NCBI GenBank assembly: GCA_963674825.1
Contig: OY771587.1
Span: 2,016,001 to 2,080,000 of the forward strand
Length of the DNA stretch: 64,000 nucleotides
Direction: 5' to 3'
DNA from: Candidatus Cloacimonadales bacterium
GTDB lineage: Bacteria; Cloacimonadota; Cloacimonadia; Cloacimonadales; JAIOQZ01
A program made the translations under genes and the position numbers. This document shows, piece by piece, positions 1-64,000 of this stretch (position 1 is its first letter; each line of letters starts with the position of its first letter). The notes under the pieces were generated by a model that ran no database searches, was not told the DNA's origin, and saw only the letters and a program-made list of their open reading frames with translations.

Positions 1-1
1 C

Positions 2-1006
2 ATGGCGAACACGGAACCTGTCGTGGACAACATCGCGACGGTCGAATACATCAAGCGTAAAGCGAAAGACCTGGGCGCTTGCAAGGTGCTGGTCGTCGGT
101 GCGCTGAGCAAGAAATCCGAGGGTAAGGAGATTGCAGAGATCTCGATGATGCTCGAGGGTGGAATTGTTGCAGTCAGCGATGATGGCGGTTGCATCCAAA
201 ACGCCAAGCTGAAGCTGAACGCGCTCAAATATGCCTCCAGTTTCGATATCCCGGTTATCGTTCACGCGGAAGACTATACCCTTGCTGGAAAGGGCCAGAT
301 TAACGCCGGTAAAATGTCCACCATGCTCGGATTAGGCGGCATCCCCGGACTTGCGGAAGAGATTATGATCTCGCGCGATATCATGTTCGCCGAAAAGACA
401 AAATGCCCGGTTCATATCGCGCATATCTCCACCAAACGCTCGGTGCAGTTGATTCGCCAGGCCAAGGCCGAAGGCATTTGTATCACTACCGAAGTGACGC
501 CGCATCACCTGATGCTGAACGAAGAGGCTTGTAAAGATTTTAACACCAATACCAAAGTCAAACCGCCGCTCAGAACGGAAGTTGACCGCCAGGCCTGCAT
601 CGAAGGGCTTCTGGACGGAACCATTGATTTCATCGCGACCGACCATGCACCGCATGCCGATTTCGAGAAAGACCGTGAATTTACCCTCGCGCCCTATGGC
701 ATCAACGGTTTCGAGACCGCCTTCACCACAATGTACGATAAACTTGTGGTTCCCGGCGTGATCCCGCTCGAAGTGCTTGTTCGCTCGATGTCCGAGAAGC
801 CGGCACGCTTCCTGAAGATGAATACGGGACGCCTCGAGGAAGGGCTTCCGGCTGATATCTGTATCGCGGATCTCAACGCGGAGCAGACCATCACAGCGGA
901 CACCATGCTGTCGAAGTCGAAAAACACACCGTTCATCGATCAGACCTTCAAGGGCCAGATCGTCATGACGCTGTGCGACGGAAAGATCACGTGGGAAGCG
1001 GAGTAA
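2..1006 (+). CDS. pyrC: Dihydroorotase (5' end lies upstream of the window)
   Basis: Amidohydrolase motifs HAED, HIAHIST, EVTPHHL, KVKPPLR, IATDHAPH, SKSKNTPF. 'MANTEP' is an internal motif, so the gene is truncated by the window edge. Confidence 0.95.
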   Translation: MANTEPVVDNIATVEYIKRKAKDLGACKVLVVGALSKKSEGKEIAEISMMLEGGIVAVSDDGGCIQNAKLKLNALKYASSFDIPVIVHAEDYTLAGKGQINAGKMSTMLGLGGIPGLAEEIMISRDIMFAEKTKCPVHIAHISTKRSVQLIRQAKAEGICITTEVTPHHLMLNEEACKDFNTNTKVKPPLRTEVDRQACIEGLLDGTIDFIATDHAPHADFEKDREFTLAPYGINGFETAFTTMYDKLVVPGVIPLEVLVRSMSEKPARFLKMNTGRLEEGLPADICIADLNAEQTITADTMLSKSKNTPFIDQTFKGQIVMTLCDGKITWEAE

Positions 1007-1743
1007 TTCGCCAGATTTGCCCGGTCACCAGGCTGCGGCAGATCAATGCATCCTATTTCGAGCTGTGGTTTGCTTCCCGTGAGATGGTGCAGCAGCTCGC
1101 TCCCGGTCAGTTTTTCGAGATCATGCGTCCGGAGAGCGATCGCTTGCGTATTCCCATCAGTTGCTACGATGTCGAAGGCGACGAGATCGGCCTGATGATT
1201 AAAATCATCGGTGATGGAACGCTCGATTTATCCACGCTTTGTGAAGGTGATATGCTCGATGTGATGGGACCTCTGGGTAACCGATTCACGAAGCCGCAGG
1301 AAGCGAAAATCCTGCTGGTCAGCGGTGGAATCGGCTATCCACCTATGTATTCCCTAAAGAAAGCGCTCACCGCGGGTAACGAGATCAAATGGCTGCACGG
1401 TGGCAGATGTAAAGATGATGCCTTTCCATGCGACGCGATCTATACCGACGACGGATCGGCAGGTCAGAAAGGCTTTGTGACCATCGGTGTGGAAGATGAG
1501 CTTGCTGGCGGTGGTTACGACTGGCTATACTGCTGTGGGCCCGAGCCGCTCCTGAAGCGTTGCGCCGAACTGGCGAAGCAATACGGTGTTCGCTGCGAAC
1601 TCTCCCTGGAAGCCTATATGGCCTGTGGAATCGGAGTCTGCTACGGTTGTGCCGTGGCGATCCGCGAAGGGGACGAGGTTGTCTATAAAACAGTCTGTAA
1701 AGACGGGCCTGTTTTCGATTCGGAGGTCGTGGTATGGGGCTGA
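991..1743 (+). CDS. pyrK: Dihydroorotate dehydrogenase electron transfer subunit
   Basis: PGQF, GPLGN, GGIG, CGPEP and the 2Fe-2S motif MACGIGVCYGC...VCKDGPVF. Start placed at GTG 991 (ORF track gives 973). Confidence 0.93.
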   Translation: MGSGVIRQICPVTRLRQINASYFELWFASREMVQQLAPGQFFEIMRPESDRLRIPISCYDVEGDEIGLMIKIIGDGTLDLSTLCEGDMLDVMGPLGNRFTKPQEAKILLVSGGIGYPPMYSLKKALTAGNEIKWLHGGRCKDDAFPCDAIYTDDGSAGQKGFVTIGVEDELAGGGYDWLYCCGPEPLLKRCAELAKQYGVRCELSLEAYMACGIGVCYGCAVAIREGDEVVYKTVCKDGPVFDSEVVVWG

Positions 1744-2639
1744 CAACGAAACTGGGCCGCATTGAGATGAAAAATCCGGTGACGGTTGCATCCGGGACGT
1801 TCGGACTGAACTACGGAGATTTTTTCGAGCTCAGTCAGCTCGGTGCGCTGGTTACCAAGACCATCACCATGGATCCGCGTGCGGGAAATCCCCCGCCGAG
1901 GCTCTTCGAGACCGAGTGTGGACTCCTGAACTCGATCGGGTTGCAGAATCCGGGACTGGAAGGATTTCTGCGCGATGACCTGCCACGATACCGTCAGATC
2001 GATACACCGATTCTTGTGAGCTTTTCCGGGAACAGCGTCGACCAGTTCTGCCGCATGATGGAGCGCATGGAAAAGCATGATGGGATAGCCGGGTATGAGG
2101 TGAATGTCTCCTGCCCGAATGTCGAGAAAGAAGGGATTGCCTTCGGAACCGATCCCAAGGTTGTCTATCAGCTGACCAAAGCGCTAGCCGCGATCACGAT
2201 GCGCGAGCTTTGCATCAAGCTGTCACCCAATGTGACCGATATCGTCGCGATTGCCAGAGCTGCCGAAGAAGGTGGCGCGACATCGATCGCGCTGATCAAC
2301 ACTCTAATCGGCATGGCGATTGATTGGCGTAACGGAAAGAGCCGCATTGCCCGTGGCGGAGCTGGATACAGCGGAAGAGCCGTGAAGCCGGTGGCGGTGT
2401 TTCAGGTGTACAAGGTGGCGCAGAAGGTAAAAATTCCTATCCTCGCGATGGGTGGAATCAGCAACTGGATGGACGCGCTGGAGTTCCTCTATGCCGGAGC
2501 CTCTGCGGTGGCGGTTGGTACCAGGAATTTCGTCGACCCGGATGCGACGACAAAAATCATTGACGGAATCGGAAGTTATTTGTTAGATAATAAGTTGAAC
2601 CTTACCGACGTGATCGGAAAGGTAAGTGGTGTTCTTTAA
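1734..2639 (+). CDS. pyrD: Dihydroorotate dehydrogenase (class 1B)
   Basis: KNPVTVASGTFG, NSIGLQNPG, EVNVSCPN, KLSPNVTDI, LINTL motifs; overlaps pyrK. Confidence 0.96.
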   Translation: MGLTTKLGRIEMKNPVTVASGTFGLNYGDFFELSQLGALVTKTITMDPRAGNPPPRLFETECGLLNSIGLQNPGLEGFLRDDLPRYRQIDTPILVSFSGNSVDQFCRMMERMEKHDGIAGYEVNVSCPNVEKEGIAFGTDPKVVYQLTKALAAITMRELCIKLSPNVTDIVAIARAAEEGGATSIALINTLIGMAIDWRNGKSRIARGGAGYSGRAVKPVAVFQVYKVAQKVKIPILAMGGISNWMDALEFLYAGASAVAVGTRNFVDPDATTKIIDGIGSYLLDNKLNLTDVIGKVSGVL

Positions 2640-2700
2640 ACCCGTAGAACCTTCCTTGCGTGAGTTTCCAAACGGGCTTGCGTGAGGGCAATGAAGGAGA
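2632..2700 (+). promoter_or_regulatory. Candidate variant PyrR-binding RNA element overlapping the pyrR RBS
   Basis: TTCTTTAAA (2632-2640) can pair with GAAGGA (2693-2698, the RBS). A GCTT-GCGTGA-GGGC hairpin (2676-2689) resembles the CNGNGA loop, and an extra CCCGT/ACGGG stem is inserted. Confidence 0.5.
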
Positions 2701-2705
2701 CTGGA

Positions 2706-3245
2706 ATGAAAGAAAAACGTCAAGTTATGGACGAAGCGGCAATGCAGCGTGCGATTAAACGCATCGCGCACGAAATAGACGAACAAAACAAGGGCCTCGA
2801 GAATGTTTACCTTGTAGGAATCAGAAGTCGTGGCGTACCGATGGCGGACCGCCTGGCGGATTACCTCAAATCGATCGATGGTGTGGAAGTTCCTACCGGA
2901 ATCCTCGATATCACCCTCTATCGTGACGACCTTTCGACTATCTCGCATCAGCCGGTGATCAAAGGTTCGAAGATTGATTACGAAGTTCAGGGCAAGAATA
3001 TCATCCTCGTGGATGACGTGCTTTATACCGGAAGAACCGTTCGCGCGGCGATCGACGCTATCCTCGATTTTGGAAGACCCGAGAAGATCCAGCTTTGCGT
3101 GCTGATCGATCGCGGTCATCGCGAGCTGCCTGTCAAGGCGAACTATGTAGGCAAGAATATCCCCACATCGGACGAAGAGATCGTCAAGGTGTGCTTTGTT
3201 GAAACCGACGGCGAAGACTCTGTACGCTTGATGGTGCGGGATTGA
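2706..3245 (+). CDS. pyrR: Bifunctional pyr operon regulator / uracil phosphoribosyltransferase
   Basis: [38 protein letters not shown] motifs; RBS AAGGAG before ATG 2706. Confidence 0.97.
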
Positions 3246-3246
3246 T

Positions 3247-4053
3247 ATGGGTTTTTACGATAAATTTCTGAGCGCGAGCCGGAAGAACCAGTCGCTGGTC
3301 TGCGTGGGACTTGACACTGACCCGCAAAAGATCCCCGCGCATCTGAACGGCCAGTCGAATACGATGACTGCATTTAATAAAGAGATCATCCGGACGACGA
3401 AGGCTTACGCCGCTGCCTACAAGCTCAATTATGCGTTCTACCTCGCGGAAGGGAAAATGGGCATGCAAGCGTTGGAAGAGACGCTCGATATCCTGCGCGA
3501 CGGCGATGTGCCGGTGATTCTGGATGTGAAAGTGGGGGATATACCCAACACGATGAAGCAATACGGAAAAACCTTCTTCGGCAACTACCATGTGGATTCC
3601 ATTACGGTCAATCCGCTGATGGGCAAGGACACCATCGAGACGATTCTAGACATTCCAGATAGCTTTTGCTTCGTGCTGGCGGTGACCTCCAATTCGGGGG
3701 CGACCGATTTCCTCAAAGCGCAGTCGCTGCATGAAAGGATTGCTGGATGGTTGGGCGAAAGCGACGCGACGAGACTCGGTGCTGTCGTGGGTGCAACCAA
3801 TACGGACGAACTGGCCCGTATGCGTGAGCTTATGCCGGAAAACCTCTTCCTGGTACCGGGCATCGGTGCGCAGGGCGGCGACTTGAACGCGGTGGTGAGG
3901 CTTGCCTCCATGAGCGCGGACGACCCGCGTTTCATGGTCAATTCATCGCGCGGTATCATCTATAAGTCCGGCGGAGAAGACTTTGCCGAAGCTGCCGGAA
4001 ACGCAGCCAATGAACTGCGTACAAAGATACAGGACAGCCTGAAAAAGCTCTGA
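3247..4053 (+). CDS. pyrF: Orotidine-5'-phosphate decarboxylase (subfamily 2)
   Basis: CVGLD, DVKVGDIPNT, GAVVGAT, LVPGIGAQGG, VNSSRGI motifs. Confidence 0.95.
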   Translation: MGFYDKFLSASRKNQSLVCVGLDTDPQKIPAHLNGQSNTMTAFNKEIIRTTKAYAAAYKLNYAFYLAEGKMGMQALEETLDILRDGDVPVILDVKVGDIPNTMKQYGKTFFGNYHVDSITVNPLMGKDTIETILDIPDSFCFVLAVTSNSGATDFLKAQSLHERIAGWLGESDATRLGAVVGATNTDELARMRELMPENLFLVPGIGAQGGDLNAVVRLASMSADDPRFMVNSSRGIIYKSGGEDFAEAAGNAANELRTKIQDSLKKL

Positions 4054-5423
4054 TGAAACTTCGATTTCTTACGATATTGACGCTCCTGATGGCGTTTTTG
4101 AACGCTGGGGAGCGTCCTTTCTTCTTCAAGCAGGACACCAGTCCGTCATCTCGGGCTGAGTGGTTTTACACGACTTGGGCTGTGCATTTATCTTCTTCCA
4201 CTGAGGACCAAGACAAAAATCCCCATTATAGTGCGTTTCAACTGAGCTGGTATCGGCCAACTCGAAGTGGGCTGGGGTATTACGCTATTGGGAAGTACCA
4301 GATCGCTGATGAAATGGATGAAGCTGTTGGCGGCCTTGGTACCTCCTATCGCTTTTCATCGCTACTTTATGGTGGGATCGATATCGAAGCCGGGTGGCGT
4401 GAAGAGAATGATAAAACAACCTTCTCTATCCATCCGGGAATTACCTTCAAGCCAATAGGCAATCTACATTTCAGCGTACATGATCGCTATGATATCGCGG
4501 ATGATGAGAACCTGCTGAGAATAGAGACTTCAGTTCTTTTTAATCCGTCAATCACACTCGGGTTTGGCTGGGATACCGATAACACCTGCGACACCGAGAT
4601 TAAAGGGTACTTTGTGGGAACGGGTATCGGCGTTTACATCGGGATGGCGCTAGATGCGGACGGCCCGGTCAACGACGCTGTATATCGCGGTGGATTTTCT
4701 TTTCAGATCGAAAAGTGGTTCTCGCAGTATGGGGAGACGCTTGATCGTTATGAAAAAGGAATCCGGGATCTGCGCATAGTCTGGATGCCGGGTAGATATA
4801 CACCACCGGTTCGGTTCGAGGCGAAACATTACGCCATCGAGAAAACGCCACACGAGTACCGTACGCTTGCCATCACCGAATCGATCGAGGATTTCCAGCC
4901 GGACGAGACGGTCATCACCATCAAGCCCGGAGACAACCTGATCCGAATCAGCAAGACGTTGCCTGCGAATGCCAACGCGGAGTTTCGCGACAATGTGCGT
5001 GCGATTGCCGAGTACAACGGTATAGACGATCCTTCGCGCATCTATGTGGGGCAGGAGATCAAGATACCGACCTTCAAGCCGTCCATCGACAGCCTGCGGG
5101 TGTCGGATGAAGACAAAGCGCTGGTCAGTGAATTGCTGGATAAGACCTACAACACGCGGATTGTGGAGACTTCGATTTCAAGCGCGCTATGGAGCTTCAG
5201 GCTGGAGGGTGTGTCCGGGATGCGTGATCGGCTTCCCACGCATAGCATTCTCGATCATCCGCAGCTCTTGAATACACAGGCATTGACGCTGGTCTATTCA
5301 GGTGACTACAAGCAAGCCGAAGACCTTCTGGAATGGGCTCTGAAGGCAAGCAAAGACTCGCCGATTCTGAAGAAGAATCTGGATAAGATAAAACAATTGG
5401 CAGGCTACGATGAAAGCGAATAG
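4053..5423 (+). CDS. Secreted protein: putative beta-barrel N-terminus, LysM domain, C-terminal TPR
   Basis: Signal peptide; aromatic alternating beta strands; LysM pattern ITIKPGDNLIRIS...IAEYNGIDDPSRIYVGQEIKIP; TPR-like tail. Start overlaps the pyrF stop. Confidence 0.7.
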   Translation: MKLRFLTILTLLMAFLNAGERPFFFKQDTSPSSRAEWFYTTWAVHLSSSTEDQDKNPHYSAFQLSWYRPTRSGLGYYAIGKYQIADEMDEAVGGLGTSYRFSSLLYGGIDIEAGWREENDKTTFSIHPGITFKPIGNLHFSVHDRYDIADDENLLRIETSVLFNPSITLGFGWDTDNTCDTEIKGYFVGTGIGVYIGMALDADGPVNDAVYRGGFSFQIEKWFSQYGETLDRYEKGIRDLRIVWMPGRYTPPVRFEAKHYAIEKTPHEYRTLAITESIEDFQPDETVITIKPGDNLIRISKTLPANANAEFRDNVRAIAEYNGIDDPSRIYVGQEIKIPTFKPSIDSLRVSDEDKALVSELLDKTYNTRIVETSISSALWSFRLEGVSGMRDRLPTHSILDHPQLLNTQALTLVYSGDYKQAEDLLEWALKASKDSPILKKNLDKIKQLAGYDESE

Positions 5424-7260
5424 TTTACTGCACCTTGTCCTGATTCTGATGATCACCGGCTGTGCCATGATGCCGCGCGATGAGGTTGAGCCTTATGAGG
5501 CGGCGATAGAGGACTATGAGTATGGTTACTACAATCTGGCGCTGAGCCGGTTCGAAGATGCTGTCAAACTCGATTCGCTTTACTATCCGCTGGCGGCTGC
5601 GATGGCACACGCGCACTATGAGCTGGGCTATGTCGATTCATCGTCGGTGTGGCTGGAACGGGCGGCACGGCTTTCCACGGAGTATTCCCCGGAATATCTG
5701 GCTTATCAGGCTGAGCGTAATCTGGAATCAAGCAGTACGGAAACGCTGGGATTCCTGGACTATGTAACTTCAGTGGCCCGGCGATACGGGATTGACCCGG
5801 GTCTGCTTCTGGCTGTAATGCAGCAGGAAAGTTCGCTACAGGCTGACGCGATTTCGCCATCCGGCGCAGTGGGCATGATGCAATTGATGCCGGCGACAGG
5901 AAAAGCGCTCGGGATGAGTGTCCCACAAGAAAATTATGTGAAGAAACCACCGATTCGCGATCATGAGGCGGACGAACGCTTTCATCCGGGAAAGAATATC
6001 GCCGGAGGGGCGAGCCACCTGAACTTCCTGCTCAACCACTATCGTTTTGACAAGCGGAATACAAACCTATGCAAAGCGCTGGGTGCTTATCTGGCGGGTA
6101 CTGGTAACGTCCGGGACACGATTCCGTCTTATTGCAATCATTACATCAACCGGATATCTGAGTTTTACCGGCAGAATCGCTATCAGTTCGAGCATCATCG
6201 TGAGCTGGAGGACCAATATTACCGTCTCAATCCCGATGCACCGGGTTTCAGCAGAGAGAGTGGATCTGTATCTTTCTCAAAGAAGAAAATGCGGCGAGGC
6301 TACGATCGGATTCGCAGAGATGTCGATATGGTAGATGAACGAGATCGGGCGATTTACTACGGTAATCTTGCGTTGATGGCTGAATCGTTGGGAATAGCGG
6401 ATACTGCGATGAGTTACTACGATACAGCATTAACGATTTTTTCGGATGAACAGCGAATTCGATATAACCGGGCTGTGCTCCGATTCAAGCAGGGGCAATA
6501 TACTGCTGCGATCGGTGACCTGGATCAGGTGGAGACTTTTCCGGCAAGAGTGTTGACGATCTCGGCTTGGATATCCCTTGGTGATCTTGATGTTGCTCAG
6601 GGATTGATTGACGAGTTGTTTCGAAGTAATCCGACATCGATCGAGTTGATTGAATTAAGTGGAATCGTGGCTTTATTGCGAGATGAGGTAGAGCTTTCTA
6701 TCTGGTATTTCAGCCAAGCGGTCGCGAAACGTGGTTCCCAGATAGATATCAACCATCTGCTGGTCAGTAAGTATGCATGGTATTATGGAAATCGGATCGA
6801 AGTGGATTATGGGCCGGTCAGGCACACAGGCTTTCTGGGTGATTCCTGGCTGGAATGGCCTGTTAGCGAGCGATATATCTCTTCGTACTACGGTTGGCGT
6901 CCCAATGCTGTGGAACGCGACTGGAAGAAGCGGCTGGAGAAGATGGAGTTCCACAGCGGAATCGATATCCCGGCAGCTACTGGTGAGCCGGTACGAGCCG
7001 CTGCCGACGGTGTCGTATGGATATCAACGACGTACGACATGTCGGGTGAGTCGGTCTATATACAGCATGAGAACGGGTGGTTCACGAGTTACTATCATAT
7101 GGATAAAAGACTGGTGGAGAAGGGCGATCACTTGAAGAAAGGCGACGTGATCGGTATGGTGGGATCAACGGGAAGATCGACGGGCGCTCATTTGCATTTC
7201 GGGCTTTTCGACCGTAACTGGAAGCCGGTCAATCCGCTTCTGTATCTCACGGGATATTGA
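5410..7260 (+). CDS. Lipoprotein with TPR repeats, SLT lytic transglycosylase and M23 peptidase domains
   Basis: Lipobox ITGC; SLT motifs AVMQQESS and GAVGMMQLMP; M23 motifs FHSGID, YYH and STGAHLHF. Confidence 0.88.
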   Translation: MKANSLLHLVLILMITGCAMMPRDEVEPYEAAIEDYEYGYYNLALSRFEDAVKLDSLYYPLAAAMAHAHYELGYVDSSSVWLERAARLSTEYSPEYLAYQAERNLESSSTETLGFLDYVTSVARRYGIDPGLLLAVMQQESSLQADAISPSGAVGMMQLMPATGKALGMSVPQENYVKKPPIRDHEADERFHPGKNIAGGASHLNFLLNHYRFDKRNTNLCKALGAYLAGTGNVRDTIPSYCNHYINRISEFYRQNRYQFEHHRELEDQYYRLNPDAPGFSRESGSVSFSKKKMRRGYDRIRRDVDMVDERDRAIYYGNLALMAESLGIADTAMSYYDTALTIFSDEQRIRYNRAVLRFKQGQYTAAIGDLDQVETFPARVLTISAWISLGDLDVAQGLIDELFRSNPTSIELIELSGIVALLRDEVELSIWYFSQAVAKRGSQIDINHLLVSKYAWYYGNRIEVDYGPVRHTGFLGDSWLEWPVSERYISSYYGWRPNAVERDWKKRLEKMEFHSGIDIPAATGEPVRAAADGVVWISTTYDMSGESVYIQHENGWFTSYYHMDKRLVEKGDHLKKGDVIGMVGSTGRSTGAHLHFGLFDRNWKPVNPLLYLTGY

Positions 7261-7344
7261 TCACGACAGTGCATCGTTTCTAGCAAGTAAGTAAATTACT
7301 GTTGCTGTTCACTGAGGTAGTTGTTTCGAGAATTTACACGTATG

Positions 7345-7556
7345 TCAGATTCGCCCAATCCCTTCGCGACGCCGTATAATACGGTTTTTCGATTGAGATG
7401 CCCTAAATTTATATGATACCTCAATCGGAAAATCCTCTCTAAAAACAATTTCCGCCTCCATATATTTCCCAATTTATGATCTATCATAGCGGAAATTGTA
7501 TAACACCACGTCTTCGAAGTGGATGAACACGGCTGCTCGGGCTTGAACGAATCTGA
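7345..7556. other. Multi-hairpin intergenic element (candidate ncRNA or MITE)
   Basis: 18-bp imperfect terminal IR (7345-7362 / 7539-7556) enclosing stems 7385-7397/7420-7432, 7445-7455/7489-7499 (perfect 11 bp) and 7475-7488. Confidence 0.5.
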
Positions 7557-7574
7557 TAACGTCGAGCGATCTAA

Positions 7575-8129
7575 TCACTTTGTCGAAAGCTTAGTGATGA
7601 CGACGTCGGAGATTTCGATCGTGCCCATGTATTTGTTGGTAAGATTCAGGATCTTTTTGGGGAGAATTCGTTCGCGAGTCACTGGATCTGCGAAGTCATC
7701 ACGCGTCATGGTGGAGACGATTTCAGCGATGCCTTCTTTGATCGAGTCCTGATGCGTCATGATGCGTCCGAACGCTCTGCGAAACTTGCGCAGGTGCCTG
7801 AACTCGAGAGACATGATGACGTAATGGCCTGGGTCACTGGGTAGCGCAAATTCCATGTTGGTGAAGTCGCTATGACTGATCGATTTGTAATCGATTTCCC
7901 AGTCTTCCTTTTCCTCTTTCGGGATAGCGTTATCGTTGTTCGATTCGTCGATGTGAACGGTTTGTGTAGTAAGATTTCCCGAGCGGTCCAGTTCCGCGAT
8001 GATTTCCTCTTTCAGTTCAGCTTTCAGTTCCTTTTTGATTTCCTGTTTGAGCTCTTCCCGGTCAACGCAACCGGAAAGTAAAGTCAGAAGCATAATCAGT
8101 GGCAGCAGCTTTTTCATGGTATTTCTCAC
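7575..8129 (-). CDS. Lipoprotein with FliL-like C-terminal domain
   Basis: Lipobox LSGC; coiled coil; C-terminus VIMSLEF...IKEGIAEIVSTMTRDDF...ISDVVITK follows the FliL pattern. Confidence 0.6.
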   Translation of the reverse strand: MRNTMKKLLPLIMLLTLLSGCVDREELKQEIKKELKAELKEEIIAELDRSGNLTTQTVHIDESNNDNAIPKEEKEDWEIDYKSISHSDFTNMEFALPSDPGHYVIMSLEFRHLRKFRRAFGRIMTHQDSIKEGIAEIVSTMTRDDFADPVTRERILPKKILNLTNKYMGTIEISDVVITKLSTK

Positions 8130-8890
8130 TGGTAGCGCAGCATCTTATCGAACTGCTTTCGGTTATTGTAGTCTATTCTCTCGTGGTTTGCGACCCGGAT
8201 ATAGTTATGGGTTGTGATTCCGAAGACAAGCAGGCTGAGGCATATCTGGAGAATTGTCTTCCATGGCGCTGATAACGGAATGAAGTTACCTAGCGAGAAG
8301 AACACGATGAACCAGGTGGCCAGGTTGATGAGCATGCCGATAAACTGCTTCTCCTTCATGAGCCCGATACGACTTTTCAACGTGTGCCAGTAGCTTTTCT
8401 GAACGAGCAGCTCGATGATTGTCGAATCCAGGGTCGGGCGCTTGTTCAGCAGTCGCATGAACCTGTAGAAAGTCTCGAAATCTTGCTTCTCGATGAACTC
8501 CTCCTGGAGCTTCATTCTTTTGTAGATATGATCCATACTGTTCCAAAGCAGTCTGTAGCCTCGAAGAAGACGAGCATTGGCCTGCTTCTCTTCGATCCGA
8601 ATCTGCTGCATGTTCGAGTCTTTGATCAGTACTTTCAAGTCAGCCATTGCTGCTGGAAAAGAATGCTCGACAACACGCATCAATTCCTTTTCACGGTAAA
8701 GGCATCTGCGTAGAACGGTAAGATTGTGGAAGAAGGTTTGCGGTGTCGTATTGCGCTTGCTCGAACTGAATCCGTTATGAATTCTGCCGGCACTGTGAAA
8801 CATTTCACCTCGAAGCATACTCCGCAAGCGCACAACACGCATCAACAGAACACGACAAGCTTGCAGCCTGCCAAGCGTCTCATCCATCAT
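8126..8890 (-). CDS. Hypothetical membrane protein (two C-terminal TM helices)
   Basis: 254-aa ORF; two hydrophobic segments near the C-terminus; stop overlaps the next gene's GTG. Confidence 0.65.
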   Translation of the reverse strand: MMDETLGRLQACRVLLMRVVRLRSMLRGEMFHSAGRIHNGFSSSKRNTTPQTFFHNLTVLRRCLYREKELMRVVEHSFPAAMADLKVLIKDSNMQQIRIEEKQANARLLRGYRLLWNSMDHIYKRMKLQEEFIEKQDFETFYRFMRLLNKRPTLDSTIIELLVQKSYWHTLKSRIGLMKEKQFIGMLINLATWFIVFFSLGNFIPLSAPWKTILQICLSLLVFGITTHNYIRVANHERIDYNNRKQFDKMLRYQ

Positions 8891-8913
8891 AGACCCACCC
8901 CATGTATGTTCTG

Positions 8914-9228
8914 CTAGTCTTTTTCCATTAAATCCTTTGCTTTGTCAACAAGTTTATCTTTATTCTCTTTAACGGTTTCCAGCGCTTCTTTGCCAGATTT
9001 CTGAGCATCCTTCAGCGCTTTTTCGCTCTCGTCGGCGATCTCTTTACTTTTGTCGCGCGCATCATCGACGATGTCCTGTCCGGTTTCCTTCGCGTCGTCG
9101 AGCAGTTTCTTACCATCTTCTTTCAGCTTTTCCAGCGCGGTTTTGGGTTTCTCCTTCTCGCAGCCAGTCATGACGACTCCTGCACAAATAATGACAATAA
9201 GCAGTAGTAAAAACCTGTGGTTTTTCAT
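8914..9228 (-). CDS. Small Lys/Asp/Glu-rich helical lipoprotein (YtxH/LEA-like)
   Basis: Lipobox MTGC; repetitive amphipathic helix; GGAGG RBS. Confidence 0.7.
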   Translation of the reverse strand: MKNHRFLLLLIVIICAGVVMTGCEKEKPKTALEKLKEDGKKLLDDAKETGQDIVDDARDKSKEIADESEKALKDAQKSGKEALETVKENKDKLVDKAKDLMEKD

Positions 9229-9243
9229 GAGGCCTCCAACTTA

Positions 9244-11121
9244 TTAAGCGAGTTTATCTTCAATACGTTTTGCTATGGTTTCAGCGTCGAGGCCTGCAAA
9301 TCGATAGACGTCGTCCGCGGAACCGGATACGCAGTAGTCTTCCACGCCGAAACGGTGAAGTTTGCAGCTCAGGCCCAAGTCGAGCAGCTTCGTTGCAATG
9401 CTCGCGCCGAGGCCGGTATGAACGTTGTGATCTTCCACGGTGAAGATCGTGCCGGTTGCAGCAGCTTGTTTGAGCGCTTCTTCGTCGACGTCACAGGGGC
9501 AGCTCACGTTCCAGACCTGTACAGAGACGCCTTGCTTCTCAAGAATTTCGGCAGCTTTTACGGCGTTTCCGGCAAGTGTGCCCATGACCATAATGGCAGC
9601 CTGGTTTCCTTCACGCATGAGATCGGCTTTGCCATACACAAATTCGTAACCATCGGCGAAGAGGAGTTTTCCTTCCGCTTCACGAATAGGCGCGAGTTTG
9701 CTTCTGCCCATCGGAACCAGGAAGTTGCCATAGCAGCTTGAGATGTAGCGGATCACACGGTCGGTTTGATTCGGATCGGCCGGAACGATTACTTTGAAGT
9801 GGAAGAGATTGCGCATGACACCGAGGTAGTCAATACACTGGTGAGTTTTGCCGTCTTCGCCGACGTCGAGACCGACGTGAGTTGTGACGAGCTTAAGGTT
9901 GGTTTCGTTGATATCGTTCAGCCGGTGTTGGTTATAGGTCTCATCGACGCCGAATACGCCAAAATCAGCGAAATACGCATGGATACCGTACTTGGATACC
10001 GCCCCGGCCAGGGTTGCGGTATTATGTTCCATGATGCCGCCCTGGAAGAAGCGATTTGGCGCGACTTTCTCGAAGTCGTTGGTCTTGACGCTGCCTTGGA
10101 GATCGCAGTCGAATACGGCCATAGGAGCTTTTACGCCACCGTTGGTTTCAGCGAGATCGGCGAGCGCATTGCCCCAGGCGGAGCGGTTGTCAGTTTTGCC
10201 ATCATACACGCGCGGCGTTCCGGGATCGAGACCTTTGCCGGTGACTTTTAGATGGCCGTATTGCGGGTTGCACTGGTTTCTGAGCTGACGGAAATGCTCG
10301 AGACGGTTATCGATGCCCAGTTCTTTGCAGGCATCTGCGTATTGTTGATCGTTGAGGGTAGAGCCGTGATATTTCTCCAGATTTTCCATGAAGGAAACGC
10401 CTTTGCCCATTACGGTGTGTGCCAGGATCATGACCGGCTTTTCAGCATTGATTGCGTCGGTGATCGCCTTGTCGATCTCCTCGAAGCTGTGTCCGTCGAT
10501 CTCGATGACCATCCAGCCGTCCGATTCGTATCCCTGGCGGATGTTCTGCGGCATGACACAATGGATGTCGCCGCCGATCTGAAGCTGGTTGTAGTCGATG
10601 ATGGCTGTGACGTTGTTGAGGCCGTATTTAACGGCAAAGCGACGAGCTTCGGCAATCTGGCCTTTCTGCTGTTCGCCGTCACCCATGAGGACGAATACCT
10701 GATTATTGATCTCATTGAGGCGTGTGGCAAGTGCAAATCCGACGCCGGCGGAAAGTCCCTGTCCAAGGTTACCAGTACCCCATTCGATTCCCGGTACAAT
10801 AGGCTCGACGTGGCCTTCGAACTTGCTTCCGGCAAGTCTGAACTGGGTAACAGCATCGTCAAGATCGATAAATCCATTGAGACCGAGTGTTGAGTAAACA
10901 GCGGGTGAGATGTGTCCGTTGCTGACAACGACGCAGTCACGGTTGGCAGCTTGCGGATTCTTGGGGTCGACATTAATGCGGCTGTATAGCGTAAGGAGGA
11001 AATCGATGGATGACATCGATCCGCCGGGATGCCCTGAAGCCGATAGTGTGGTCATGGTAAGGATTGCAGCTCGTGCCAGGCGTGCATCCTCAGTCAGTTT
11101 CGCAATAATTTTCGGGTCCAT
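9244..11121 (-). CDS. tkt: Transketolase
   Basis: SGHPGGSMS, SNGHISP, TGNLGQG, TPP-binding GDGE...IDYN, HTVMGKG, GEDGKTHQ motifs. Confidence 0.93.
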   Translation of the reverse strand: MDPKIIAKLTEDARLARAAILTMTTLSASGHPGGSMSSIDFLLTLYSRINVDPKNPQAANRDCVVVSNGHISPAVYSTLGLNGFIDLDDAVTQFRLAGSKFEGHVEPIVPGIEWGTGNLGQGLSAGVGFALATRLNEINNQVFVLMGDGEQQKGQIAEARRFAVKYGLNNVTAIIDYNQLQIGGDIHCVMPQNIRQGYESDGWMVIEIDGHSFEEIDKAITDAINAEKPVMILAHTVMGKGVSFMENLEKYHGSTLNDQQYADACKELGIDNRLEHFRQLRNQCNPQYGHLKVTGKGLDPGTPRVYDGKTDNRSAWGNALADLAETNGGVKAPMAVFDCDLQGSVKTNDFEKVAPNRFFQGGIMEHNTATLAGAVSKYGIHAYFADFGVFGVDETYNQHRLNDINETNLKLVTTHVGLDVGEDGKTHQCIDYLGVMRNLFHFKVIVPADPNQTDRVIRYISSCYGNFLVPMGRSKLAPIREAEGKLLFADGYEFVYGKADLMREGNQAAIMVMGTLAGNAVKAAEILEKQGVSVQVWNVSCPCDVDEEALKQAAATGTIFTVEDHNVHTGLGASIATKLLDLGLSCKLHRFGVEDYCVSGSADDVYRFAGLDAETIAKRIEDKLA

Positions 11122-11143
11122 GTATTATTCTCCTTTAGATGGG

Positions 11144-11896
11144 TCAGTCGCCGCTGATGAGGTCGCCCAGAAGTCCGCCCAGGCCTTTTTGTTCACCTTG
11201 ATTCCGGAACCGCGCAGTAGAAATAATGCGGTCCGCAAGGCGTGAGAAAGGTAAACTTTGCAGGTAGATAGCTCCGGGTCCTTTGAGAGTAGCGAAGAAG
11301 AGCCCTTCTCCGCCAAAGAGAACGTTGGTGAATCCGCCGATGAATTCGATGTCGTAGTGGACGCTTGTCTCCATTCCGACCAGACAGCCAGTATCGACGC
11401 GCAGGGTCTCACCGGGTTGGAGCTGCCGTTCGATGATCGCTCCGCCTGCGTGGATGAAGGCCATTCCGTCACCTGAAAGCTTTTGCAGGATGAAGCCTTC
11501 GCCACCGAAGAGCCCGGCACCAAAGCGTTTGGTGAACGCGATATCGATATCAATGCCGCGTGCTGCACAGAGAAAGGAATTCTTCTGGCAGATGAAAGTT
11601 CTACCGTAACGATTGAGGTCGATGGGAACGATTCTTCCCGGGAACGGAGCTGCAAACGCAACGTGGCGCTTTGCGCGATCTTCGTTCAGGAACGTGGTAA
11701 TAAAGAAACTTTCGCCGGTAAGCATGCGTTTAAATCCCTTGAATAGTCCTCCACCGACACCGGTGTCCATGCGGATACCCTGCTCCATATATGTCATTGC
11801 GCCGACTTCCGCTCGTACGCCTTCACCCGGATCGAGCTCGACTTCGACCAATTGCATGTCGTCTCCAAAAATCTTAAAATCAATGATATCGGCCAT
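11144..11896 (-). CDS. TIGR00266/AIM24 family protein
   Basis: [45 protein letters not shown] motifs. Start chosen by GGAGG RBS (ORF track gives 11962). Confidence 0.9.
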
Positions 11897-12121
11897 TTTC
11901 ATACCTCCGTCTGCATTGGATTCGGTTACCGAACAGACAAACAGCATGGCATTGAACGTCAAGCATAAAATGTGAGCATTTATAGTCCGCTGTATTTCTG
12001 AACGTTACCCACTTGCATTCGATGCGTGCGGAGTATTTGCCTGGATTTGGTGTTTATTTTTTTTGTTTTAATGGAAATTCGCGGTACTATATGAATAGTA
12101 CATACCAGGAGGAAGAGATTA

Positions 12122-12367
12122 ATGCAGAAACGTTCCGTATTGAAAATCGTAAATATCCTATTGGCGATCGGCTTCTTGCTTGCACTTATCAGCATGCTAC
12201 TTTATCGATTTATCCCGTCTCCGCTTCAGGGGATGGACATATTCTACGATATTCATGTCTATAGTGGTCCTGCGTTCGCTGTGATCGCTTTAATACATAT
12301 CGTTCTGAACTGGAACTGGATCAGAACACAATATTTCAAGAAACCAGCAAAACCCAGGGAGAAATGA
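12122..12367 (+). CDS. DUF4405-like small membrane protein (cytochrome b-like His pair)
   Basis: Two TM helices; DIHVYSG and LIHIVLNWNWI motifs. Confidence 0.75.
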   Translation: MQKRSVLKIVNILLAIGFLLALISMLLYRFIPSPLQGMDIFYDIHVYSGPAFAVIALIHIVLNWNWIRTQYFKKPAKPREK

Positions 12368-12711
12368 TGAAATACGCTTCGTTGATTTCCACATTCGTAC
12401 TACTGCTTTTTGCAGCATCTCTTTTCGCGCACCCGGCATCAGAGGTTACAGCTTCATATGATAAAGAGACGATGATCCTTACTGTCGAATACAAACACGA
12501 TGTTTCGGATCCTACCAAGCACTTCATCGATGATATCGAAGTGATTCTTGCTAAAAAAGATCTGGTTGTGCAAAAGCTGATGAGTCAGGACACGATCGAG
12601 GGTGGTAAGGTTCTTTATAAAATCCGGGATCTGAAACCGGGCGATGTTCTGAAGATCAAGACAGACTGCAATAGGTTCGGTGGTAAATCGATCGAATATA
12701 CTATCGAATAA
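12364..12711 (+). CDS. Secreted protein with superoxide-reductase-like His/Cys pattern
   Basis: Signal peptide ending LFA|HP; HDVSDPTKHFI and CNRFG motifs; overlaps the upstream gene. Confidence 0.6.
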   Translation: MMKYASLISTFVLLLFAASLFAHPASEVTASYDKETMILTVEYKHDVSDPTKHFIDDIEVILAKKDLVVQKLMSQDTIEGGKVLYKIRDLKPGDVLKIKTDCNRFGGKSIEYTIE

Positions 12712-12729
12712 TAAAGGAACATCTATCCG

Positions 12730-14592
12730 GTGCTTACGAGGAAATTCTTCTTATTGATTATCCCGGTACTGCTTCTTTTTGCCCTTATCGACTACGTCGT
12801 CGTAAATCATCTTGTCATCGGTAAATTTGACAGGCTGGAGCGACGCGAAGCGATAAAGAATGGCCAACGGGTACTCGACGCGATCGAACGAGAGCTACAT
12901 CATCTGATGTCCCTGTGCGAAGACTGGTCTTATTGGGATGATACGTTCGAGTTCATGGTCACACATAATCAATCGTACATCGAATCGAATCTGGTGCCTC
13001 AAACGCATATCGACAATGAGATAAATCTGTTCATGCTGATCAATACGGATGGTAGCGTTCTGTTGAAGAAAAATGTCGATCTGGAGACACTGGAAAACAT
13101 CGCTGTGGCTGAGTTTGATTTGAACTCATATCCACCGGATCATTTCCTGATATCTCGAGGAAAAGGCGATATTCAATCCGGGATCGTTCATACTTCTGCA
13201 GGACTGTTTTTGATTGCAAAAGCACCGATTCTCACAAGCCTGAAAACAGGCCCATATAACGGTACGATGATCATGGGTAGGCTCTTCGATGGCAATTATC
13301 AGGATATCCTCTGTGGGCAAACTCGAATGCGATTCAGTGTCAACCCTGGTGATATCGATCAGATTTCCAGTATTAGGGAAAATGCCCGGCATGAGGGCGA
13401 CAATTTTGTGATTGACTACAATGGCCCGGATACGCTAAACTTGTTGGGTAGGCTGGATACGATCAACGGAGTAGACTACTACATTGAAGCCTCTCTCAAT
13501 CGGGACTTCATGAAAGAAGGTAGAAGAACTGTCACGATGCTTTACATCTCACTAATGGTTGTGAGTATAATCATCCTTTTTGTGCTGATGATAGGCATTC
13601 AGTTTCTGGTTATTCGGCCGATAAAGAGACTGAAAGAGCATGCGCTACTGATCGCTCATAAACAGGAAACTTGCACCCGGCTCTATCCGAATCGTAAAGA
13701 CGAAATCGGAGTGCTTGCGCAGGAATTCGATCAGGTGTTCGACAGGTTGTTCGAGACGCGCTCAAGGCTTCTGGAGAGCTCCTATAAATCGGGACTCGCA
13801 GAGATGGCCTCCAATTTCCTGCATAATCTCCGGAACTCTCTCACGCCGTTGATGGGTGAGATCCAGGGCATACGGTATGCGTGCCGCAATCTGGATTTTG
13901 AGAAGTATAAAAAAGCGCACGAAGAACTGATGCGTGAAGATCTCGATCCGGAAAGAAGAAAGAAAATCCGGGAATATCTCCTGTTGCTCGATAGGCAATA
14001 TTTCGAAACGATGGATGATATCAACCTGGAGTTCAATACACTCGATGAGTATCGACAGAATATCGAGAAGCTGCTGGATACGCAGTCTAAATGGACGTCC
14101 GCGAAACCGGTGGTTGAGCCGATGAAGCAGTCGGAGATTGGGAAGGAAATTCAGTCGTTTCTTTCTCCGTCTTTACGCCGCAAGTTGACTCTCAGTGTTC
14201 ATAACGAAGAGAAAAAGGATAAAACGATCCGGACGTACCGGGTCACATTGCTGATGATACTATCGCGGCTGCTTGAGTATATTGTTGAGAGCCGGATGGA
14301 TAGCGGTGATCTGCGCATCGTGATTCTCACAAAGCGCATGGTTCATGATGAAAAGCCGATTCTATCGATACGTGTCATGATGCCGCAGACAATGCATCCA
14401 ATAGAAGGGTCTATAAGTGTATTTGCAGAAGGTTCGACTGACACAACGAAGTCGCTGACCAATGAATTGATCTGGTGTACGAATACAGCCAGCGTTATCG
14501 GTGCGGGACTTAGAATTGAGCAGTCAGAAGATGGTTTGACATCGTATTTCTTATTACAAGTTCCAATTATCGAACAGGCAGGGAGTGAATGA
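12730..14592 (+). CDS. CHASE4-HAMP sensor with HisKA-like region and degenerate ATPase domain
   Basis: Two TM helices; CHASE4 motif DWSYWDDTFEF; HAMP motif DEIGVLA; H-box-like FLHNLRN; no recognisable N/G1/G2 boxes. Confidence 0.8.
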   Translation: MLTRKFFLLIIPVLLLFALIDYVVVNHLVIGKFDRLERREAIKNGQRVLDAIERELHHLMSLCEDWSYWDDTFEFMVTHNQSYIESNLVPQTHIDNEINLFMLINTDGSVLLKKNVDLETLENIAVAEFDLNSYPPDHFLISRGKGDIQSGIVHTSAGLFLIAKAPILTSLKTGPYNGTMIMGRLFDGNYQDILCGQTRMRFSVNPGDIDQISSIRENARHEGDNFVIDYNGPDTLNLLGRLDTINGVDYYIEASLNRDFMKEGRRTVTMLYISLMVVSIIILFVLMIGIQFLVIRPIKRLKEHALLIAHKQETCTRLYPNRKDEIGVLAQEFDQVFDRLFETRSRLLESSYKSGLAEMASNFLHNLRNSLTPLMGEIQGIRYACRNLDFEKYKKAHEELMREDLDPERRKKIREYLLLLDRQYFETMDDINLEFNTLDEYRQNIEKLLDTQSKWTSAKPVVEPMKQSEIGKEIQSFLSPSLRRKLTLSVHNEEKKDKTIRTYRVTLLMILSRLLEYIVESRMDSGDLRIVILTKRMVHDEKPILSIRVMMPQTMHPIEGSISVFAEGSTDTTKSLTNELIWCTNTASVIGAGLRIEQSEDGLTSYFLLQVPIIEQAGSE

Positions 14593-17288
14593 AGCAGATT
14601 TATCGGATACTGATAGCGGACGACGAACCTCATGTCCGGAGATCATTCGAAAAAGTACTGAAACGACACGAAAACCGTAACGAATTGCACGGTGAATTGC
14701 TGGAACTGGAAAAAACATTATTCAACGAAGCAGACAAACCCGAAGAGAGTTTCAGCTACGAAATAACTCTTTGCGATCAGGGAGAACAGGCGGTTCACGA
14801 GGTTGAAAACGCTCTTCGAGAAGACAGGCCCTATGCCATCGCGTTTCTCGATGTTCGCATGCCTCCTGGAATTGATGGTGTGGAAACAGGCGAACAAATC
14901 CGAGCGATGGATCCCGACATCGAGATCGTGATTGTCACCGCCTACTCCGATACCGATGTGGACGAGATTACACGGCGAATACCGCCGCTCGATAAACTCC
15001 TCTTCATTCTCAAGCCTTTCCATCCAATCGAAGTGATCCAGTTTACCGCTGCGCTGGCGACTAAGTGGCGCCATGGACGGTATCTGAAATCGCTGCATCG
15101 ACAGATGGAAGAGGAACTCAAATTCCGCGAGGACAATATCATGGTCCTCTACAAAAGGTTACAGGACGACATTCAGAAACGGAAACGTTATGAGAAGCAG
15201 CTGCGTCGCCACGCGATTGTTTTCGATACTATGGACGAAGCCGTTTTAATCTCGGACCTCGAGGGAAGGCTTCTCGACGCCAATCCGTCTTTCAGGAATG
15301 TCTATGGTTATGAGAAGGATGAGCTTCTTGGCAAGCGTCTTGACCAGATGCATCCCAATGGAGAAGAGGTGGTCGAAACGCTACTCGATAATCTCCGTAA
15401 AAATGGATTCTGGATCGGTGAGCTTCCCATTGTTCGCAAGAACGGTCGCAAGGGCTGGATCAAGCTGAATATCAAGGAATATCACGATCACGAGAACGAA
15501 TTATCCGGCTATATCAGTGTCAATCGCGATATCACCGAGAATAAACGTACTTTTGATATCCTGAAACAGCAGAAAAACCTGCTTGAGGACGTCTTTACGC
15601 GGATTCACGACGGAATTGGGATCGTTAACGAAAATGAGGAGTATATTTTCGTTAATCCAGCCATTGCGCGGATTTATGAGGTGTCCGTTGAAGAACTTCT
15701 CGGTCGTAATGTTATGGAATTCTGTAATGATGAGGGGAAGAAAACGATTCTTGATGAGACCATCAAGCGTAAAGACAAGCAAGTTACAACCTACAATCTG
15801 GATATCACCACCGCCAAGGGTAATAAGCGTGTTCTCCGGATAAGTGCATACCCCAGGTTTGATACAAATGGGACCTATCAGGGCGCTTTTGGGGTGTTGC
15901 AGGATATCACCGAGCAGCAACGCCTGCGCGAGCAGTTCCTTCAATCGCAGAAGATGGAGGCTATGGGCAAGCTTGCCGGCGGTATCGCGCATGATTTCAA
16001 CAACATCCTCACCGTTATCAACGGTAGCAGCGAGCTGCTTCGCTCGAAACTACCAGAGGACTTGCAGGAAGACTTTCTGGATGACATCGTGAATGCGTCG
16101 TTTCAGGCGAAACAGCTGGTTGATCAGTTGCTGCTCTTCAGCCGCAAGCAATCAATCAGTCCGGAGATTCTCGACATAAACAGCACGATTATGGAAATGC
16201 AGACTTTCCTCAAGCGCATTATTGGCGTGAATGTTCAGATCAAGATGGTGCTGGATTCCGAGCTGGGGTTGGTCGAAGTTGATTCGGGTCAGTTCAAGCA
16301 GATTTTAATGAACCTGGCAGTGAATTCTCGCGACGCAATGCCTACCGGAGGCATGATAACGATCCAGACCCGGAATATCACCATCGATGAGACGATGCAG
16401 GAAGCAATTCATGGTTCGAAAGTAGGCGATTATATAAGTTTCACATTCGACGACACGGGCGTCGGTATCCCCAAAAATGTGATAACGCACATCTTTGAGC
16501 CGTTTTTCACTACGAAGGCTTCCGAGCATGGAACCGGACTCGGATTATCAACCGTATTCGGCATCATCCAGAATCATGATGGATGGGTTAACGTCGAGAG
16601 TGAAGAGAACAAGGGAACGCGCTTTTCCGTATATCTGCCCAGAATCGACAGCGATTATGTTCAGGAAGAGCAGCGTCGGCATTTGGAGACCGAACTAAAG
16701 GGTCGTGGCGAATTGATACTGGTCGTTCAAGAAAACGCTGCGGTGAGAGAATTCACCGTGCAAGCGCTTCAGAGAAACGGCTACAAGGTTATGTCGGAGA
16801 GCAACGCGCAGGGTGCCCGAAAGTGCTGCGAAAAACATCGTGACGATATTGATATTGTGCTTGCCGACGTCGATCTGCCCGATTCGACCGGGATGTTCCT
16901 GCTCAGCGAGATCAAATCGCGGAAACCGGAGATGAAGATGATCCTGACTTCGGGGTATATCGGCGATAACGAGAAGCAGGTCTTGATCGACAACCTTCAT
17001 GTTCCGCTACTAAACAAGCCCTATACCGTTCACGAACTTCTTGTCGCGATCAAGCATGGCAGAAGCGCGGAATATGACCTTACCGAGTATTGCGAGCTTT
17101 TCGAAATTTGCGAATTTCTCAAGAACATGCCAGTTTCCCAGGAATACCTCAACGAAGGCTGGAAGCGGATGTTCTGCCGGACACTGGCCAAATCGGAGCG
17201 TTGCAAACGGAAAAGGTATTTCTTTGAGACCGGTAAGCAGCCTGAAAAGCACATGACGCCTACGGGACATATCATCAAGCCGGAATAG
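14589..17288 (+). CDS. Hybrid histidine kinase REC-PAS-PAS-HisKA-HATPase-REC with Cys-rich tail
   Basis: IADDE/FLDVRMP, two PAS domains, AHDFNN, NLAVNSRDAM, DTGVG, PFFTTK, GTGLGL, C-terminal REC. Confidence 0.93.
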   Translation: MKQIYRILIADDEPHVRRSFEKVLKRHENRNELHGELLELEKTLFNEADKPEESFSYEITLCDQGEQAVHEVENALREDRPYAIAFLDVRMPPGIDGVETGEQIRAMDPDIEIVIVTAYSDTDVDEITRRIPPLDKLLFILKPFHPIEVIQFTAALATKWRHGRYLKSLHRQMEEELKFREDNIMVLYKRLQDDIQKRKRYEKQLRRHAIVFDTMDEAVLISDLEGRLLDANPSFRNVYGYEKDELLGKRLDQMHPNGEEVVETLLDNLRKNGFWIGELPIVRKNGRKGWIKLNIKEYHDHENELSGYISVNRDITENKRTFDILKQQKNLLEDVFTRIHDGIGIVNENEEYIFVNPAIARIYEVSVEELLGRNVMEFCNDEGKKTILDETIKRKDKQVTTYNLDITTAKGNKRVLRISAYPRFDTNGTYQGAFGVLQDITEQQRLREQFLQSQKMEAMGKLAGGIAHDFNNILTVINGSSELLRSKLPEDLQEDFLDDIVNASFQAKQLVDQLLLFSRKQSISPEILDINSTIMEMQTFLKRIIGVNVQIKMVLDSELGLVEVDSGQFKQILMNLAVNSRDAMPTGGMITIQTRNITIDETMQEAIHGSKVGDYISFTFDDTGVGIPKNVITHIFEPFFTTKASEHGTGLGLSTVFGIIQNHDGWVNVESEENKGTRFSVYLPRIDSDYVQEEQRRHLETELKGRGELILVVQENAAVREFTVQALQRNGYKVMSESNAQGARKCCEKHRDDIDIVLADVDLPDSTGMFLLSEIKSRKPEMKMILTSGYIGDNEKQVLIDNLHVPLLNKPYTVHELLVAIKHGRSAEYDLTEYCELFEICEFLKNMPVSQEYLNEGWKRMFCRTLAKSERCKRKRYFFETGKQPEKHMTPTGHIIKPE

Positions 17289-17305
17289 AGATTAGCGCGA
17301 AACAA

Positions 17306-19495
17306 CTATTTCAATAGCAGCATTCGGGTGGTCTGCTCAAGGCCGCCGGTTTGCAGCCGGTAGAAGTAAACACCGCTGGCGACGGGATTACCGCTATTGT
17401 CCGTTCCGTTCCATGTAGCGCAGTGGTCTCCCGCGTCTATTGGCTGGTCGAGCAAGGTCTTCACCAACTGCCCCCGGATATTATATACGTTAAGCCTTGT
17501 ATGTGTACGGTTCGGGATGCTGAACCGGATCGTTGTCTCCGGGTTGAATGGATTGGGATAGTTGGAGAGCTGAGGGCGAGGAGCCTCGACAACTTCGGAT
17601 TCATCGATTCCAAGAGCGGTCTCAACATCGAAAAGCAGCAATGACTTTTCATCCATAAGTAAAACATAGTGGTTATAACAATTGATATCGATGCACTCGT
17701 TCAGTAGCTCATAGCTCCCCGATAGATATGGATTGGCAGGATCAAGGGTTTTCATCACCCACATGGTGTTGTTCGCAGCACAAAAGAAGTTTTCAGAGGC
17801 AGAAATTGTAATTGCCGGGATGTTGTATGCTCTTATAAAAGCTGGATGATACGGATCATTGACATCAACAACATGTGTTGAGTAGAACCAATCTCCCCAC
17901 TCATCAATAGTATAAGCAATTGAATAGGCATACCCACCTGTTAGTGCAAGATCACAATAGGAATATCCTAAAGACGAATGACCCACGGGTTCGGGTTGAG
18001 CCGGATTGGAAACATTCACGATTTGGATGCTTCCGTTATATTCTGTTATATAGGCTAGATCGTCAATCACGTCAACCGAATTTCCATAATTTCCGCCCAT
18101 ATACGTTCCAACACATTCAGGTAAATCCGGAGCACTTACATCGTAGATAACTAACTCTCCTGAATAGTAATCATTGAAACAGCCTGCCATGTATAGGTAA
18201 TCTCCGCAAGCGTCGAGCCCTTTGAAATAGTGTAATGTGTTAATGGAATTCATATACACCGGACACGATGGACTGGAAATGTCGAAGATATGTATATCGT
18301 AATCCCATGGTGAATCAGTCATTTTTGTGACAAGAAACAGCTTGTCTTGCTCAGCTTCAATCATGATCCCATTAGCGTATTCACTATTTGTGTTTACCAA
18401 CTCTATTTCATTGATGTCATCTATTCTTAGCGTCACTAACCCTAAGATTTCGTCAGCACAATAGACATAGTCTCCATATGTATCAAAGCACTTCAGTTCT
18501 CCTTCCTCATCATATCCTCCGACCCATGTAATATTATTTCCATCGTGAAGATTGACAATTCCGAATCCATCTCCATAGGATCGTAAATATCCATACCCAT
18601 CAAGTATGGTCATTTCGTGACAGTTGTAATCCATCTCAAACGTTGATATCGCTTCCGGAGTGCATGGGTCGGTAATATCTATAACGGCTATTCCGTCATA
18701 ACGACAAACATATAAACGAAAATTAAGAATGCTTATGCTTTTACAATTTAGTTCAATGCTTCCAAGTATCTGCGGTTCATCCAGCTCACTGATATCGATC
18801 ATGTACAGGCTGTCAGGATCGACAAGGCAAACCAAATCGTCCCGAATCGCGACATCCTTAACGCTTTCATTGAGATTCAGATTGTTGATGATTTCTGGTT
18901 GCATTGGATTTTGTACATCAACCAGAATGAGTCCGTAATCGATTTTATTGAGGAAAACGATCCCGTCACTGACATCAAGTATGGTGATGTGACCATAAAG
19001 GTCAACACTGCCAACCAATTCTGGGTGTATTGGATCAATGAGGTTATGCACCATTAACTCGGGATACCAGTAGTTCCCTTGTAACACATACAGGAAACCA
19101 TCCTTTAGCTTTATTGATATTGCTTCATACTCGAAATGAAGGCTGTTTACTACATAGGGATTTGAAGGATTGCTTATATCGACAATGAATACGGTGTTAT
19201 AATAGTTGGATACATACAGATAGTTTTCGTGAATTTCGACCTGGCATATATATTCCTCAAAGACCAGGTATCCGACTTTTATCGGATTCGAAGGATTGCT
19301 AATATCGAGAACCGACAATCCGCAATTGGATCCAAGAAGGTACGCGTAATTACCCGATATCGTGTAGTCGATGATCGATGTAACCCAATGAAAGGGGTAT
19401 TCGTTTACCAGATCCACATGCCAGTTATCCTGAGCAAGCAGCATGGCGGACAATCCTAATATAAGCATCAAGGCAATAAGTGTGAGCTTCTTCAT
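17306..19495 (-). CDS. LVIVD-repeat beta-propeller protein with FlgD-Ig/T9SS-type C-terminal sorting domain
   Basis: Signal peptide; many 'YAY...L.VLDISNPSNP..VG' repeats; NYPNPFNPETTI...SGVYFYRL...MLLLK. Start chosen by RBS (ORF track gives 19513). Confidence 0.9.
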   Translation of the reverse strand: MKKLTLIALMLILGLSAMLLAQDNWHVDLVNEYPFHWVTSIIDYTISGNYAYLLGSNCGLSVLDISNPSNPIKVGYLVFEEYICQVEIHENYLYVSNYYNTVFIVDISNPSNPYVVNSLHFEYEAISIKLKDGFLYVLQGNYWYPELMVHNLIDPIHPELVGSVDLYGHITILDVSDGIVFLNKIDYGLILVDVQNPMQPEIINNLNLNESVKDVAIRDDLVCLVDPDSLYMIDISELDEPQILGSIELNCKSISILNFRLYVCRYDGIAVIDITDPCTPEAISTFEMDYNCHEMTILDGYGYLRSYGDGFGIVNLHDGNNITWVGGYDEEGELKCFDTYGDYVYCADEILGLVTLRIDDINEIELVNTNSEYANGIMIEAEQDKLFLVTKMTDSPWDYDIHIFDISSPSCPVYMNSINTLHYFKGLDACGDYLYMAGCFNDYYSGELVIYDVSAPDLPECVGTYMGGNYGNSVDVIDDLAYITEYNGSIQIVNVSNPAQPEPVGHSSLGYSYCDLALTGGYAYSIAYTIDEWGDWFYSTHVVDVNDPYHPAFIRAYNIPAITISASENFFCAANNTMWVMKTLDPANPYLSGSYELLNECIDINCYNHYVLLMDEKSLLLFDVETALGIDESEVVEAPRPQLSNYPNPFNPETTIRFSIPNRTHTRLNVYNIRGQLVKTLLDQPIDAGDHCATWNGTDNSGNPVASGVYFYRLQTGGLEQTTRMLLLK

Positions 19496-19675
19496 ATTTA
19501 CCCTCTCTAGCAAATAATTGCTAATGCTGGTTTATTTTTCGCAATGAAAAATGTATCTTGTCAAGGAATATTTATTCTCGCTTAAAATCCTTAATATGGT
19601 CGTGTGCGATGAGTGTGCTCTTATACCTGGGCATGCAGTAGCTTGAATGGCTAAATGTAAATCCGCCATAAAAAC

Positions 19676-20191
19676 TTGTTGCCTGAAAAGAACCGTCCCA
19701 AAATAGTTGCGACGATGAAGAATCACAACAGACTGATAATGAAATGGATGATCGTCCTGCTGCTGGTGTTGCCAGGCCTCGCGATTTGCGAGGATGGCTT
19801 CCAGACGGGCAAGTCGCCGGCGAAGGCCGCGCTGATGTCGCTGTTTGTACCGGGCGCGGGTCAGATCTACAATGAGAGCTATTACAAGGCTGGCGGTGTG
19901 ATCATCCTGGAAGGCGTGCTGATCGGCCTGCTTATCAACGACCATAACGAAGCAGAAAAGGCGTACGACCGCGCGAAGCGCTCCAGCGACGATGATTTCG
20001 ACTACTGGGCGGATCGCTATTACAAGTATTACGACCGCAGGCAGAACGATATGTGGTGGCTCGGTATCACCATGCTCCTTTCCGGCATTGACGCCTACGT
20101 GGATGCGCATCTCTATAATTACGAAACACTTCGAGAAGATATACATCTCAAGTTCGAAGACAACAAAGTAATGATTTCCTGGGAATTCTAA
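19676..20191 (+). CDS. DUF5683-like membrane protein
   Basis: KSPAKAALMSLFVPGAGQIYN and DAYVDAHL motifs; true start probably 19715 or 19739. Confidence 0.8.
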   Translation: MLPEKNRPKIVATMKNHNRLIMKWMIVLLLVLPGLAICEDGFQTGKSPAKAALMSLFVPGAGQIYNESYYKAGGVIILEGVLIGLLINDHNEAEKAYDRAKRSSDDDFDYWADRYYKYYDRRQNDMWWLGITMLLSGIDAYVDAHLYNYETLREDIHLKFEDNKVMISWEF

Positions 20192-20213
20192 ACATAAGAC
20201 ACTGGAGGAAACC

Positions 20214-21707
20214 ATGTTGTTAAAATATGGACTGGTTGCCGCATACGGTATTATGATCATCGTGATCGGCATCATGGGTATGAAAAAGACCCGCAGTTTT
20301 AATGATTACTTTCTCGGCGGTGGTAAAGTAGGCGCGATTATGACGGCCTTTACCTACGGAACCGCCTACTTCTCGGCGGTTCTTTTCATCGGATTCGCCG
20401 GCAAGATCGGATGGGGATTCGGCTATTCCGGTATGTGGATTGCAGTAACCAACGCGATTATCGGTGTGCTGTTCGTGTGGTTGTTTGTTGGACCGAGAAT
20501 TAAAAGAGTCTCCACGCAGATGAAAGTCAGCACGATGGCTGAGTTCCTGGAAAGACGTTACAACAGCCGCATCATGCGATTCATGGCGGCAGTTTCGATC
20601 TTTATTTTCTTTGTACCCTATTCCGCCGCGGTCTTTATGGGCCTTTCGTATCTTTTTGAGACCAACTTCAACATGCCGTATATGTACGCGCTGCTTATAA
20701 TGGGTAGCTTGACCACTGTCTATCTGGTGATGGGCGGCTATAAGTCCATGACCATGATCGACGTGATCTTCGGCATCATCATGACAATCGGCGTTGTGAT
20801 CCTGCTTGGTTTTACGATCAACCGCGGTGGCGGTATCGCCAATATAACCAGTTCGCTTGCAGCGATCGATCCGAAGCTGGTCAAGCCTGTCGGTCCTCCC
20901 GGGATCTGGCCGCTACTGAGTTTGATCATGCTGACCAGTGTGGCTCCGTTCGCCATGCCGCAACTTATCCAGAAATTTTACGCGATCAAAGACGAGAAAG
21001 CAATCAAGAAAGGCCTCGTCGCTTCCACGCTTTTCGCACTGCTGATCGGCGGTGTGGCATACTTCTGCGGTGCGACAACTCGCGCGCTCCTGATGGATAA
21101 TACCGGCGAATTCCCCTATATGGATTCGCTTTATCTGAATGGCGTACTTCAGGTTGACCGCCTGATGCCTGAGCTGCTCACCAATATTATTCCTGAATCG
21201 CTTTCTATTATCATGCTCCTTCTGATCCTTTCCGCATCGATGTCAACGCTGGCTGCACTGGTGTTAATTTCCAGCTCTTCGATCGCGAAGGATATCTATG
21301 CCGGATTCATTAATCCGAATGTCCGGGATCGTACACTTACGTTGCTTATGCGTATAGGAAGTGCATTCTTTATCTTGCTTTCCGTGATTCTTGCCGCGAC
21401 AAAACCGGCGACCATTGTGAGTATCCTCGGAATCAGCTGGGGAGCGATCGGATCGGTGTTTTTAGGGCCCTTCATGTGGGGTCTGTTTACAAAAAAAGTC
21501 AACGATGTTGGTGCAATTTCTGCCTCTGTCCTCGGACTTGGCACGTGTCTTGTATTGTATGTCATGATGGGTCCAAGCTCATCACCGCAAGCCGGCTCCA
21601 TAGGCATGATTGTTTCGGTGGTAGTTTGCCCGTTATTCAGCCTGCTGAAACCGCGTAAGCTGATAAAGCCTGCTCACGAGATTTGGGAGAAGCATCATCG
21701 CGATTAA
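20214..21707 (+). CDS. Sodium:solute symporter family protein
   Basis: About 13 TM helices; DYFLGG, EFLERRY, SASMSTL motifs. Confidence 0.92.
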   Translation: MLLKYGLVAAYGIMIIVIGIMGMKKTRSFNDYFLGGGKVGAIMTAFTYGTAYFSAVLFIGFAGKIGWGFGYSGMWIAVTNAIIGVLFVWLFVGPRIKRVSTQMKVSTMAEFLERRYNSRIMRFMAAVSIFIFFVPYSAAVFMGLSYLFETNFNMPYMYALLIMGSLTTVYLVMGGYKSMTMIDVIFGIIMTIGVVILLGFTINRGGGIANITSSLAAIDPKLVKPVGPPGIWPLLSLIMLTSVAPFAMPQLIQKFYAIKDEKAIKKGLVASTLFALLIGGVAYFCGATTRALLMDNTGEFPYMDSLYLNGVLQVDRLMPELLTNIIPESLSIIMLLLILSASMSTLAALVLISSSSIAKDIYAGFINPNVRDRTLTLLMRIGSAFFILLSVILAATKPATIVSILGISWGAIGSVFLGPFMWGLFTKKVNDVGAISASVLGLGTCLVLYVMMGPSSSPQAGSIGMIVSVVVCPLFSLLKPRKLIKPAHEIWEKHHRD

Positions 21708-21749
21708 TCGTGGCTGAAAAGAGGATTTGCATTAACTGAGGAGAGAGAG

Positions 21750-24053
21750 ATGAACAAAATTACCTTTATAGCGATTGCTCTGCTAATATGCGCGTTTCTT
21801 CATGGCGCATTGCTCAGAGACATCCCAACGACCATCACGCAACCGGACGGCGAACAATTCAGCTGCTACGCAAGTGGCGATGAATTCTTCAACTACCTGC
21901 ATGATGAAAATAACTTCGCCATCATCCAGAGTCAGGACGATGGATTCTACTACTACGCCGTTCTTCAGAATGGAAAGCCGGAACCGTCGCAATATCGCGC
22001 ATTCAGCGTAGATCCGGCTTCGGTCGGTCTCACACCTGGTGCGGTGATTTCACAAGAAGCATATCAGCAGAGGCGCGAAGCGTTCCAAGCGACCATGCGT
22101 GACGACAGCCGTATGAATTCGATCGGTACAGTTCAGAACCTGGTTGTCTATATTCGTTTTGCCGACCAGACTGAGTTCACTGATCCGCGTACGTTCTTCG
22201 ATAACAAATTCAACGCTGAAACAGGATCCTTAGGCGCGTACTACGATGAGGTTTCCTACGGACAAATGGAAATCGTCAGCACGCACTATCCTGTCTGTGA
22301 CGAGACCACCAACTTGTCTTATCAGGATTCTCATCCGCGTTGCTATTTCAGTCCGTACAACGCGACAACCAACCCCACCGGCTATCAGAATCAGTCGCAG
22401 TATGCTCAGCGAGAGCATCAGCTGCTGGTTGACGCGATTACGTATATCGAAGATCAGGTCCCGGAAGATTTGATCATTGATAACGATAATGACAACCGTG
22501 TGGACAACGTATGTTTCATCATTCGCGGGCCGAATGACAGTTGGGCTGACCTTCTCTGGGCACACCGCTGGACGCTGTTCAGCTTCACCGTCTATATCCA
22601 CGGAAAGCGCGTTTATGACTACACCTTCCAACCTGAAACACAGAACGAAGTGAGTACGCTTTGCCATGAGATGTTCCACTCCGTAGGCGCACCGGACCTC
22701 TACCATTACAATGGCGGTTCGTTCGAATCAGTCGGTCCCTGGGATATCATGGACGGCGGTTCTGCTCATATGGGCGCGTACATGAAGTACAGATATAGCG
22801 ACTGGATCACCAACATTCCCGAAATCAGCGCTCACGGAACCTATACGCTGAATCCACTGATTGACGGGTATAACAACTGCTACAAGATCCCTTCGCCGAA
22901 CAGCAACACCGAGTATTTCGTGCTCGAATACCGCAAGAAAACTGTGGGAACATTCGAAAACATTCTGCCTTCATCTGGTCTGCTGGTATATCGTATCAAT
23001 ACACTGTACGATGGACAGGGTAACGCGAGTGGCCCTCCGGACGAGGTCTATGTGTATCGTCCCGGTGGTACAACCGAGGCTAATGGAACGCTCTCGATGG
23101 CGACATTTTCTTCCGATTATGGTAGGAGCGCTATCAATGACGAAACAAATCCGACTTGCTTCCTCAGCAATGGGTACGATGGCGGTCTTTTCCTGCATCA
23201 GATCGGTACTTGTGATGATCAGATCAGTTTTATCCTCTACCCGGAACTGGGATACCTCTCCGGAACCGTGTCAGCCGACCAGGGTGACCCTGACCTGACT
23301 GAAGTCGATATCATGATCGATGATCTCGTGTTCTCGCCGGGAGCTAATGGCGACTTCACGATTCCTTACTACGAAGGTACTTACGATGTAACCGCTCTGC
23401 TCGATGGCTATGTCCCGTCCGTGGCGACAGCGACAATCGTTCCGAACGATTTCACCGAGATCGAACTTCCACTCCAATTCCTCATGGGACCCTATGGCCT
23501 TGAACGTACACTGGATGGCAACGACGTCCACATGAGCTGGAATTTCGATAATGAAGAGAACGAGTTCTTCACCCATTACGCGATCTATATTCGAGCTACT
23601 TCCAACGCGTTCTCGCAGTTTGCAACAACGACGGAGACAAGCTTTGACGTAACGCTGGCACCGGTTCTCGACTACGCGTTCTACATCTGCGCGATCTATG
23701 AGAACGGAGTAAGTGCTCCGTCGAATACGATCTACGTGAGCTATCTCGATAACGAAGATCCCACAGCTCCGCAGCTTGAAACGGCTCTGATGGGTAACCA
23801 CCCGAACCCGTTCAATCCCAGCACGACCGTCAGCTTCTCGCTGGATAAAACCTCCGATGTTACCGTCGAGGTATTTAACCTGAAGGGACAGTTGGTGAAA
23901 ACCCTGGCGAGTGAGCGTATGACCGCCGGTTCACACACCATCGAATGGAATGGTGACGACAACTACGGCAAGAACGCTGCAAGTGGCGTTTACTTCCTCA
24001 AGATGAGTACTGATCGCTACAGCTCGACGAAAAAGATGCTGCTGCTGAAGTAA
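21750..24053 (+). CDS. M6 (immune inhibitor A-like) metalloprotease with FlgD-Ig/T9SS-type C-terminal domain
   Basis: Signal peptide; QPDG propeptide; CHEMFHSVGAPDLY; WDIM; EYFVLEYR; NHPNPFNP...KKMLLLK. Confidence 0.92.
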   Translation: MNKITFIAIALLICAFLHGALLRDIPTTITQPDGEQFSCYASGDEFFNYLHDENNFAIIQSQDDGFYYYAVLQNGKPEPSQYRAFSVDPASVGLTPGAVISQEAYQQRREAFQATMRDDSRMNSIGTVQNLVVYIRFADQTEFTDPRTFFDNKFNAETGSLGAYYDEVSYGQMEIVSTHYPVCDETTNLSYQDSHPRCYFSPYNATTNPTGYQNQSQYAQREHQLLVDAITYIEDQVPEDLIIDNDNDNRVDNVCFIIRGPNDSWADLLWAHRWTLFSFTVYIHGKRVYDYTFQPETQNEVSTLCHEMFHSVGAPDLYHYNGGSFESVGPWDIMDGGSAHMGAYMKYRYSDWITNIPEISAHGTYTLNPLIDGYNNCYKIPSPNSNTEYFVLEYRKKTVGTFENILPSSGLLVYRINTLYDGQGNASGPPDEVYVYRPGGTTEANGTLSMATFSSDYGRSAINDETNPTCFLSNGYDGGLFLHQIGTCDDQISFILYPELGYLSGTVSADQGDPDLTEVDIMIDDLVFSPGANGDFTIPYYEGTYDVTALLDGYVPSVATATIVPNDFTEIELPLQFLMGPYGLERTLDGNDVHMSWNFDNEENEFFTHYAIYIRATSNAFSQFATTTETSFDVTLAPVLDYAFYICAIYENGVSAPSNTIYVSYLDNEDPTAPQLETALMGNHPNPFNPSTTVSFSLDKTSDVTVEVFNLKGQLVKTLASERMTAGSHTIEWNGDDNYGKNAASGVYFLKMSTDRYSSTKKMLLLK

Positions 24054-24077
24054 ACAGTTATTACGAATAATAGAAGT

Positions 24078-24109
24078 ACCCGCTTCACTGATGTGGAGCG
24101 GGTTTTTTT
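24078..24109 (+). terminator. Rho-independent terminator
   Basis: ACCCGCTTCAC-TGAT-GTGGAGCGGGT followed by a T run, after the M6 protease gene. Confidence 0.9.
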
Positions 24110-24126
24110 ATAATGCTTCTATTTGT

Positions 24127-25044
24127 TTAGTAGTGCTTCTGGATATCTAAGGAGTGAAATAATAATTGATAAGAATTCATGCTGAGTTCGGCTTGATATA
24201 CAGGTATATTCCTTGCATCCGAGAGATGGATAAGTTCATTAACGTATTGATTCTTTAAATCACAGTTGCACCCTAAGTATATAGCGGTAACGACTTCTTT
24301 GTCATCGCAAAAATGCTTAATGCAATTGTCTTGGTCCGGCTTAGGGTTATTATTTACAGCAATGACAAGCCTATATTCATGTTCATAGCTCCAAGCTGTA
24401 GGTTTCTTAAAAAGTGCTATAAGTCCATCATGTGGATTCTTCGGTATCAGGCCAAATTTAGGATGAAAAGCAAAATCTAAATATGGGTAAGAATCATTGT
24501 ATTCAACTAGGCCATGGGCAAAAAAACAATTTGTATCTCTGTAGAATCTTGCAATAGAACCAATCAATTTGCATATATCAATTTCTATGCAAAAGCCTTG
24601 ATGCGAATGGCTGTAATTTGACCAAAGAAGTATACTATCTTTAAAGGTTGAGGTAGAAAAAACTCGGCATTCCTTTCTTAGTACAGTACTGGATCTGTCT
24701 GATAATTTTGTGCGGAGATTTGTTAGATCAACTTTCTCTTGAGAGAATTGTAGCTTTATCTTCATGCTGTCTTCTTTTGAAATACACGGTACAAACATAG
24801 AAGTAAGATTATGCCAGAACTCATTATCTATCTTACTGAACTGACGTGCAATTTCAGAGTTCTCAATGATTGGTGAATACATCAACTCGAACGGATCATT
24901 TAGATCGCTTGGTTGAGCAAAGTAGAATTCATTATCTCGTAACATGTTTAACGAATAATCATTATTGAAGCTATAGTATTTGTAAATCCTTTTTGACTTC
25001 ATTCGCAATTGATGCATGTCGATTTCTGTAAACTTCTTTTCCAT
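24127..25044 (-). CDS. DUF2971 domain protein (AT-rich)
   Basis: IYKY, LNDPFE, LLWSNYS..HQGFCIE, K...WSYEHEYR, IYLG motifs. Confidence 0.85.
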   Translation of the reverse strand: MEKKFTEIDMHQLRMKSKRIYKYYSFNNDYSLNMLRDNEFYFAQPSDLNDPFELMYSPIIENSEIARQFSKIDNEFWHNLTSMFVPCISKEDSMKIKLQFSQEKVDLTNLRTKLSDRSSTVLRKECRVFSTSTFKDSILLWSNYSHSHQGFCIEIDICKLIGSIARFYRDTNCFFAHGLVEYNDSYPYLDFAFHPKFGLIPKNPHDGLIALFKKPTAWSYEHEYRLVIAVNNNPKPDQDNCIKHFCDDKEVVTAIYLGCNCDLKNQYVNELIHLSDARNIPVYQAELSMNSYQLLFHSLDIQKHY

Positions 25045-25131
25045 GATATAATTATATTGTGCACAGCTTAGTGGTCAAGTAATAAATATCTATATATGTA
25101 CGTTGTGATTGTTGGGTTATAAATGAGTTCA

Positions 25132-25159
25132 CATTGCCAGATTCATTGCCAGATTCATT
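25132..25159. repeat. 12-bp tandem repeat CATTGCCAGATT, about 2.3 copies
   Basis: Read directly from the sequence. Confidence 0.8.
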
Positions 25160-25161
25160 AG

Positions 25162-25191
25162 AAAAAACCCCACCTCGTAGAAGTGGGGTTT
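25162..25191 (-). terminator. Rho-independent terminator of the pgs operon
   Basis: AAACCCCAC...GTGGGGTTT stem with a T run on the minus strand. Confidence 0.85.
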
Positions 25192-25213
25192 GAATCCATT
25201 GTGGGACGAATCT

Positions 25214-26341
25214 TTACAGGTCGTCCGCTGCGTCTACAACGTTCTGGGTGAAGTGGCGATCCTTGCGGTCGAAGAAGACGACCATGGTCAGAGCCAGTAG
25301 GATAATCGCTAACGCGATAGAAGCGACGGTCACATTACGGCGCTTCGATTCGAAGATGGAGCCGTTTCCGACTTGCGGTAGCGGTTCCGGATCGACAGGA
25401 AGGTCGTAGCGTTCAGCGAGCTTGACCATATCGTAGAGGTGAATCACGGGCATGGTTTCTGCGAACTGCGTCATCACGCCGGGTTGATCGAACTCGAGCT
25501 TGACCAGCGACGGATTGACGCCATTGCGAACGATCTTCGCGTTTTCGAGGATACCGACGTTACCGTAGCCGCCACCAATATTGATGAAAGCCGCGTATTT
25601 TTCGCGAGCGGGAAGATAGCGCTGGTAGGCATTCCAGCGTTTCTCGACGACAGATTCGTCGCTATCGCGTGGAACCCAGAGCTCATCCGGGTTCAGGCCG
25701 TTACGGCTGATCGCTTCGCGAATCACCTTACGCCCATATTTACCAACTCCGCCGCCACGGTCTTTATAACCGCCCAAAGAGGCGAGCCGTGACCGGAAGG
25801 AGATCATATTGTTTTTGTAGAGGACATTCTCCATGTCCAGCCATGTGAAGTCGTCGCGATTCGCGCCGAATTCGGCAGAACCAACCGATGTGATGATCAC
25901 CGGACGCAGCCTCATGGTCTCCATGGCTGCGTATAGTGCGAGGTTTGCGCCAGGGTTCGCGCCGGTCAGGCCTACAGCGACTAGGTCGAGCGAATCGACG
26001 TTTGCTTCGCGCAGGAATTCTACCATCAGCGCTGCCATGTTCGGATTGAGCGAGGTGAGGCGCTGCGATAGGGTTCCGTAGCTTGTGGTGATATTCGAGC
26101 TGTCGCGCATGACGCCGATCAGCCCGGTCATGTTGGGATCGTTATTCTCATCGATGATGTGTCCGCGCTGCAGGGACTCCTTTTTCAAGACGTCCATGCA
26201 TTGCTGCATCTTCTCTGCTGCGGCGATCTTGACGGGATCCTGTACAGTCGTGTAGGTGCTCTGGCTGATTAAATAGAGGATCATGGCCAGAATCGCTAAT
26301 CCTATAAGTGACCATATCGAGCGAAGTGATGGACGAAACAT
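25214..26341 (-). CDS. pgsW: Poly-gamma-glutamate system protein
   Basis: DPNMTGLIG, TSLNPN, ITSVGS..FGAN, TWLDME, FINIGGG motifs; N- and C-terminal TM helices; follows pgsBC. Confidence 0.88.
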   Translation of the reverse strand: MFRPSLRSIWSLIGLAILAMILYLISQSTYTTVQDPVKIAAAEKMQQCMDVLKKESLQRGHIIDENNDPNMTGLIGVMRDSSNITTSYGTLSQRLTSLNPNMAALMVEFLREANVDSLDLVAVGLTGANPGANLALYAAMETMRLRPVIITSVGSAEFGANRDDFTWLDMENVLYKNNMISFRSRLASLGGYKDRGGGVGKYGRKVIREAISRNGLNPDELWVPRDSDESVVEKRWNAYQRYLPAREKYAAFINIGGGYGNVGILENAKIVRNGVNPSLVKLEFDQPGVMTQFAETMPVIHLYDMVKLAERYDLPVDPEPLPQVGNGSIFESKRRNVTVASIALAIILLALTMVVFFDRKDRHFTQNVVDAADDL

Positions 26342-26343
26342 GA

Positions 26344-26781
26344 TTAGAACCTCCCCGGGAATATGATCAGAAGAATCAGCCGGACGATAACCGCTGCAAG
26401 GAACATGCTGGAAAGTGTGCGCCAGATGCCCTGACGTTCCATCCAGTTAGCGATCAGACCGGGGATGATATAACCGATCGAGTGGAATTTGAGGTCCATG
26501 GGAGTCAGGTGGAACACCATCGAAGAGAGCCATCCGAAGATAAAGCCGATCAGGATGCTGAGAACCATACGACGTTTTCCATAGAGCAATGTGAATTGTG
26601 AGACCAGCTTGATTACCAGCAGGGTCGCGAAACTTACAACCAGCGTACCGATAATGAATCCGGGTTTATCCAGGTACATGGCAATATAACCCGGTACGAC
26701 AATACCGCCTGCCGATGCGCCCAGCAATTCGCTGAACACGAGGCTGACAATAACTCCTAAACCAACGGCCGCTTCAACCAT
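26344..26781 (-). CDS. pgsC: Poly-gamma-glutamate biosynthesis protein PgsC/CapC
   Basis: AGGIVVPGY, LYGKRR, IGYIIPGLIANW motifs. Confidence 0.95.
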   Translation of the reverse strand: MVEAAVGLGVIVSLVFSELLGASAGGIVVPGYIAMYLDKPGFIIGTLVVSFATLLVIKLVSQFTLLYGKRRMVLSILIGFIFGWLSSMVFHLTPMDLKFHSIGYIIPGLIANWMERQGIWRTLSSMFLAAVIVRLILLIIFPGRF

Positions 26782-27955
26782 TGATTCCTCCTTGGGATTT
26801 CATCTTGAAATATTTTACAATCTGAGCGCCGTATTTGATTCGCCCAGCGATGTTTCCAATTGCAAAGATGTGGCATTCCTTCTGCACGAGGGAATGGATC
26901 TTGTTGTAAACGAGTTCGGGATCGTCTTCGCCCATGATGATCAGCTTCTTCTTCGAGATGCCCTTCTCCTTTGCATAGGTTGCAAGCTGGAAAGTACGCT
27001 CACCGGTAAGCACCAGGAAGTCGAAATCGAGTGTTTTGCTGACATCGACAAGCTGTTTGGAGCGGAAGAAGCGATCGCTTCGGGTGTTGAGGATAATAAC
27101 CTTCTCCACCTTCTCGAGCGGTTTGATGATCGAGTTCCAGATCATGACGGTTGAATCTGGATCGTTCGCGGCGAACACGTTGTAGAAAAAGAGTTTCTTG
27201 CCCTTGTTTTCGATGTAATATCGCTTGAGAGCACCCGGGTCAGGACGCGAGGTTTGCATGCCCCTGAGCGCTTTTTCACGCGGTACACCGAGTTTTTTGC
27301 AGACTTCCAGCGCCAGGGTAACGTTCTCTTTGTGCTCGATATAGTTGAAATGGAGCAGTTCTTCGTCGGTTACCTGGTCTTTCGGAACCTGGATCAGTTC
27401 GGTGTTACTCTTGTGGGCATCTTTCTGCATAACCGGGAATTGATCGACCTCGGAAGTGAAGCAGACGCCGTTTTTAGGGAGCGAATTGCACAGACAGTGG
27501 GTAATACTTTCGAGCGTGTCTCCCATAAGATCCATGTGATCCATACGGGAATTGGTGATCACGCCGATAGTCGATTTAACGAACATTTTCTCGGTAACCC
27601 ACTGATAGAGCGGATTGACGGCCATACATTCGATCACGATCACGTCTGGTTTGCGCTGTGCGCTGTACCGGAAGACGTATTTCTGCTCGATGATGTTGGC
27701 GTTGGCAAGGCGTTCGATGGATGCCTCAGTACCGTCTTCGAGGATCATCCGGGGCATGGTGCCGGTTGTTTTTGCGATGGTCTTGAGCCCACCCGCGCGA
27801 AGACCTGCAGCGATCAGACGGGTTACGCTCGATTTCCCGCGCGTTCCATTTACATGGACTCGATTTGGGATTGCCGCGACATTCTGTTTGTGGCGATAAT
27901 ACTCCAAAGCATAATGGGCGACCAGAATTACAGTCACCAGAATCAATATGTACAT
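26774..27955 (-). CDS. pgsB: Poly-gamma-glutamate synthase PgsB/CapB
   Basis: HVNGTRGKSSVTRL, KTTGT, ANIIEQ, IECMAV, DHMDLMG, FAANDPDST motifs. Confidence 0.96.
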   Translation of the reverse strand: MYILILVTVILVAHYALEYYRHKQNVAAIPNRVHVNGTRGKSSVTRLIAAGLRAGGLKTIAKTTGTMPRMILEDGTEASIERLANANIIEQKYVFRYSAQRKPDVIVIECMAVNPLYQWVTEKMFVKSTIGVITNSRMDHMDLMGDTLESITHCLCNSLPKNGVCFTSEVDQFPVMQKDAHKSNTELIQVPKDQVTDEELLHFNYIEHKENVTLALEVCKKLGVPREKALRGMQTSRPDPGALKRYYIENKGKKLFFYNVFAANDPDSTVMIWNSIIKPLEKVEKVIILNTRSDRFFRSKQLVDVSKTLDFDFLVLTGERTFQLATYAKEKGISKKKLIIMGEDDPELVYNKIHSLVQKECHIFAIGNIAGRIKYGAQIVKYFKMKSQGGING

Positions 27956-28125
27956 TACTACCTCAATCTAGGACAAAGTCTGACTGATTACTGCAAAATG
28001 CATTCCAGTTTTTATATCGCGGCAGGTTCACATGCATGTGAAATTCGTCAATGTTTTATCTTTACATTGATTTTATTTGACCGGCTGAACACGATAACCA
28101 ATTCTGCCCGCGAGGAGTACGTTAC

Positions 28126-29643
28126 ATGCGTCAGAAAGCAATCCTGTTTGCCATCGTGATGATGATGGCAGCCATATCGAGCCAGGCATTTACGCCGGAA
28201 CAAACGCATTTCAAATCGGCCACACTTTATCCGGTTTACCAGAAATGGCTGGAAAATTCTGCTATGTATAACGATACCCCCGCATCACTCGATGCAGAAT
28301 CGATCAAGATGACCTACTACACTAATGATGGAAGACCGGTTCGGGTTGGATTTCTTATCGAACGCGGGATGCTTATCGAATGCACTGAGATTTGGACACA
28401 GCAAGCCGAGAAGAATCCCGGCGACGCTGTTTTGCAGATCATGGGTGGGTTTCTGTTCCGCTTGAACGCAGGCTTTCCCGATACGCTTGAGCGCTTTTCC
28501 GAGCGCAATGATGTCCGGGTGATGGTCAGTGGTGTGACAATAAGCGCTGCGGAGCTTCAGAAACGACTTTCAGGTAACAGATTCTTTCCGCAGTCCATTA
28601 CCTATAATCATGCGAATGGCGAGACTGCCATCTCTATCGACGGAACCATCGATTTCCAGATGGTGATCGGCAAGAAAGCCAGATGGGATACATCAGTAGC
28701 TCAAATTCCCAAGATTCCGGGACGTGAGCCGGCTCCGGAGCCCAGAAAAGCGGTCGTTATCAAGCCGCAGAGGATTACGGAACCTATTGCAGAAGAACCC
28801 AGTGTGAATGTTCCTGAATCTGTTTCCGATGTAGAACCGACCGAATACGAGCCAGAGAAAGAGACAGAACGCTGGAAGCCAAAGGCGTCGCACGAGGTTG
28901 CGACCATGGTGCAACAGTCGGAGCTACCGGATATCCGCACAACGACCTTGCGGGAGATGGTGAAAAATTACTCCGGTCGCATCCTTACGCGTAAGGTGCT
29001 GCAAAATCAAGTGAAAGATCCGCTGGAATTCATTCGCGGCGACTTCCCCGATTACCGTATCGACGTGGAGAACAACCAATACCGTATCCATAGCCAACCC
29101 TATGAGGATAGGCTCTACTCGGAGATAGATGTCTTCTCGACGCAGCTTTCCGACGGATTGCAGATTTCCTCAGGAACGGGCTTTCAAATCGATGGGAAAA
29201 ACATCGTTCTGCCCAGCGGTGAGCGCATTTTTACAAGCAATCTGAGCGATGAGGAAGTCGAACGCATCGCGCCTAATCTGGTTGCGCTCTGCAATCAGCA
29301 TCGGGCACTTGGCAGGCAGTTGATCCACTTTCTGCTGACACCAGACGAGGCCTCGACCACGCTGGTGCTGAAAGGTGAGACGCGCGAAATGTACGAGATG
29401 CACAGCTATTTACAGCTTCTTCTGCTCCTTAACCATTGGTGGCAGGGGCGAACCGTCTATTTCAGTATCACCGAGGTGAAGAAAGTAAACGACTATATCG
29501 AATTACGTGGTAATCTGGTAGCCAGAGCGAATGACAGCGCTGAGGATTTCGATTTTGCCGATGTTCGGTTCCACCTCAATAAGTATTACCGGATTGACCT
29601 CGCGATGATGTTTCTGACTCCCGCTTCAGCCATGAAACAATGA
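28126..29643 (+). CDS. Hypothetical secreted protein with Pro/Glu-rich linker
   Basis: 505-aa ORF with GAGGAG RBS, signal peptide and a central low-complexity linker. Confidence 0.75.
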   Translation: MRQKAILFAIVMMMAAISSQAFTPEQTHFKSATLYPVYQKWLENSAMYNDTPASLDAESIKMTYYTNDGRPVRVGFLIERGMLIECTEIWTQQAEKNPGDAVLQIMGGFLFRLNAGFPDTLERFSERNDVRVMVSGVTISAAELQKRLSGNRFFPQSITYNHANGETAISIDGTIDFQMVIGKKARWDTSVAQIPKIPGREPAPEPRKAVVIKPQRITEPIAEEPSVNVPESVSDVEPTEYEPEKETERWKPKASHEVATMVQQSELPDIRTTTLREMVKNYSGRILTRKVLQNQVKDPLEFIRGDFPDYRIDVENNQYRIHSQPYEDRLYSEIDVFSTQLSDGLQISSGTGFQIDGKNIVLPSGERIFTSNLSDEEVERIAPNLVALCNQHRALGRQLIHFLLTPDEASTTLVLKGETREMYEMHSYLQLLLLLNHWWQGRTVYFSITEVKKVNDYIELRGNLVARANDSAEDFDFADVRFHLNKYYRIDLAMMFLTPASAMKQ

Positions 29644-29740
29644 AATCATCGTTGACAACAGGTGTATAGTTTGGTAACAGATAAGCAGCCCGTAAAGAAT
29701 ACAATCGGGCGTCGAAACGAACGGATGAATTGGAGACAAA

Positions 29741-30490
29741 ATGAAGATATATGAGACACACGCGCATCTGGACTTCGCAGATTTCGATAAAGATCGCGAG
29801 CAGGTGATCAGGAAGTGCTTCGACAGCGGTGTCGAACGCATCATCAATATCGGTATCGACTACGAAACCTCACTGAACAGCGTGAAGCTGGCAGCGAAAT
29901 ACGATAAAATCTACGCAACCGTCGGATTTCACCCGCACGACGCAGATAAATTCGACGAAGTGCAGCTTCTTGAATTACTGCAGAAACCGAAGGTTGTTGG
30001 TATCGGCGAGATCGGACTCGACTACTATCGCATGCACAACACCAAGCCGATCCAGAAAAAGGTCTTCACGCGGCAAGTTGAAATTGCCGTCGAGAAAAAG
30101 CTTCCAATCGTGATTCACGACCGTGACGCGCATGAGGATTGTCTGGATATCCTGGAGAGTTTGAAGCCTGAGAAGGTCGTTTTCCACTGTTTTTCGGGCG
30201 ACGAACTAATCGCAGAGCGTGTACTGGAGAATGGTTGGTTTATCTCCATCACCGGAACGATCACCTTTAAAAACAACATTATGGATGGTGTCGTTGGGAT
30301 GCTTCCCAAAGACCGGTTCTTCATCGAGACGGACTGCCCGTTTCTGGCACCGGTGCCATATCGCGGCAAGAGAAACGCTCCGTATTACCTGCGTCATGTG
30401 ATCGAGAAGATCGCCGAGATCAAACGAGTCTCGCCGAACATGGTCGCGGATGCAAGCTACCAGAACGCAGAGAAGTTCTTCGGTGTCTGA
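29741..30490 (+). CDS. tatD: TatD family deoxyribonuclease
   Basis: ETHAHL, GFHPH, GEIGLDY, IHDRDA, FHCFSG, ETDCPFLAP motifs. Confidence 0.95.
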   Translation: MKIYETHAHLDFADFDKDREQVIRKCFDSGVERIINIGIDYETSLNSVKLAAKYDKIYATVGFHPHDADKFDEVQLLELLQKPKVVGIGEIGLDYYRMHNTKPIQKKVFTRQVEIAVEKKLPIVIHDRDAHEDCLDILESLKPEKVVFHCFSGDELIAERVLENGWFISITGTITFKNNIMDGVVGMLPKDRFFIETDCPFLAPVPYRGKRNAPYYLRHVIEKIAEIKRVSPNMVADASYQNAEKFFGV

Positions 30491-30625
30491 TAGGCATCTG
30501 TGTAATATCAGATGCAGGTTTGCGTTAGATTCGTGGTTGTAAAGATAGGCATCTTCCGAATAGGATCTGTCTGGAATAAAGAATGACACATGATGCTTTG
30601 AAGTAATAATTATTGGAGGTAAAGG

Positions 30626-31306
30626 ATGTTCTTCTATGACCCAACCTTTATCCTGATCATACCGGTTCTGATCCTGGCATTCTGGGCGCAATCCCGGGTC
30701 AAGGGAACCTACAGGCAATATGCGAAAGAGCCCAACTCGTTGAACATGACCGGCGGACAGATCGCTCGCAGGATACTGGACAGGAATGGCCTTACCGACG
30801 TCAATGTCATGCCCATTCCGGGTGAATTGACCGATCATTATGATCCGCGCAGCAAAGAGGTGCACCTCTCCGAGGCTGTCTATCACGGCAGATCGGTGTC
30901 ATCTGCAAGCATCGCCGCGCACGAGGTGGGCCACGCCTTGCAGCATGCGAACGGATATGTACCCCTGTCGCTACGTGCCAGTATCCTTCCGGTGGCGAAC
31001 CTCGGTTCCACGGCTGCGTTTCCGCTTTTCCTGCTCGGACTTATCTTTCGAGTTCCCATGCTGATGGACTTGGGCATTGTCTTTTTCGCGGCTGCACTGC
31101 TATTTCATATCGTTACGCTCCCGGTGGAGTTCAACGCTTCGCATCGAGCCATTGTCGAGCTTTCCAATGGCTTGATCATACGTCAGGACGAAATTGCCGG
31201 AAACAAGAAAGTGCTACGAGCCGCGGCGCTGACCTACGTAGCCTCGACGCTCATGGCGCTGGTGCAGCTTATCCGGCTGCTCATCCTGCGCGGAAGTCGG
31301 GATTGA
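30626..31306 (+). CDS. Putative neutral zinc metallopeptidase (YugP family)
   Basis: LTDHYDP, AAHEVGHALQH, TLPVEFNAS, AAALTYVA motifs. Confidence 0.93.
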   Translation: MFFYDPTFILIIPVLILAFWAQSRVKGTYRQYAKEPNSLNMTGGQIARRILDRNGLTDVNVMPIPGELTDHYDPRSKEVHLSEAVYHGRSVSSASIAAHEVGHALQHANGYVPLSLRASILPVANLGSTAAFPLFLLGLIFRVPMLMDLGIVFFAAALLFHIVTLPVEFNASHRAIVELSNGLIIRQDEIAGNKKVLRAAALTYVASTLMALVQLIRLLILRGSRD

Positions 31307-31310
31307 TCCG

Positions 31311-31790
31311 ATGACACGTCCCAGGTTTCTTCTGGAAGACCACCTTGGCAAGCTTGCCCGGTGGCTTCGATTTCTTGACTATGATGCCGCTATGTATCAT
31401 GGCGCGAGTTTTACTAATCTTGCGAGATTGGCAGTAAAAGAGCGCCGCATTCTACTCACCCGAAGCGAAAAACACGCGAAATCCGACTGGAAGTTCGGGC
31501 GACAGCGCATTATCGCAGAGGACTATATCGACCAACTCAAGGAATTAAAAGAGCTTATCGAGCTGGACGAAGCGATGGTTGGCAACCGCTGTATGGAATG
31601 CAATCGCACACTCTATCCGATCGATAAGGCTAAAGCGAAGGGCCTGGTTCCGGAATATGTTCTGGAAACGCAGGATCATCTTTTAATATGCCGGAAATGC
31701 GGTCGAGTTTACTGGCGCGGTACTCACTGGGAAAAAATGTTGGTTACGCTTCGGGCTCTGCTGAAGCGGGATACAGCCGAACAAGCATAA
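31311..31790 (+). CDS. Mut7-C RNase domain protein
   Basis: LGKLARWLR, RILLTR, RCMECN, C..CGRVYW.GTH motifs. Confidence 0.9.
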   Translation: MTRPRFLLEDHLGKLARWLRFLDYDAAMYHGASFTNLARLAVKERRILLTRSEKHAKSDWKFGRQRIIAEDYIDQLKELKELIELDEAMVGNRCMECNRTLYPIDKAKAKGLVPEYVLETQDHLLICRKCGRVYWRGTHWEKMLVTLRALLKRDTAEQA

Positions 31791-31807
31791 AAAAAACAAT
31801 AAACCTT

Positions 31808-31836
31808 TTGACAAAATCCATGAAGGGGCAAATTAT
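31808..31836 (+). promoter_or_regulatory. Candidate sigma70 promoter for dnaE
   Basis: TTGACA at 31808-31813, 17-bp spacer, AATTAT at 31831. Confidence 0.5.
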
Positions 31837-31989
31837 CGCGAAGTGTGCTGATTTCTTAACTGACTGCATTGCAATGGGATAGACATAACTTACTGGTAAT
31901 TGGCAAGTTGTGAGCCACACCGTTTAATACGTTGTAATACAATTGGTTATGAAAATAACACAGATTTAACGCGCGATCCCCACTTCGCG
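31837..31989. repeat. Long imperfect inverted repeat containing three 25-bp palindromes
   Basis: Outer IR CGCGAAGTG/CACTTCGCG; palindromes at 31857-31881, 31886-31910 and 31925-31949. Confidence 0.65.
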
Positions 31990-32025
31990 TAACGTTCACT
32001 GGGGAAATGAATTACCGGGGTTGCC

Positions 32026-35000
32026 ATGGCTTTTGTACATCTGCATAATCACACGCAATATAGTATGCTCGACGGCGCATGCCGTACAGATAAAATCGTA
32101 GGACTCGCGAAACAATACGAGATGCCCGCTGTAGCGATGACCGATCACGGAAACATGTTCGGTACCATCGATTTCTTTATGAAGGCGAAAAAGGCGGGTA
32201 TCAAGCCCATTATCGGCATGGAAGCGTATATCGTGAATGGCGAGTTGGAAGATCCCAAGACCAAGAACGATCATCGCCATCATCTGGTCCTACTGGTTCA
32301 GAACATCGCAGGCTACCACAACCTGATGAAGCTTTCATCCATATCCTTCACCGATGGTTTCTATTACAAGCCTCGCATTAGCAAGTCCCTCCTCAAAAAG
32401 CATTCCGAAGGCCTTATCTGTCTCTCGGCCTGTCTGCATGGCGAAATCCCTTATCTGCTTCTCGAAGGAAAAAAAGACGAAGCGCTCGAAGCGATTGAAT
32501 GGTACAAGGGAATCTTCCCGGATCGTTTCTACATCGAGCTGATGGATCATGGTCTCGAGGACGAGCGCAAGGTAAAGAGCCGTCTGATCGAGATTGCGCG
32601 CGAGACCGATACGCCGATGGTCGTCACCAACGACTGCCATTATCTCAAGAAAGAAGATGCCGAAGCGCACGATGTGCTGCTCTGCATCCAGACGGGGAAA
32701 TCGCTGGGTGATCCCAACCGTATGCGCTACGAAACGACGCAGCTCTATTTCAAGACCGAAGAGGAGATGCGCAAACTTTTCCCGGATGTCCCCGAAGCTT
32801 ACGACAACACGGTCAAAATCGCAGAAACGATCGATTTCGACCTGCCCTACAAGGATTTTCTATTTCCTAAGATCGACATCCCCGAAGAATACAAGGATAG
32901 CTACGAATATTTTCGCGCGCTGGTCTACAAAGGAACCGAAAAACGCTATTCTGAACTCACCGATGAGGTGAAAGAGCGTATCGAATTCGAAATCGACGTT
33001 ATCCACCGCATGGGGTACGTTGATTATTTCCTGATCGTGAAAGACTTTATCGACGCCGCACGTGACCGTGGTATTCCGGTTGGCCCGGGTCGTGGTTCCG
33101 CTGCAGGAAGTATCGTCGCCTACCTCCTTGATATCACGCAACTCGATCCGCTCGAGTATGGCTTGCTGTTCGAACGTTTCCTCGATCTCAAGCGTGTCGG
33201 AATGCCCGATATCGATATTGACTTCTGCGCGGAAGGTCGCGGCGAAGTCATAAACTACGTTATCGAGAAGTACGGACGTAACGCGGTAACGCAGATTGTG
33301 ACCTTCACCACGCTGGGTGCGAGGTCGGTCATCAAGGATGTCGCGCGTGTGTTGGATATCCCGGCTGCGGAAGCGAACCTGATTACCAAGAAGATGCCAC
33401 TCGGTCCCAAAGTGACGATCGAATCGTCGATCAAGGATTCGACGGAATTTGCAGAGCTCATGAACAGCCGTGAAGATTACCGGAATGTGCTGAAATATAG
33501 CCAGGTACTGGAAGGCCTTGTACGACAGATCGGAGTCCACGCTGCGGGTGTGGTGATTGGTCCCGGTGACCTCTCGGATTATGTTCCGCTGGCTGTCAGC
33601 AGCCAGAAAGACGGTCCCCAGGCCTTGCTCGTGCAATACGAGGGCAAGTGGCTGGATGACCTCAAGCTGCTCAAGATGGACTTCCTCGGGCTCAAGACAC
33701 TGACCATCATACATCGAGCTGTTAGCCTGATCAAAGATTTCAAGGGTGTGGATGTCGATATCGACAATGTTTCACTGGATGACGAGAAGGCCTACGAACT
33801 GCTTTCCAACGGCCAGACAGACGGTATCTTCCAGTTTGAATCAGCCGGTATGAAAAAGTACCTGCAAGAGCTTAAACCGAACGTCTTTGCCGATCTGGTC
33901 GCAATGGTCGCGCTCTATCGTCCCGGCCCCATGCAGTTCATCGATACCTTTATCAATCGTAAACATGGCCGTGAGAAGGTCGTTTACGATCATCCGCTTG
34001 CCGAAGCAATTCTCAAGGAGACTTACGGTGTCACCGTTTATCAGGAACAGGTGATGCAGATCGCCAAGGTAATGGCTGGATTCCCCAGCGCCGAGGCGGG
34101 TGTTCTTCGGAAGGCGATCAGTAAGAAAAAACGCGACATGATGGAAGAGCTGCACGTCAAGTTTCGCGACGGATGTGTGAAGAACGGCGTGAAGGCTGAA
34201 GTCGCCGACAAGATCTGGGTCGATTGGGAAGGATTCGCGAACTACGCGTTCAATAAGAGTCACTCGGCCTGTTACGCCTATATCGCGTACCAGACCGCCT
34301 GGCTCAAGGCGCACTACCCGGTCGAGTTCATGACCGCGATCCTCTCCGTGGAAGACGATCCCGCGAAGATCCCTTATTTCCTCGACGAATGCAAGAAGAT
34401 GCGTATCGAGGTGATTCCTCCCGACATCAATAAAAGCGAAGAGGCGTTTTCGGTTGAGGATAACAAGATTTTGTTCGGTTTGCGAGGCATCAAGAATGTT
34501 GGTTCCGCCGCGATCAATGCCATTGTAAGCGAGCGTAAAAAAGATGGCCCGTTCAAGACGATCTTCGAATTTTGTACACGAGTCGATACGATGGCGGTCA
34601 ATCGCTCGGTGATCGAGAGTCTTATATGCGCTGGCGCTATGGATTGTCTGGAAGGAACCCGTTCCCAGAAGGTTGCGGTGATCGAGGAAGCGCTCAACCA
34701 CGGCAACGTCGTTCAGCAGGAACGTAACAGTGCGCAGATCAACCTGTTCGATGTGATGTCCGACACCATGAAGGCCGATGAGCACGAACCGCAATTGCCA
34801 CAGAATGCTCCCGACTGGACGCTCAGCTACAAGCTCGAGCAGGAGAAGAAGTATCTTGGATTTTACATCTCCGGGCATCCACTGATGCAACATAAGCCGA
34901 TTCTAGAGCTTTATGCCAATGTCAATACACGCGATTTCTCAAGCAAAGAGAATGGCGGATATATAAAAATTGCTGGGATTGCCACCGATATTCAGGTACG

Positions 35001-35481
35001 AACTGACCGCAATGGCAATCCGTATTCATATATTACATTCGAGGACCTTTACGGTAAGTTCGAACTTGGTCTTTTCTCGGATGATTACGTGAGATTCCAT
35101 CATACAATCCACCCCGGCAAAGAATACCTCGTCGTTGGCAGAAGAAAAAACGGCAACGGCCAGGATGAGTCAAAATTAAGGATTTATCCGAAACGCATAA
35201 TTGCGCTCGAAGAGCTGCCCAGAGAAGCTGGAGAGCTCGAAATGCACCTCGAACAAGAAGGTGCTGGTAAGAACCTTGCAGAAATATTACTTGATCAAAA
35301 AGTGAAAAATCCGGGAAATGTCAAGATGCGGTTTTGCGTACATACGAAGAAGTTCAGAGAGCTGGTAATATCTGTGCCGGATTCGCTGACGTTCTTCCCG
35401 AGTGGAGAGTTTATGAAGAGTGTCGAACCATACCTGAAAAGAAAGCCATGCGTGGTTCTCGATTTTGAGAAGAGTCGATAG
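32026..35481 (+). CDS. dnaE: DNA polymerase III alpha subunit
   Basis: PHP motifs HLHNHT and TDHG; GRGSAAGS; PDIDIDF; KMDFLGL; YAFNKSH. Confidence 0.99.
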   Translation: MAFVHLHNHTQYSMLDGACRTDKIVGLAKQYEMPAVAMTDHGNMFGTIDFFMKAKKAGIKPIIGMEAYIVNGELEDPKTKNDHRHHLVLLVQNIAGYHNLMKLSSISFTDGFYYKPRISKSLLKKHSEGLICLSACLHGEIPYLLLEGKKDEALEAIEWYKGIFPDRFYIELMDHGLEDERKVKSRLIEIARETDTPMVVTNDCHYLKKEDAEAHDVLLCIQTGKSLGDPNRMRYETTQLYFKTEEEMRKLFPDVPEAYDNTVKIAETIDFDLPYKDFLFPKIDIPEEYKDSYEYFRALVYKGTEKRYSELTDEVKERIEFEIDVIHRMGYVDYFLIVKDFIDAARDRGIPVGPGRGSAAGSIVAYLLDITQLDPLEYGLLFERFLDLKRVGMPDIDIDFCAEGRGEVINYVIEKYGRNAVTQIVTFTTLGARSVIKDVARVLDIPAAEANLITKKMPLGPKVTIESSIKDSTEFAELMNSREDYRNVLKYSQVLEGLVRQIGVHAAGVVIGPGDLSDYVPLAVSSQKDGPQALLVQYEGKWLDDLKLLKMDFLGLKTLTIIHRAVSLIKDFKGVDVDIDNVSLDDEKAYELLSNGQTDGIFQFESAGMKKYLQELKPNVFADLVAMVALYRPGPMQFIDTFINRKHGREKVVYDHPLAEAILKETYGVTVYQEQVMQIAKVMAGFPSAEAGVLRKAISKKKRDMMEELHVKFRDGCVKNGVKAEVADKIWVDWEGFANYAFNKSHSACYAYIAYQTAWLKAHYPVEFMTAILSVEDDPAKIPYFLDECKKMRIEVIPPDINKSEEAFSVEDNKILFGLRGIKNVGSAAINAIVSERKKDGPFKTIFEFCTRVDTMAVNRSVIESLICAGAMDCLEGTRSQKVAVIEEALNHGNVVQQERNSAQINLFDVMSDTMKADEHEPQLPQNAPDWTLSYKLEQEKKYLGFYISGHPLMQHKPILELYANVNTRDFSSKENGGYIKIAGIATDIQVRTDRNGNPYSYITFEDLYGKFELGLFSDDYVRFHHTIHPGKEYLVVGRRKNGNGQDESKLRIYPKRIIALEELPREAGELEMHLEQEGAGKNLAEILLDQKVKNPGNVKMRFCVHTKKFRELVISVPDSLTFFPSGEFMKSVEPYLKRKPCVVLDFEKSR

Positions 35482-36601
35482 CAGGGTAATCCTGATCGTT
35501 GCGCTTTGGCTATCGAGCCTGGCGCTTGCTGCCTTGGCGTTGCAGCACGAGCATGTTGGCGATTCAAGCTATTTCACACTGTTTATACCCTACGAGAATC
35601 TGTATTTCCAGCCTCGTGACTCGGTATATTTCTGCAAAACAGAGATTGACCTAACTCTGCTCGGACAGGATAACAGGTCAATCTATCACAACCTTTCCAC
35701 TTTCAAGATCGAGATTCCGGACAACAGCCTCATACGCTACAGGGCTTACCCAATCGTTTTCCGTCTCGGGATTATCGACGAACCCATCGAGGCGTATCTC
35801 AAGATTACCAACTTACAACAGGGAACCCGGCAGCAGGAGACCTTCACTTTGACTCCACCCTATCCCGTACGCAATCAGACGGCCCCTCTTTATCTCTTTC
35901 AGAAAGGTGATAATCGCTTTGTGACACAATTTCCCTTCAACGGTGCGCTAGCGGATTCCGTGACGGTTGTCCAACACTTCGGGACGGTACCGGATAGCCT
36001 GAGCATCGTGGTGGAAGATCGCGTTGTTTGGAGATGGGACGACCCCTCGAACAATCTTTCGGTGACGCTTCCATTGGAAAATCGTATCTATCATGGGATC
36101 AGTGTTCGATCATTTTATGGAAGGCAGTCCGTGAGCAGCCATGACCACGAGCGATTCTTCTCCGAGTACGACGCACGATATACGCCCGAGGAGCAGATCC
36201 GACAGATGGAGATCATCATGCTCAGCGCCGATATACAGCAGGCGCGCATGGTGCATAACAGAGATCTCGAAGAATACATCGACTTATACTGGAAGCGAAA
36301 CGATCCAACACCGGATACGGCATACAATGAAAATTACGAGATATTCATTCACCGGATAATGGAGACTGATAAGCGATTCAGCCTGAAAGGATTCATACCT
36401 GGCTGGAAAACAGATCAGGGCAAGATTCTGATAAAATATGGAGAACCGGAGGAAGAATTCAAGGAACAATTCCCGACCGAAGTGCTTTATCCCTATATAA
36501 TCTGGTATTATTACACGATCGACAAAAGATTTGTCTTCTACGACAAGAAGGGGTTTGGATATTATGAACTTGCTGAAAAATGGTACATCGACCGCGATTA
36601 A
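35465..36601 (+). CDS. GWxTD domain-containing secreted protein
   Basis: Signal peptide; YWKRNDPTPDT and GWKTDQG..LIKYGEP motifs; TTG start overlaps dnaE. Confidence 0.88.
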   Translation: MRRVDSRVILIVALWLSSLALAALALQHEHVGDSSYFTLFIPYENLYFQPRDSVYFCKTEIDLTLLGQDNRSIYHNLSTFKIEIPDNSLIRYRAYPIVFRLGIIDEPIEAYLKITNLQQGTRQQETFTLTPPYPVRNQTAPLYLFQKGDNRFVTQFPFNGALADSVTVVQHFGTVPDSLSIVVEDRVVWRWDDPSNNLSVTLPLENRIYHGISVRSFYGRQSVSSHDHERFFSEYDARYTPEEQIRQMEIIMLSADIQQARMVHNRDLEEYIDLYWKRNDPTPDTAYNENYEIFIHRIMETDKRFSLKGFIPGWKTDQGKILIKYGEPEEEFKEQFPTEVLYPYIIWYYYTIDKRFVFYDKKGFGYYELAEKWYIDRD

Positions 36602-37931
36602 ATTCGCTCTGCTGACAATTGTATTGCTTGTCAGTGTTGCCGCCAATGCGGATGAATTGAATCTGTATATCACAACGACCCGTTTTATGGACGATGCTGG
36701 TAACACCATCTTCGATATCGTTTACAAAATCCCATACAACCAGCTCGAATTCGTTCAGGTAGAAGATCGTTTCGAGGCGAACATCCGTATCGCAGCAGTG
36801 ATCGAACAGGGTGAGAAGCGCGTGCTGTGGAAACAGTTCGACAACCCGGTAGTCACCTTCGATCGTCAGAAGATGGCATCCAGCGGTGAATACTACATGG
36901 ACAAGATTTCTCTTACGCTGAGCAAAGAGATGCTCATCGAGCTCAACTTCATCGATTCGACGTCGAATAAAACAGCGCAATACAGAAAAGACCTCAAGCT
37001 GTTACAGGCTGGAACGAATCTGAGCGACATCGAGTTTTCCACGCAGGTAATGGTTGATACCGAACACCGGTTCGTTAAATTCTGCCGTGGCGATTCGCTC
37101 TACTTCGTGTCGCCCGATCGAATTTTCAATCTGCAGAACTATTCGGCGATGTATCTCTATTATGAGATTATGAATCTTCAGCCATCCGATCAGGGAATAT
37201 CAAACTACGAAGAAACAGTCACTGTCTTTAAAGGCGAACTAAACTATCGCCAGACAACGAATAACGAATACGTTGAAGGCACGAAGAAGAATGTTACACG
37301 CAGAATCGACCTGTCCAGTTATAAATCGGGTAAATACGAGATCGAAGTAAAGATATGGGATATGATTTCCGGAAGAGAAACGTCCCGTCGCGAATCGTTC
37401 ATCGTACGCGCCAGTGATAAGACAAAATACCGTTTCTTCACCGATATTGAGGATGAATTCCTGCTTATCAAGACCTTCCTACCGGTTACAGAGGCAAAGG
37501 TCTGGGACACGCTGAGTCCGTCTGCTAAAGATCAATACATCGATACATTCTGGCGGGTGAACGATCCGGATCCGGATACTGACGAGAACGAGTTTTTCAA
37601 GCTTGTCCAGGAGCGTGTAAGCTTTGCAAACGAGCATTATTCGCGGTTTGACGATGGCTGGAAGAGCGATCGTGGCCGGATTTACATCCGCAATGGATCT
37701 CCTGCAGAAAGATATACTGATTTCACCGATCCCTCACAGACTCGCTTTGCCAGCAAGGAATACCTGATCTGGAAATTCGATCAGCCCGAACATCGCGTTT
37801 ATTTGTTCATTGACAACATGAACAACGGCGATTTCCGGCTGGTGTATGTTGATAACGACGACAAAGAGCAGACCCTTCCATCATGGCAGAAATACTTCGG
37901 AAATGATTTCGACGAATCACTCCTGCAGTAA
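36531..37931 (+). CDS. GWxTD domain-containing secreted protein
   Basis: Signal peptide; FWRVNDPDPDT and GWKSDRGRIYIRNGSP motifs; true start probably about 36564. Confidence 0.88.
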   Translation: MSSTTRRGLDIMNLLKNGTSTAIKFALLTIVLLVSVAANADELNLYITTTRFMDDAGNTIFDIVYKIPYNQLEFVQVEDRFEANIRIAAVIEQGEKRVLWKQFDNPVVTFDRQKMASSGEYYMDKISLTLSKEMLIELNFIDSTSNKTAQYRKDLKLLQAGTNLSDIEFSTQVMVDTEHRFVKFCRGDSLYFVSPDRIFNLQNYSAMYLYYEIMNLQPSDQGISNYEETVTVFKGELNYRQTTNNEYVEGTKKNVTRRIDLSSYKSGKYEIEVKIWDMISGRETSRRESFIVRASDKTKYRFFTDIEDEFLLIKTFLPVTEAKVWDTLSPSAKDQYIDTFWRVNDPDPDTDENEFFKLVQERVSFANEHYSRFDDGWKSDRGRIYIRNGSPAERYTDFTDPSQTRFASKEYLIWKFDQPEHRVYLFIDNMNNGDFRLVYVDNDDKEQTLPSWQKYFGNDFDESLLQ

Positions 37932-38291
37932 GTCACCACGAAAAGCGTCTTCCAGGTGCTCTATCTGAAATTGCTCATTCCTGGCGGGGACGATTCCGAT
38001 AATATCAAATCGGACGAGCCTGTCCTCAAGTTCCGGGTGGCTTTGAAGATAGAGCGCTGCTGTCTTCAGGATTTTACGCTGTTTCGATCTTGATACGCTT
38101 GAAAAAGCGTTTTCCAGACTGTTTTTTCTTGCTTTTACCTCGACGAATATAATAATATGGTCTCCCATTTCGGCGATGATGTCGATTTCGCCGTACTGGA
38201 CGCGGAAATTTCTTTCCAGGATCGTAAATCCTCTGTGTTGCAAGAAAGAAACAGCGAGCTGTTCCATAGCGGGGCCTGATATTTTAAACAT
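37917..38291 (-). CDS. yraN: YraN family putative endonuclease
   Basis: ILERNFR, GEIDIIA, FVEVKAR, RFDII motifs. Confidence 0.93.
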   Translation of the reverse strand: MFKISGPAMEQLAVSFLQHRGFTILERNFRVQYGEIDIIAEMGDHIIIFVEVKARKNSLENAFSSVSRSKQRKILKTAALYLQSHPELEDRLVRFDIIGIVPARNEQFQIEHLEDAFRGDLLQE

Positions 38292-38428
38292 GGAGTAAAA
38301 AAATAACTTGACTATCCGCTGTCAAATTTTAAAAGTTATGTTGGTTCAATGGGAGAAACCCGCATGGGGTTTTCCTGTAAAGACTTAGAGATTATAAAAG
38401 TGAATAAATGAATCCAGGAGGTTATGGA

Positions 38429-39469
38429 ATGAAAGCAAGAAATCTCGTTTTCTTGACTGTGTTGGTTTTTCTTTTAGCCGGTAGCCTGAATGCTGTGCCC
38501 TACACATGCCTCGGCTATATGAAGGTGCCCACTGGCTACGTGCTTCCTCATCTTATGGGTGAGATCTCCATCGTTGGTTACGCTGGTCCCGGCGTACAGG
38601 AATATGATACCGTGAAAAATTCATCCGGTGTTGATATCCCCGTCAGCAAAGACGCTGATATGCAGTTCACATATTCTGCAGCGATTAACTATGGCTTTTT
38701 TGATCGCGTAGATCTGGGACTGGTTTACGCTGGCGTGGGCGACGGTATGTTCTATGCAAACATGAAAGCCCAGCTTATTTACGAATCGGAAACGATGCCC
38801 GCTGTTGCAGTCGGTGTGGACAACATGTTCTCCGAATTCAAGGACAGCTATCGCGATGACGATTCGGAAGCTTACACAGATCGTCTCGACTTCGGTTATG
38901 CTGATCCGGACGACTACACTGCCTGGTCCCCCTATATTGTGCTTTCGAAAGCCACGATCCTTCGCGGCGTGTCTGTATTCGAACAGCTCGAGACCGTGAT
39001 TACCGTTGGTTGGGGCCAGAATCGCTTCGAAGGTAACAAGGCAATCTCCAAGCGTCTCGGTGGTATGTTCGGCGCTGTTGAATTCAAGCCGCTTCCTTAC
39101 CTCTCAGTTATCGGTGAAATGGACGGCTACAACTTCAACGCCACACTGAATTTTATCTATCAGAATTACGAAGCTCGCGTGGGTCTCTATCGTATCGAAG
39201 AATACGGACAGCGTGACCCCAAGATCGCACTTAACCTGAAATACACGCTCGATGCGTTCTCGGAAGTGAAAGCGGCAGGAAAGAACAAACGCTACAGCCC
39301 GACTGCTGAGATTGTTCCTGATCGCCGTGGTACCCGTGTGATTCGCAAGAGTAACGAATCATCCACCGGCGAGAACCCCCTTCTTGAAGAACTGGAAGCT
39401 ATTCGTGCAAAACGTCGCCAAGCGGAGAAAGAACTGGAAGAAATAAGAAAAGTGCTTGAAGAAGAGTAA
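38429..39469 (+). CDS. YjbH-like outer-membrane beta-barrel with C-terminal coiled coil
   Basis: Signal peptide; G...VPTGYVL, PAVAVG, GMFGAVE motifs; amphipathic strands; GGAGG RBS. Confidence 0.75.
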   Translation: MKARNLVFLTVLVFLLAGSLNAVPYTCLGYMKVPTGYVLPHLMGEISIVGYAGPGVQEYDTVKNSSGVDIPVSKDADMQFTYSAAINYGFFDRVDLGLVYAGVGDGMFYANMKAQLIYESETMPAVAVGVDNMFSEFKDSYRDDDSEAYTDRLDFGYADPDDYTAWSPYIVLSKATILRGVSVFEQLETVITVGWGQNRFEGNKAISKRLGGMFGAVEFKPLPYLSVIGEMDGYNFNATLNFIYQNYEARVGLYRIEEYGQRDPKIALNLKYTLDAFSEVKAAGKNKRYSPTAEIVPDRRGTRVIRKSNESSTGENPLLEELEAIRAKRRQAEKELEEIRKVLEEE

Positions 39470-39471
39470 TT

Positions 39472-41505
39472 ATGAAAAATCATATTCTCCTGATTGCGAT
39501 ACTTCTTGCATTGCTTTTGTGTCTTCCCGCTCTGCATGCGCAGGACGTTTACGATGATGAAGAAGTGCCTGTTGAGCTCCTCGTACAAGATGAGCAAGAG
39601 GCACTGGAAGACCTTTACAGCGAGATAGGACATCTTCGGGAGCTTGCCACTCGCAAGAAAGAACTCCGGACAGCTAGTGAGAACGGTAACAACAACGCCG
39701 TGCGTGCAGCCTTCATTAGTGACAGACAAACACTTCAAACCTTCCTGGACGAAGGTGATTACGCTGGTGCGCTGAATAAGTACATCGATCTCGCAATGAT
39801 CTACCAGGGCTTCGGTTTTCTGGATGATCAGCTTCTTTATTTCGAGGGTGTTATATACTACGGATACGGTCGCAAGGTACGTGCTCAAAGTATCTTCGAG
39901 CGTATGGTCGGAAAATACCCCGATTCAATCTATTTCGCTGAAGCAATTGGATATCTTGAAGACCTGTATATTCACTCCGGTATGGATGAGGAGTTTCTTG
40001 CTGTTGCAGCGAGAAATCCGAATCAGGATGCTCCAAAGCACATCTACTGGATGGGACAGGCCAATTATAACGTCGGCAATCTCGAAAATGCCGAAAACAT
40101 GTTTACAACTCTGACCGACGATCCTGAATATGGCTTCCGCAGCAAATGCATGCTGAGCATGATCGGATATTACAACTTCGGTCTCGAGTACGCCATCGAA
40201 AGCTTTCTTAATTTGATGATCGACAACCAGCCCGATACGCCGTACTTCGATTTTGTCTATCTGTCACTGGCACGCCTTTATCAGGAGCGTCAGGATTACG
40301 ATAAAGCGCAGTACTGCTACGATCAATATCTGGCGATCACCGAACGCCCTATGACGGATGAGCTCCGCTATGAAATGGTTGTGCTCTTCCTCAAGGTTGG
40401 GGATTTCGAAACGGCGAATCAATACTTGCGCGAAATCGTGGATAATTCCACTTCTGCCGCATATTTCACCTCGGCAAGCTATCTTCTTACGATCGTGAAC
40501 ATGGAAATGGGAAACCTGGACGAGGCACGTGAGAATATTAACGAAGCACTCGCAACGACATCTCAGATCCTCGAGGCGATCAATATCAAGAATGAGCTCA
40601 TGAATCGGCATCAAAGCCTGATGAATCAGTATAAAAATGCCGTTTCTTCCGAGATGAAAACAAACCTCCTGAACCAGATGCGCAGGGTGAACGAGCAGAT
40701 TATCGCGACAAGTAATGTTCTCGAGAACCTCAGCGTTGGTCTTACCGAAGAGGACTATCTGCGTCTTCAGATTTACGAAGAGGAACTTGCTTATTACAAC
40801 GAAACCTTCGAGCGGATCAATCTTCTGACCAAGATTGCAAACACGAAGTCGAATAAGAAAGTTCCAAAACGTATCGACGACAAGGTGGAAATCCTCGACG
40901 AATACGCGATCCGTATCAACACCCTACAGTTACTCTCAAATATGCAGCAGCTGAACCCGGGCGAATACGAGATGGCTTATGTGATCGCAAGCGAAACTTA
41001 CGATTCGCAGAAAACCCTTGATAAATGGCGTGAAATCAAACAGGAAGCTCAGGCTAAAGGTATGATGGATGTAGTCGACAAGGCTAACCGTGCGATTCAA
41101 CTGCTGGAAGAGAATATTAGTTCTCTTGCGACAGTTTCGATGTATACATTCGGGGAGTTACGCACCAATACCGATATCCAGCAGGAACTTGCAGCCGAGA
41201 TCGAGAATATCGATCGCCTGAAGAACGAGTTCCAGGATATTCGCGAGCAAACTGTCCGCGAATACAATAAGAAACTCGCGGTCAGGTTGAAACGACTTGA
41301 CAACCTCCTGGTCGAAGAAAACAGCTCGATGAAACAACGGTACGAAAACTTCCTGACATCACTTGAAGCCGGCGTAGAAGACACTTCAGCCAAATACCGC
41401 TATACGCTCGTCGATATTCTTTATCGGGAATCGATGTTATTGGATCAGGAATATAGAGACAAACAAGCCGAGTACAAACAAAGTTTGAATAACTCCGGGG
41501 AATAG
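39472..41505 (+). CDS. Secreted TPR and coiled-coil protein (GltC-like)
   Basis: Signal peptide; multiple TPR-like repeats, then long helical region. Confidence 0.8.
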   Translation: MKNHILLIAILLALLLCLPALHAQDVYDDEEVPVELLVQDEQEALEDLYSEIGHLRELATRKKELRTASENGNNNAVRAAFISDRQTLQTFLDEGDYAGALNKYIDLAMIYQGFGFLDDQLLYFEGVIYYGYGRKVRAQSIFERMVGKYPDSIYFAEAIGYLEDLYIHSGMDEEFLAVAARNPNQDAPKHIYWMGQANYNVGNLENAENMFTTLTDDPEYGFRSKCMLSMIGYYNFGLEYAIESFLNLMIDNQPDTPYFDFVYLSLARLYQERQDYDKAQYCYDQYLAITERPMTDELRYEMVVLFLKVGDFETANQYLREIVDNSTSAAYFTSASYLLTIVNMEMGNLDEARENINEALATTSQILEAINIKNELMNRHQSLMNQYKNAVSSEMKTNLLNQMRRVNEQIIATSNVLENLSVGLTEEDYLRLQIYEEELAYYNETFERINLLTKIANTKSNKKVPKRIDDKVEILDEYAIRINTLQLLSNMQQLNPGEYEMAYVIASETYDSQKTLDKWREIKQEAQAKGMMDVVDKANRAIQLLEENISSLATVSMYTFGELRTNTDIQQELAAEIENIDRLKNEFQDIREQTVREYNKKLAVRLKRLDNLLVEENSSMKQRYENFLTSLEAGVEDTSAKYRYTLVDILYRESMLLDQEYRDKQAEYKQSLNNSGE

Positions 41506-41509
41506 TTAC

Positions 41510-44500
41510 ATGAAAACCATGAAACCAAGCGTATTATGGATTTTTTGTGTCCTTTTCACGCTGTCGATAGGTTCTCTTCTGAGCCTTTCACTGGACGAGC
41601 TCGAAAGGGAACACCAGAAATTGCAGGATTTCAAACGGGACGTATATAACCAGATTCAAACCGATATCCGGGAGAATCCGAACTCACCCGATATTCCATA
41701 TCTTTATTTCAAGCTCGCACAATTGAGCTCAGAAATCGAAGGTATTGAAAATCCAGCAAAGACAGCAAATTTCTACAAAAAAGTCCTTGAACTCGATCCA
41801 ACCTTCCCCGACAAAGACGTGGTCTTGTACAATCTCGCCTATTTCTCGTATGAAGCTGCGAAAAAAGCTCGTGACGAAAAACGGGAAAGAAATATTGATC
41901 TGGCTATGAACTGGCCCGATAGTTACCGACTTTCAGAAGATCAGCCGATGGTCAAGACCGCGATTGATTCCTATACGGAAATCTATCTCAAATACCTTGA
42001 TTCCATCTATAACTCTGAAGCGCTTTTCAGGCTTGGTAACATCTATTATGAGCTTGGATTCGATGCGCGTAAAAGCGCGAAATATTACACTGTTGCATCG
42101 AAATTCTTCGATATTCTTGCCCGTAGAGACGGCGATCCCTACCAGAACTTCGGTATCTTCTACCGCGGCTGGGTTAACTTCACAAAGGGTGACTATCAGG
42201 ATGCGATCAACGATTTCTCTCAAATCCTTAAGAAGATCGAAGATGGCTCTTCCACTGAAGATCTGAAGACCTATTTCGAAAGCGAAGCGATCGAAAACAT
42301 TGCATATAGTCTTATCGAAGCGGACAGCACGGACTTTGAACAACGTTCGAGAGCTGCCTCCTTCGCACGCGACTCCTTTAATCAGCTTGTTGATGAGCAA
42401 GTTGGAAAGCGAATCCTCAATGAAGCAATCGACCTGAAGCTTCAGCTCAATGCTCCGATGCAGGCAGTTGACCTCTTCAAGGCATATGTTAATCTGTATC
42501 CTATGAGCCTGGATGCACCTTCCTACGTCGATTCGATCATGACGATCTACAAGCGTTACCCGAATCGTCTTCGCGAAGCAGATATCTATCAGGCTGTGAA
42601 GAAAGAACAGGAATTCCTGGTACAGAACTACTGTTATGGCTGCGAATGGTACACAGCAAATGAAGCGAAACCTGGTTTCGTGGATCAGCTGGTTGTCGTT
42701 CGTAACGCGTACAAGTTCCTCGCTCCGGATTACCTGATTGCTTTCCAGAAAAGTAACAATGAAGCCGATTTCCAGCGCTATCGCGAATTGTTTGAGAACT
42801 ATCGCAAGTATCCGCAGTTCGCGCAGATGGATATCGACGAAGGCGAAGGTGACTGGTTCTTCGAATATGAGATTAGTACAGCTGCCGGTTATCTTACGCT
42901 GGCCGATCAGGCTCAGGATCCAGGCAAATATCTCCTCGCACATGAACAATTGATCGATATTAACACGGAATTCCCTGAGAATGCGCGTTATATCGCGAAC
43001 GAGACAAACGCCTTCTATTGTATTGAACAGGTATACAATATCCTTGATCCTACGATCGCCGATATGCCATTCACCAGTCCGGTCGATAGCCTCGTTATCA
43101 CCAAGCCGGTACTTGATTCGCTGTACGTTGCAGCTTCGACTCGTTATGAGCAAACCCTTGTTTCAGACGAATATCAAGCTGCAGAAAAAGATTCCGACCT
43201 GCAGAAGATCATCTATCGTCGTGCAGAGTTGCGCTACGAAAATGAAGATCTCGATCTTGCATACACGGATTTTGAAAAGCTTCTCAATTTGCAGATCAAC
43301 GACGATCTTCGCAAGATCGCGTTCAGCAGACTGGCAAGTATCAACGAAACCCGCGGTGATTACACCATGGCGATCGATTTCTACAACCAGGCCGCCAATT
43401 TTGCAAAAACGGATGCAGAACGCGCCGATATCAAGACAAACATCGCAGCTGCTTACCAGGCCGATGCCGAACAACTCAAGGGCATGGGTAACTACCAGCA
43501 GGCTGCCGAGAAGTATATCAGACTTTCCGACGAGATTGCCTACAGGGATTCCACACAGTGGATCGCTTTCAGGGTCAAGGCAATCGACATGTATAATAAG
43601 ATTCCGCAATACGACATGAGCATTGGACTGCTCAAGGAGATCGCGAAATCTCAGAACAACATCGACAAGGTTCTCGGTTACTATGTTCGTGCGTGGAATA
43701 TCGCAGACTCTCTGATGCTCGACCCGCAATACGGTGAGCAGCTTCGCTGGGAATTTGTCGATATGTATCCACGCAGCAACCAGGCTTATAATATCCAGCT
43801 CGATATCATCAAGCGTTACGAAGAAGACGTGAATACGAAAGAAGCTGCAGCGCAGATGTACCTCGACCTGCATGCCAAAGCCGGTAATATCGATCTCGGC
43901 GAAGACAAGATCGAAGACCTTATGCTGAAAGCAATCTCGATTTATCGCGATCTGAACAACGACGCGAAACTGATCGAATTGATGCTAGCCTTTGAATCGA
44001 CATATCCAGCGCACCCGGCGGCGAACGAATTCCTTATCGAAGTCGCCAGAATGTACAAAAACATGGGCGATCAGGCTAAGTACAAGGATATGGCCCTTTA
44101 CATTAACCGCAAGGATCCTTCGATCCCGTTCCTCGAGTCTATTGCGAGCGAAGAGCTGAAGGCCATCTATATCGATGTCAATACGCTTTTCGAAGCAAAG
44201 GCTTACGATTCGATGAACGCGAAGATCCAGGAATACAAAGACCTCGAGAATAACTATAAGAAGGAAGGACTCGATCTTCGCATCGATTCCGTTTACGATC
44301 GGTTTGACTATGTCGAGAATTACATCGTCTGGGAGAAGAGCTATGATGGCATCATCCAGGAACTGAACGACTATCTCGAAAAGTCTCCGAACGATCTGGT
44401 TCTGATTGGTGGACCGACCAAGTGGAAAACAAAGGTCGTCCCGCGTATGAAGACCCTGGTCAAGAACACAAACGCTCTGTACGATAAGGTTCTCGATGTC

Positions 44501-45820
44501 ATTGCCAACGGTAAAGAGTATGAAATCAGCGATATGCAGACAACCAAAGCTCTTTATCTGATTGCGCAGGTGTACGAATATAGCTACACCTCGTTGATTA
44601 CGCAGCTGAAAAAATACCTTGAAGAAACTACCGAAGCGCAGGAATACCGTGACGCTGGTCCCGCTATGTACCAGCAGTTCTCGAGTGCAATTGCCGCGGC
44701 TTCGAACGAATATCGTTCTGAACTCCAGAAGAAATATCTTCAGACCTATTTGACGATCGTCACCAACTTCACTGAAAAGACTGGTTACTCCGATGAGTAC
44801 ACCGAACTGGCGATGGAAAAACTGGTAGAAGAAGGCATCCGTAAACCGAAAGAGTACCAGCAGGTCGCAATGGATAATTCCTGGATGACCAACACAATGG
44901 GAATCGATATCAATGACCCGACGTCGATTTCTTCGGCTACCTGGTCTCCGATTGCGACGATTACCAGCGCAACCTATGCTGATAAGGGTGTGATCGAGTT
45001 CAGTGAAGTTTCTCCGACATACGACGTGCTTTACAACAGTACGCTCAACGCTGAAATCCAGCCTGAACTCTTGACTGTTGACTATTTCAGCAATCAGCCA
45101 GTTCAGGTATATGTGAACAACAGTCCGGTTCAGAACCAACCGAGCCTTGTCGATACGCTAATCGTCGATGGCTTGAACATCCCGCACTATTCGGTCGTAA
45201 CCAGCCGTAACCTTACGCAGGGGCTGAACACGATCGGATTCTATGTGACACACGGCGATTCGCTCAGTACAACATTGTTCTCGGCAAACTACCAGGCACA
45301 GTACGACAAGGCCGATCTCGATTTCTTCCGCACAACCGAAGAACGTGATATCGTGTCGGATTACTCCTGGTACACAACGCGCAAAGAGATTGATCCTGCT
45401 ACGACAGCTCCAGATTCGACCTGGATGCTTGCCGGAAAGGGTAATTTCAGTTTCTATCGCGTGCAGATCCAGATGATGGATAACACGAATGCGATTGAGA
45501 TCTGGGCGCCTGAAGTCGATACGTCGAAAGTCAATTCTGTTTACTTCATGAAGACGTTCGACATCGATACGGAAGTCATTGAAGGATCAATGTCTTTCAT
45601 CGCTGAGAAATACGGTTCTGTCTGGATCAATGGCGTAAATATCTTCGATTCGATGGAGATAATGCTTGACCAACAACTGAGCCAGGTACTACCTTACCAA
45701 ATGCCACTGGACGCTTCCTACTTCGTTCAGGGCCGAAACACGATCCTTATCCGTGTCGATGGAGACAAAAAATACAAGGGTCTTATGTTCGACATGAATA
45801 TGTTCGTCAAAAAACCGTAG
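41510..45820 (+). CDS. Large secreted TPR protein with C-terminal beta-sandwich domains (GltD-like)
   Basis: Signal peptide; many TPRs (e.g. SEALFRLGNIYY); C-terminal VWING...GRNTILIRV beta domain. Confidence 0.8.
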   Translation: MKTMKPSVLWIFCVLFTLSIGSLLSLSLDELEREHQKLQDFKRDVYNQIQTDIRENPNSPDIPYLYFKLAQLSSEIEGIENPAKTANFYKKVLELDPTFPDKDVVLYNLAYFSYEAAKKARDEKRERNIDLAMNWPDSYRLSEDQPMVKTAIDSYTEIYLKYLDSIYNSEALFRLGNIYYELGFDARKSAKYYTVASKFFDILARRDGDPYQNFGIFYRGWVNFTKGDYQDAINDFSQILKKIEDGSSTEDLKTYFESEAIENIAYSLIEADSTDFEQRSRAASFARDSFNQLVDEQVGKRILNEAIDLKLQLNAPMQAVDLFKAYVNLYPMSLDAPSYVDSIMTIYKRYPNRLREADIYQAVKKEQEFLVQNYCYGCEWYTANEAKPGFVDQLVVVRNAYKFLAPDYLIAFQKSNNEADFQRYRELFENYRKYPQFAQMDIDEGEGDWFFEYEISTAAGYLTLADQAQDPGKYLLAHEQLIDINTEFPENARYIANETNAFYCIEQVYNILDPTIADMPFTSPVDSLVITKPVLDSLYVAASTRYEQTLVSDEYQAAEKDSDLQKIIYRRAELRYENEDLDLAYTDFEKLLNLQINDDLRKIAFSRLASINETRGDYTMAIDFYNQAANFAKTDAERADIKTNIAAAYQADAEQLKGMGNYQQAAEKYIRLSDEIAYRDSTQWIAFRVKAIDMYNKIPQYDMSIGLLKEIAKSQNNIDKVLGYYVRAWNIADSLMLDPQYGEQLRWEFVDMYPRSNQAYNIQLDIIKRYEEDVNTKEAAAQMYLDLHAKAGNIDLGEDKIEDLMLKAISIYRDLNNDAKLIELMLAFESTYPAHPAANEFLIEVARMYKNMGDQAKYKDMALYINRKDPSIPFLESIASEELKAIYIDVNTLFEAKAYDSMNAKIQEYKDLENNYKKEGLDLRIDSVYDRFDYVENYIVWEKSYDGIIQELNDYLEKSPNDLVLIGGPTKWKTKVVPRMKTLVKNTNALYDKVLDVIANGKEYEISDMQTTKALYLIAQVYEYSYTSLITQLKKYLEETTEAQEYRDAGPAMYQQFSSAIAAASNEYRSELQKKYLQTYLTIVTNFTEKTGYSDEYTELAMEKLVEEGIRKPKEYQQVAMDNSWMTNTMGIDINDPTSISSATWSPIATITSATYADKGVIEFSEVSPTYDVLYNSTLNAEIQPELLTVDYFSNQPVQVYVNNSPVQNQPSLVDTLIVDGLNIPHYSVVTSRNLTQGLNTIGFYVTHGDSLSTTLFSANYQAQYDKADLDFFRTTEERDIVSDYSWYTTRKEIDPATTAPDSTWMLAGKGNFSFYRVQIQMMDNTNAIEIWAPEVDTSKVNSVYFMKTFDIDTEVIEGSMSFIAEKYGSVWINGVNIFDSMEIMLDQQLSQVLPYQMPLDASYFVQGRNTILIRVDGDKKYKGLMFDMNMFVKKP

Positions 45821-45838
45821 GGTTGAGAGAGGTACACC

Positions 45839-46147
45839 ATGAGAAAGGTACTCGCTATTGCGCTTCTGTTGATCGGTGTTGGGCTGTTTGCACAGGATGC
45901 TACTCAGGCTGAAACTCAGGAGCAACCTCAGGCACAAACACAAACTCAAACTCAAGCGACCGAAGATGTGAGAGCTCGCTTTCAAAACGTGGAAGTGTTT
46001 CGCGATACGGAAGAGAGCCAGATACAGGTTGATGACCTTAAACCGGGTCAGTCCGCAATGAAAGAGCGTCAGGAATCGAAAACGACTGCTGGCGCGAAAA
46101 GAATCTATCTTGAACGTTTTCAGACATCAAATAAGTTATTATATTGA
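45839..46147 (+). CDS. Small secreted protein (GltF/CglF-like)
   Basis: Signal peptide; Gln/Thr-rich linker; IQVDDLKP motif; position in the operon. Confidence 0.6.
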   Translation: MRKVLAIALLLIGVGLFAQDATQAETQEQPQAQTQTQTQATEDVRARFQNVEVFRDTEESQIQVDDLKPGQSAMKERQESKTTAGAKRIYLERFQTSNKLLY

Positions 46148-46164
46148 TAAACAGGAGGTTTAGA

Positions 46165-46923
46165 ATGTCTTCGTTCTTCAGAAAAATATGCTTCATGGGA
46201 GCGTTGCTTGTTCTGACAATTGGTCTGGTGGCACAGGATGCAGAGGTTCGCGGAGGCGAGCAAATCGACTACGCAGCTATGTTTACCGGTGTTCCGGGCG
46301 TATTCATGTACCTGATTCTGTTACTTGGCGTTGTGAGCGTTGTGCTTGCTATCGTTAAGCTTTTCCGCCTTGCTATCAAGGAAAAATTCGATGCTCAGAG
46401 CTTCTATCTTAAACTGAAAGGCTATATCAAGCATGAGCAGTACGATGAAGCAATCAAGGTTTGCAAAAACTTCAAGAACAAAACCATGGGATTCATCTTC
46501 TGGAACGGTCTTGTTTCCTTCAACGATGCTCGCAGCATTGGAAAATCAGGAAGCGAACTCCGCCAGGTTCTTCAGAACTCTTTCGACGAAGCCGGTATGC
46601 AGAAGATACCGGAAGTTTCCGCTGGTCTTCACTGGTTCGACCTCATTGCGCAGGTTGCAACGCTGCTTGGACTTCTCGGAACTATCTTCGGTCTGATCTT
46701 TGCGTTCAACGCGCTGTCAGGTGCGGCTGAAGCTGATAAGACACGTCTTCTTACCAAAGGTATCGGTACCGCTATGGGTACGACCGGTCTTGGACTGATG
46801 GTCGCTATTCCTACCCTTCTCATCAAGGGTTATCTGCAAGGACGTGCAGAACGCATTACCGACCAGATCGACGAATTCAGTGTGAAGACCATCAATACGA
46901 TCAACTATACGATAAAGGATTAG
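46165..46923 (+). CDS. MotA/TolQ/ExbB proton channel protein (AglR-like)
   Basis: ATLLGLLGTIFGLI and GIGTAMGTTGLGLMVAIP motifs; AGGAGG RBS. Confidence 0.93.
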   Translation: MSSFFRKICFMGALLVLTIGLVAQDAEVRGGEQIDYAAMFTGVPGVFMYLILLLGVVSVVLAIVKLFRLAIKEKFDAQSFYLKLKGYIKHEQYDEAIKVCKNFKNKTMGFIFWNGLVSFNDARSIGKSGSELRQVLQNSFDEAGMQKIPEVSAGLHWFDLIAQVATLLGLLGTIFGLIFAFNALSGAAEADKTRLLTKGIGTAMGTTGLGLMVAIPTLLIKGYLQGRAERITDQIDEFSVKTINTINYTIKD

Positions 46924-46927
46924 TGCC

Positions 46928-47443
46928 ATGGCATATCGTCCATCGGAATCGCGAAAAGGCGGAAAATGGGAAAGCAAGGAACTGAACCTGATTCCTATCA
47001 TGAATCTGTTCATTGTTGTTATTCCCATGCTTCTGACCATTATCGTGATGACGCATATGGCGATGATCGAAATATCTCTGCCTACGCAGGCCGGTGCTAC
47101 TGACGCACAGGATACTGAAGAGAAGGAAGTGGAAGCAAAGCTTCTCGCGATAACCCCCGATGGGTTCGAACTCTTCACGCCGGGCGGCGAGGAAGATGGC
47201 ATTAATTTGCCTATTCTGAATTCCGAAGCAACGGATGCGATCCAGAAGTACGATTTTTATCGTCTCGATCAGGAAATCGCCAAGCTTAAAAAAGACAATG
47301 AAGACCTGAAGGCTATCGGTGTAATGCCCGATCCTCGCGTGTCGTTCGAAACGCTTCTTACCACCATTGACATTGCCAAAAGCAATGGTTTCGAGGTGGA
47401 CTACAAGAAGTTCGAACAATACGGCTTGAAAAAGGTCCAGTAG
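46928..47443 (+). CDS. ExbD/TolR family protein 1 (AglQ-like)
   Basis: ELNLIPIMNLFIVVIPMLL TM helix; ISLP; PD..VSFETLLTTID. Confidence 0.85.
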   Translation: MAYRPSESRKGGKWESKELNLIPIMNLFIVVIPMLLTIIVMTHMAMIEISLPTQAGATDAQDTEEKEVEAKLLAITPDGFELFTPGGEEDGINLPILNSEATDAIQKYDFYRLDQEIAKLKKDNEDLKAIGVMPDPRVSFETLLTTIDIAKSNGFEVDYKKFEQYGLKKVQ

Positions 47444-47452
47444 GAGTTCCAC

Positions 47453-48040
47453 ATGGCAAAACGAATATCCTATACGAAAGTAAAAAGAAAGATATCCGGT
47501 ACCAGCGGACGCGAGGCTAAGAAGAAGCACCCGAAATCGAAAGAGATCAACATCACATCGTTGATCGACATTCTTACGATTCTTCTGGTCTTCCTCATCA
47601 AGAACGTCTCGATGGAAGCTCAGAAGGTGCAGCAGCCAGAAGGAATGAAACTGCCCTCGACATCAACCAAAGAAGCTTTGATCGAAAACGGTAATACCGT
47701 GCTCATCAAGGTGTATGATAACCAGATTCTTTTCGGTACATCGAACACGAAGGTGATCCCGGATGAGAAGATGGTCGGTTACGAAGGTAGAGAGCTGGAA
47801 GTATTCATGAACGACGAGGATACACGTACGGCTATGAAGGGACTTCTGCAGGCGCAAGCAAAGGAAATCAAGGCTGCGAATGCCGAAGCGATTCCAGCAA
47901 TCTTGATTCAGGCGGACGACAAAGTGTTATGTCGGTATATTACTGAGATAATCGTGTTATGTGCAAACTCGGAGTTCTCACACATTTACTTCTCCAGTAT
48001 GCACGATCCGCAAATCAAGGAGCACTTCATTAAATCCTAA
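47453..48040 (+). CDS. ExbD/TolR family protein 2 (AglS-like)
   Basis: EINITSLIDILTILLVFLIK; MKLPST; ILIQADDKV. Confidence 0.9.
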   Translation: MAKRISYTKVKRKISGTSGREAKKKHPKSKEINITSLIDILTILLVFLIKNVSMEAQKVQQPEGMKLPSTSTKEALIENGNTVLIKVYDNQILFGTSNTKVIPDEKMVGYEGRELEVFMNDEDTRTAMKGLLQAQAKEIKAANAEAIPAILIQADDKVLCRYITEIIVLCANSEFSHIYFSSMHDPQIKEHFIKS

Positions 48041-48060
48041 GTTTCCAGGGAGTAGTCTTT

Positions 48061-49506
48061 ATGGGTAATAAAATACTAAATTTGAAACTGCTGTATATGG
48101 GAAAGCCTCTCAGCTATGTTTCTCAGGGCAACGGATTTTCCAAGTCCTTCGAGGTTGGTTCTGATCCGCATTTGTTCTGGCAGATTCTGGATGAGAAATT
48201 CCCAAGTAAGTTCAAATTGCTTACGAAGAAGGGAGAAAACTTTGTCCTGCATCTCAACAAGGGCATGAACCTCTCCGTCCAGCGTGGCGATGAGAACTTG
48301 AATATGGATAACCTGAAGCAACAGCGACTGCTCAAAGGGAACAACCTGATGCTGGATGAACGTACAAGCGGAACTGTCGGCTTGAACAAAGACTACCAGA
48401 TCCAGTACAGCTTCCAGACACCGAGACCGCAGGTTCTGTCTCAGGCTGAAATCGCGATGATTCGCGAGTTCAACCGCAAACCGCCTGCAACTTCGGAACA
48501 GAAGTTTACCAAATGGTTCCTGATTATCAGTATGCTGATTACAGTCGTCGGTCTTACTACATTCAACCTTACCTATAGACCCAAACAGGTCGATCGCTCG
48601 ATCGTGGATCTCTATCAGCAGCGTGAACTCGCGACTCAGGTAACTTATGAAGTACCTCAGGCTGAAGAGGGTCCCACTGCAGATGCTTATGGTGTTGGGC
48701 AGGTTGACAGGGAAGCTGGTACGACAGAAGAACAGGCTCAGGAAATCGTTCAGGAAGCTCAGCAAAGAACAGTTGAGGACATGAGAAACGCACTCGGTCT
48801 TGGTAGCTTCGATGTTACCGGTGGTGGCGGAAGCCTTGATGATACCGGTATCGGTCAGGATGTGATCCTCGAAGTCAACCAGGCTACCGACATCGTTGCA
48901 GCCGGCCCGGCAACGGGTGCGAGAAAGGCTGCTGCTGGTGCTGCGATTGCTCAGTTCGATACCAAATCAGCTAAAGCTTCTGAGATGACCAGTGGGGCTG
49001 GTGGACTCGACGCGATCCTTTCCAAAGACGCTATCAACGTCGGCGGTGCCGGCGGAACATTTGAAGCTGTTGACCTGGATGCCGTTGGTGCTTCCGGTGG
49101 ACAGATTCAAAAGGTTGTCATTACTGGATCAGCGCAGTTCGAGAGTATCAAAGCAGCTCGCTATAGTGGACTTCGTACGGTTCGTGCTCAGGATATCGAG
49201 ACAGCCGATCTTGCTCCAGCAGATAAGAGCGTTTATGTGAACATCCGTAACTACGTGAAGGCTTTCGAGCCGCAGATTACGCAGGCATTCCGCCGCGAAT
49301 CCGCAATCATTGATATGTACGGTTCACTTCAGATCACGCTTTATCTTAGCGAAGGCAAGGTTGAAGGCGCAGAGATTTCCAAAGTCGGAAACAGCTATTT
49401 CACGGATGGCTTCCTTCAGAAGATCCATGACGATGTCATCATGAAATGGAAGTTCCCGGTTAAAAAGACGCTCGTTTACGAGTGGCGTATGAACTTCATC
49501 AAATAA
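48061..49506 (+). CDS. PglI/GltG-like bitopic protein with TonB-C-like (AgmX/PglI) C-terminal domain
   Basis: Cytoplasmic beta domain; single TM helix; Gly/Ala-rich linker; C-terminal IRNYV...GSLQITL...GKV...KWKFP. Confidence 0.75.
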   Translation: MGNKILNLKLLYMGKPLSYVSQGNGFSKSFEVGSDPHLFWQILDEKFPSKFKLLTKKGENFVLHLNKGMNLSVQRGDENLNMDNLKQQRLLKGNNLMLDERTSGTVGLNKDYQIQYSFQTPRPQVLSQAEIAMIREFNRKPPATSEQKFTKWFLIISMLITVVGLTTFNLTYRPKQVDRSIVDLYQQRELATQVTYEVPQAEEGPTADAYGVGQVDREAGTTEEQAQEIVQEAQQRTVEDMRNALGLGSFDVTGGGGSLDDTGIGQDVILEVNQATDIVAAGPATGARKAAAGAAIAQFDTKSAKASEMTSGAGGLDAILSKDAINVGGAGGTFEAVDLDAVGASGGQIQKVVITGSAQFESIKAARYSGLRTVRAQDIETADLAPADKSVYVNIRNYVKAFEPQITQAFRRESAIIDMYGSLQITLYLSEGKVEGAEISKVGNSYFTDGFLQKIHDDVIMKWKFPVKKTLVYEWRMNFIK

Positions 49507-49525
49507 GAGCGTAAGCTATATGATT

Positions 49526-49556
49526 AAAGCCCCTGGTTTCAGGGGCTTTTTTTTTT
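49526..49556 (+). terminator. Rho-independent terminator
   Basis: AAAGCCCCTG-GTTT-CAGGGGCTTT plus T run; closes the motor operon. Confidence 0.93.
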
Positions 49557-49603
49557 GTGTAAACCTCTGGACAATGAATGCGGAATGAATAAATCTGCCT
49601 GAT

Positions 49604-52006
49604 ATGACAGAAACGAAGTTCTATTACAATGTCGCGCTTCCAGTCAATTTGGGGCAATATTTTACCTATTCCAGCGACACAGCGTTGGAAAAGGGATGTC
49701 GTGTACTGGTATCTCTCAAGAACAACATCTATACTGGTGTAGTCTGGGAGCAGTGCGACGTGAAGGAACTCAAGCCTGGGATAAAATACCTTTCCATTCA
49801 GCAGATCGTTGACCGCAAGCCGATCGTCTCGGAAAACCTGATGTGGCTTGCTGAATGGATATCGCGATATTACAGGACGCCGCTGGGAATCAGCTTTTTT
49901 TCGATGCTTCCTACAGGTCTGAACGTGCGTTTAGCGCAGAAAGCAATAAGGGTAGAGGGTAGAATAGATCCCGATCTTGATGACAGCGCAAGAGATCTAC
50001 TGGAAGCTATTCCAGATGACCGCGATATCGATATCCGTGATCTACCGCAAACACCTGGGATATACGCTCAACTTGAGCAGCTAGAGGACCAGAATCTCAT
50101 AGAAATTAAGCGTAGCATCGATAAAGAGGTCAGGCAGAAGACAATCAACTATGTTATCACCGAGGATGGCTGCCGCGAAAAAGCGCTTGAAATGGATCTG
50201 GGGCCGAAGCAGCGTGAGGCAATCGAATACATTCTGGAACAAGGCGAATCCTTCCCACTGGCGAGAATCGCTGAGCAATTCAGTTATGCGATTATCAAAG
50301 CACTGCGGTTGAAAGGATTGCTAGGGCTCGAACCTCGGAAGGTAAAAGATGAGTACTCATTCGAGAAGCCTGAAGGTACTCGGAAGCTATTCGACCTTAC
50401 CGATGAGCAGAACAAGGTTTTCGCTACCGTTTCCGAGGCGGTCGATCATGACGATTTTGCTTCGTTCCTGCTGTATGGGATCACTGGTAGCGGTAAAACG
50501 GAGGTTTACATCCGCCTGATCGAACGGGTAATCGCCAAGGGTCGGACAGCACTAATGCTAGTTCCCGAGATATCGCTTACACCGCAGATGGTGCACCGGT
50601 TTTTCCTGGCGTTTGGGGATGATATTGCCGTTCTGCATAGTCATCTCAGCATCCGTGAGAAATTGGCTGAGTGGCGTAAAATACGCTCAGGAAGTGTACG
50701 CATCGTGATCGGCGCGAGAAGTGCTATCTTCGCACCGCTGGAGAATCCTGGTATCATCATCGTAGACGAAGAACACGAAACAAGCTACAAGCAGGAATCC
50801 GCCCCACGGTATCATGCCAGAGACGTTGCTGTCGTTCGAGGGATGCACGAGAAGGCGGTTGTGCTGATGGGTAGTGCAACACCCAGCTTGGAATCCTGGC
50901 AGAATACGCAGACCGGTAACTATGGTCTCCTACGGATGACTACTCGTCCTGCTGGAAGCGAGCTCCCCAATGTGAAGATCGTTGATATGCGAAAGCAACC
51001 TCCGAATGAAGTCCTGTCCCACTATCTGCGCACTATGATTGAGCAGCGATTGAGAGATGGAGAACAGACTATTTTGTTTCTTAATCGGCGAGGCCATGCG
51101 TCGTTCCTGCAATGCACCAGTTGTGGCAAGCTATTCAAGTGCAAAAACTGCGATATTAGTCTAAATTACCACAGTCAACAGAAAGAGTTGATGTGCCATT
51201 ATTGCGGTTACCATGTCGAGATGCCGCGAAAGTGTCCGGAATGCGGAAGCTACCTGTTTTCATACGGTGCGCCAGGAACACAGCAGGCAGAAGAGCAGAT
51301 CAAGACAATCTTCCCGCAAGCGCGTATCCTGCGCATGGACGCCGATACGACCCGATCGAAGGACAGCTATCAATCGATGTTTGATCGCATGCGAAACGGT
51401 CATGTGGATATTCTGTTGGGAACGCAGATGATCTCCAAAGGGCTCGATTTTCCGAACATCACGCTCGTAGGCGTCCTTTCTGCCGAGATAACGCTGAACG
51501 TACCCGATTTCCGGTCTGCAGAGCGTACATTCCAGTTGATTACGCAGGTGGCAGGGCGCGCTGGGCGCAGCACGAAGAGGGGAGAGGTGGTTATCCAGAC
51601 ATTCAATCCCGAGCACTATTCCATTTTAATGGCTTCCCGGCAGGACTACCTTTCGTTTGCGGATGAAGAACTAACCTATCGCGATAGTTTTCAGTATCCT
51701 CCCTATACGCGAATAGCGAGGATTCTTTTCCGTCACAAAGATCAGAAAACGCTCAGCGAAAAGATGAACCTTGTGAAACGGGTTCTGCAACGGGAATCGG
51801 CACGTTTTGCTGAGCTCGATGTGACAGCGTTTGGCCCAGTTCCGGCACCGATTACCCGGATGGAGGATAACTATCGCTATCATGTGGTTCTGAAATCGAA
51901 GTCAGTGCAGAATCTTCAGCGTATTGTCCAGTTCATGATGCAACAAATCGCCGATTTCGGTAATATAAAAGTGACCCTCGATATTGATCCTGGCTCGTTG
52001 ATGTAG
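49604..52006 (+). CDS. priA: Primosomal protein N'
   Basis: GITGSGKTEVY, VPEISLTPQ, DEEH, four CxxC pairs, GTQMISKGLDFP, QVAGRAGR. Confidence 0.98.
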   Translation: MTETKFYYNVALPVNLGQYFTYSSDTALEKGCRVLVSLKNNIYTGVVWEQCDVKELKPGIKYLSIQQIVDRKPIVSENLMWLAEWISRYYRTPLGISFFSMLPTGLNVRLAQKAIRVEGRIDPDLDDSARDLLEAIPDDRDIDIRDLPQTPGIYAQLEQLEDQNLIEIKRSIDKEVRQKTINYVITEDGCREKALEMDLGPKQREAIEYILEQGESFPLARIAEQFSYAIIKALRLKGLLGLEPRKVKDEYSFEKPEGTRKLFDLTDEQNKVFATVSEAVDHDDFASFLLYGITGSGKTEVYIRLIERVIAKGRTALMLVPEISLTPQMVHRFFLAFGDDIAVLHSHLSIREKLAEWRKIRSGSVRIVIGARSAIFAPLENPGIIIVDEEHETSYKQESAPRYHARDVAVVRGMHEKAVVLMGSATPSLESWQNTQTGNYGLLRMTTRPAGSELPNVKIVDMRKQPPNEVLSHYLRTMIEQRLRDGEQTILFLNRRGHASFLQCTSCGKLFKCKNCDISLNYHSQQKELMCHYCGYHVEMPRKCPECGSYLFSYGAPGTQQAEEQIKTIFPQARILRMDADTTRSKDSYQSMFDRMRNGHVDILLGTQMISKGLDFPNITLVGVLSAEITLNVPDFRSAERTFQLITQVAGRAGRSTKRGEVVIQTFNPEHYSILMASRQDYLSFADEELTYRDSFQYPPYTRIARILFRHKDQKTLSEKMNLVKRVLQRESARFAELDVTAFGPVPAPITRMEDNYRYHVVLKSKSVQNLQRIVQFMMQQIADFGNIKVTLDIDPGSLM

Positions 52007-52031
52007 CGGTCAGATTTGATTATTCTTTTCT

Positions 52032-52056
52032 GTAGGGACAGGCATTGTGTCTGTCC
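52032..52056 (+). repeat. GTAG-family REP-like element
   Basis: GTAG followed by hairpin GGACAGGCA-TTG-TGTCTGTCC. Confidence 0.65.
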
Positions 52057-52072
52057 GATATTTTTTATATGG

Positions 52073-52108
52073 AAAAAGCCCAATCCAGAGGGGTCGGATC
52101 GGGCTTTT
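52073..52108. terminator. Likely bidirectional terminator between priA and the RND operon
   Basis: AAAAGCCC.ATCC...GGAT.GGGCTTTT with A and T runs on both sides. Confidence 0.8.
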
Positions 52109-52134
52109 GTTCACTATTCCAGAGGTCAGGAAAT

Positions 52135-55100
52135 TCAGTTTTTCTGTTTGCGTGTCGTCAAATAGTAAAATGACGGGATCACGAACAGGGTCAGAAGTGT
52201 GGATACGACCAGACCACCGATACTGACTACGCCAAGCGCCTGGCGGAACTCGCGTCCGGCCGAGCCGATACCCATCGCCATCGGAAGCATACCGAGTATA
52301 ATCGCCAGTGACGACATCAAGATCGGTTTGAGCTTGGTGGGACAGGCTTCGATCAGTGCATCATGCGGGTTTTTACCCTCACGACGTAACTGGTTGGTGT
52401 AGTCCAGCAGAAGAATCGCGTTGTTCACCACAATACCTACCAGCATGATGATTGCCATCATGGAGAAGAGGTTCATGGTCACGCCGGACACATAGAGCGC
52501 GCCAAACACACCGATAAGCGCCAGCGGCAGCGTACTGAGGATGAGAAGCGGCTGCACGAAGCTTTCCAGGATCGCTGCGAGGAGCATGTAAGTAAGCAGG
52601 ATCGCCAGGATAATCGTACGAAGCATATCGACGATCATATCGTTCATCATATCCACATCACCGCCCCACTGATAGCTGTAGCCAGGTGGTAAATCGATTT
52701 CAGCCATGCGCTTATTGATCTCATTTGTAACATCGCCAAGAGGGACGCCTGTGGCATTGCTAGCGGTAATTTTTGCGGTTTTGGCTTTATCGCGATGGAT
52801 TACCTTGTTTACGCCTTTGGTGAAATCAACGGATCCTAGCTGGGAAAGACGGTAGGTCCCAGCAGATGTCACGATGGGTATATTGCGAATTTTCTCGGGT
52901 GAATCAACCGATTCATCAGTCAGCGAAACCCTGAGATCGTAATTTTCGTTATTCTCTTTGTATTCGGTAGCGACCAGACCCTCAACTGATGCGCGCAAAG
53001 CTATAGCGACATCATAGATCGTCGCACCTGCGTCCATCAGCTTCCGACGATCAGGAATAAACGTGATTTCCGGTTTTCCTGAGCGGAGGCTGCTATCGAG
53101 GTTGTTCAAGCCAGGTATATCTTTGAGTTTTGCGAGAACTTCATCATTCAAATGCGTCAGTTCGTCAATGTCCTGACCCTTGAGATAGAACTCAATGGGT
53201 GAACCGGAATCGACCGCAGAGGAAGTAACCTGTGTTTTAATGCGAACGTTGGGAATATCCGAAAGTTGCTGAGTAATCCGGTCATTCACTTCGGTGGTAA
53301 TAAGTTCGCGATCATCAGCATCGACGAGCTTGATGCTTGCATAGGCAAGGTTGGTACCTATATCGGTGTCAGATATCTTTCCAAGCGTGGTCAGCATGTG
53401 CTTGACCTCGGGATTTGAAACTACCGTTTTCTCGATCTGTTCCAGAATATCGGCTGTCTGGCTCAAATTGTAACCCTGAGGAAGTTCGGCCTGAAGCGTG
53501 ATGTTTCCTTCATCCATCATGGGCATGAATTCGAAACCGATCTTACCTGCGAGCTTGAAGCTGCCGATCAGAAGCAGCAAGACTGCGAACATCAAGAGGG
53601 CTGAGTAACGCTTCTTGCTGAAAAGGCCAGTGAGCATTCGTCCGTATAGTTGATCAATGCGATCAAATATACCTTCGATCCAGGCTCCGATCTTGCCTTT
53701 CTTCATCGTGACAGGGAGGAATCTCGAGGAGAGCATCGGTGTCATGGTGAAGGAGATCAACAACGAGAAGATCGTTGCAAAGGTTACGGTCAAAGCGAAT
53801 TCCTTGAACATCTGACCCACGAGCGACTGCATCGAAGCGATAGGAAGGAACACCACGATGTTGGTCATGGTCGATGCTATAACGGCAACAGCTACCTCAG
53901 ACGTACCGATCGCGGCTGATTCCATTCTCTTTTCACCAAGGCGTTTGTGGCGGAAGATGTTTTCCAGAACGACCACCGCGTTGGTTACTAGCACACCCAC
54001 TGAGATAGATAGCCCCATAAGCGTCATGATGTTCATGGTAAACCCAAAAGCCTGCATGAGCATGAAGGTCGAAATAATTGAGGTAGGCATCGCGAGCGCT
54101 ACAATGAGAGTCGAGCGCCAGTCGTGAAGGAAGATAAACAGCACGATACCTGTGAAAATGATACCAAGGATGATATTGCTGATCGTATCTTCTACTGAGC
54201 TGCGGATGAAGATCGAGTTATCATCCACCATATACAGCTCCAGTCCTTCAGGAAGACTCTTGCTGATCTCGGGTAGAGATTCTCTAACCTGGTCTGCAAC
54301 TTCCACAGCATTACCGTCTGAGCTTTTTTGAACGCTGAGACGCACGACGTTTTCATCACGGAATTTTTCGATGTTATTGAAGTAAACCGAGCGCTCCCTG
54401 ATTTCTGCGCCAGTATCACTGACATTTGCTATCTGCTTCAGCTGTTTGATACCGGATGCGGTGGGAATTTCTGTATTCTTGAGCTTCTCAACAGAGTCGT
54501 ATTGACCTTGGAGACGTACGGTATATTCCTGATCTTTTTGAAGGAAGTGTCCGCCGGGTAGGTCAAGGTTCTGCGAAGCGATAATCCCGGAAAGCTGTGC
54601 CAGAGAAATGGAATTCTCGAAAACGACACGGTCATCAAGTTCTACGCGTACTTCACGTTCCTGGCCACCGCTGATATTTACGCTTGCAACGCCCTCAAGC
54701 TGCGAGAATCGATCTTTCAGTTGCTTGTCGGCAACTTCATACAGCTCGATAGGCGTCATATTGCCACTAAGCACCAATTCAGCAACAGGAATCGCGCCGA
54801 GATCGAACTTGCTGATAACGGGTTTCTCCGCATCTTCCGGTAAGTCGTTTAGAATCGCATCGATTTTATCTTTTACTTCCTGGTTTGCGATATCGACATC
54901 TTTACCCGTCTCAAAACGAATCACGACATATCCTACACTTTCCATGGAATACGATTCGATGTAGTCGATTTTAGAGACGGTAGAAACAGCGTCCTCGATC
55001 GGTTTTACAATCTGGGATTCAACCTCGAGAGGACTTGCGCCAGCGTATATGATCTGGGCGGTTACAACGGGTATATCCACATCCGGCATCATGTTCAACG

Positions 55101-55197
55101 GCAGCCCAATATACGCAAGGCCACCGAAGACCAGGAACACCATGATCAACATGGTGATCAGTACCGGACGTTTAATTGACAGGTCAGATAAAAACAT
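52135..55197 (-). CDS. RND efflux permease (AcrB family)
   Basis: SIKRPV, VVLENI, GIVVNNAILL, KPILMSSL motifs; 1020 aa. Confidence 0.96.
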   Translation of the reverse strand: MFLSDLSIKRPVLITMLIMVFLVFGGLAYIGLPLNMMPDVDIPVVTAQIIYAGASPLEVESQIVKPIEDAVSTVSKIDYIESYSMESVGYVVIRFETGKDVDIANQEVKDKIDAILNDLPEDAEKPVISKFDLGAIPVAELVLSGNMTPIELYEVADKQLKDRFSQLEGVASVNISGGQEREVRVELDDRVVFENSISLAQLSGIIASQNLDLPGGHFLQKDQEYTVRLQGQYDSVEKLKNTEIPTASGIKQLKQIANVSDTGAEIRERSVYFNNIEKFRDENVVRLSVQKSSDGNAVEVADQVRESLPEISKSLPEGLELYMVDDNSIFIRSSVEDTISNIILGIIFTGIVLFIFLHDWRSTLIVALAMPTSIISTFMLMQAFGFTMNIMTLMGLSISVGVLVTNAVVVLENIFRHKRLGEKRMESAAIGTSEVAVAVIASTMTNIVVFLPIASMQSLVGQMFKEFALTVTFATIFSLLISFTMTPMLSSRFLPVTMKKGKIGAWIEGIFDRIDQLYGRMLTGLFSKKRYSALLMFAVLLLLIGSFKLAGKIGFEFMPMMDEGNITLQAELPQGYNLSQTADILEQIEKTVVSNPEVKHMLTTLGKISDTDIGTNLAYASIKLVDADDRELITTEVNDRITQQLSDIPNVRIKTQVTSSAVDSGSPIEFYLKGQDIDELTHLNDEVLAKLKDIPGLNNLDSSLRSGKPEITFIPDRRKLMDAGATIYDVAIALRASVEGLVATEYKENNENYDLRVSLTDESVDSPEKIRNIPIVTSAGTYRLSQLGSVDFTKGVNKVIHRDKAKTAKITASNATGVPLGDVTNEINKRMAEIDLPPGYSYQWGGDVDMMNDMIVDMLRTIILAILLTYMLLAAILESFVQPLLILSTLPLALIGVFGALYVSGVTMNLFSMMAIIMLVGIVVNNAILLLDYTNQLRREGKNPHDALIEACPTKLKPILMSSLAIILGMLPMAMGIGSAGREFRQALGVVSIGGLVVSTLLTLFVIPSFYYLTTRKQKN

Positions 55198-55206
55198 AAT
55201 GACCCC

Positions 55207-56238
55207 TTATTTGAGTGTGTTGACTTTCTGCCCGTCTTCGAGAAGGTGCAGACCCTGGGTTATTAGATTATCACCAACGTTGATACCTGAGGTGATTTCC
55301 ACATCGAGGTTGTTGTTCTTACCGACGGTTACGGGCGTCTTGTGTGCTTTACCGCCGTTCTCAAGGTAAACATAGGTACCATTAACGTCGCTCAATACGT
55401 TTTTGCGCTCAACTACGATCGCATACGGGTTGGAGTATGTCTCGAGCGAGATCTCGGCTGTAACGCCGGTATATTTTGCTTTGGTCGGATTATCAAATTC
55501 CATATCGACTGCAAACGCCTGCGTACTGTTGTCCATACCGAGCGCAACGCGAGTGATATGACCACTCAATTTCAGGTCTTCCCAGGTGGCATGAGCATTC
55601 ATGCCAGGCTTGAGCTGACGCATCTCGCTATCGGTGACCCAAACGCGAGCTTTCATTTTGCTGACATCCGAGATGGTGAAGAGGAGGTCGCCGGGGCTGA
55701 CATTATCGGAGACGCGGACATCGATCGCGGTCACGATACCGCTGATGGGCGCTTGCGCCATGAGCATCTTGCCCAGTGATTCCATCTTTGAGCCATAGAC
55801 CTTGTATTGGGTCTCGGCGTTGTCCAGATCCTGACGAGAAATTCCACCGACTTCATAGAGTTTCTTCATACGTTCATAGGTGGTACGAGCGTTCTCGAAG
55901 GTAGCCTGAAGTTCTTCATACTGTGCTACCGGCGTATCCTTCGGGAAGGTTACCAGCACCTGATCTTTCTGTACATAATCGCCGATACGGGCTTTTATTG
56001 ATTCTACCTTCGCGCTGAAACTGGCGTATTCGGATGTCTCCTGGATTCCGCTCAGCGTAGCGTTGTAGGTGAATTCTTTCGAGAAGTTTCGGTTCTCAAT
56101 CTTCAGGACTTTAACTGGCAATCCATTCTCATTATACAGCTGTTCCATATTCTTGGCTTGCTCGGTATCTCCTTTTGAAGAGCAACCGGCAAGCAGCAGC
56201 GTTCCCACGATGATCGCGATAAAAATGTTTCTGTACAT
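55207..56238 (-). CDS. RND periplasmic adaptor (MFP) lipoprotein
   Basis: Lipobox LAGC; GDYVQKDQVL; APISGIV. Confidence 0.93.
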   Translation of the reverse strand: MYRNIFIAIIVGTLLLAGCSSKGDTEQAKNMEQLYNENGLPVKVLKIENRNFSKEFTYNATLSGIQETSEYASFSAKVESIKARIGDYVQKDQVLVTFPKDTPVAQYEELQATFENARTTYERMKKLYEVGGISRQDLDNAETQYKVYGSKMESLGKMLMAQAPISGIVTAIDVRVSDNVSPGDLLFTISDVSKMKARVWVTDSEMRQLKPGMNAHATWEDLKLSGHITRVALGMDNSTQAFAVDMEFDNPTKAKYTGVTAEISLETYSNPYAIVVERKNVLSDVNGTYVYLENGGKAHKTPVTVGKNNNLDVEITSGINVGDNLITQGLHLLEDGQKVNTLK

Positions 56239-56261
56239 AGTAATATCTCCTGCGTGCTCTT

Positions 56262-57671
56262 TTAAAGTTCTCTTCCCAGCGCCTTCTTGAAGGCCTCGTG
56301 GGACATAATGACATCGTAAACAGCGTTCAGATATGACAAGCGGATCGAACGAAGCTGCAACTGTGCGTCGAAGACTTCGAGCTGCGTTCCGACCTGGTTC
56401 TGGTAACGGGCTTCTGCGATGCGTTCACCCTTTTCAGCCAGTTCAACGTTTTTGCGCTGGCTTTGCAATTTCTCGACTGATTTGTTCAGGTCGTAATAGG
56501 TGTTGCGCACCTGAAGCTCGATATTTGATTTTAGCTGCTCGTGACCGATCACAGACTCCTGGTAGTTATGGCGTGCCTTTTTGATCTTGGCTGTATTGGA
56601 TAGTCCCGTGAAAAGCGGCATACTGAATCCGATACCGACAGTCCAGGAATTGCCGTAATCATCCGATTCTATCTTATAATCATCGCCGGAACCGTAGTAC
56701 TTGTATTCAGCGCTGAGGCCGATATTCGGAAGGAAGTTACCTTTCTGTGTTGTGTATATCGTCTTCTGAATCTCGACGCCGATGTTCGAAAGGTTCATTT
56801 CGATACGGTTTGCCAGGCCTTCGTCTATGGCTTGCTGGAGTTCGAGCGTATCTATTTGCGGAACCGCGATCTCATCGTCCAGCGTGATATCATCTTTTAA
56901 ATCAAGCTCATTCTTGAGTGCTTCGAGGGCAAGCTTGTATTGGTTCTCTGCTTCCACCACGTCCGGCTCCAGGCGTGATACTTCAAGATCGGCGCGGAGC
57001 TTGTCGTATTCGGATACGAGTCCGTTCTCGAACATCGAATTGACTTGCTGCTGGTGCATGCGCGCGAGTTCAAGGGCCTGATTCTGGATATCCAGAAGGT
57101 CACGTGCGAGTACTGCGCCGTAGTAGAGCTTGATGATGTTATAGACTACATCCTGTTTGACGAGAGTGTATTGCTTTTCCTGGAGTGTCATCGCTTTATT
57201 TGCGACCTTAAGGCCATTGATGAGCTTGCCGCCCATGAAAACAACTTGTTCCATCTTAACACCCGCGAAGACGGTTGCCGTTCTTTCTGTTTTGTCCGGA
57301 ATCATTCCGCCAACAACGTTATCGAGGTATCCAGCGATCGTTTCGTCGTTATCAAGCAATGTTTCGTCGCTGTTAGGTTCGATATGACCTATGCTGAGCG
57401 AATCGCTGAGCAGGCTGCTGGCTGTTGGTCCATGTTCGGTGGCAGAATCCGGGTATCTCATTTCTTCAAGCTGATAGCCGCCAGACAGCGTAATCTGCGG
57501 GAAGAATGATCCAAGTACGTTATTGTATTCCTCATCTACAGCCTTTTTGGCTTCCCACTGCTGCTTCAGAGTCCGATTGTTCTTCAATGCGATGTCCAGC
57601 GCTTCGTCCAGTGTCAATGCCTGTGCAAGTATCGGCACAAGGATGATCAACGCAACCATAAGTCGCTTCAT
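56262..57671 (-). CDS. TolC family outer membrane protein
   Basis: LTLDEALDIALKNN; two OEP repeats; RYQNQVGTQLEV. Confidence 0.93.
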   Translation of the reverse strand: MKRLMVALIILVPILAQALTLDEALDIALKNNRTLKQQWEAKKAVDEEYNNVLGSFFPQITLSGGYQLEEMRYPDSATEHGPTASSLLSDSLSIGHIEPNSDETLLDNDETIAGYLDNVVGGMIPDKTERTATVFAGVKMEQVVFMGGKLINGLKVANKAMTLQEKQYTLVKQDVVYNIIKLYYGAVLARDLLDIQNQALELARMHQQQVNSMFENGLVSEYDKLRADLEVSRLEPDVVEAENQYKLALEALKNELDLKDDITLDDEIAVPQIDTLELQQAIDEGLANRIEMNLSNIGVEIQKTIYTTQKGNFLPNIGLSAEYKYYGSGDDYKIESDDYGNSWTVGIGFSMPLFTGLSNTAKIKKARHNYQESVIGHEQLKSNIELQVRNTYYDLNKSVEKLQSQRKNVELAEKGERIAEARYQNQVGTQLEVFDAQLQLRSIRLSYLNAVYDVIMSHEAFKKALGREL

Positions 57672-58276
57672 TTACACCCCCTCACAAGTATTCCATTTAG
57701 AATCAGATCTGCTATTGTTCGCATGTCTTCCTGAAAAGATACATACATTGCTTTTGTTATCGTAAAATGAAGATTTTCGTCTCCGAGTAAAAACCACCGC
57801 AATATCAGATCGCTTACGCGTTCGATATCAACATCATTGCGGATATCGCCCTCTTCAACGCCCTTTTTGAAGATGTCTGTAATCTTCATGCGCGTTTTCT
57901 CGATGTTACTCTCTTTAAACTCTCTTACCTTGGTCATGAAGAAATTCGGCTCCTCGGCTAGGAGGGTCATATAGAGCTTACCTTTCTCGTTTATATACGT
58001 AAACGGTTTTACGAGTAAGGCATAGATACGTTCTTTCGTGTTTTTTCCGGCTTCAATAGTCTCCGTGATTTTCTGATGAATGTAGTCGGATTGGCTTCGA
58101 ACGATCTCCAAGAGGATATCTTCTTTGGAGTTGAAGTAGTAGTAGAAGGTTCCTTTTCCCAGGCTGGCTTCTTTTGTTATATCGGAGATCGAAGTCTTCT
58201 GGTAACCGTAGTACTCGAAGAGCTTTTCCGCAGCCTGGATCAGGGCGTCCTTTTTGTCCAGTGTCGCGTCGGTCAT
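57668..58276 (-). CDS. TetR/AcrR family transcriptional regulator
   Basis: AAEKLF...GYQKTSISDI...GKGTFYYYFNSKEDI. Start chosen by AAGGAG RBS (ORF track gives 58315). Confidence 0.95.
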   Translation of the reverse strand: MTDATLDKKDALIQAAEKLFEYYGYQKTSISDITKEASLGKGTFYYYFNSKEDILLEIVRSQSDYIHQKITETIEAGKNTKERIYALLVKPFTYINEKGKLYMTLLAEEPNFFMTKVREFKESNIEKTRMKITDIFKKGVEEGDIRNDVDIERVSDLILRWFLLGDENLHFTITKAMYVSFQEDMRTIADLILNGILVRGCK

Positions 58277-58332
58277 CGTAACTCCTTTGTATTTCGTTGT
58301 CGTTTCATTATTCATATATTATACGATAATTC

Positions 58333-58368
58333 TTTCCGACCAAAATAATTTTCTGGTCGAAACGTCAA
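58333..58368 (-). promoter_or_regulatory. Probable TetR operator overlapping the promoter
   Basis: CGACCA-N11-TGGTCG inverted repeat flanked by TTT/AAA, adjacent to minus-strand TTGACG (58363-58368). Confidence 0.7.
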
Positions 58369-58564
58369 GGATTTTCTTGGGTTTTCGTTCGGTGCGGTTA
58401 TAATGGCATGAGAAATAAAAAGATAGGCTTTCGAGTATATTGAGGGAATTTCTCGGAAAAAACTGACCCGAGTCCGAAATGGTTGCGTATTGTTCTCCGA
58501 GGTCGAGAATAAAATGATTGACGTTTAAGAAACATACCATAGAATCTGCCAAGAGGATATCGAT

Positions 58565-59599
58565 ATGAGACGTGGAACCGCGCTACTCGTATTACTTTTA
58601 ATTATGGTCAGCCTGTCTGGCCAATCAATCCGCTTTGACAAGCTTGAGCACAATTTCGGCAGGATTCAGGAGCGAGATGGCGTGAAAGAGGCTATCTTCC
58701 ACTTCGTGAACGAGACGGAGGAGTCTGTGACCATACGAGATGTCATGGCATCTTGCGGTTGCACAACCTCCGGCTGGTCAGCTGGAACAATTGAGCCCGG
58801 TAGCGAAGGCGAGGTGCGTTTATCTTACGATCCCGAAGACCGTCCCGGCGATTTCAGTAAAAAAGCGACGGTGATCTTCGATCATGATATTCCGGAAATC
58901 GAGCTGTTTATAACAGGGTATGTTGTGCTCGATCCGGAGAAGTACAGGAAATCGATTGGGCATCTTCTTTTAAAGGAGCACACGATCGATATCACGATTC
59001 CTGAAAACGCAACCCGAATTTCCACTGCAATACCCTATAAGAACTGCTGTGGCGATACTCTTACGCTTTCGCTCGCGGATTCGATAAGTTGGGGTGAAGT
59101 GCGCTTTGTCCCGGAAGTTCTTCATGGCGGGGAAAAGGGCTGGATGATCGTTGAACTTGGGACTGACCGGATCGGAACGGTTTCGAGGGATATGATCTGG
59201 GTGCGTGTTGCCAGCAGAACACGCTCGCTCGATGGTGGCATTACGCTACATATTACCAAGACAAACACCCCTCCGCCTGTTATCATCGATGTCACACCGG
59301 AGAGGGCATTTGAACTGATCCAATCAACACCAGGCTTGCTGATTCTGGATGTGAGAACGCCGGAAGAATTCGCTGCCGGACATGTCGAGGGTGCTTTAAA
59401 TGTGGATTTCTTTAATAAATACTTCGAGCAGAATCTTTCCAGAATCGAACCAACTCCAATATGTCTGGTGTATTGTAAAAGCGGTATGCGGAGCGGAAAG
59501 TCACTCGAGGTGATCAAACGTCTCGGGTATTCAAGGATATACCATCTTGCATCGGGCTTCTCTGGCTGGACTGAATCAGGTTTTCCAGTATTTCGCTAA
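58565..59599 (+). CDS. DUF1573 Ig-like domain plus rhodanese fusion protein
   Basis: Signal peptide; HNFG...ASCGCT...IEPG; LDVRTPEEF..GHV.GA; YCKSGMRS. Confidence 0.85.
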   Translation: MRRGTALLVLLLIMVSLSGQSIRFDKLEHNFGRIQERDGVKEAIFHFVNETEESVTIRDVMASCGCTTSGWSAGTIEPGSEGEVRLSYDPEDRPGDFSKKATVIFDHDIPEIELFITGYVVLDPEKYRKSIGHLLLKEHTIDITIPENATRISTAIPYKNCCGDTLTLSLADSISWGEVRFVPEVLHGGEKGWMIVELGTDRIGTVSRDMIWVRVASRTRSLDGGITLHITKTNTPPPVIIDVTPERAFELIQSTPGLLILDVRTPEEFAAGHVEGALNVDFFNKYFEQNLSRIEPTPICLVYCKSGMRSGKSLEVIKRLGYSRIYHLASGFSGWTESGFPVFR

Positions 59600-59649
59600 G
59601 AATTTGCATTTGCAATGATTTTGAATGAACAATTAGAGAAATAAAAAAT

Positions 59650-59679
59650 TTGACAAGGTTTTTACAAAATGCTAAAAAT
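59650..59679 (+). promoter_or_regulatory. Candidate sigma70 promoter
   Basis: TTGACA, 17-bp spacer, TG-extended TAAAAA. Confidence 0.45.
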
Positions 59680-59863
59680 AGCGATGTGGCAGGCTTGTGC
59701 TTGTACTCTGAAACTGGGAAATGTGTTAACTGTCTGAAATTAATGAAAATGTGAAGAGGTTATCGAACGCAATGATACTGCATTTTCGGCTGAATTCAAT
59801 ACAACATCAAAGATTCAATTTGTTTTATGAGCTAAATATACATACGAAAAGGAGTAAAACGTT

Positions 59864-62800
59864 ATGAAAAAAGCACTGATTGTTTTCATCGTAATGTTTC
59901 TTGTGAGCACAGTCCTTATGGCAGCTCCCAAGGAATCAAATCTCGATGTTCAACGGGTAAGTCTGTTCGAGAAAGAAATCATTCATACGCCGCGTCATAC
60001 GACTTCGCGCAATGTTACGATTCTCTCGGAAGACTTTTCTGGTGGAACACTTCCAGCCGGATGGCAGAATGTCGATAATGGCACTAGTGGCCAGATCTGG
60101 GAATTCGATAATCCCGGTAATCGCAGCATTTACACAACAACCGCTTCCAATGGTTTTGTTATTCTGGATAGCGATCATTACGGTTCCGGCTCAAGCCAGA
60201 ATGCCGATCTGATCACCCCTGAAATCGATACTACGATTTATCCTCAGGATGAGACAGAAGCGATCATGCTCGAGTTCGAACACTACTTCCGCCAGTACTC
60301 AACCAGTGCTGGTACCGTATCGATCAGTACCGATCGCGGCACCACCTGGACAGTCCTTGAGACCTGGACAGGAACCAGTACAACAAACGCGATTACGTCA
60401 TCATATGATCTTACATCATATCTTACGACTCGCGGTACCTTCATGCTGAAATGGAACTATGTCGGTTCATATGCCTATTACTGGGCTGTTGACGATATCA
60501 AAGTTTACGTACAGCAATCTGCTGCTCCCCCAAGCCCCGCGACTGTTGTCCAGCCGGCCGATGCATCGACCGACGCTGATATCAACACTTCGTTGATCTG
60601 GGCAGATGGTGGTGGCGACCCCGAAGCGTACTACCTTTATTTTGGTACGGACAATCCTCCTACCAACATTGTGAACGGTACCGATATGTACCCGGAAACC
60701 AGCTACATTCCAGCAAGGCTCGACCTCAACCAAACCTACTACTGGCAGGTTGTTCCGAGCAACGCTTATGGCAATGCTGCTGGATGCCCGGTATGGTCGT
60801 TCACGACCTATTCACCGCTTCCGATGCCTTACAGTGAGGGCTTCGAGGCTGGCGCACCTTATACTTATATTTTAAACAATAACGGTGACGACCAAAACTG
60901 GATGCTCTACTCAGGACTTCCACACGATGGAACCTATGCGATGGGTATCAACACCAATACTACGTCTGATGCCGATGACTGGGCGTTCTCACCCGCTCTG
61001 GACTTTACGTCCGGCAGCCTCTATCAGCTTGCATGCTACTATGTAGCGATCGATGGTGACCAGGAGCTGGAAGTATGGTGGGGAACTGAGCAGGATCCCT
61101 CCAATATGACGAACGAGCTGTTCAACGGCACGCTCCCAGCTGACCCTGAATATGCCTATTCAGCTGCAGTCATGGATTTTATGCCGATTGGAGCAGGCCC
61201 ATTCTATATTGGTCTTCACTGCACATCCACGGCTACAGATGGAACCAACACATATCTCTTCATCGACGATATTCTGGTTCAGCAAGTTACAAGCGCTCCG
61301 GATTGCCCGGTACTCGATTCCCCAATCAGTGGTGTAACCGGTGTATCGCTGACTCCTACACTTGAGTGGACTCATGCAAACGGCGCACCGTTGGGATATT
61401 TCCTGTATGTCGGAACAGATAATCCGCCCACGAACTTAATTAACGGTGCAACACTTGGCTTCGTGGATTCCTATACTATCAGCTCAGCTCTTGACGTGGA
61501 ACAAACCTACTACTGGTATGTCCTGGGATATAACAGCATGGGTTATTCAACCGGTTGCACTGTCGAAAGCTTTGTTACCATACCCGACCCGACAATCTAT
61601 GATTTCCCCTACACTGAAGGCTTCGAAAATGGCGGATCTATTCCGGATGGCTGGTCACAGGAATATGTGAATGGATCAAATGACTGGGCATTCCAGGCTG
61701 GCGGCCAGAGTGGTCATCCAGCTGGTGCACACGATGGGGATTACAACGCATTCTTCTATTATGGAAGTGGCTCGACGAACTACTCGACCAAGCTTGTAAC
61801 GCCTCCTTTGGACTTATCTGGACTCTCCAATCCGATCCTTTCGTTCTACCACACTCAGGCTGACTGGAGTGGCGATCAGGATATTTTGACGGTTTACTAC
61901 AAGACGACCGAAGCCGGCGCATGGACTCAGCTTGTTCAGTTTACAGACAGCATTACTGACTGGACACTTGCTGATAATATCGGCCTTCCGAATACAACAT
62001 CTACATATTATATTGCATTCGAAGGACTTCAGGATTACGGCTATGGCGTATGCCTTGACGATATTTCGATCATCGATGTGCTGACCGGTCCTGACCCAAC
62101 AACACTGGTAAGTCCTACCGATGCTGAAACCGGTGTCTCTGCGGCGACAAACTTGACCTGGAACGCTTCTCCCGGCGCTACCGGCTACAAGCTCAGCCTG
62201 TGGTATATGTCTGGTACTCGCGCAGTTCCTACCTTTGTCTGCGAGGATGCTGACCTCGGTAACGTCCTTACATACGATCCCAGCGACGATGGTGTAAACT
62301 ACCTCGAATACAATCAGACCTATTCATGGCAGGTTACTCCATATAATAACAACGGCGAAGCGACCGGCGTGCCGACCTGGACCTTTACCGTGGAGAACGA
62401 TCCCAGCGTTACAACACTTCCGTGGATGGAAGGATTTGAAAACGGTGGCTTGATTCCCAATGGCTGGAGCCAGGAATATGTGACCGGAACAACAAACTGG
62501 ACCTACCAGAACGGTAGCTCCGGATATCCGGCAAATGCGTACGAAGGAAGCTATAATGCTCGTTTCTACAGCACTTCTGACGTAACGACCATGCTGGTTA
62601 CTCCCATGATTGATTTCACGGGATACACCATGGCTCATCTGACATTCTACCACACACAACCGCTGTGGTCACCCGATCAGGACGAACTGACAGTGTACTA
62701 TAAGGATTCTGCCGGCGGTTCATGGGTAGAACTTGTACACTACACGGAAAGTATCACGACTTGGAGAAAAGAATCTCTCGATCTTCCGAACCTCAGCTCG

Positions 62801-63994
62801 ACCTACTGGCTCGCGTTTGAAGGATATGCGACATATGGACGCGGTATCTGCCTCGATAACATTACAGTTGCAGAATCACCCGCAGTTCCGGAAGAAACCT
62901 TCATCACCGAAGTCAGCGACAATGCTACTGGTCAGGATGCTTCCACTGGTTTCATCGAAATCACCATCCAGACAAACTACACAGTCGATATCGGTGGCTG
63001 GCAGGTCCGTGTCGGTAACGATGATGGATTCGGTAACTTCACACCGACCGGCTACGCGTATACCATTCCCGCAAACACAACGATTGATCCGGATGGTTGC
63101 CTCATCATCGGTGGCGGCGCATCCTATGCGGCCTTCATAGCTGCCTGGGGTATCACGGATCCGATCAACTACATTTCTGGCGACACGCAGCTCGGACTGA
63201 CTTCCGGCTTTGCATACGACCTCTATAACCCGGCAACTCGCGCAGGTTCGGTCGATAGCACGCCAGATGTTGCCGTTGGTGAACATGTGGTTCAGGAAGT
63301 CAACGATTCATGGGCATCTGGTCCTGCTGACAATGCGACTCCTGGTGCGCTCGATCCGGGCCAGACCCTGCCTGTTACCTTCGCCGCATTCTTCGCACAG
63401 CCTTATCAGAGCAAGAACGTCATGCTGACCTGGACGACTGAATCTGAAAGCGATATGCAGGGTTATCACGTATATCGTTCCGAGACATCCGATCTCGACA
63501 GCGCAGTTCGTCTTACGAGCAATATCATCGTGGCGCACAACAGCTCATCCGAATCGAACTACGAGTTCGAAGATAGCGATATCGAATATGATATCACTTA
63601 TTACTACTGGATAGAAAGCTACGAAAACAGCGGATACACGACCTTCCACGGACCGGCCTACACGATCGTTGAAGAAGGTTCTGTCACACCTCCGGCTGTT
63701 TACGATGTAACTGCTCTGAGTGGTAACTTCCCGAACCCGTTCAACCCCGAAACTGAAATTCACTTCAGCATTAAGGGTACCGAAGGCGAAATGGTCGATG
63801 CATCCCTGGTGATCTACAATATCAAGGGACAGCGCGTGAAGGAACTCTTCAGCCAGCATCAGGCAACAGAACGCGATAAGGTTGTCTGGCACGGAACCGA
63901 CGATAGCGGTAAGCCGGTAGCCAGCGGTGTTTACTTCTACAGACTGAAAACTGCGGACTATTCTGAAATCCGCAAAATGATGCTTCTGAAGTAA
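59864..63994 (+). CDS. Large secreted multidomain adhesin-like protein (cleaved-adhesin/MAM-like, Fn3-like, LTD-like) with FlgD-Ig/T9SS-type C-terminal domain
   Basis: Signal peptide; repeated EGFE...LVTP...DDI and TYYWQV modules; TLPVTF; NFPNPFNPET...KMMLLK. Confidence 0.88.
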   Translation: MKKALIVFIVMFLVSTVLMAAPKESNLDVQRVSLFEKEIIHTPRHTTSRNVTILSEDFSGGTLPAGWQNVDNGTSGQIWEFDNPGNRSIYTTTASNGFVILDSDHYGSGSSQNADLITPEIDTTIYPQDETEAIMLEFEHYFRQYSTSAGTVSISTDRGTTWTVLETWTGTSTTNAITSSYDLTSYLTTRGTFMLKWNYVGSYAYYWAVDDIKVYVQQSAAPPSPATVVQPADASTDADINTSLIWADGGGDPEAYYLYFGTDNPPTNIVNGTDMYPETSYIPARLDLNQTYYWQVVPSNAYGNAAGCPVWSFTTYSPLPMPYSEGFEAGAPYTYILNNNGDDQNWMLYSGLPHDGTYAMGINTNTTSDADDWAFSPALDFTSGSLYQLACYYVAIDGDQELEVWWGTEQDPSNMTNELFNGTLPADPEYAYSAAVMDFMPIGAGPFYIGLHCTSTATDGTNTYLFIDDILVQQVTSAPDCPVLDSPISGVTGVSLTPTLEWTHANGAPLGYFLYVGTDNPPTNLINGATLGFVDSYTISSALDVEQTYYWYVLGYNSMGYSTGCTVESFVTIPDPTIYDFPYTEGFENGGSIPDGWSQEYVNGSNDWAFQAGGQSGHPAGAHDGDYNAFFYYGSGSTNYSTKLVTPPLDLSGLSNPILSFYHTQADWSGDQDILTVYYKTTEAGAWTQLVQFTDSITDWTLADNIGLPNTTSTYYIAFEGLQDYGYGVCLDDISIIDVLTGPDPTTLVSPTDAETGVSAATNLTWNASPGATGYKLSLWYMSGTRAVPTFVCEDADLGNVLTYDPSDDGVNYLEYNQTYSWQVTPYNNNGEATGVPTWTFTVENDPSVTTLPWMEGFENGGLIPNGWSQEYVTGTTNWTYQNGSSGYPANAYEGSYNARFYSTSDVTTMLVTPMIDFTGYTMAHLTFYHTQPLWSPDQDELTVYYKDSAGGSWVELVHYTESITTWRKESLDLPNLSSTYWLAFEGYATYGRGICLDNITVAESPAVPEETFITEVSDNATGQDASTGFIEITIQTNYTVDIGGWQVRVGNDDGFGNFTPTGYAYTIPANTTIDPDGCLIIGGGASYAAFIAAWGITDPINYISGDTQLGLTSGFAYDLYNPATRAGSVDSTPDVAVGEHVVQEVNDSWASGPADNATPGALDPGQTLPVTFAAFFAQPYQSKNVMLTWTTESESDMQGYHVYRSETSDLDSAVRLTSNIIVAHNSSSESNYEFEDSDIEYDITYYYWIESYENSGYTTFHGPAYTIVEEGSVTPPAVYDVTALSGNFPNPFNPETEIHFSIKGTEGEMVDASLVIYNIKGQRVKELFSQHQATERDKVVWHGTDDSGKPVASGVYFYRLKTADYSEIRKMMLLK
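61604..62869 (+). repeat. Two near-duplicate ~150-aa modules (about 61604-62071 and 62417-62869)
   Basis: Shared EGFENGG.IP.GWSQEYV, FYHTQ..WS.DQD.LTVYYK, LPN..STY..AFEG...YG.G.CLD.I. Confidence 0.85.
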
Positions 63995-64000
63995 TCAAGC

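Follow-up and report, generated by a model that had tools for sequence, protein, structure and literature searches.

The closest described relative of the operon analysed in this study is the Agl-Glt core complex, defined by Luciano et al. in 2011 (PMC3169522) as the Group B genes aglR, aglQ, aglS, gltC, gltD, gltE and gltG. The sections of that paper used here state that the core complex alone is unlikely to drive motility, and they include the Fibrobacter succinogenes cluster Fisuc_1892-1897 as a core cluster with no GltE listed; Cloacimonadota, KSB1 and a plug pair of Asn and Asp are absent from these sections. In the cited part of a further report (PMC6851124), the OmpA-family protein of F. 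succinogenes and the first TPR protein are reported to belong to a single complex, and growth on cellulose induces the operon 1.2–1.7-fold, a response that the authors interpret as uptake; the FSU tags of that report were matched to the Fisuc tags by gene order, from which we infer that the same operon is meant.

In Myxococcus xanthus, the Agl-Glt, Nfs and G4 (MXAN_1919-1923) systems share with the present operon an AglR/Q/S-type motor and GltD-like and probably GltC-like scaffolds. Agl-Glt and Nfs have been portrayed as machineries for surface transport that act on polysaccharides, and GltF has been described as TonB-box-like (PMC9389320). Since 2011 it has been an open question what the Agl-Glt core does, and a 2022 review left the matter of an AglQ/AglS heterodimer unsettled; the operon described here narrows both questions. 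It is a GltE-less variant of the core complex and not a new category of machine, and its function is proposed from sequence, trees and models. Among open-licence papers and preprints, no literature was found that covers this operon in either Cloacimonadota or KSB1 or that mentions the Asn/Asp plug pair. Three points go beyond the print that we found, namely the near phylum-wide operon, the Asn plug at the AglQ position and the motor-less derivatives.

Organization of the operon and its kinship with the core complex

The window analysed here is a 64,000-nt stretch of contig OY771587.1 (GCA_963674825.1) from a Candidatus Cloacimonadales bacterium, and all operon positions are given within it. 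Eight co-oriented open reading frames, g1 to g8, were all confirmed at 38429..49506 (+), and their tight spacing, as described in the initial annotation, was found again, with gaps of 2, 4, 18, -4, 4, 9 and 20 nt from g1 to g8. Pfam assigned TPR domains to g2 and g3, MotA_ExbB to g5, and ExbD to both g6 and g7. The terminator proposed for the operon end was likewise found as an intrinsic terminator-like hairpin at 49526..49557 (+); its 10-bp stem contains 6 G-C pairs, and stem and T run together take up 49526-49549. As a hairpin scan returned 17 such sites compared with 15.7 in shuffles, i.e., no excess, the support for an operon terminator comes from the strength of this hairpin and its position 20 nt past the g8 stop. 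In agreement with the initial annotation, the operon contains neither a TonB-dependent receptor nor TolB or Pal; Pfam revealed no peptidoglycan-binding domain in it, and no neighbouring genes for cargo, glycans or adhesins were recognised.

The proposed kinship with Agl-Glt was borne out, as the motor falls in Glt-linked clades and g8, g3 and g2 match GltG-, GltD- and GltC-like proteins, respectively. For these comparisons, NCBIfam models and metagenomic loci served as stand-ins for the M. xanthus Agl/Glt sequences, AglR included. The gene order is that of the core complex (probably GltC-like TPR, GltD-like TPR, small gene, ExbB, ExbD, ExbD, GltG-like), and the metagenomic locus L123 carries the same run of small gene, ExbB, ExbD, ExbD and GltG-like gene. 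The initial annotation also proposed a complete machine of this class that it did not know to be described in this lineage; this is overstated, since the class was already set out as the non-gliding core complex in the sections of PMC3169522 cited above. The parts of the operon, comprising an AglR-type channel, two plugs, a transducer, scaffolds, a small protein and a barrel, are inherited as one unit.

In the cited parts of the Fibrobacter literature, the two TPR proteins measure 746 and 1292 aa, near the sizes of g2 and g3 (677 and 1436 aa). In contrast, the Fibrobacter GltG-like protein has 308 aa compared with the 481 aa of g8 with its FHA-fold domain, and the Fibrobacter cluster opens with the OmpA-family protein, whereas the Cloacimonadota operon has a YjbH-N/FapF-like barrel with a helical tail. 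Core complexes are patchy, whereas the Cloacimonadota operon is near phylum-wide at a fixed site, with g2-g3 fusions and motor-less derivatives. M. xanthus also needs GltE, GltI, GltJ, GltK, CglB, GltA/B/H and MglA, none of which was recognised in the operon; the GltA/B/H, GltK, CglB and GltI/GltJ/AglZ families were not named among the NCBIfam matches of g1-g7.

The motor, its single aspartate and the transducer

The channel subunit g5 (46144..46923, +) belongs to the ExbB/TolQ family (PF01618, E 6e-23), and its best NCBIfam and PDB sequence match is TolQ. The ExbB tree compared it with KSB1-type, Myxococcota-like (L122, L123) and Vibrio-plasmid core ExbBs and 11 other ExbB/TolQ rows, and g5 grouped with the Glt-linked ExbBs, in the AglR clade, with a support of 100/96 (91/84 in the first tree). 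The Cloacimonadota stem in this tree is long. The ExbD tree, which also included 13 Ton/Tol-type ExbDs, contained a position-1 clade with g6 (46928..47443, +; AglQ position) supported by 97/97 and a position-2 clade with g7 (47453..48040, +; AglS position) supported by 99/96, each of 16 rows; the outside loci were found with alignment subsets of 8 and 3, and this sample is biased to KSB1-type and G4-type loci. None of the motor subunits nested among the sampled Ton or Tol proteins; such nesting was what the initial annotation had regarded as adverse to its proposal.

Concerning the channel, the columns of E. coli ExbB T148 and T181 are kept in 13/13 g5 sequences and that of E176 in 0/13. At the column of E. 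coli ExbD D25, g7 retains the aspartate (Asp39) in 39/39 Cloacimonadota and 40/40 KSB1-type sequences, as do 13/13 control ExbD/TolR proteins, whereas g6 has Asn in its place (Asn26), again in 39/39 and 40/40. In M. xanthus, AglQ and AglS alike carry the aspartate, and the AglQ D28N substitution abolishes activity, paralysing both gliding and sporulation; AglQ D28 was equated with the g6 Asn column by its description in papers and not by alignment with the M. xanthus sequence. Since an Asn plug is not expected to work as a homodimer and Asn is found in 79/79 sequences from two deep lineages, an obligate heterodimer with one ion-binding site is predicted, and such a one-site plug is not covered by current two-site models of 5:2 motors. 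The mere presence of two ExbDs was rejected as diagnostic of Agl, as this genome has a separate, ordinary Ton operon with its own TonB receptor and likewise two ExbDs.

The last gene, g8 (48061..49506, +; 481 aa), encodes a GltG-like force transducer with an FHA fold, a membrane helix and a TonB-C-like end. In the AF2 model, the FHA-fold domain (residues 1–120) is followed by the membrane helix (about 149–167), a Gly-rich disordered linker and a TonB-C-like/AgmX-PglI end (about 385–480), and FHA structures fill the Foldseek list (top VIA: Z 9.4, rmsd 2.5, 91 aligned). HHalign matched g8 to GltG-like proteins at 99.2% over the full length, a GltG-like profile returned g8 as its sole match in the genome (E 6e-12), and the nearest outside relatives of g8 match GltG positions of about 202–650. 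With family models, g8 itself matched the AgmX/PglI C-terminal model weakly (E 0.012, below the cut-off); NF033768 was matched by 31 of the 41 g8 members and gliding_GltG by one (8.8e-12), all scores being below the curated cut-off, and the GltJ model was weakly matched by two members through the shared C-terminal domain. A cluster look-up of 10 distant g8 relatives gave no names. The M. xanthus GltG-type transducer similarly combines FHA by a membrane helix with a TonB-C-like end; carrying only one FHA domain, g8 resembles the short G4-type protein and not the two-FHA GltG.

These data bear on the reading of the locus as a standard Ton or Tol motor operon to which TPR proteins have been added as accessories. 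Ton and Tol-Pal draw on the same motor families and likewise pull with a TonB-C-like domain carried by a long periplasmic linker, g5-g7 belong to the ExbB/ExbD families with TolQ as the leading match of g5, and 15/41 g8 members match TonB_C weakly. However, the trees part g5-g7 from the 11 sampled Ton/Tol-type ExbBs and the 13 ExbDs, and the operon has a one-aspartate heteromeric plug pair, where every control ExbD/TolR has Asp, together with giant TPR scaffolds. Further, g8 has a cytoplasmic FHA fold, and only 3/41 members have His in the membrane helix, where TonB and TolA use the SHLS motif; no receptor, TolB or Pal is linked. This reading is largely refuted and retains hardly any probability.

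The true homology of the motor, transducer and scaffolds to Agl-Glt-type proteins, and the fact that Agl also powers the non-motility surface transport of Nfs, would fit a gliding or Nfs-like processive surface-translocation machine. Gliding, a use suggested in the initial annotation, is nevertheless unlikely, and a machine of either kind very improbable: MglA was found in 0/61 Cloacimonadota genomes (E 1e-10, one query; controls 5/5 positive) and in this genome not even at 0.01, the operon has no GltE, and the AglQ-position channel site bears the residue that paralyses gliding and sporulation in M. xanthus, where both plugs have the aspartate. Moreover, the G4 cluster, whose protein g8 resembles, is dispensable for gliding, the core alone is held unlikely to drive motility in the cited sections of PMC3169522, and this genome has flagellin and PilT genes.

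Scaffold proteins, small protein and outer-membrane barrel

The first scaffold protein, g2 (39472..41505, +; 677 aa), combines TPR and helical periplasmic regions and is probably GltC-like, as it aligned in register with GltC-like proteins (HHalign 97.9%, 92-367 vs 91-380). TPRs cross-match, and g2 reached 95.4% with GltD-like and 65% with GltE-like proteins. The gliding_GltC model was not among the best 25 of 32 families for 20 g2 members; a KSB1 protein at the g2 place matches it with E 7e-10. A lipobox was found in 0/29 g2 sequences. The second, g3 (41510..45820, +; 1436 aa), is a periplasmic TPR scaffold with an additional C-terminal region and is GltD-like by profile comparison: it is colinear with GltD-position proteins (HHalign 99.7%, E 2e-26, 44-857 vs 132-923), compared with 13.9% for GltC-like and 42.7% for GltE-like proteins. 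These GltD-like reference proteins were named from their size and their place between GltC-like and GltE-like genes, and no GltD model was among the library matches. The two genes are fused in 17/36 loci, which argues for one scaffold. GltE was searched for within the operon, where no ORF lies between g3 and g4 and where g2 and g3 match GltE-like proteins poorly.

The small secreted protein g4 (45839..46147, +; 102 aa) has a conserved Pro and a C-terminal helix in an alignment of 37 members. It is a candidate GltF by position and size; profile comparison with GltF-like proteins gave no significant match, at 0.2% untrimmed and 0.7% trimmed, and CglF was not among the best 25 of 55 families for the 37 members. 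The KSB1 small protein matches CglF/GltF-like proteins at 98%; g4 matches this KSB1 protein at 71% untrimmed and at 0.2% and 0.7% trimmed, like reversed controls.

The operon begins with g1 (38429..39469, +; 346 aa), whose ORF opens at 38408 and whose ATG at 38429 directly follows an AGGAGG. It is predicted to be a 12-stranded outer-membrane barrel with a FapF/COG4313-like fold, from the YjbH/GfcD N-terminal-barrel family. The AF2 model (pLDDT 73.8) is a single barrel of 12 strands, matching 4rl8 (VIA: Z 15.6, rmsd 3.7, 191 aligned) and FapF 5o65 (VIA: Z 15.3, rmsd 3.2, 189 aligned), and g1 lies in the ESM Atlas YjbH cluster (0.94). PF06082 was precomputed on 5/64 g1 homologues, the same five exceeding the Pfam cut-off; the homologues match about 158–282 of its 658 positions, and g1 itself has no Pfam match, being below PF06082. 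The outer-membrane barrel of the initial annotation is supported; in the fold and family searches its matches are FapF/COG4313 and the YjbH N-terminal barrel, which lend no support to a likeness to GltA/B/H. GfcD/YjbH and FapF/COG4313 likewise have 12 strands, and the N-terminal half of GfcD has been reported as FapF-like; the missing of GfcD from the fold-search matches is meaningless because there is no solved GfcD structure. The two-barrel YjbH/GfcD exporter layout was not found, since g1 has neither the middle domain nor the C-terminal barrel, ending instead in a conserved periplasmic helix (residues 317-345). The barrel that occupies the corresponding place in KSB1-type operons has this helix as well (95.7%); the local alignment covers the helix only, and orthology of the two barrels is not claimed, as the barrel part reached about 2%. 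A complex prediction for g2 (24-677) and g1 (22-346), run without controls, gave a score of 0.00 and a mark of 0.32, which count neither way.

The barrel brings in a close rival to the tethering role discussed below, namely energised transport, in which the motor would use g8, g4 and the TPR scaffold to pull on a plug in g1 for the import of oligomers (peptide or oligosaccharide) or the export of a polypeptide or polymer; this would be TonB-like, except that a scaffold and a 12-stranded channel would take the place of the 22-stranded receptor. In structure, g1 best matches channels and secretion pores (COG4313, FapF, KdgM), and its alignments to COG4313 and FapF start at residues 29-31, before the first barrel strand, which fits a plug. 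The TonB-box-like description of GltF, the polysaccharide-acting transport ascribed to Agl-Glt/Nfs and, in the part of PMC6851124 cited, the rise of the Fibrobacter operon on cellulose point the same way, and unplugging would need no more than a single stroke per cycle. Against this, no substrate-specific genes lie near the operon, which is single-copy at a housekeeping site, the genome has its separate Ton operon and receptor, and motor-less lineages keep the barrel and scaffold. A common barrel fold shows no function, and the likeness to YjbH was rejected as a sign of polysaccharide export because g1 lacks the C-terminal barrel, the proposed GfcD pore. Transport of this kind is considered rather unlikely.

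Distribution of the operon and its proposed role

The synteny check proposed in the initial annotation was carried out across Cloacimonadota: g1-g8 occur in identical order in 36/40 fetched loci, so the arrangement is not due to chance, and of the remaining four, two are contig ends, one is an isolated second copy of g8 and one has no g1. The g5 orthologue is present in 112/151 genomes (103/139 of those of high quality), with more than one match in only two genomes. Of the 36 full loci, 31 have yraN upstream and 26 include priA in the stretch. These data establish a near phylum-wide, mostly single-copy operon at a fixed site among housekeeping genes.

Tentatively, our preferred interpretation is an ion-driven housekeeping machine built from the Agl-Glt core, whose stroke would pull on the outer membrane for tethering or remodelling. 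By analogy with 5:2 motors (PMC9389320) and the Agl-Glt model (PMC11761067), five g5 subunits would surround one g6 and one g7, and g8 would bind to the g5 ring by its FHA domain and membrane helix. With ions flowing past the sole aspartate, the motor may then deliver one power stroke per cycle, not continuous alternating rotation, and this stroke would reel in the g8 linker while its TonB-C-like end grips g4 and g3; g2 would connect the scaffold with the tail that the g1 barrel extends into the periplasm. As the output, an outer-membrane anchor would be put under tension, a task like that of Tol-Pal in a phylum where no Pal is recognisable.

This tethering or remodelling role is favoured by the single copy at a housekeeping site in the 112 genomes, together with the result for Pal, which was found above the family cut-off in 0/151 genomes (controls positive), a count that leaves out a few short OmpA-domain frames of about 200–240 aa; TolB was also not found above the cut-off in this genome, to which the TolB/TolA search was confined. 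The retention of g1, g3 and g4 in motor-less operons, the g2-g3 fusions, the C-terminal helix of g1 shared with the KSB1-type barrel, the recognition of no cargo, glycan or adhesin genes nearby, and, as far as the cited part of PMC6851124 goes, the Fibrobacter complex of OmpA-family and first TPR proteins argue in the same direction. Against it, the operon has no peptidoglycan-binding domain, which leaves the candidate anchor without an assigned gene, and GltF, the proposed TonB-box element, is matched by g4 in position only. Ion conduction through a plug pair with one aspartate is putative, the Asp-to-Asn substitution abolishes activity in M. xanthus, and the cellulose response of the Fibrobacter operon was read as uptake in the cited part of that report. 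The groups poor in the g5 orthologue, f7 (0/6 genomes), f12 (0/6), f13 (2/13) and f4 (18/31), are also without Pal above the cut-off, which counts against this role and indicates that the operon is not indispensable.

A bolder and rather doubtful extension is that the ancestral Agl-type motor was an obligately asymmetric 5:1:1 stator with one H+/Na+ aspartate, a reciprocating ratchet and not a two-site rotary engine, doing the Tol-Pal job through a TPR scaffold and small barrel in Cloacimonadota and related phyla, and that processive gliding in Myxococcota began once a second aspartate was gained or kept by the plug at the AglQ position. If true, Ton and Tol would be joined by a third widespread envelope-motor class, and the evolution of gliding could be approached through one residue.

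The motor-less derivatives bear on how much of the operon depends on the motor. In four genomes, the three motor genes are gone, g1, g3 and g4 are retained, g2 is intact in two, and g8 is shortened to a signal-peptide protein of 255-258 aa with the TonB-C-like end only, which indicates that the FHA domain and membrane helix are tied to the motor and that the barrel-scaffold part is structural without it. The near phylum-wide retention without MglA or Pal, together with these natural deletions, points away from motility, and the deletions offer comparative material for tracing the real output. They would also suit a passive barrel-TPR scaffold, an assembly or anchoring platform of the outer membrane in which a droppable one-aspartate motor only modulates, repositions or senses tension, as would the replacement of Asp by Asn in all position-1 plugs of the two phyla examined. 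Such a platform is improbable, however, as the motor is kept in most of the genomes surveyed and no variation was seen at Asp39 of g7 or at the two channel threonines of g5. In one further genome, which this passive platform would also accommodate, g1 is left alone before priA.

Operon architecture and kinship to the Agl-Glt core

The operon g1 to g8 (38429-49506, + strand) is an Agl-Glt core that lacks GltE and differs at its outer-membrane end, and we regard its kinship to the published seven-gene core (aglR, aglQ, aglS, gltC, gltD, gltE, and gltG; PMC3169522) as highly probable. The reading of open reading frames confirmed the tightly spaced, co-oriented run of eight genes with a terminator reported in the initial annotation: intergenic distances ranged from -4 to 20 nt, and 20 nt past the g8 stop codon lies a hairpin with a 10-bp stem and a T run. 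Pfam matches identified TPRs in g2 and g3, MotA_ExbB in g5, and ExbD in g6 and g7; the barrel gene g1 and the GltG-like gene g8 had no Pfam match, and g8 matched the AgmX/PglI C-terminal model under that model's cut-off. The G+C content was 47% in the operon versus 49.6% in the genome. The taxon-labelled named homologues of g1, g3, and g5 all came from Cloacimonadota or taxa inside it, supporting the lineage guessed earlier.

In the g8 model, confidently predicted N- and C-terminal domains are separated by one membrane helix and a long disordered linker; the N-terminal domain matched FHA structures in two fold searches with middling scores (Z up to 9.4). A g8 profile search of 1.8 billion proteins recovered full-length relatives beyond the Cloacimonadota-like matches, and 22 of the 31 outside relatives scanned matched the gliding_GltG model. 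Many of these matches cover model positions from about 202 to 650, which in the layout of PMC11761067 correspond to GltG minus its first FHA domain. In profile-profile comparisons, the proposed homology to Glt-type proteins was borne out for g3, colinear with GltD-position proteins (99.7%), and for g8 against GltG-like proteins (99.2%). It was less specific for g2, which matched GltC-like proteins best and in register (97.9%) with GltD-like proteins close at 95.4%. The small secreted protein g4 may be GltF-like: it occupies the place of GltF-like genes, and the small protein of the KSB1-type operons, found outside Cloacimonadota, matched GltF-like proteins at 98%, but g4's own match vanished after trimming.

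Using subsets of the g8 relatives, 43 genome loci and 32 metagenome loci were gathered outside the phylum. The genome loci, whose titles name KSB1, Caldithrix/Calditrichota, and other groups, repeat the Cloacimonadota order, with ExbB in 41/43, each ExbD in 40/43, a TPR protein of ~970 aa in 34, the small protein in 30, and an upstream protein of ~340 aa in 27. One metagenome locus (L126) showed successive matches to the GltC, GltE, CglF, and GltG models, all under cut-off; it adjoins mglB-mglA-like genes, and its gene sizes agree with those that Table S3 of PMC3169522 gives for the G4 cluster.

Several side observations concern the same domains and surroundings. In the window's own genome (G000), a 188-aa protein (C1:3298624-3299190, -) consists almost wholly of a TonB-C-like domain of the g8 type, preceded by a lipoprotein-like start, and similar short frames were found in many relatives; in other proteins (P0165, P0176, and P0239), fusions join a C-terminal domain of this type to a Ser/Thr kinase, an SBBP beta-propeller, or a caspase-like domain. 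A Glt-core-like run (L160: a large protein, two small proteins, ExbB, two ExbDs, and a TonB-like protein) lies on the mobilisable Vibrio alginolyticus plasmid pMBL96 (NZ_CP013488.1). Two GWxTD-domain genes (window 35465-37931, +) have dnaE on one side and yraN on the other. Most Cloacimonadota loci keep one or both of them ahead of the operon, and GWxTD genes also adjoin three KSB1-type loci (L101, L109, and L119); a link to the envelope machine is possible. The translations at 52135-58315 (-), comprising a regulator, an outer-membrane channel, a periplasmic adaptor, and a large transporter, look like an ordinary RND efflux operon.

Motor phylogeny and plug asymmetry

The phylogeny placed the motor apart from the Ton/Tol rows and with Glt-linked motors. 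In the ExbB tree of 27 rows, which left out every second in-group row and the MotA of an earlier 33-row tree, the g5 orthologues, KSB1-type sequences, two Glt-linked Myxococcota-like sequences, and the Vibrio-plasmid core were on one side (100/96), with E. coli TolQ and ExbB, the two other ExbBs of G000, and seven further outgroup rows on the far side; the same split received 91/84 in the earlier tree. In the ExbD tree of 45 rows, first-position plugs grouped at 97/97 and second-position plugs separately at 99/96. Both trees are thinly sampled, with some long branches and without M. xanthus rows. With this separation, an ordinary Ton/Tol operon is an extremely improbable reading.

The presence of two ExbD genes was rejected as proof of Agl kinship, since a TonB-receptor operon of G000 also carries two. 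This ordinary-looking Ton operon (C1:2356369-2368210, +) encodes a receptor-like protein of 1031 aa, ExbB, two Asp-bearing ExbDs, and TonB; downstream lie genes for large secreted proteins and for a presumably PorV-like protein of 345 aa.

The two plugs differ at the position aligned with E. coli ExbD D25, where g6, in the first (AglQ) position, has Asn in 39/39 Cloacimonadota and 40/40 KSB1-type sequences, and g7, in the second (AglS) position, has Asp in 39/39 and 40/40, respectively; owing to kinship among the sequences, these counts represent conservation in two lineages and not 79 independent events. Three further Cloacimonadota loci showed the same pattern as judged by eye. Among other first plugs, the Vibrio-plasmid one has Ser and the Myxococcota-like ones have one Asn and one Asp; the Ton/Tol-type controls have Asp in 13/13. 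The g5 protein retains the ExbB T148 and T181 columns, not E176, all of which we take to be residues with a role in the channel. M. xanthus AglQ and AglS each carry the aspartate, homo- versus heterodimer being described as unsettled (PMC9389320), and AglQ D28N abolished proton conductance, gliding, and sporulation (PMC3858216).

Conservation and motor-less derivatives in Cloacimonadota

A g8 match was found in 114/151 Cloacimonadota genomes, a g1 profile match in 127/151 (including weak matches near E 1e-4), and a g5 match at E 1e-38 in 112/151, almost always in one copy. In this survey, no motor was found in families f7 (0/6) and f12 (0/6), or in 11/13 f13 and 13/31 f4 genomes. Among 40 loci around g8 matches, hand-picked for family spread and contig size, 36 kept the g1-to-g8 order; of the other four, two lay at contig ends, one carried a second g8 copy alone, and one lacked g1. 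The 36 full loci had yraN upstream in 31 and priA inside the fetched stretch in 26. The pattern looks like vertical inheritance at a fixed site. The genes g2 and g3 form a single ORF (1927-2149 aa) in 17/36 loci; the unfused-g2 profile matched the N-terminal part of nine fusions, and a widened profile matched seven of the remainder weakly and one not at all. As for duplications, G093 (L172) has g1 in tandem, G004 (L175, L061) and G091 (L176, L068) have extra g1 copies away from the operon, and G065 (L173, L054) has two operon copies, one with an unrelated 943-aa gene at its head.

A strong g1 match without any g5 was seen in some f4 genomes. In G098, G042, G125, and G122 (L167-L170), the three motor genes were absent at the locus and not found elsewhere in the genome; g1, g3, and g4 are kept, g2 is intact in two of the four, and g8 is replaced by a protein of 255-258 aa that begins like a signal peptide and has no part of g8 other than the TonB-C-like end. 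In G010 (L166), g1 alone is left, ahead of priA. The four genomes fall in two genera within a single family and could stem from one event. A passive scaffold in which the motor is dispensable is an improbable reading of the operon.

The sequences, trees, and models show which parts are present, their predicted topology, the clades they belong to, the plug pair with its single aspartate, and inheritance of the genes together. By analogy with the published Agl-Glt model, the motor would be 5:1:1, g8 would dock on it through the FHA domain and helix, and force would pass from g8 to g4 and g3/g2 and then to the barrel tail. The joint loss of FHA domain, helix, and motor in the motor-less genomes fits such docking.

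Possible output of the machine

The initial annotation proposed gliding among the uses of the machine, which fared poorly. MglA was detected in 0/61 Cloacimonadota genomes versus 5/5 genomes carrying KSB1-type loci, and G000 encodes flagellins, a flagellar export and motor block, and PilT (C1:687423-691219, 783360-796128, and 3035023-3036042). According to PMC3169522, the seven-gene core occurs in non-gliding bacteria and is unlikely to drive motility unaided, Fibrobacter has a core copy without GltE, and a G4 gltD mutant glides normally. Gliding or Nfs-like translocation is very unlikely.

The claim of a complete envelope machine new to the lineage stood in part: the core class had been published (PMC3169522), and neither the Cloacimonadota spread, nor the invariant pairing of an Asn plug with an Asp plug, nor the operons without a motor were found in the literature listings searched or in the papers cited here. 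PMC12204202 treats Ton, Tol, and vWA transducers, and the terms GltG, AgmX, and Cloacimon- do not occur in its searched text; the searched parts of PMC5317091 do not describe the operon.

We tentatively favour outer-membrane tethering or remodelling as the output. Pal was found at cut-off in 0/151 Cloacimonadota genomes, sub-threshold matches being OmpA-type domains mostly within long frames; TolB stayed below cut-off throughout G000, and a CpoB-like protein is present there.

Energised transport through g1 is a close, somewhat less probable rival. The Fibrobacter operon, with an OmpA-family gene at its head, was 1.2-1.7-fold up on cellulose, its OmpA and first TPR protein were in the same complex, and its authors proposed cellodextrin uptake (PMC6851124). 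The AlphaFold2 model of g1 is a 12-stranded barrel with a C-terminal helix (pLDDT 73.8), with COG4313 (Z 15.6), FapF (Z 15.3), and KdgM (tied, Z 15.2) as top structural matches; ESM Atlas and Pfam matches on five homologues tie it to YjbH. In GfcD/YjbH, a 12-stranded N-terminal barrel resembling FapF is accompanied by a C-terminal barrel, and the latter has been proposed to be the polysaccharide pore (PMC11494523, PMC9603273), whereas g1 has the N-terminal-type barrel only; with the KSB1 barrel it shares only the C-terminal helix. Another small protein resembling YjbH (265 aa, PF06082 E 0.025) is encoded elsewhere in G000, with a 637-aa gene after it (C1:1081206-1083929, +).
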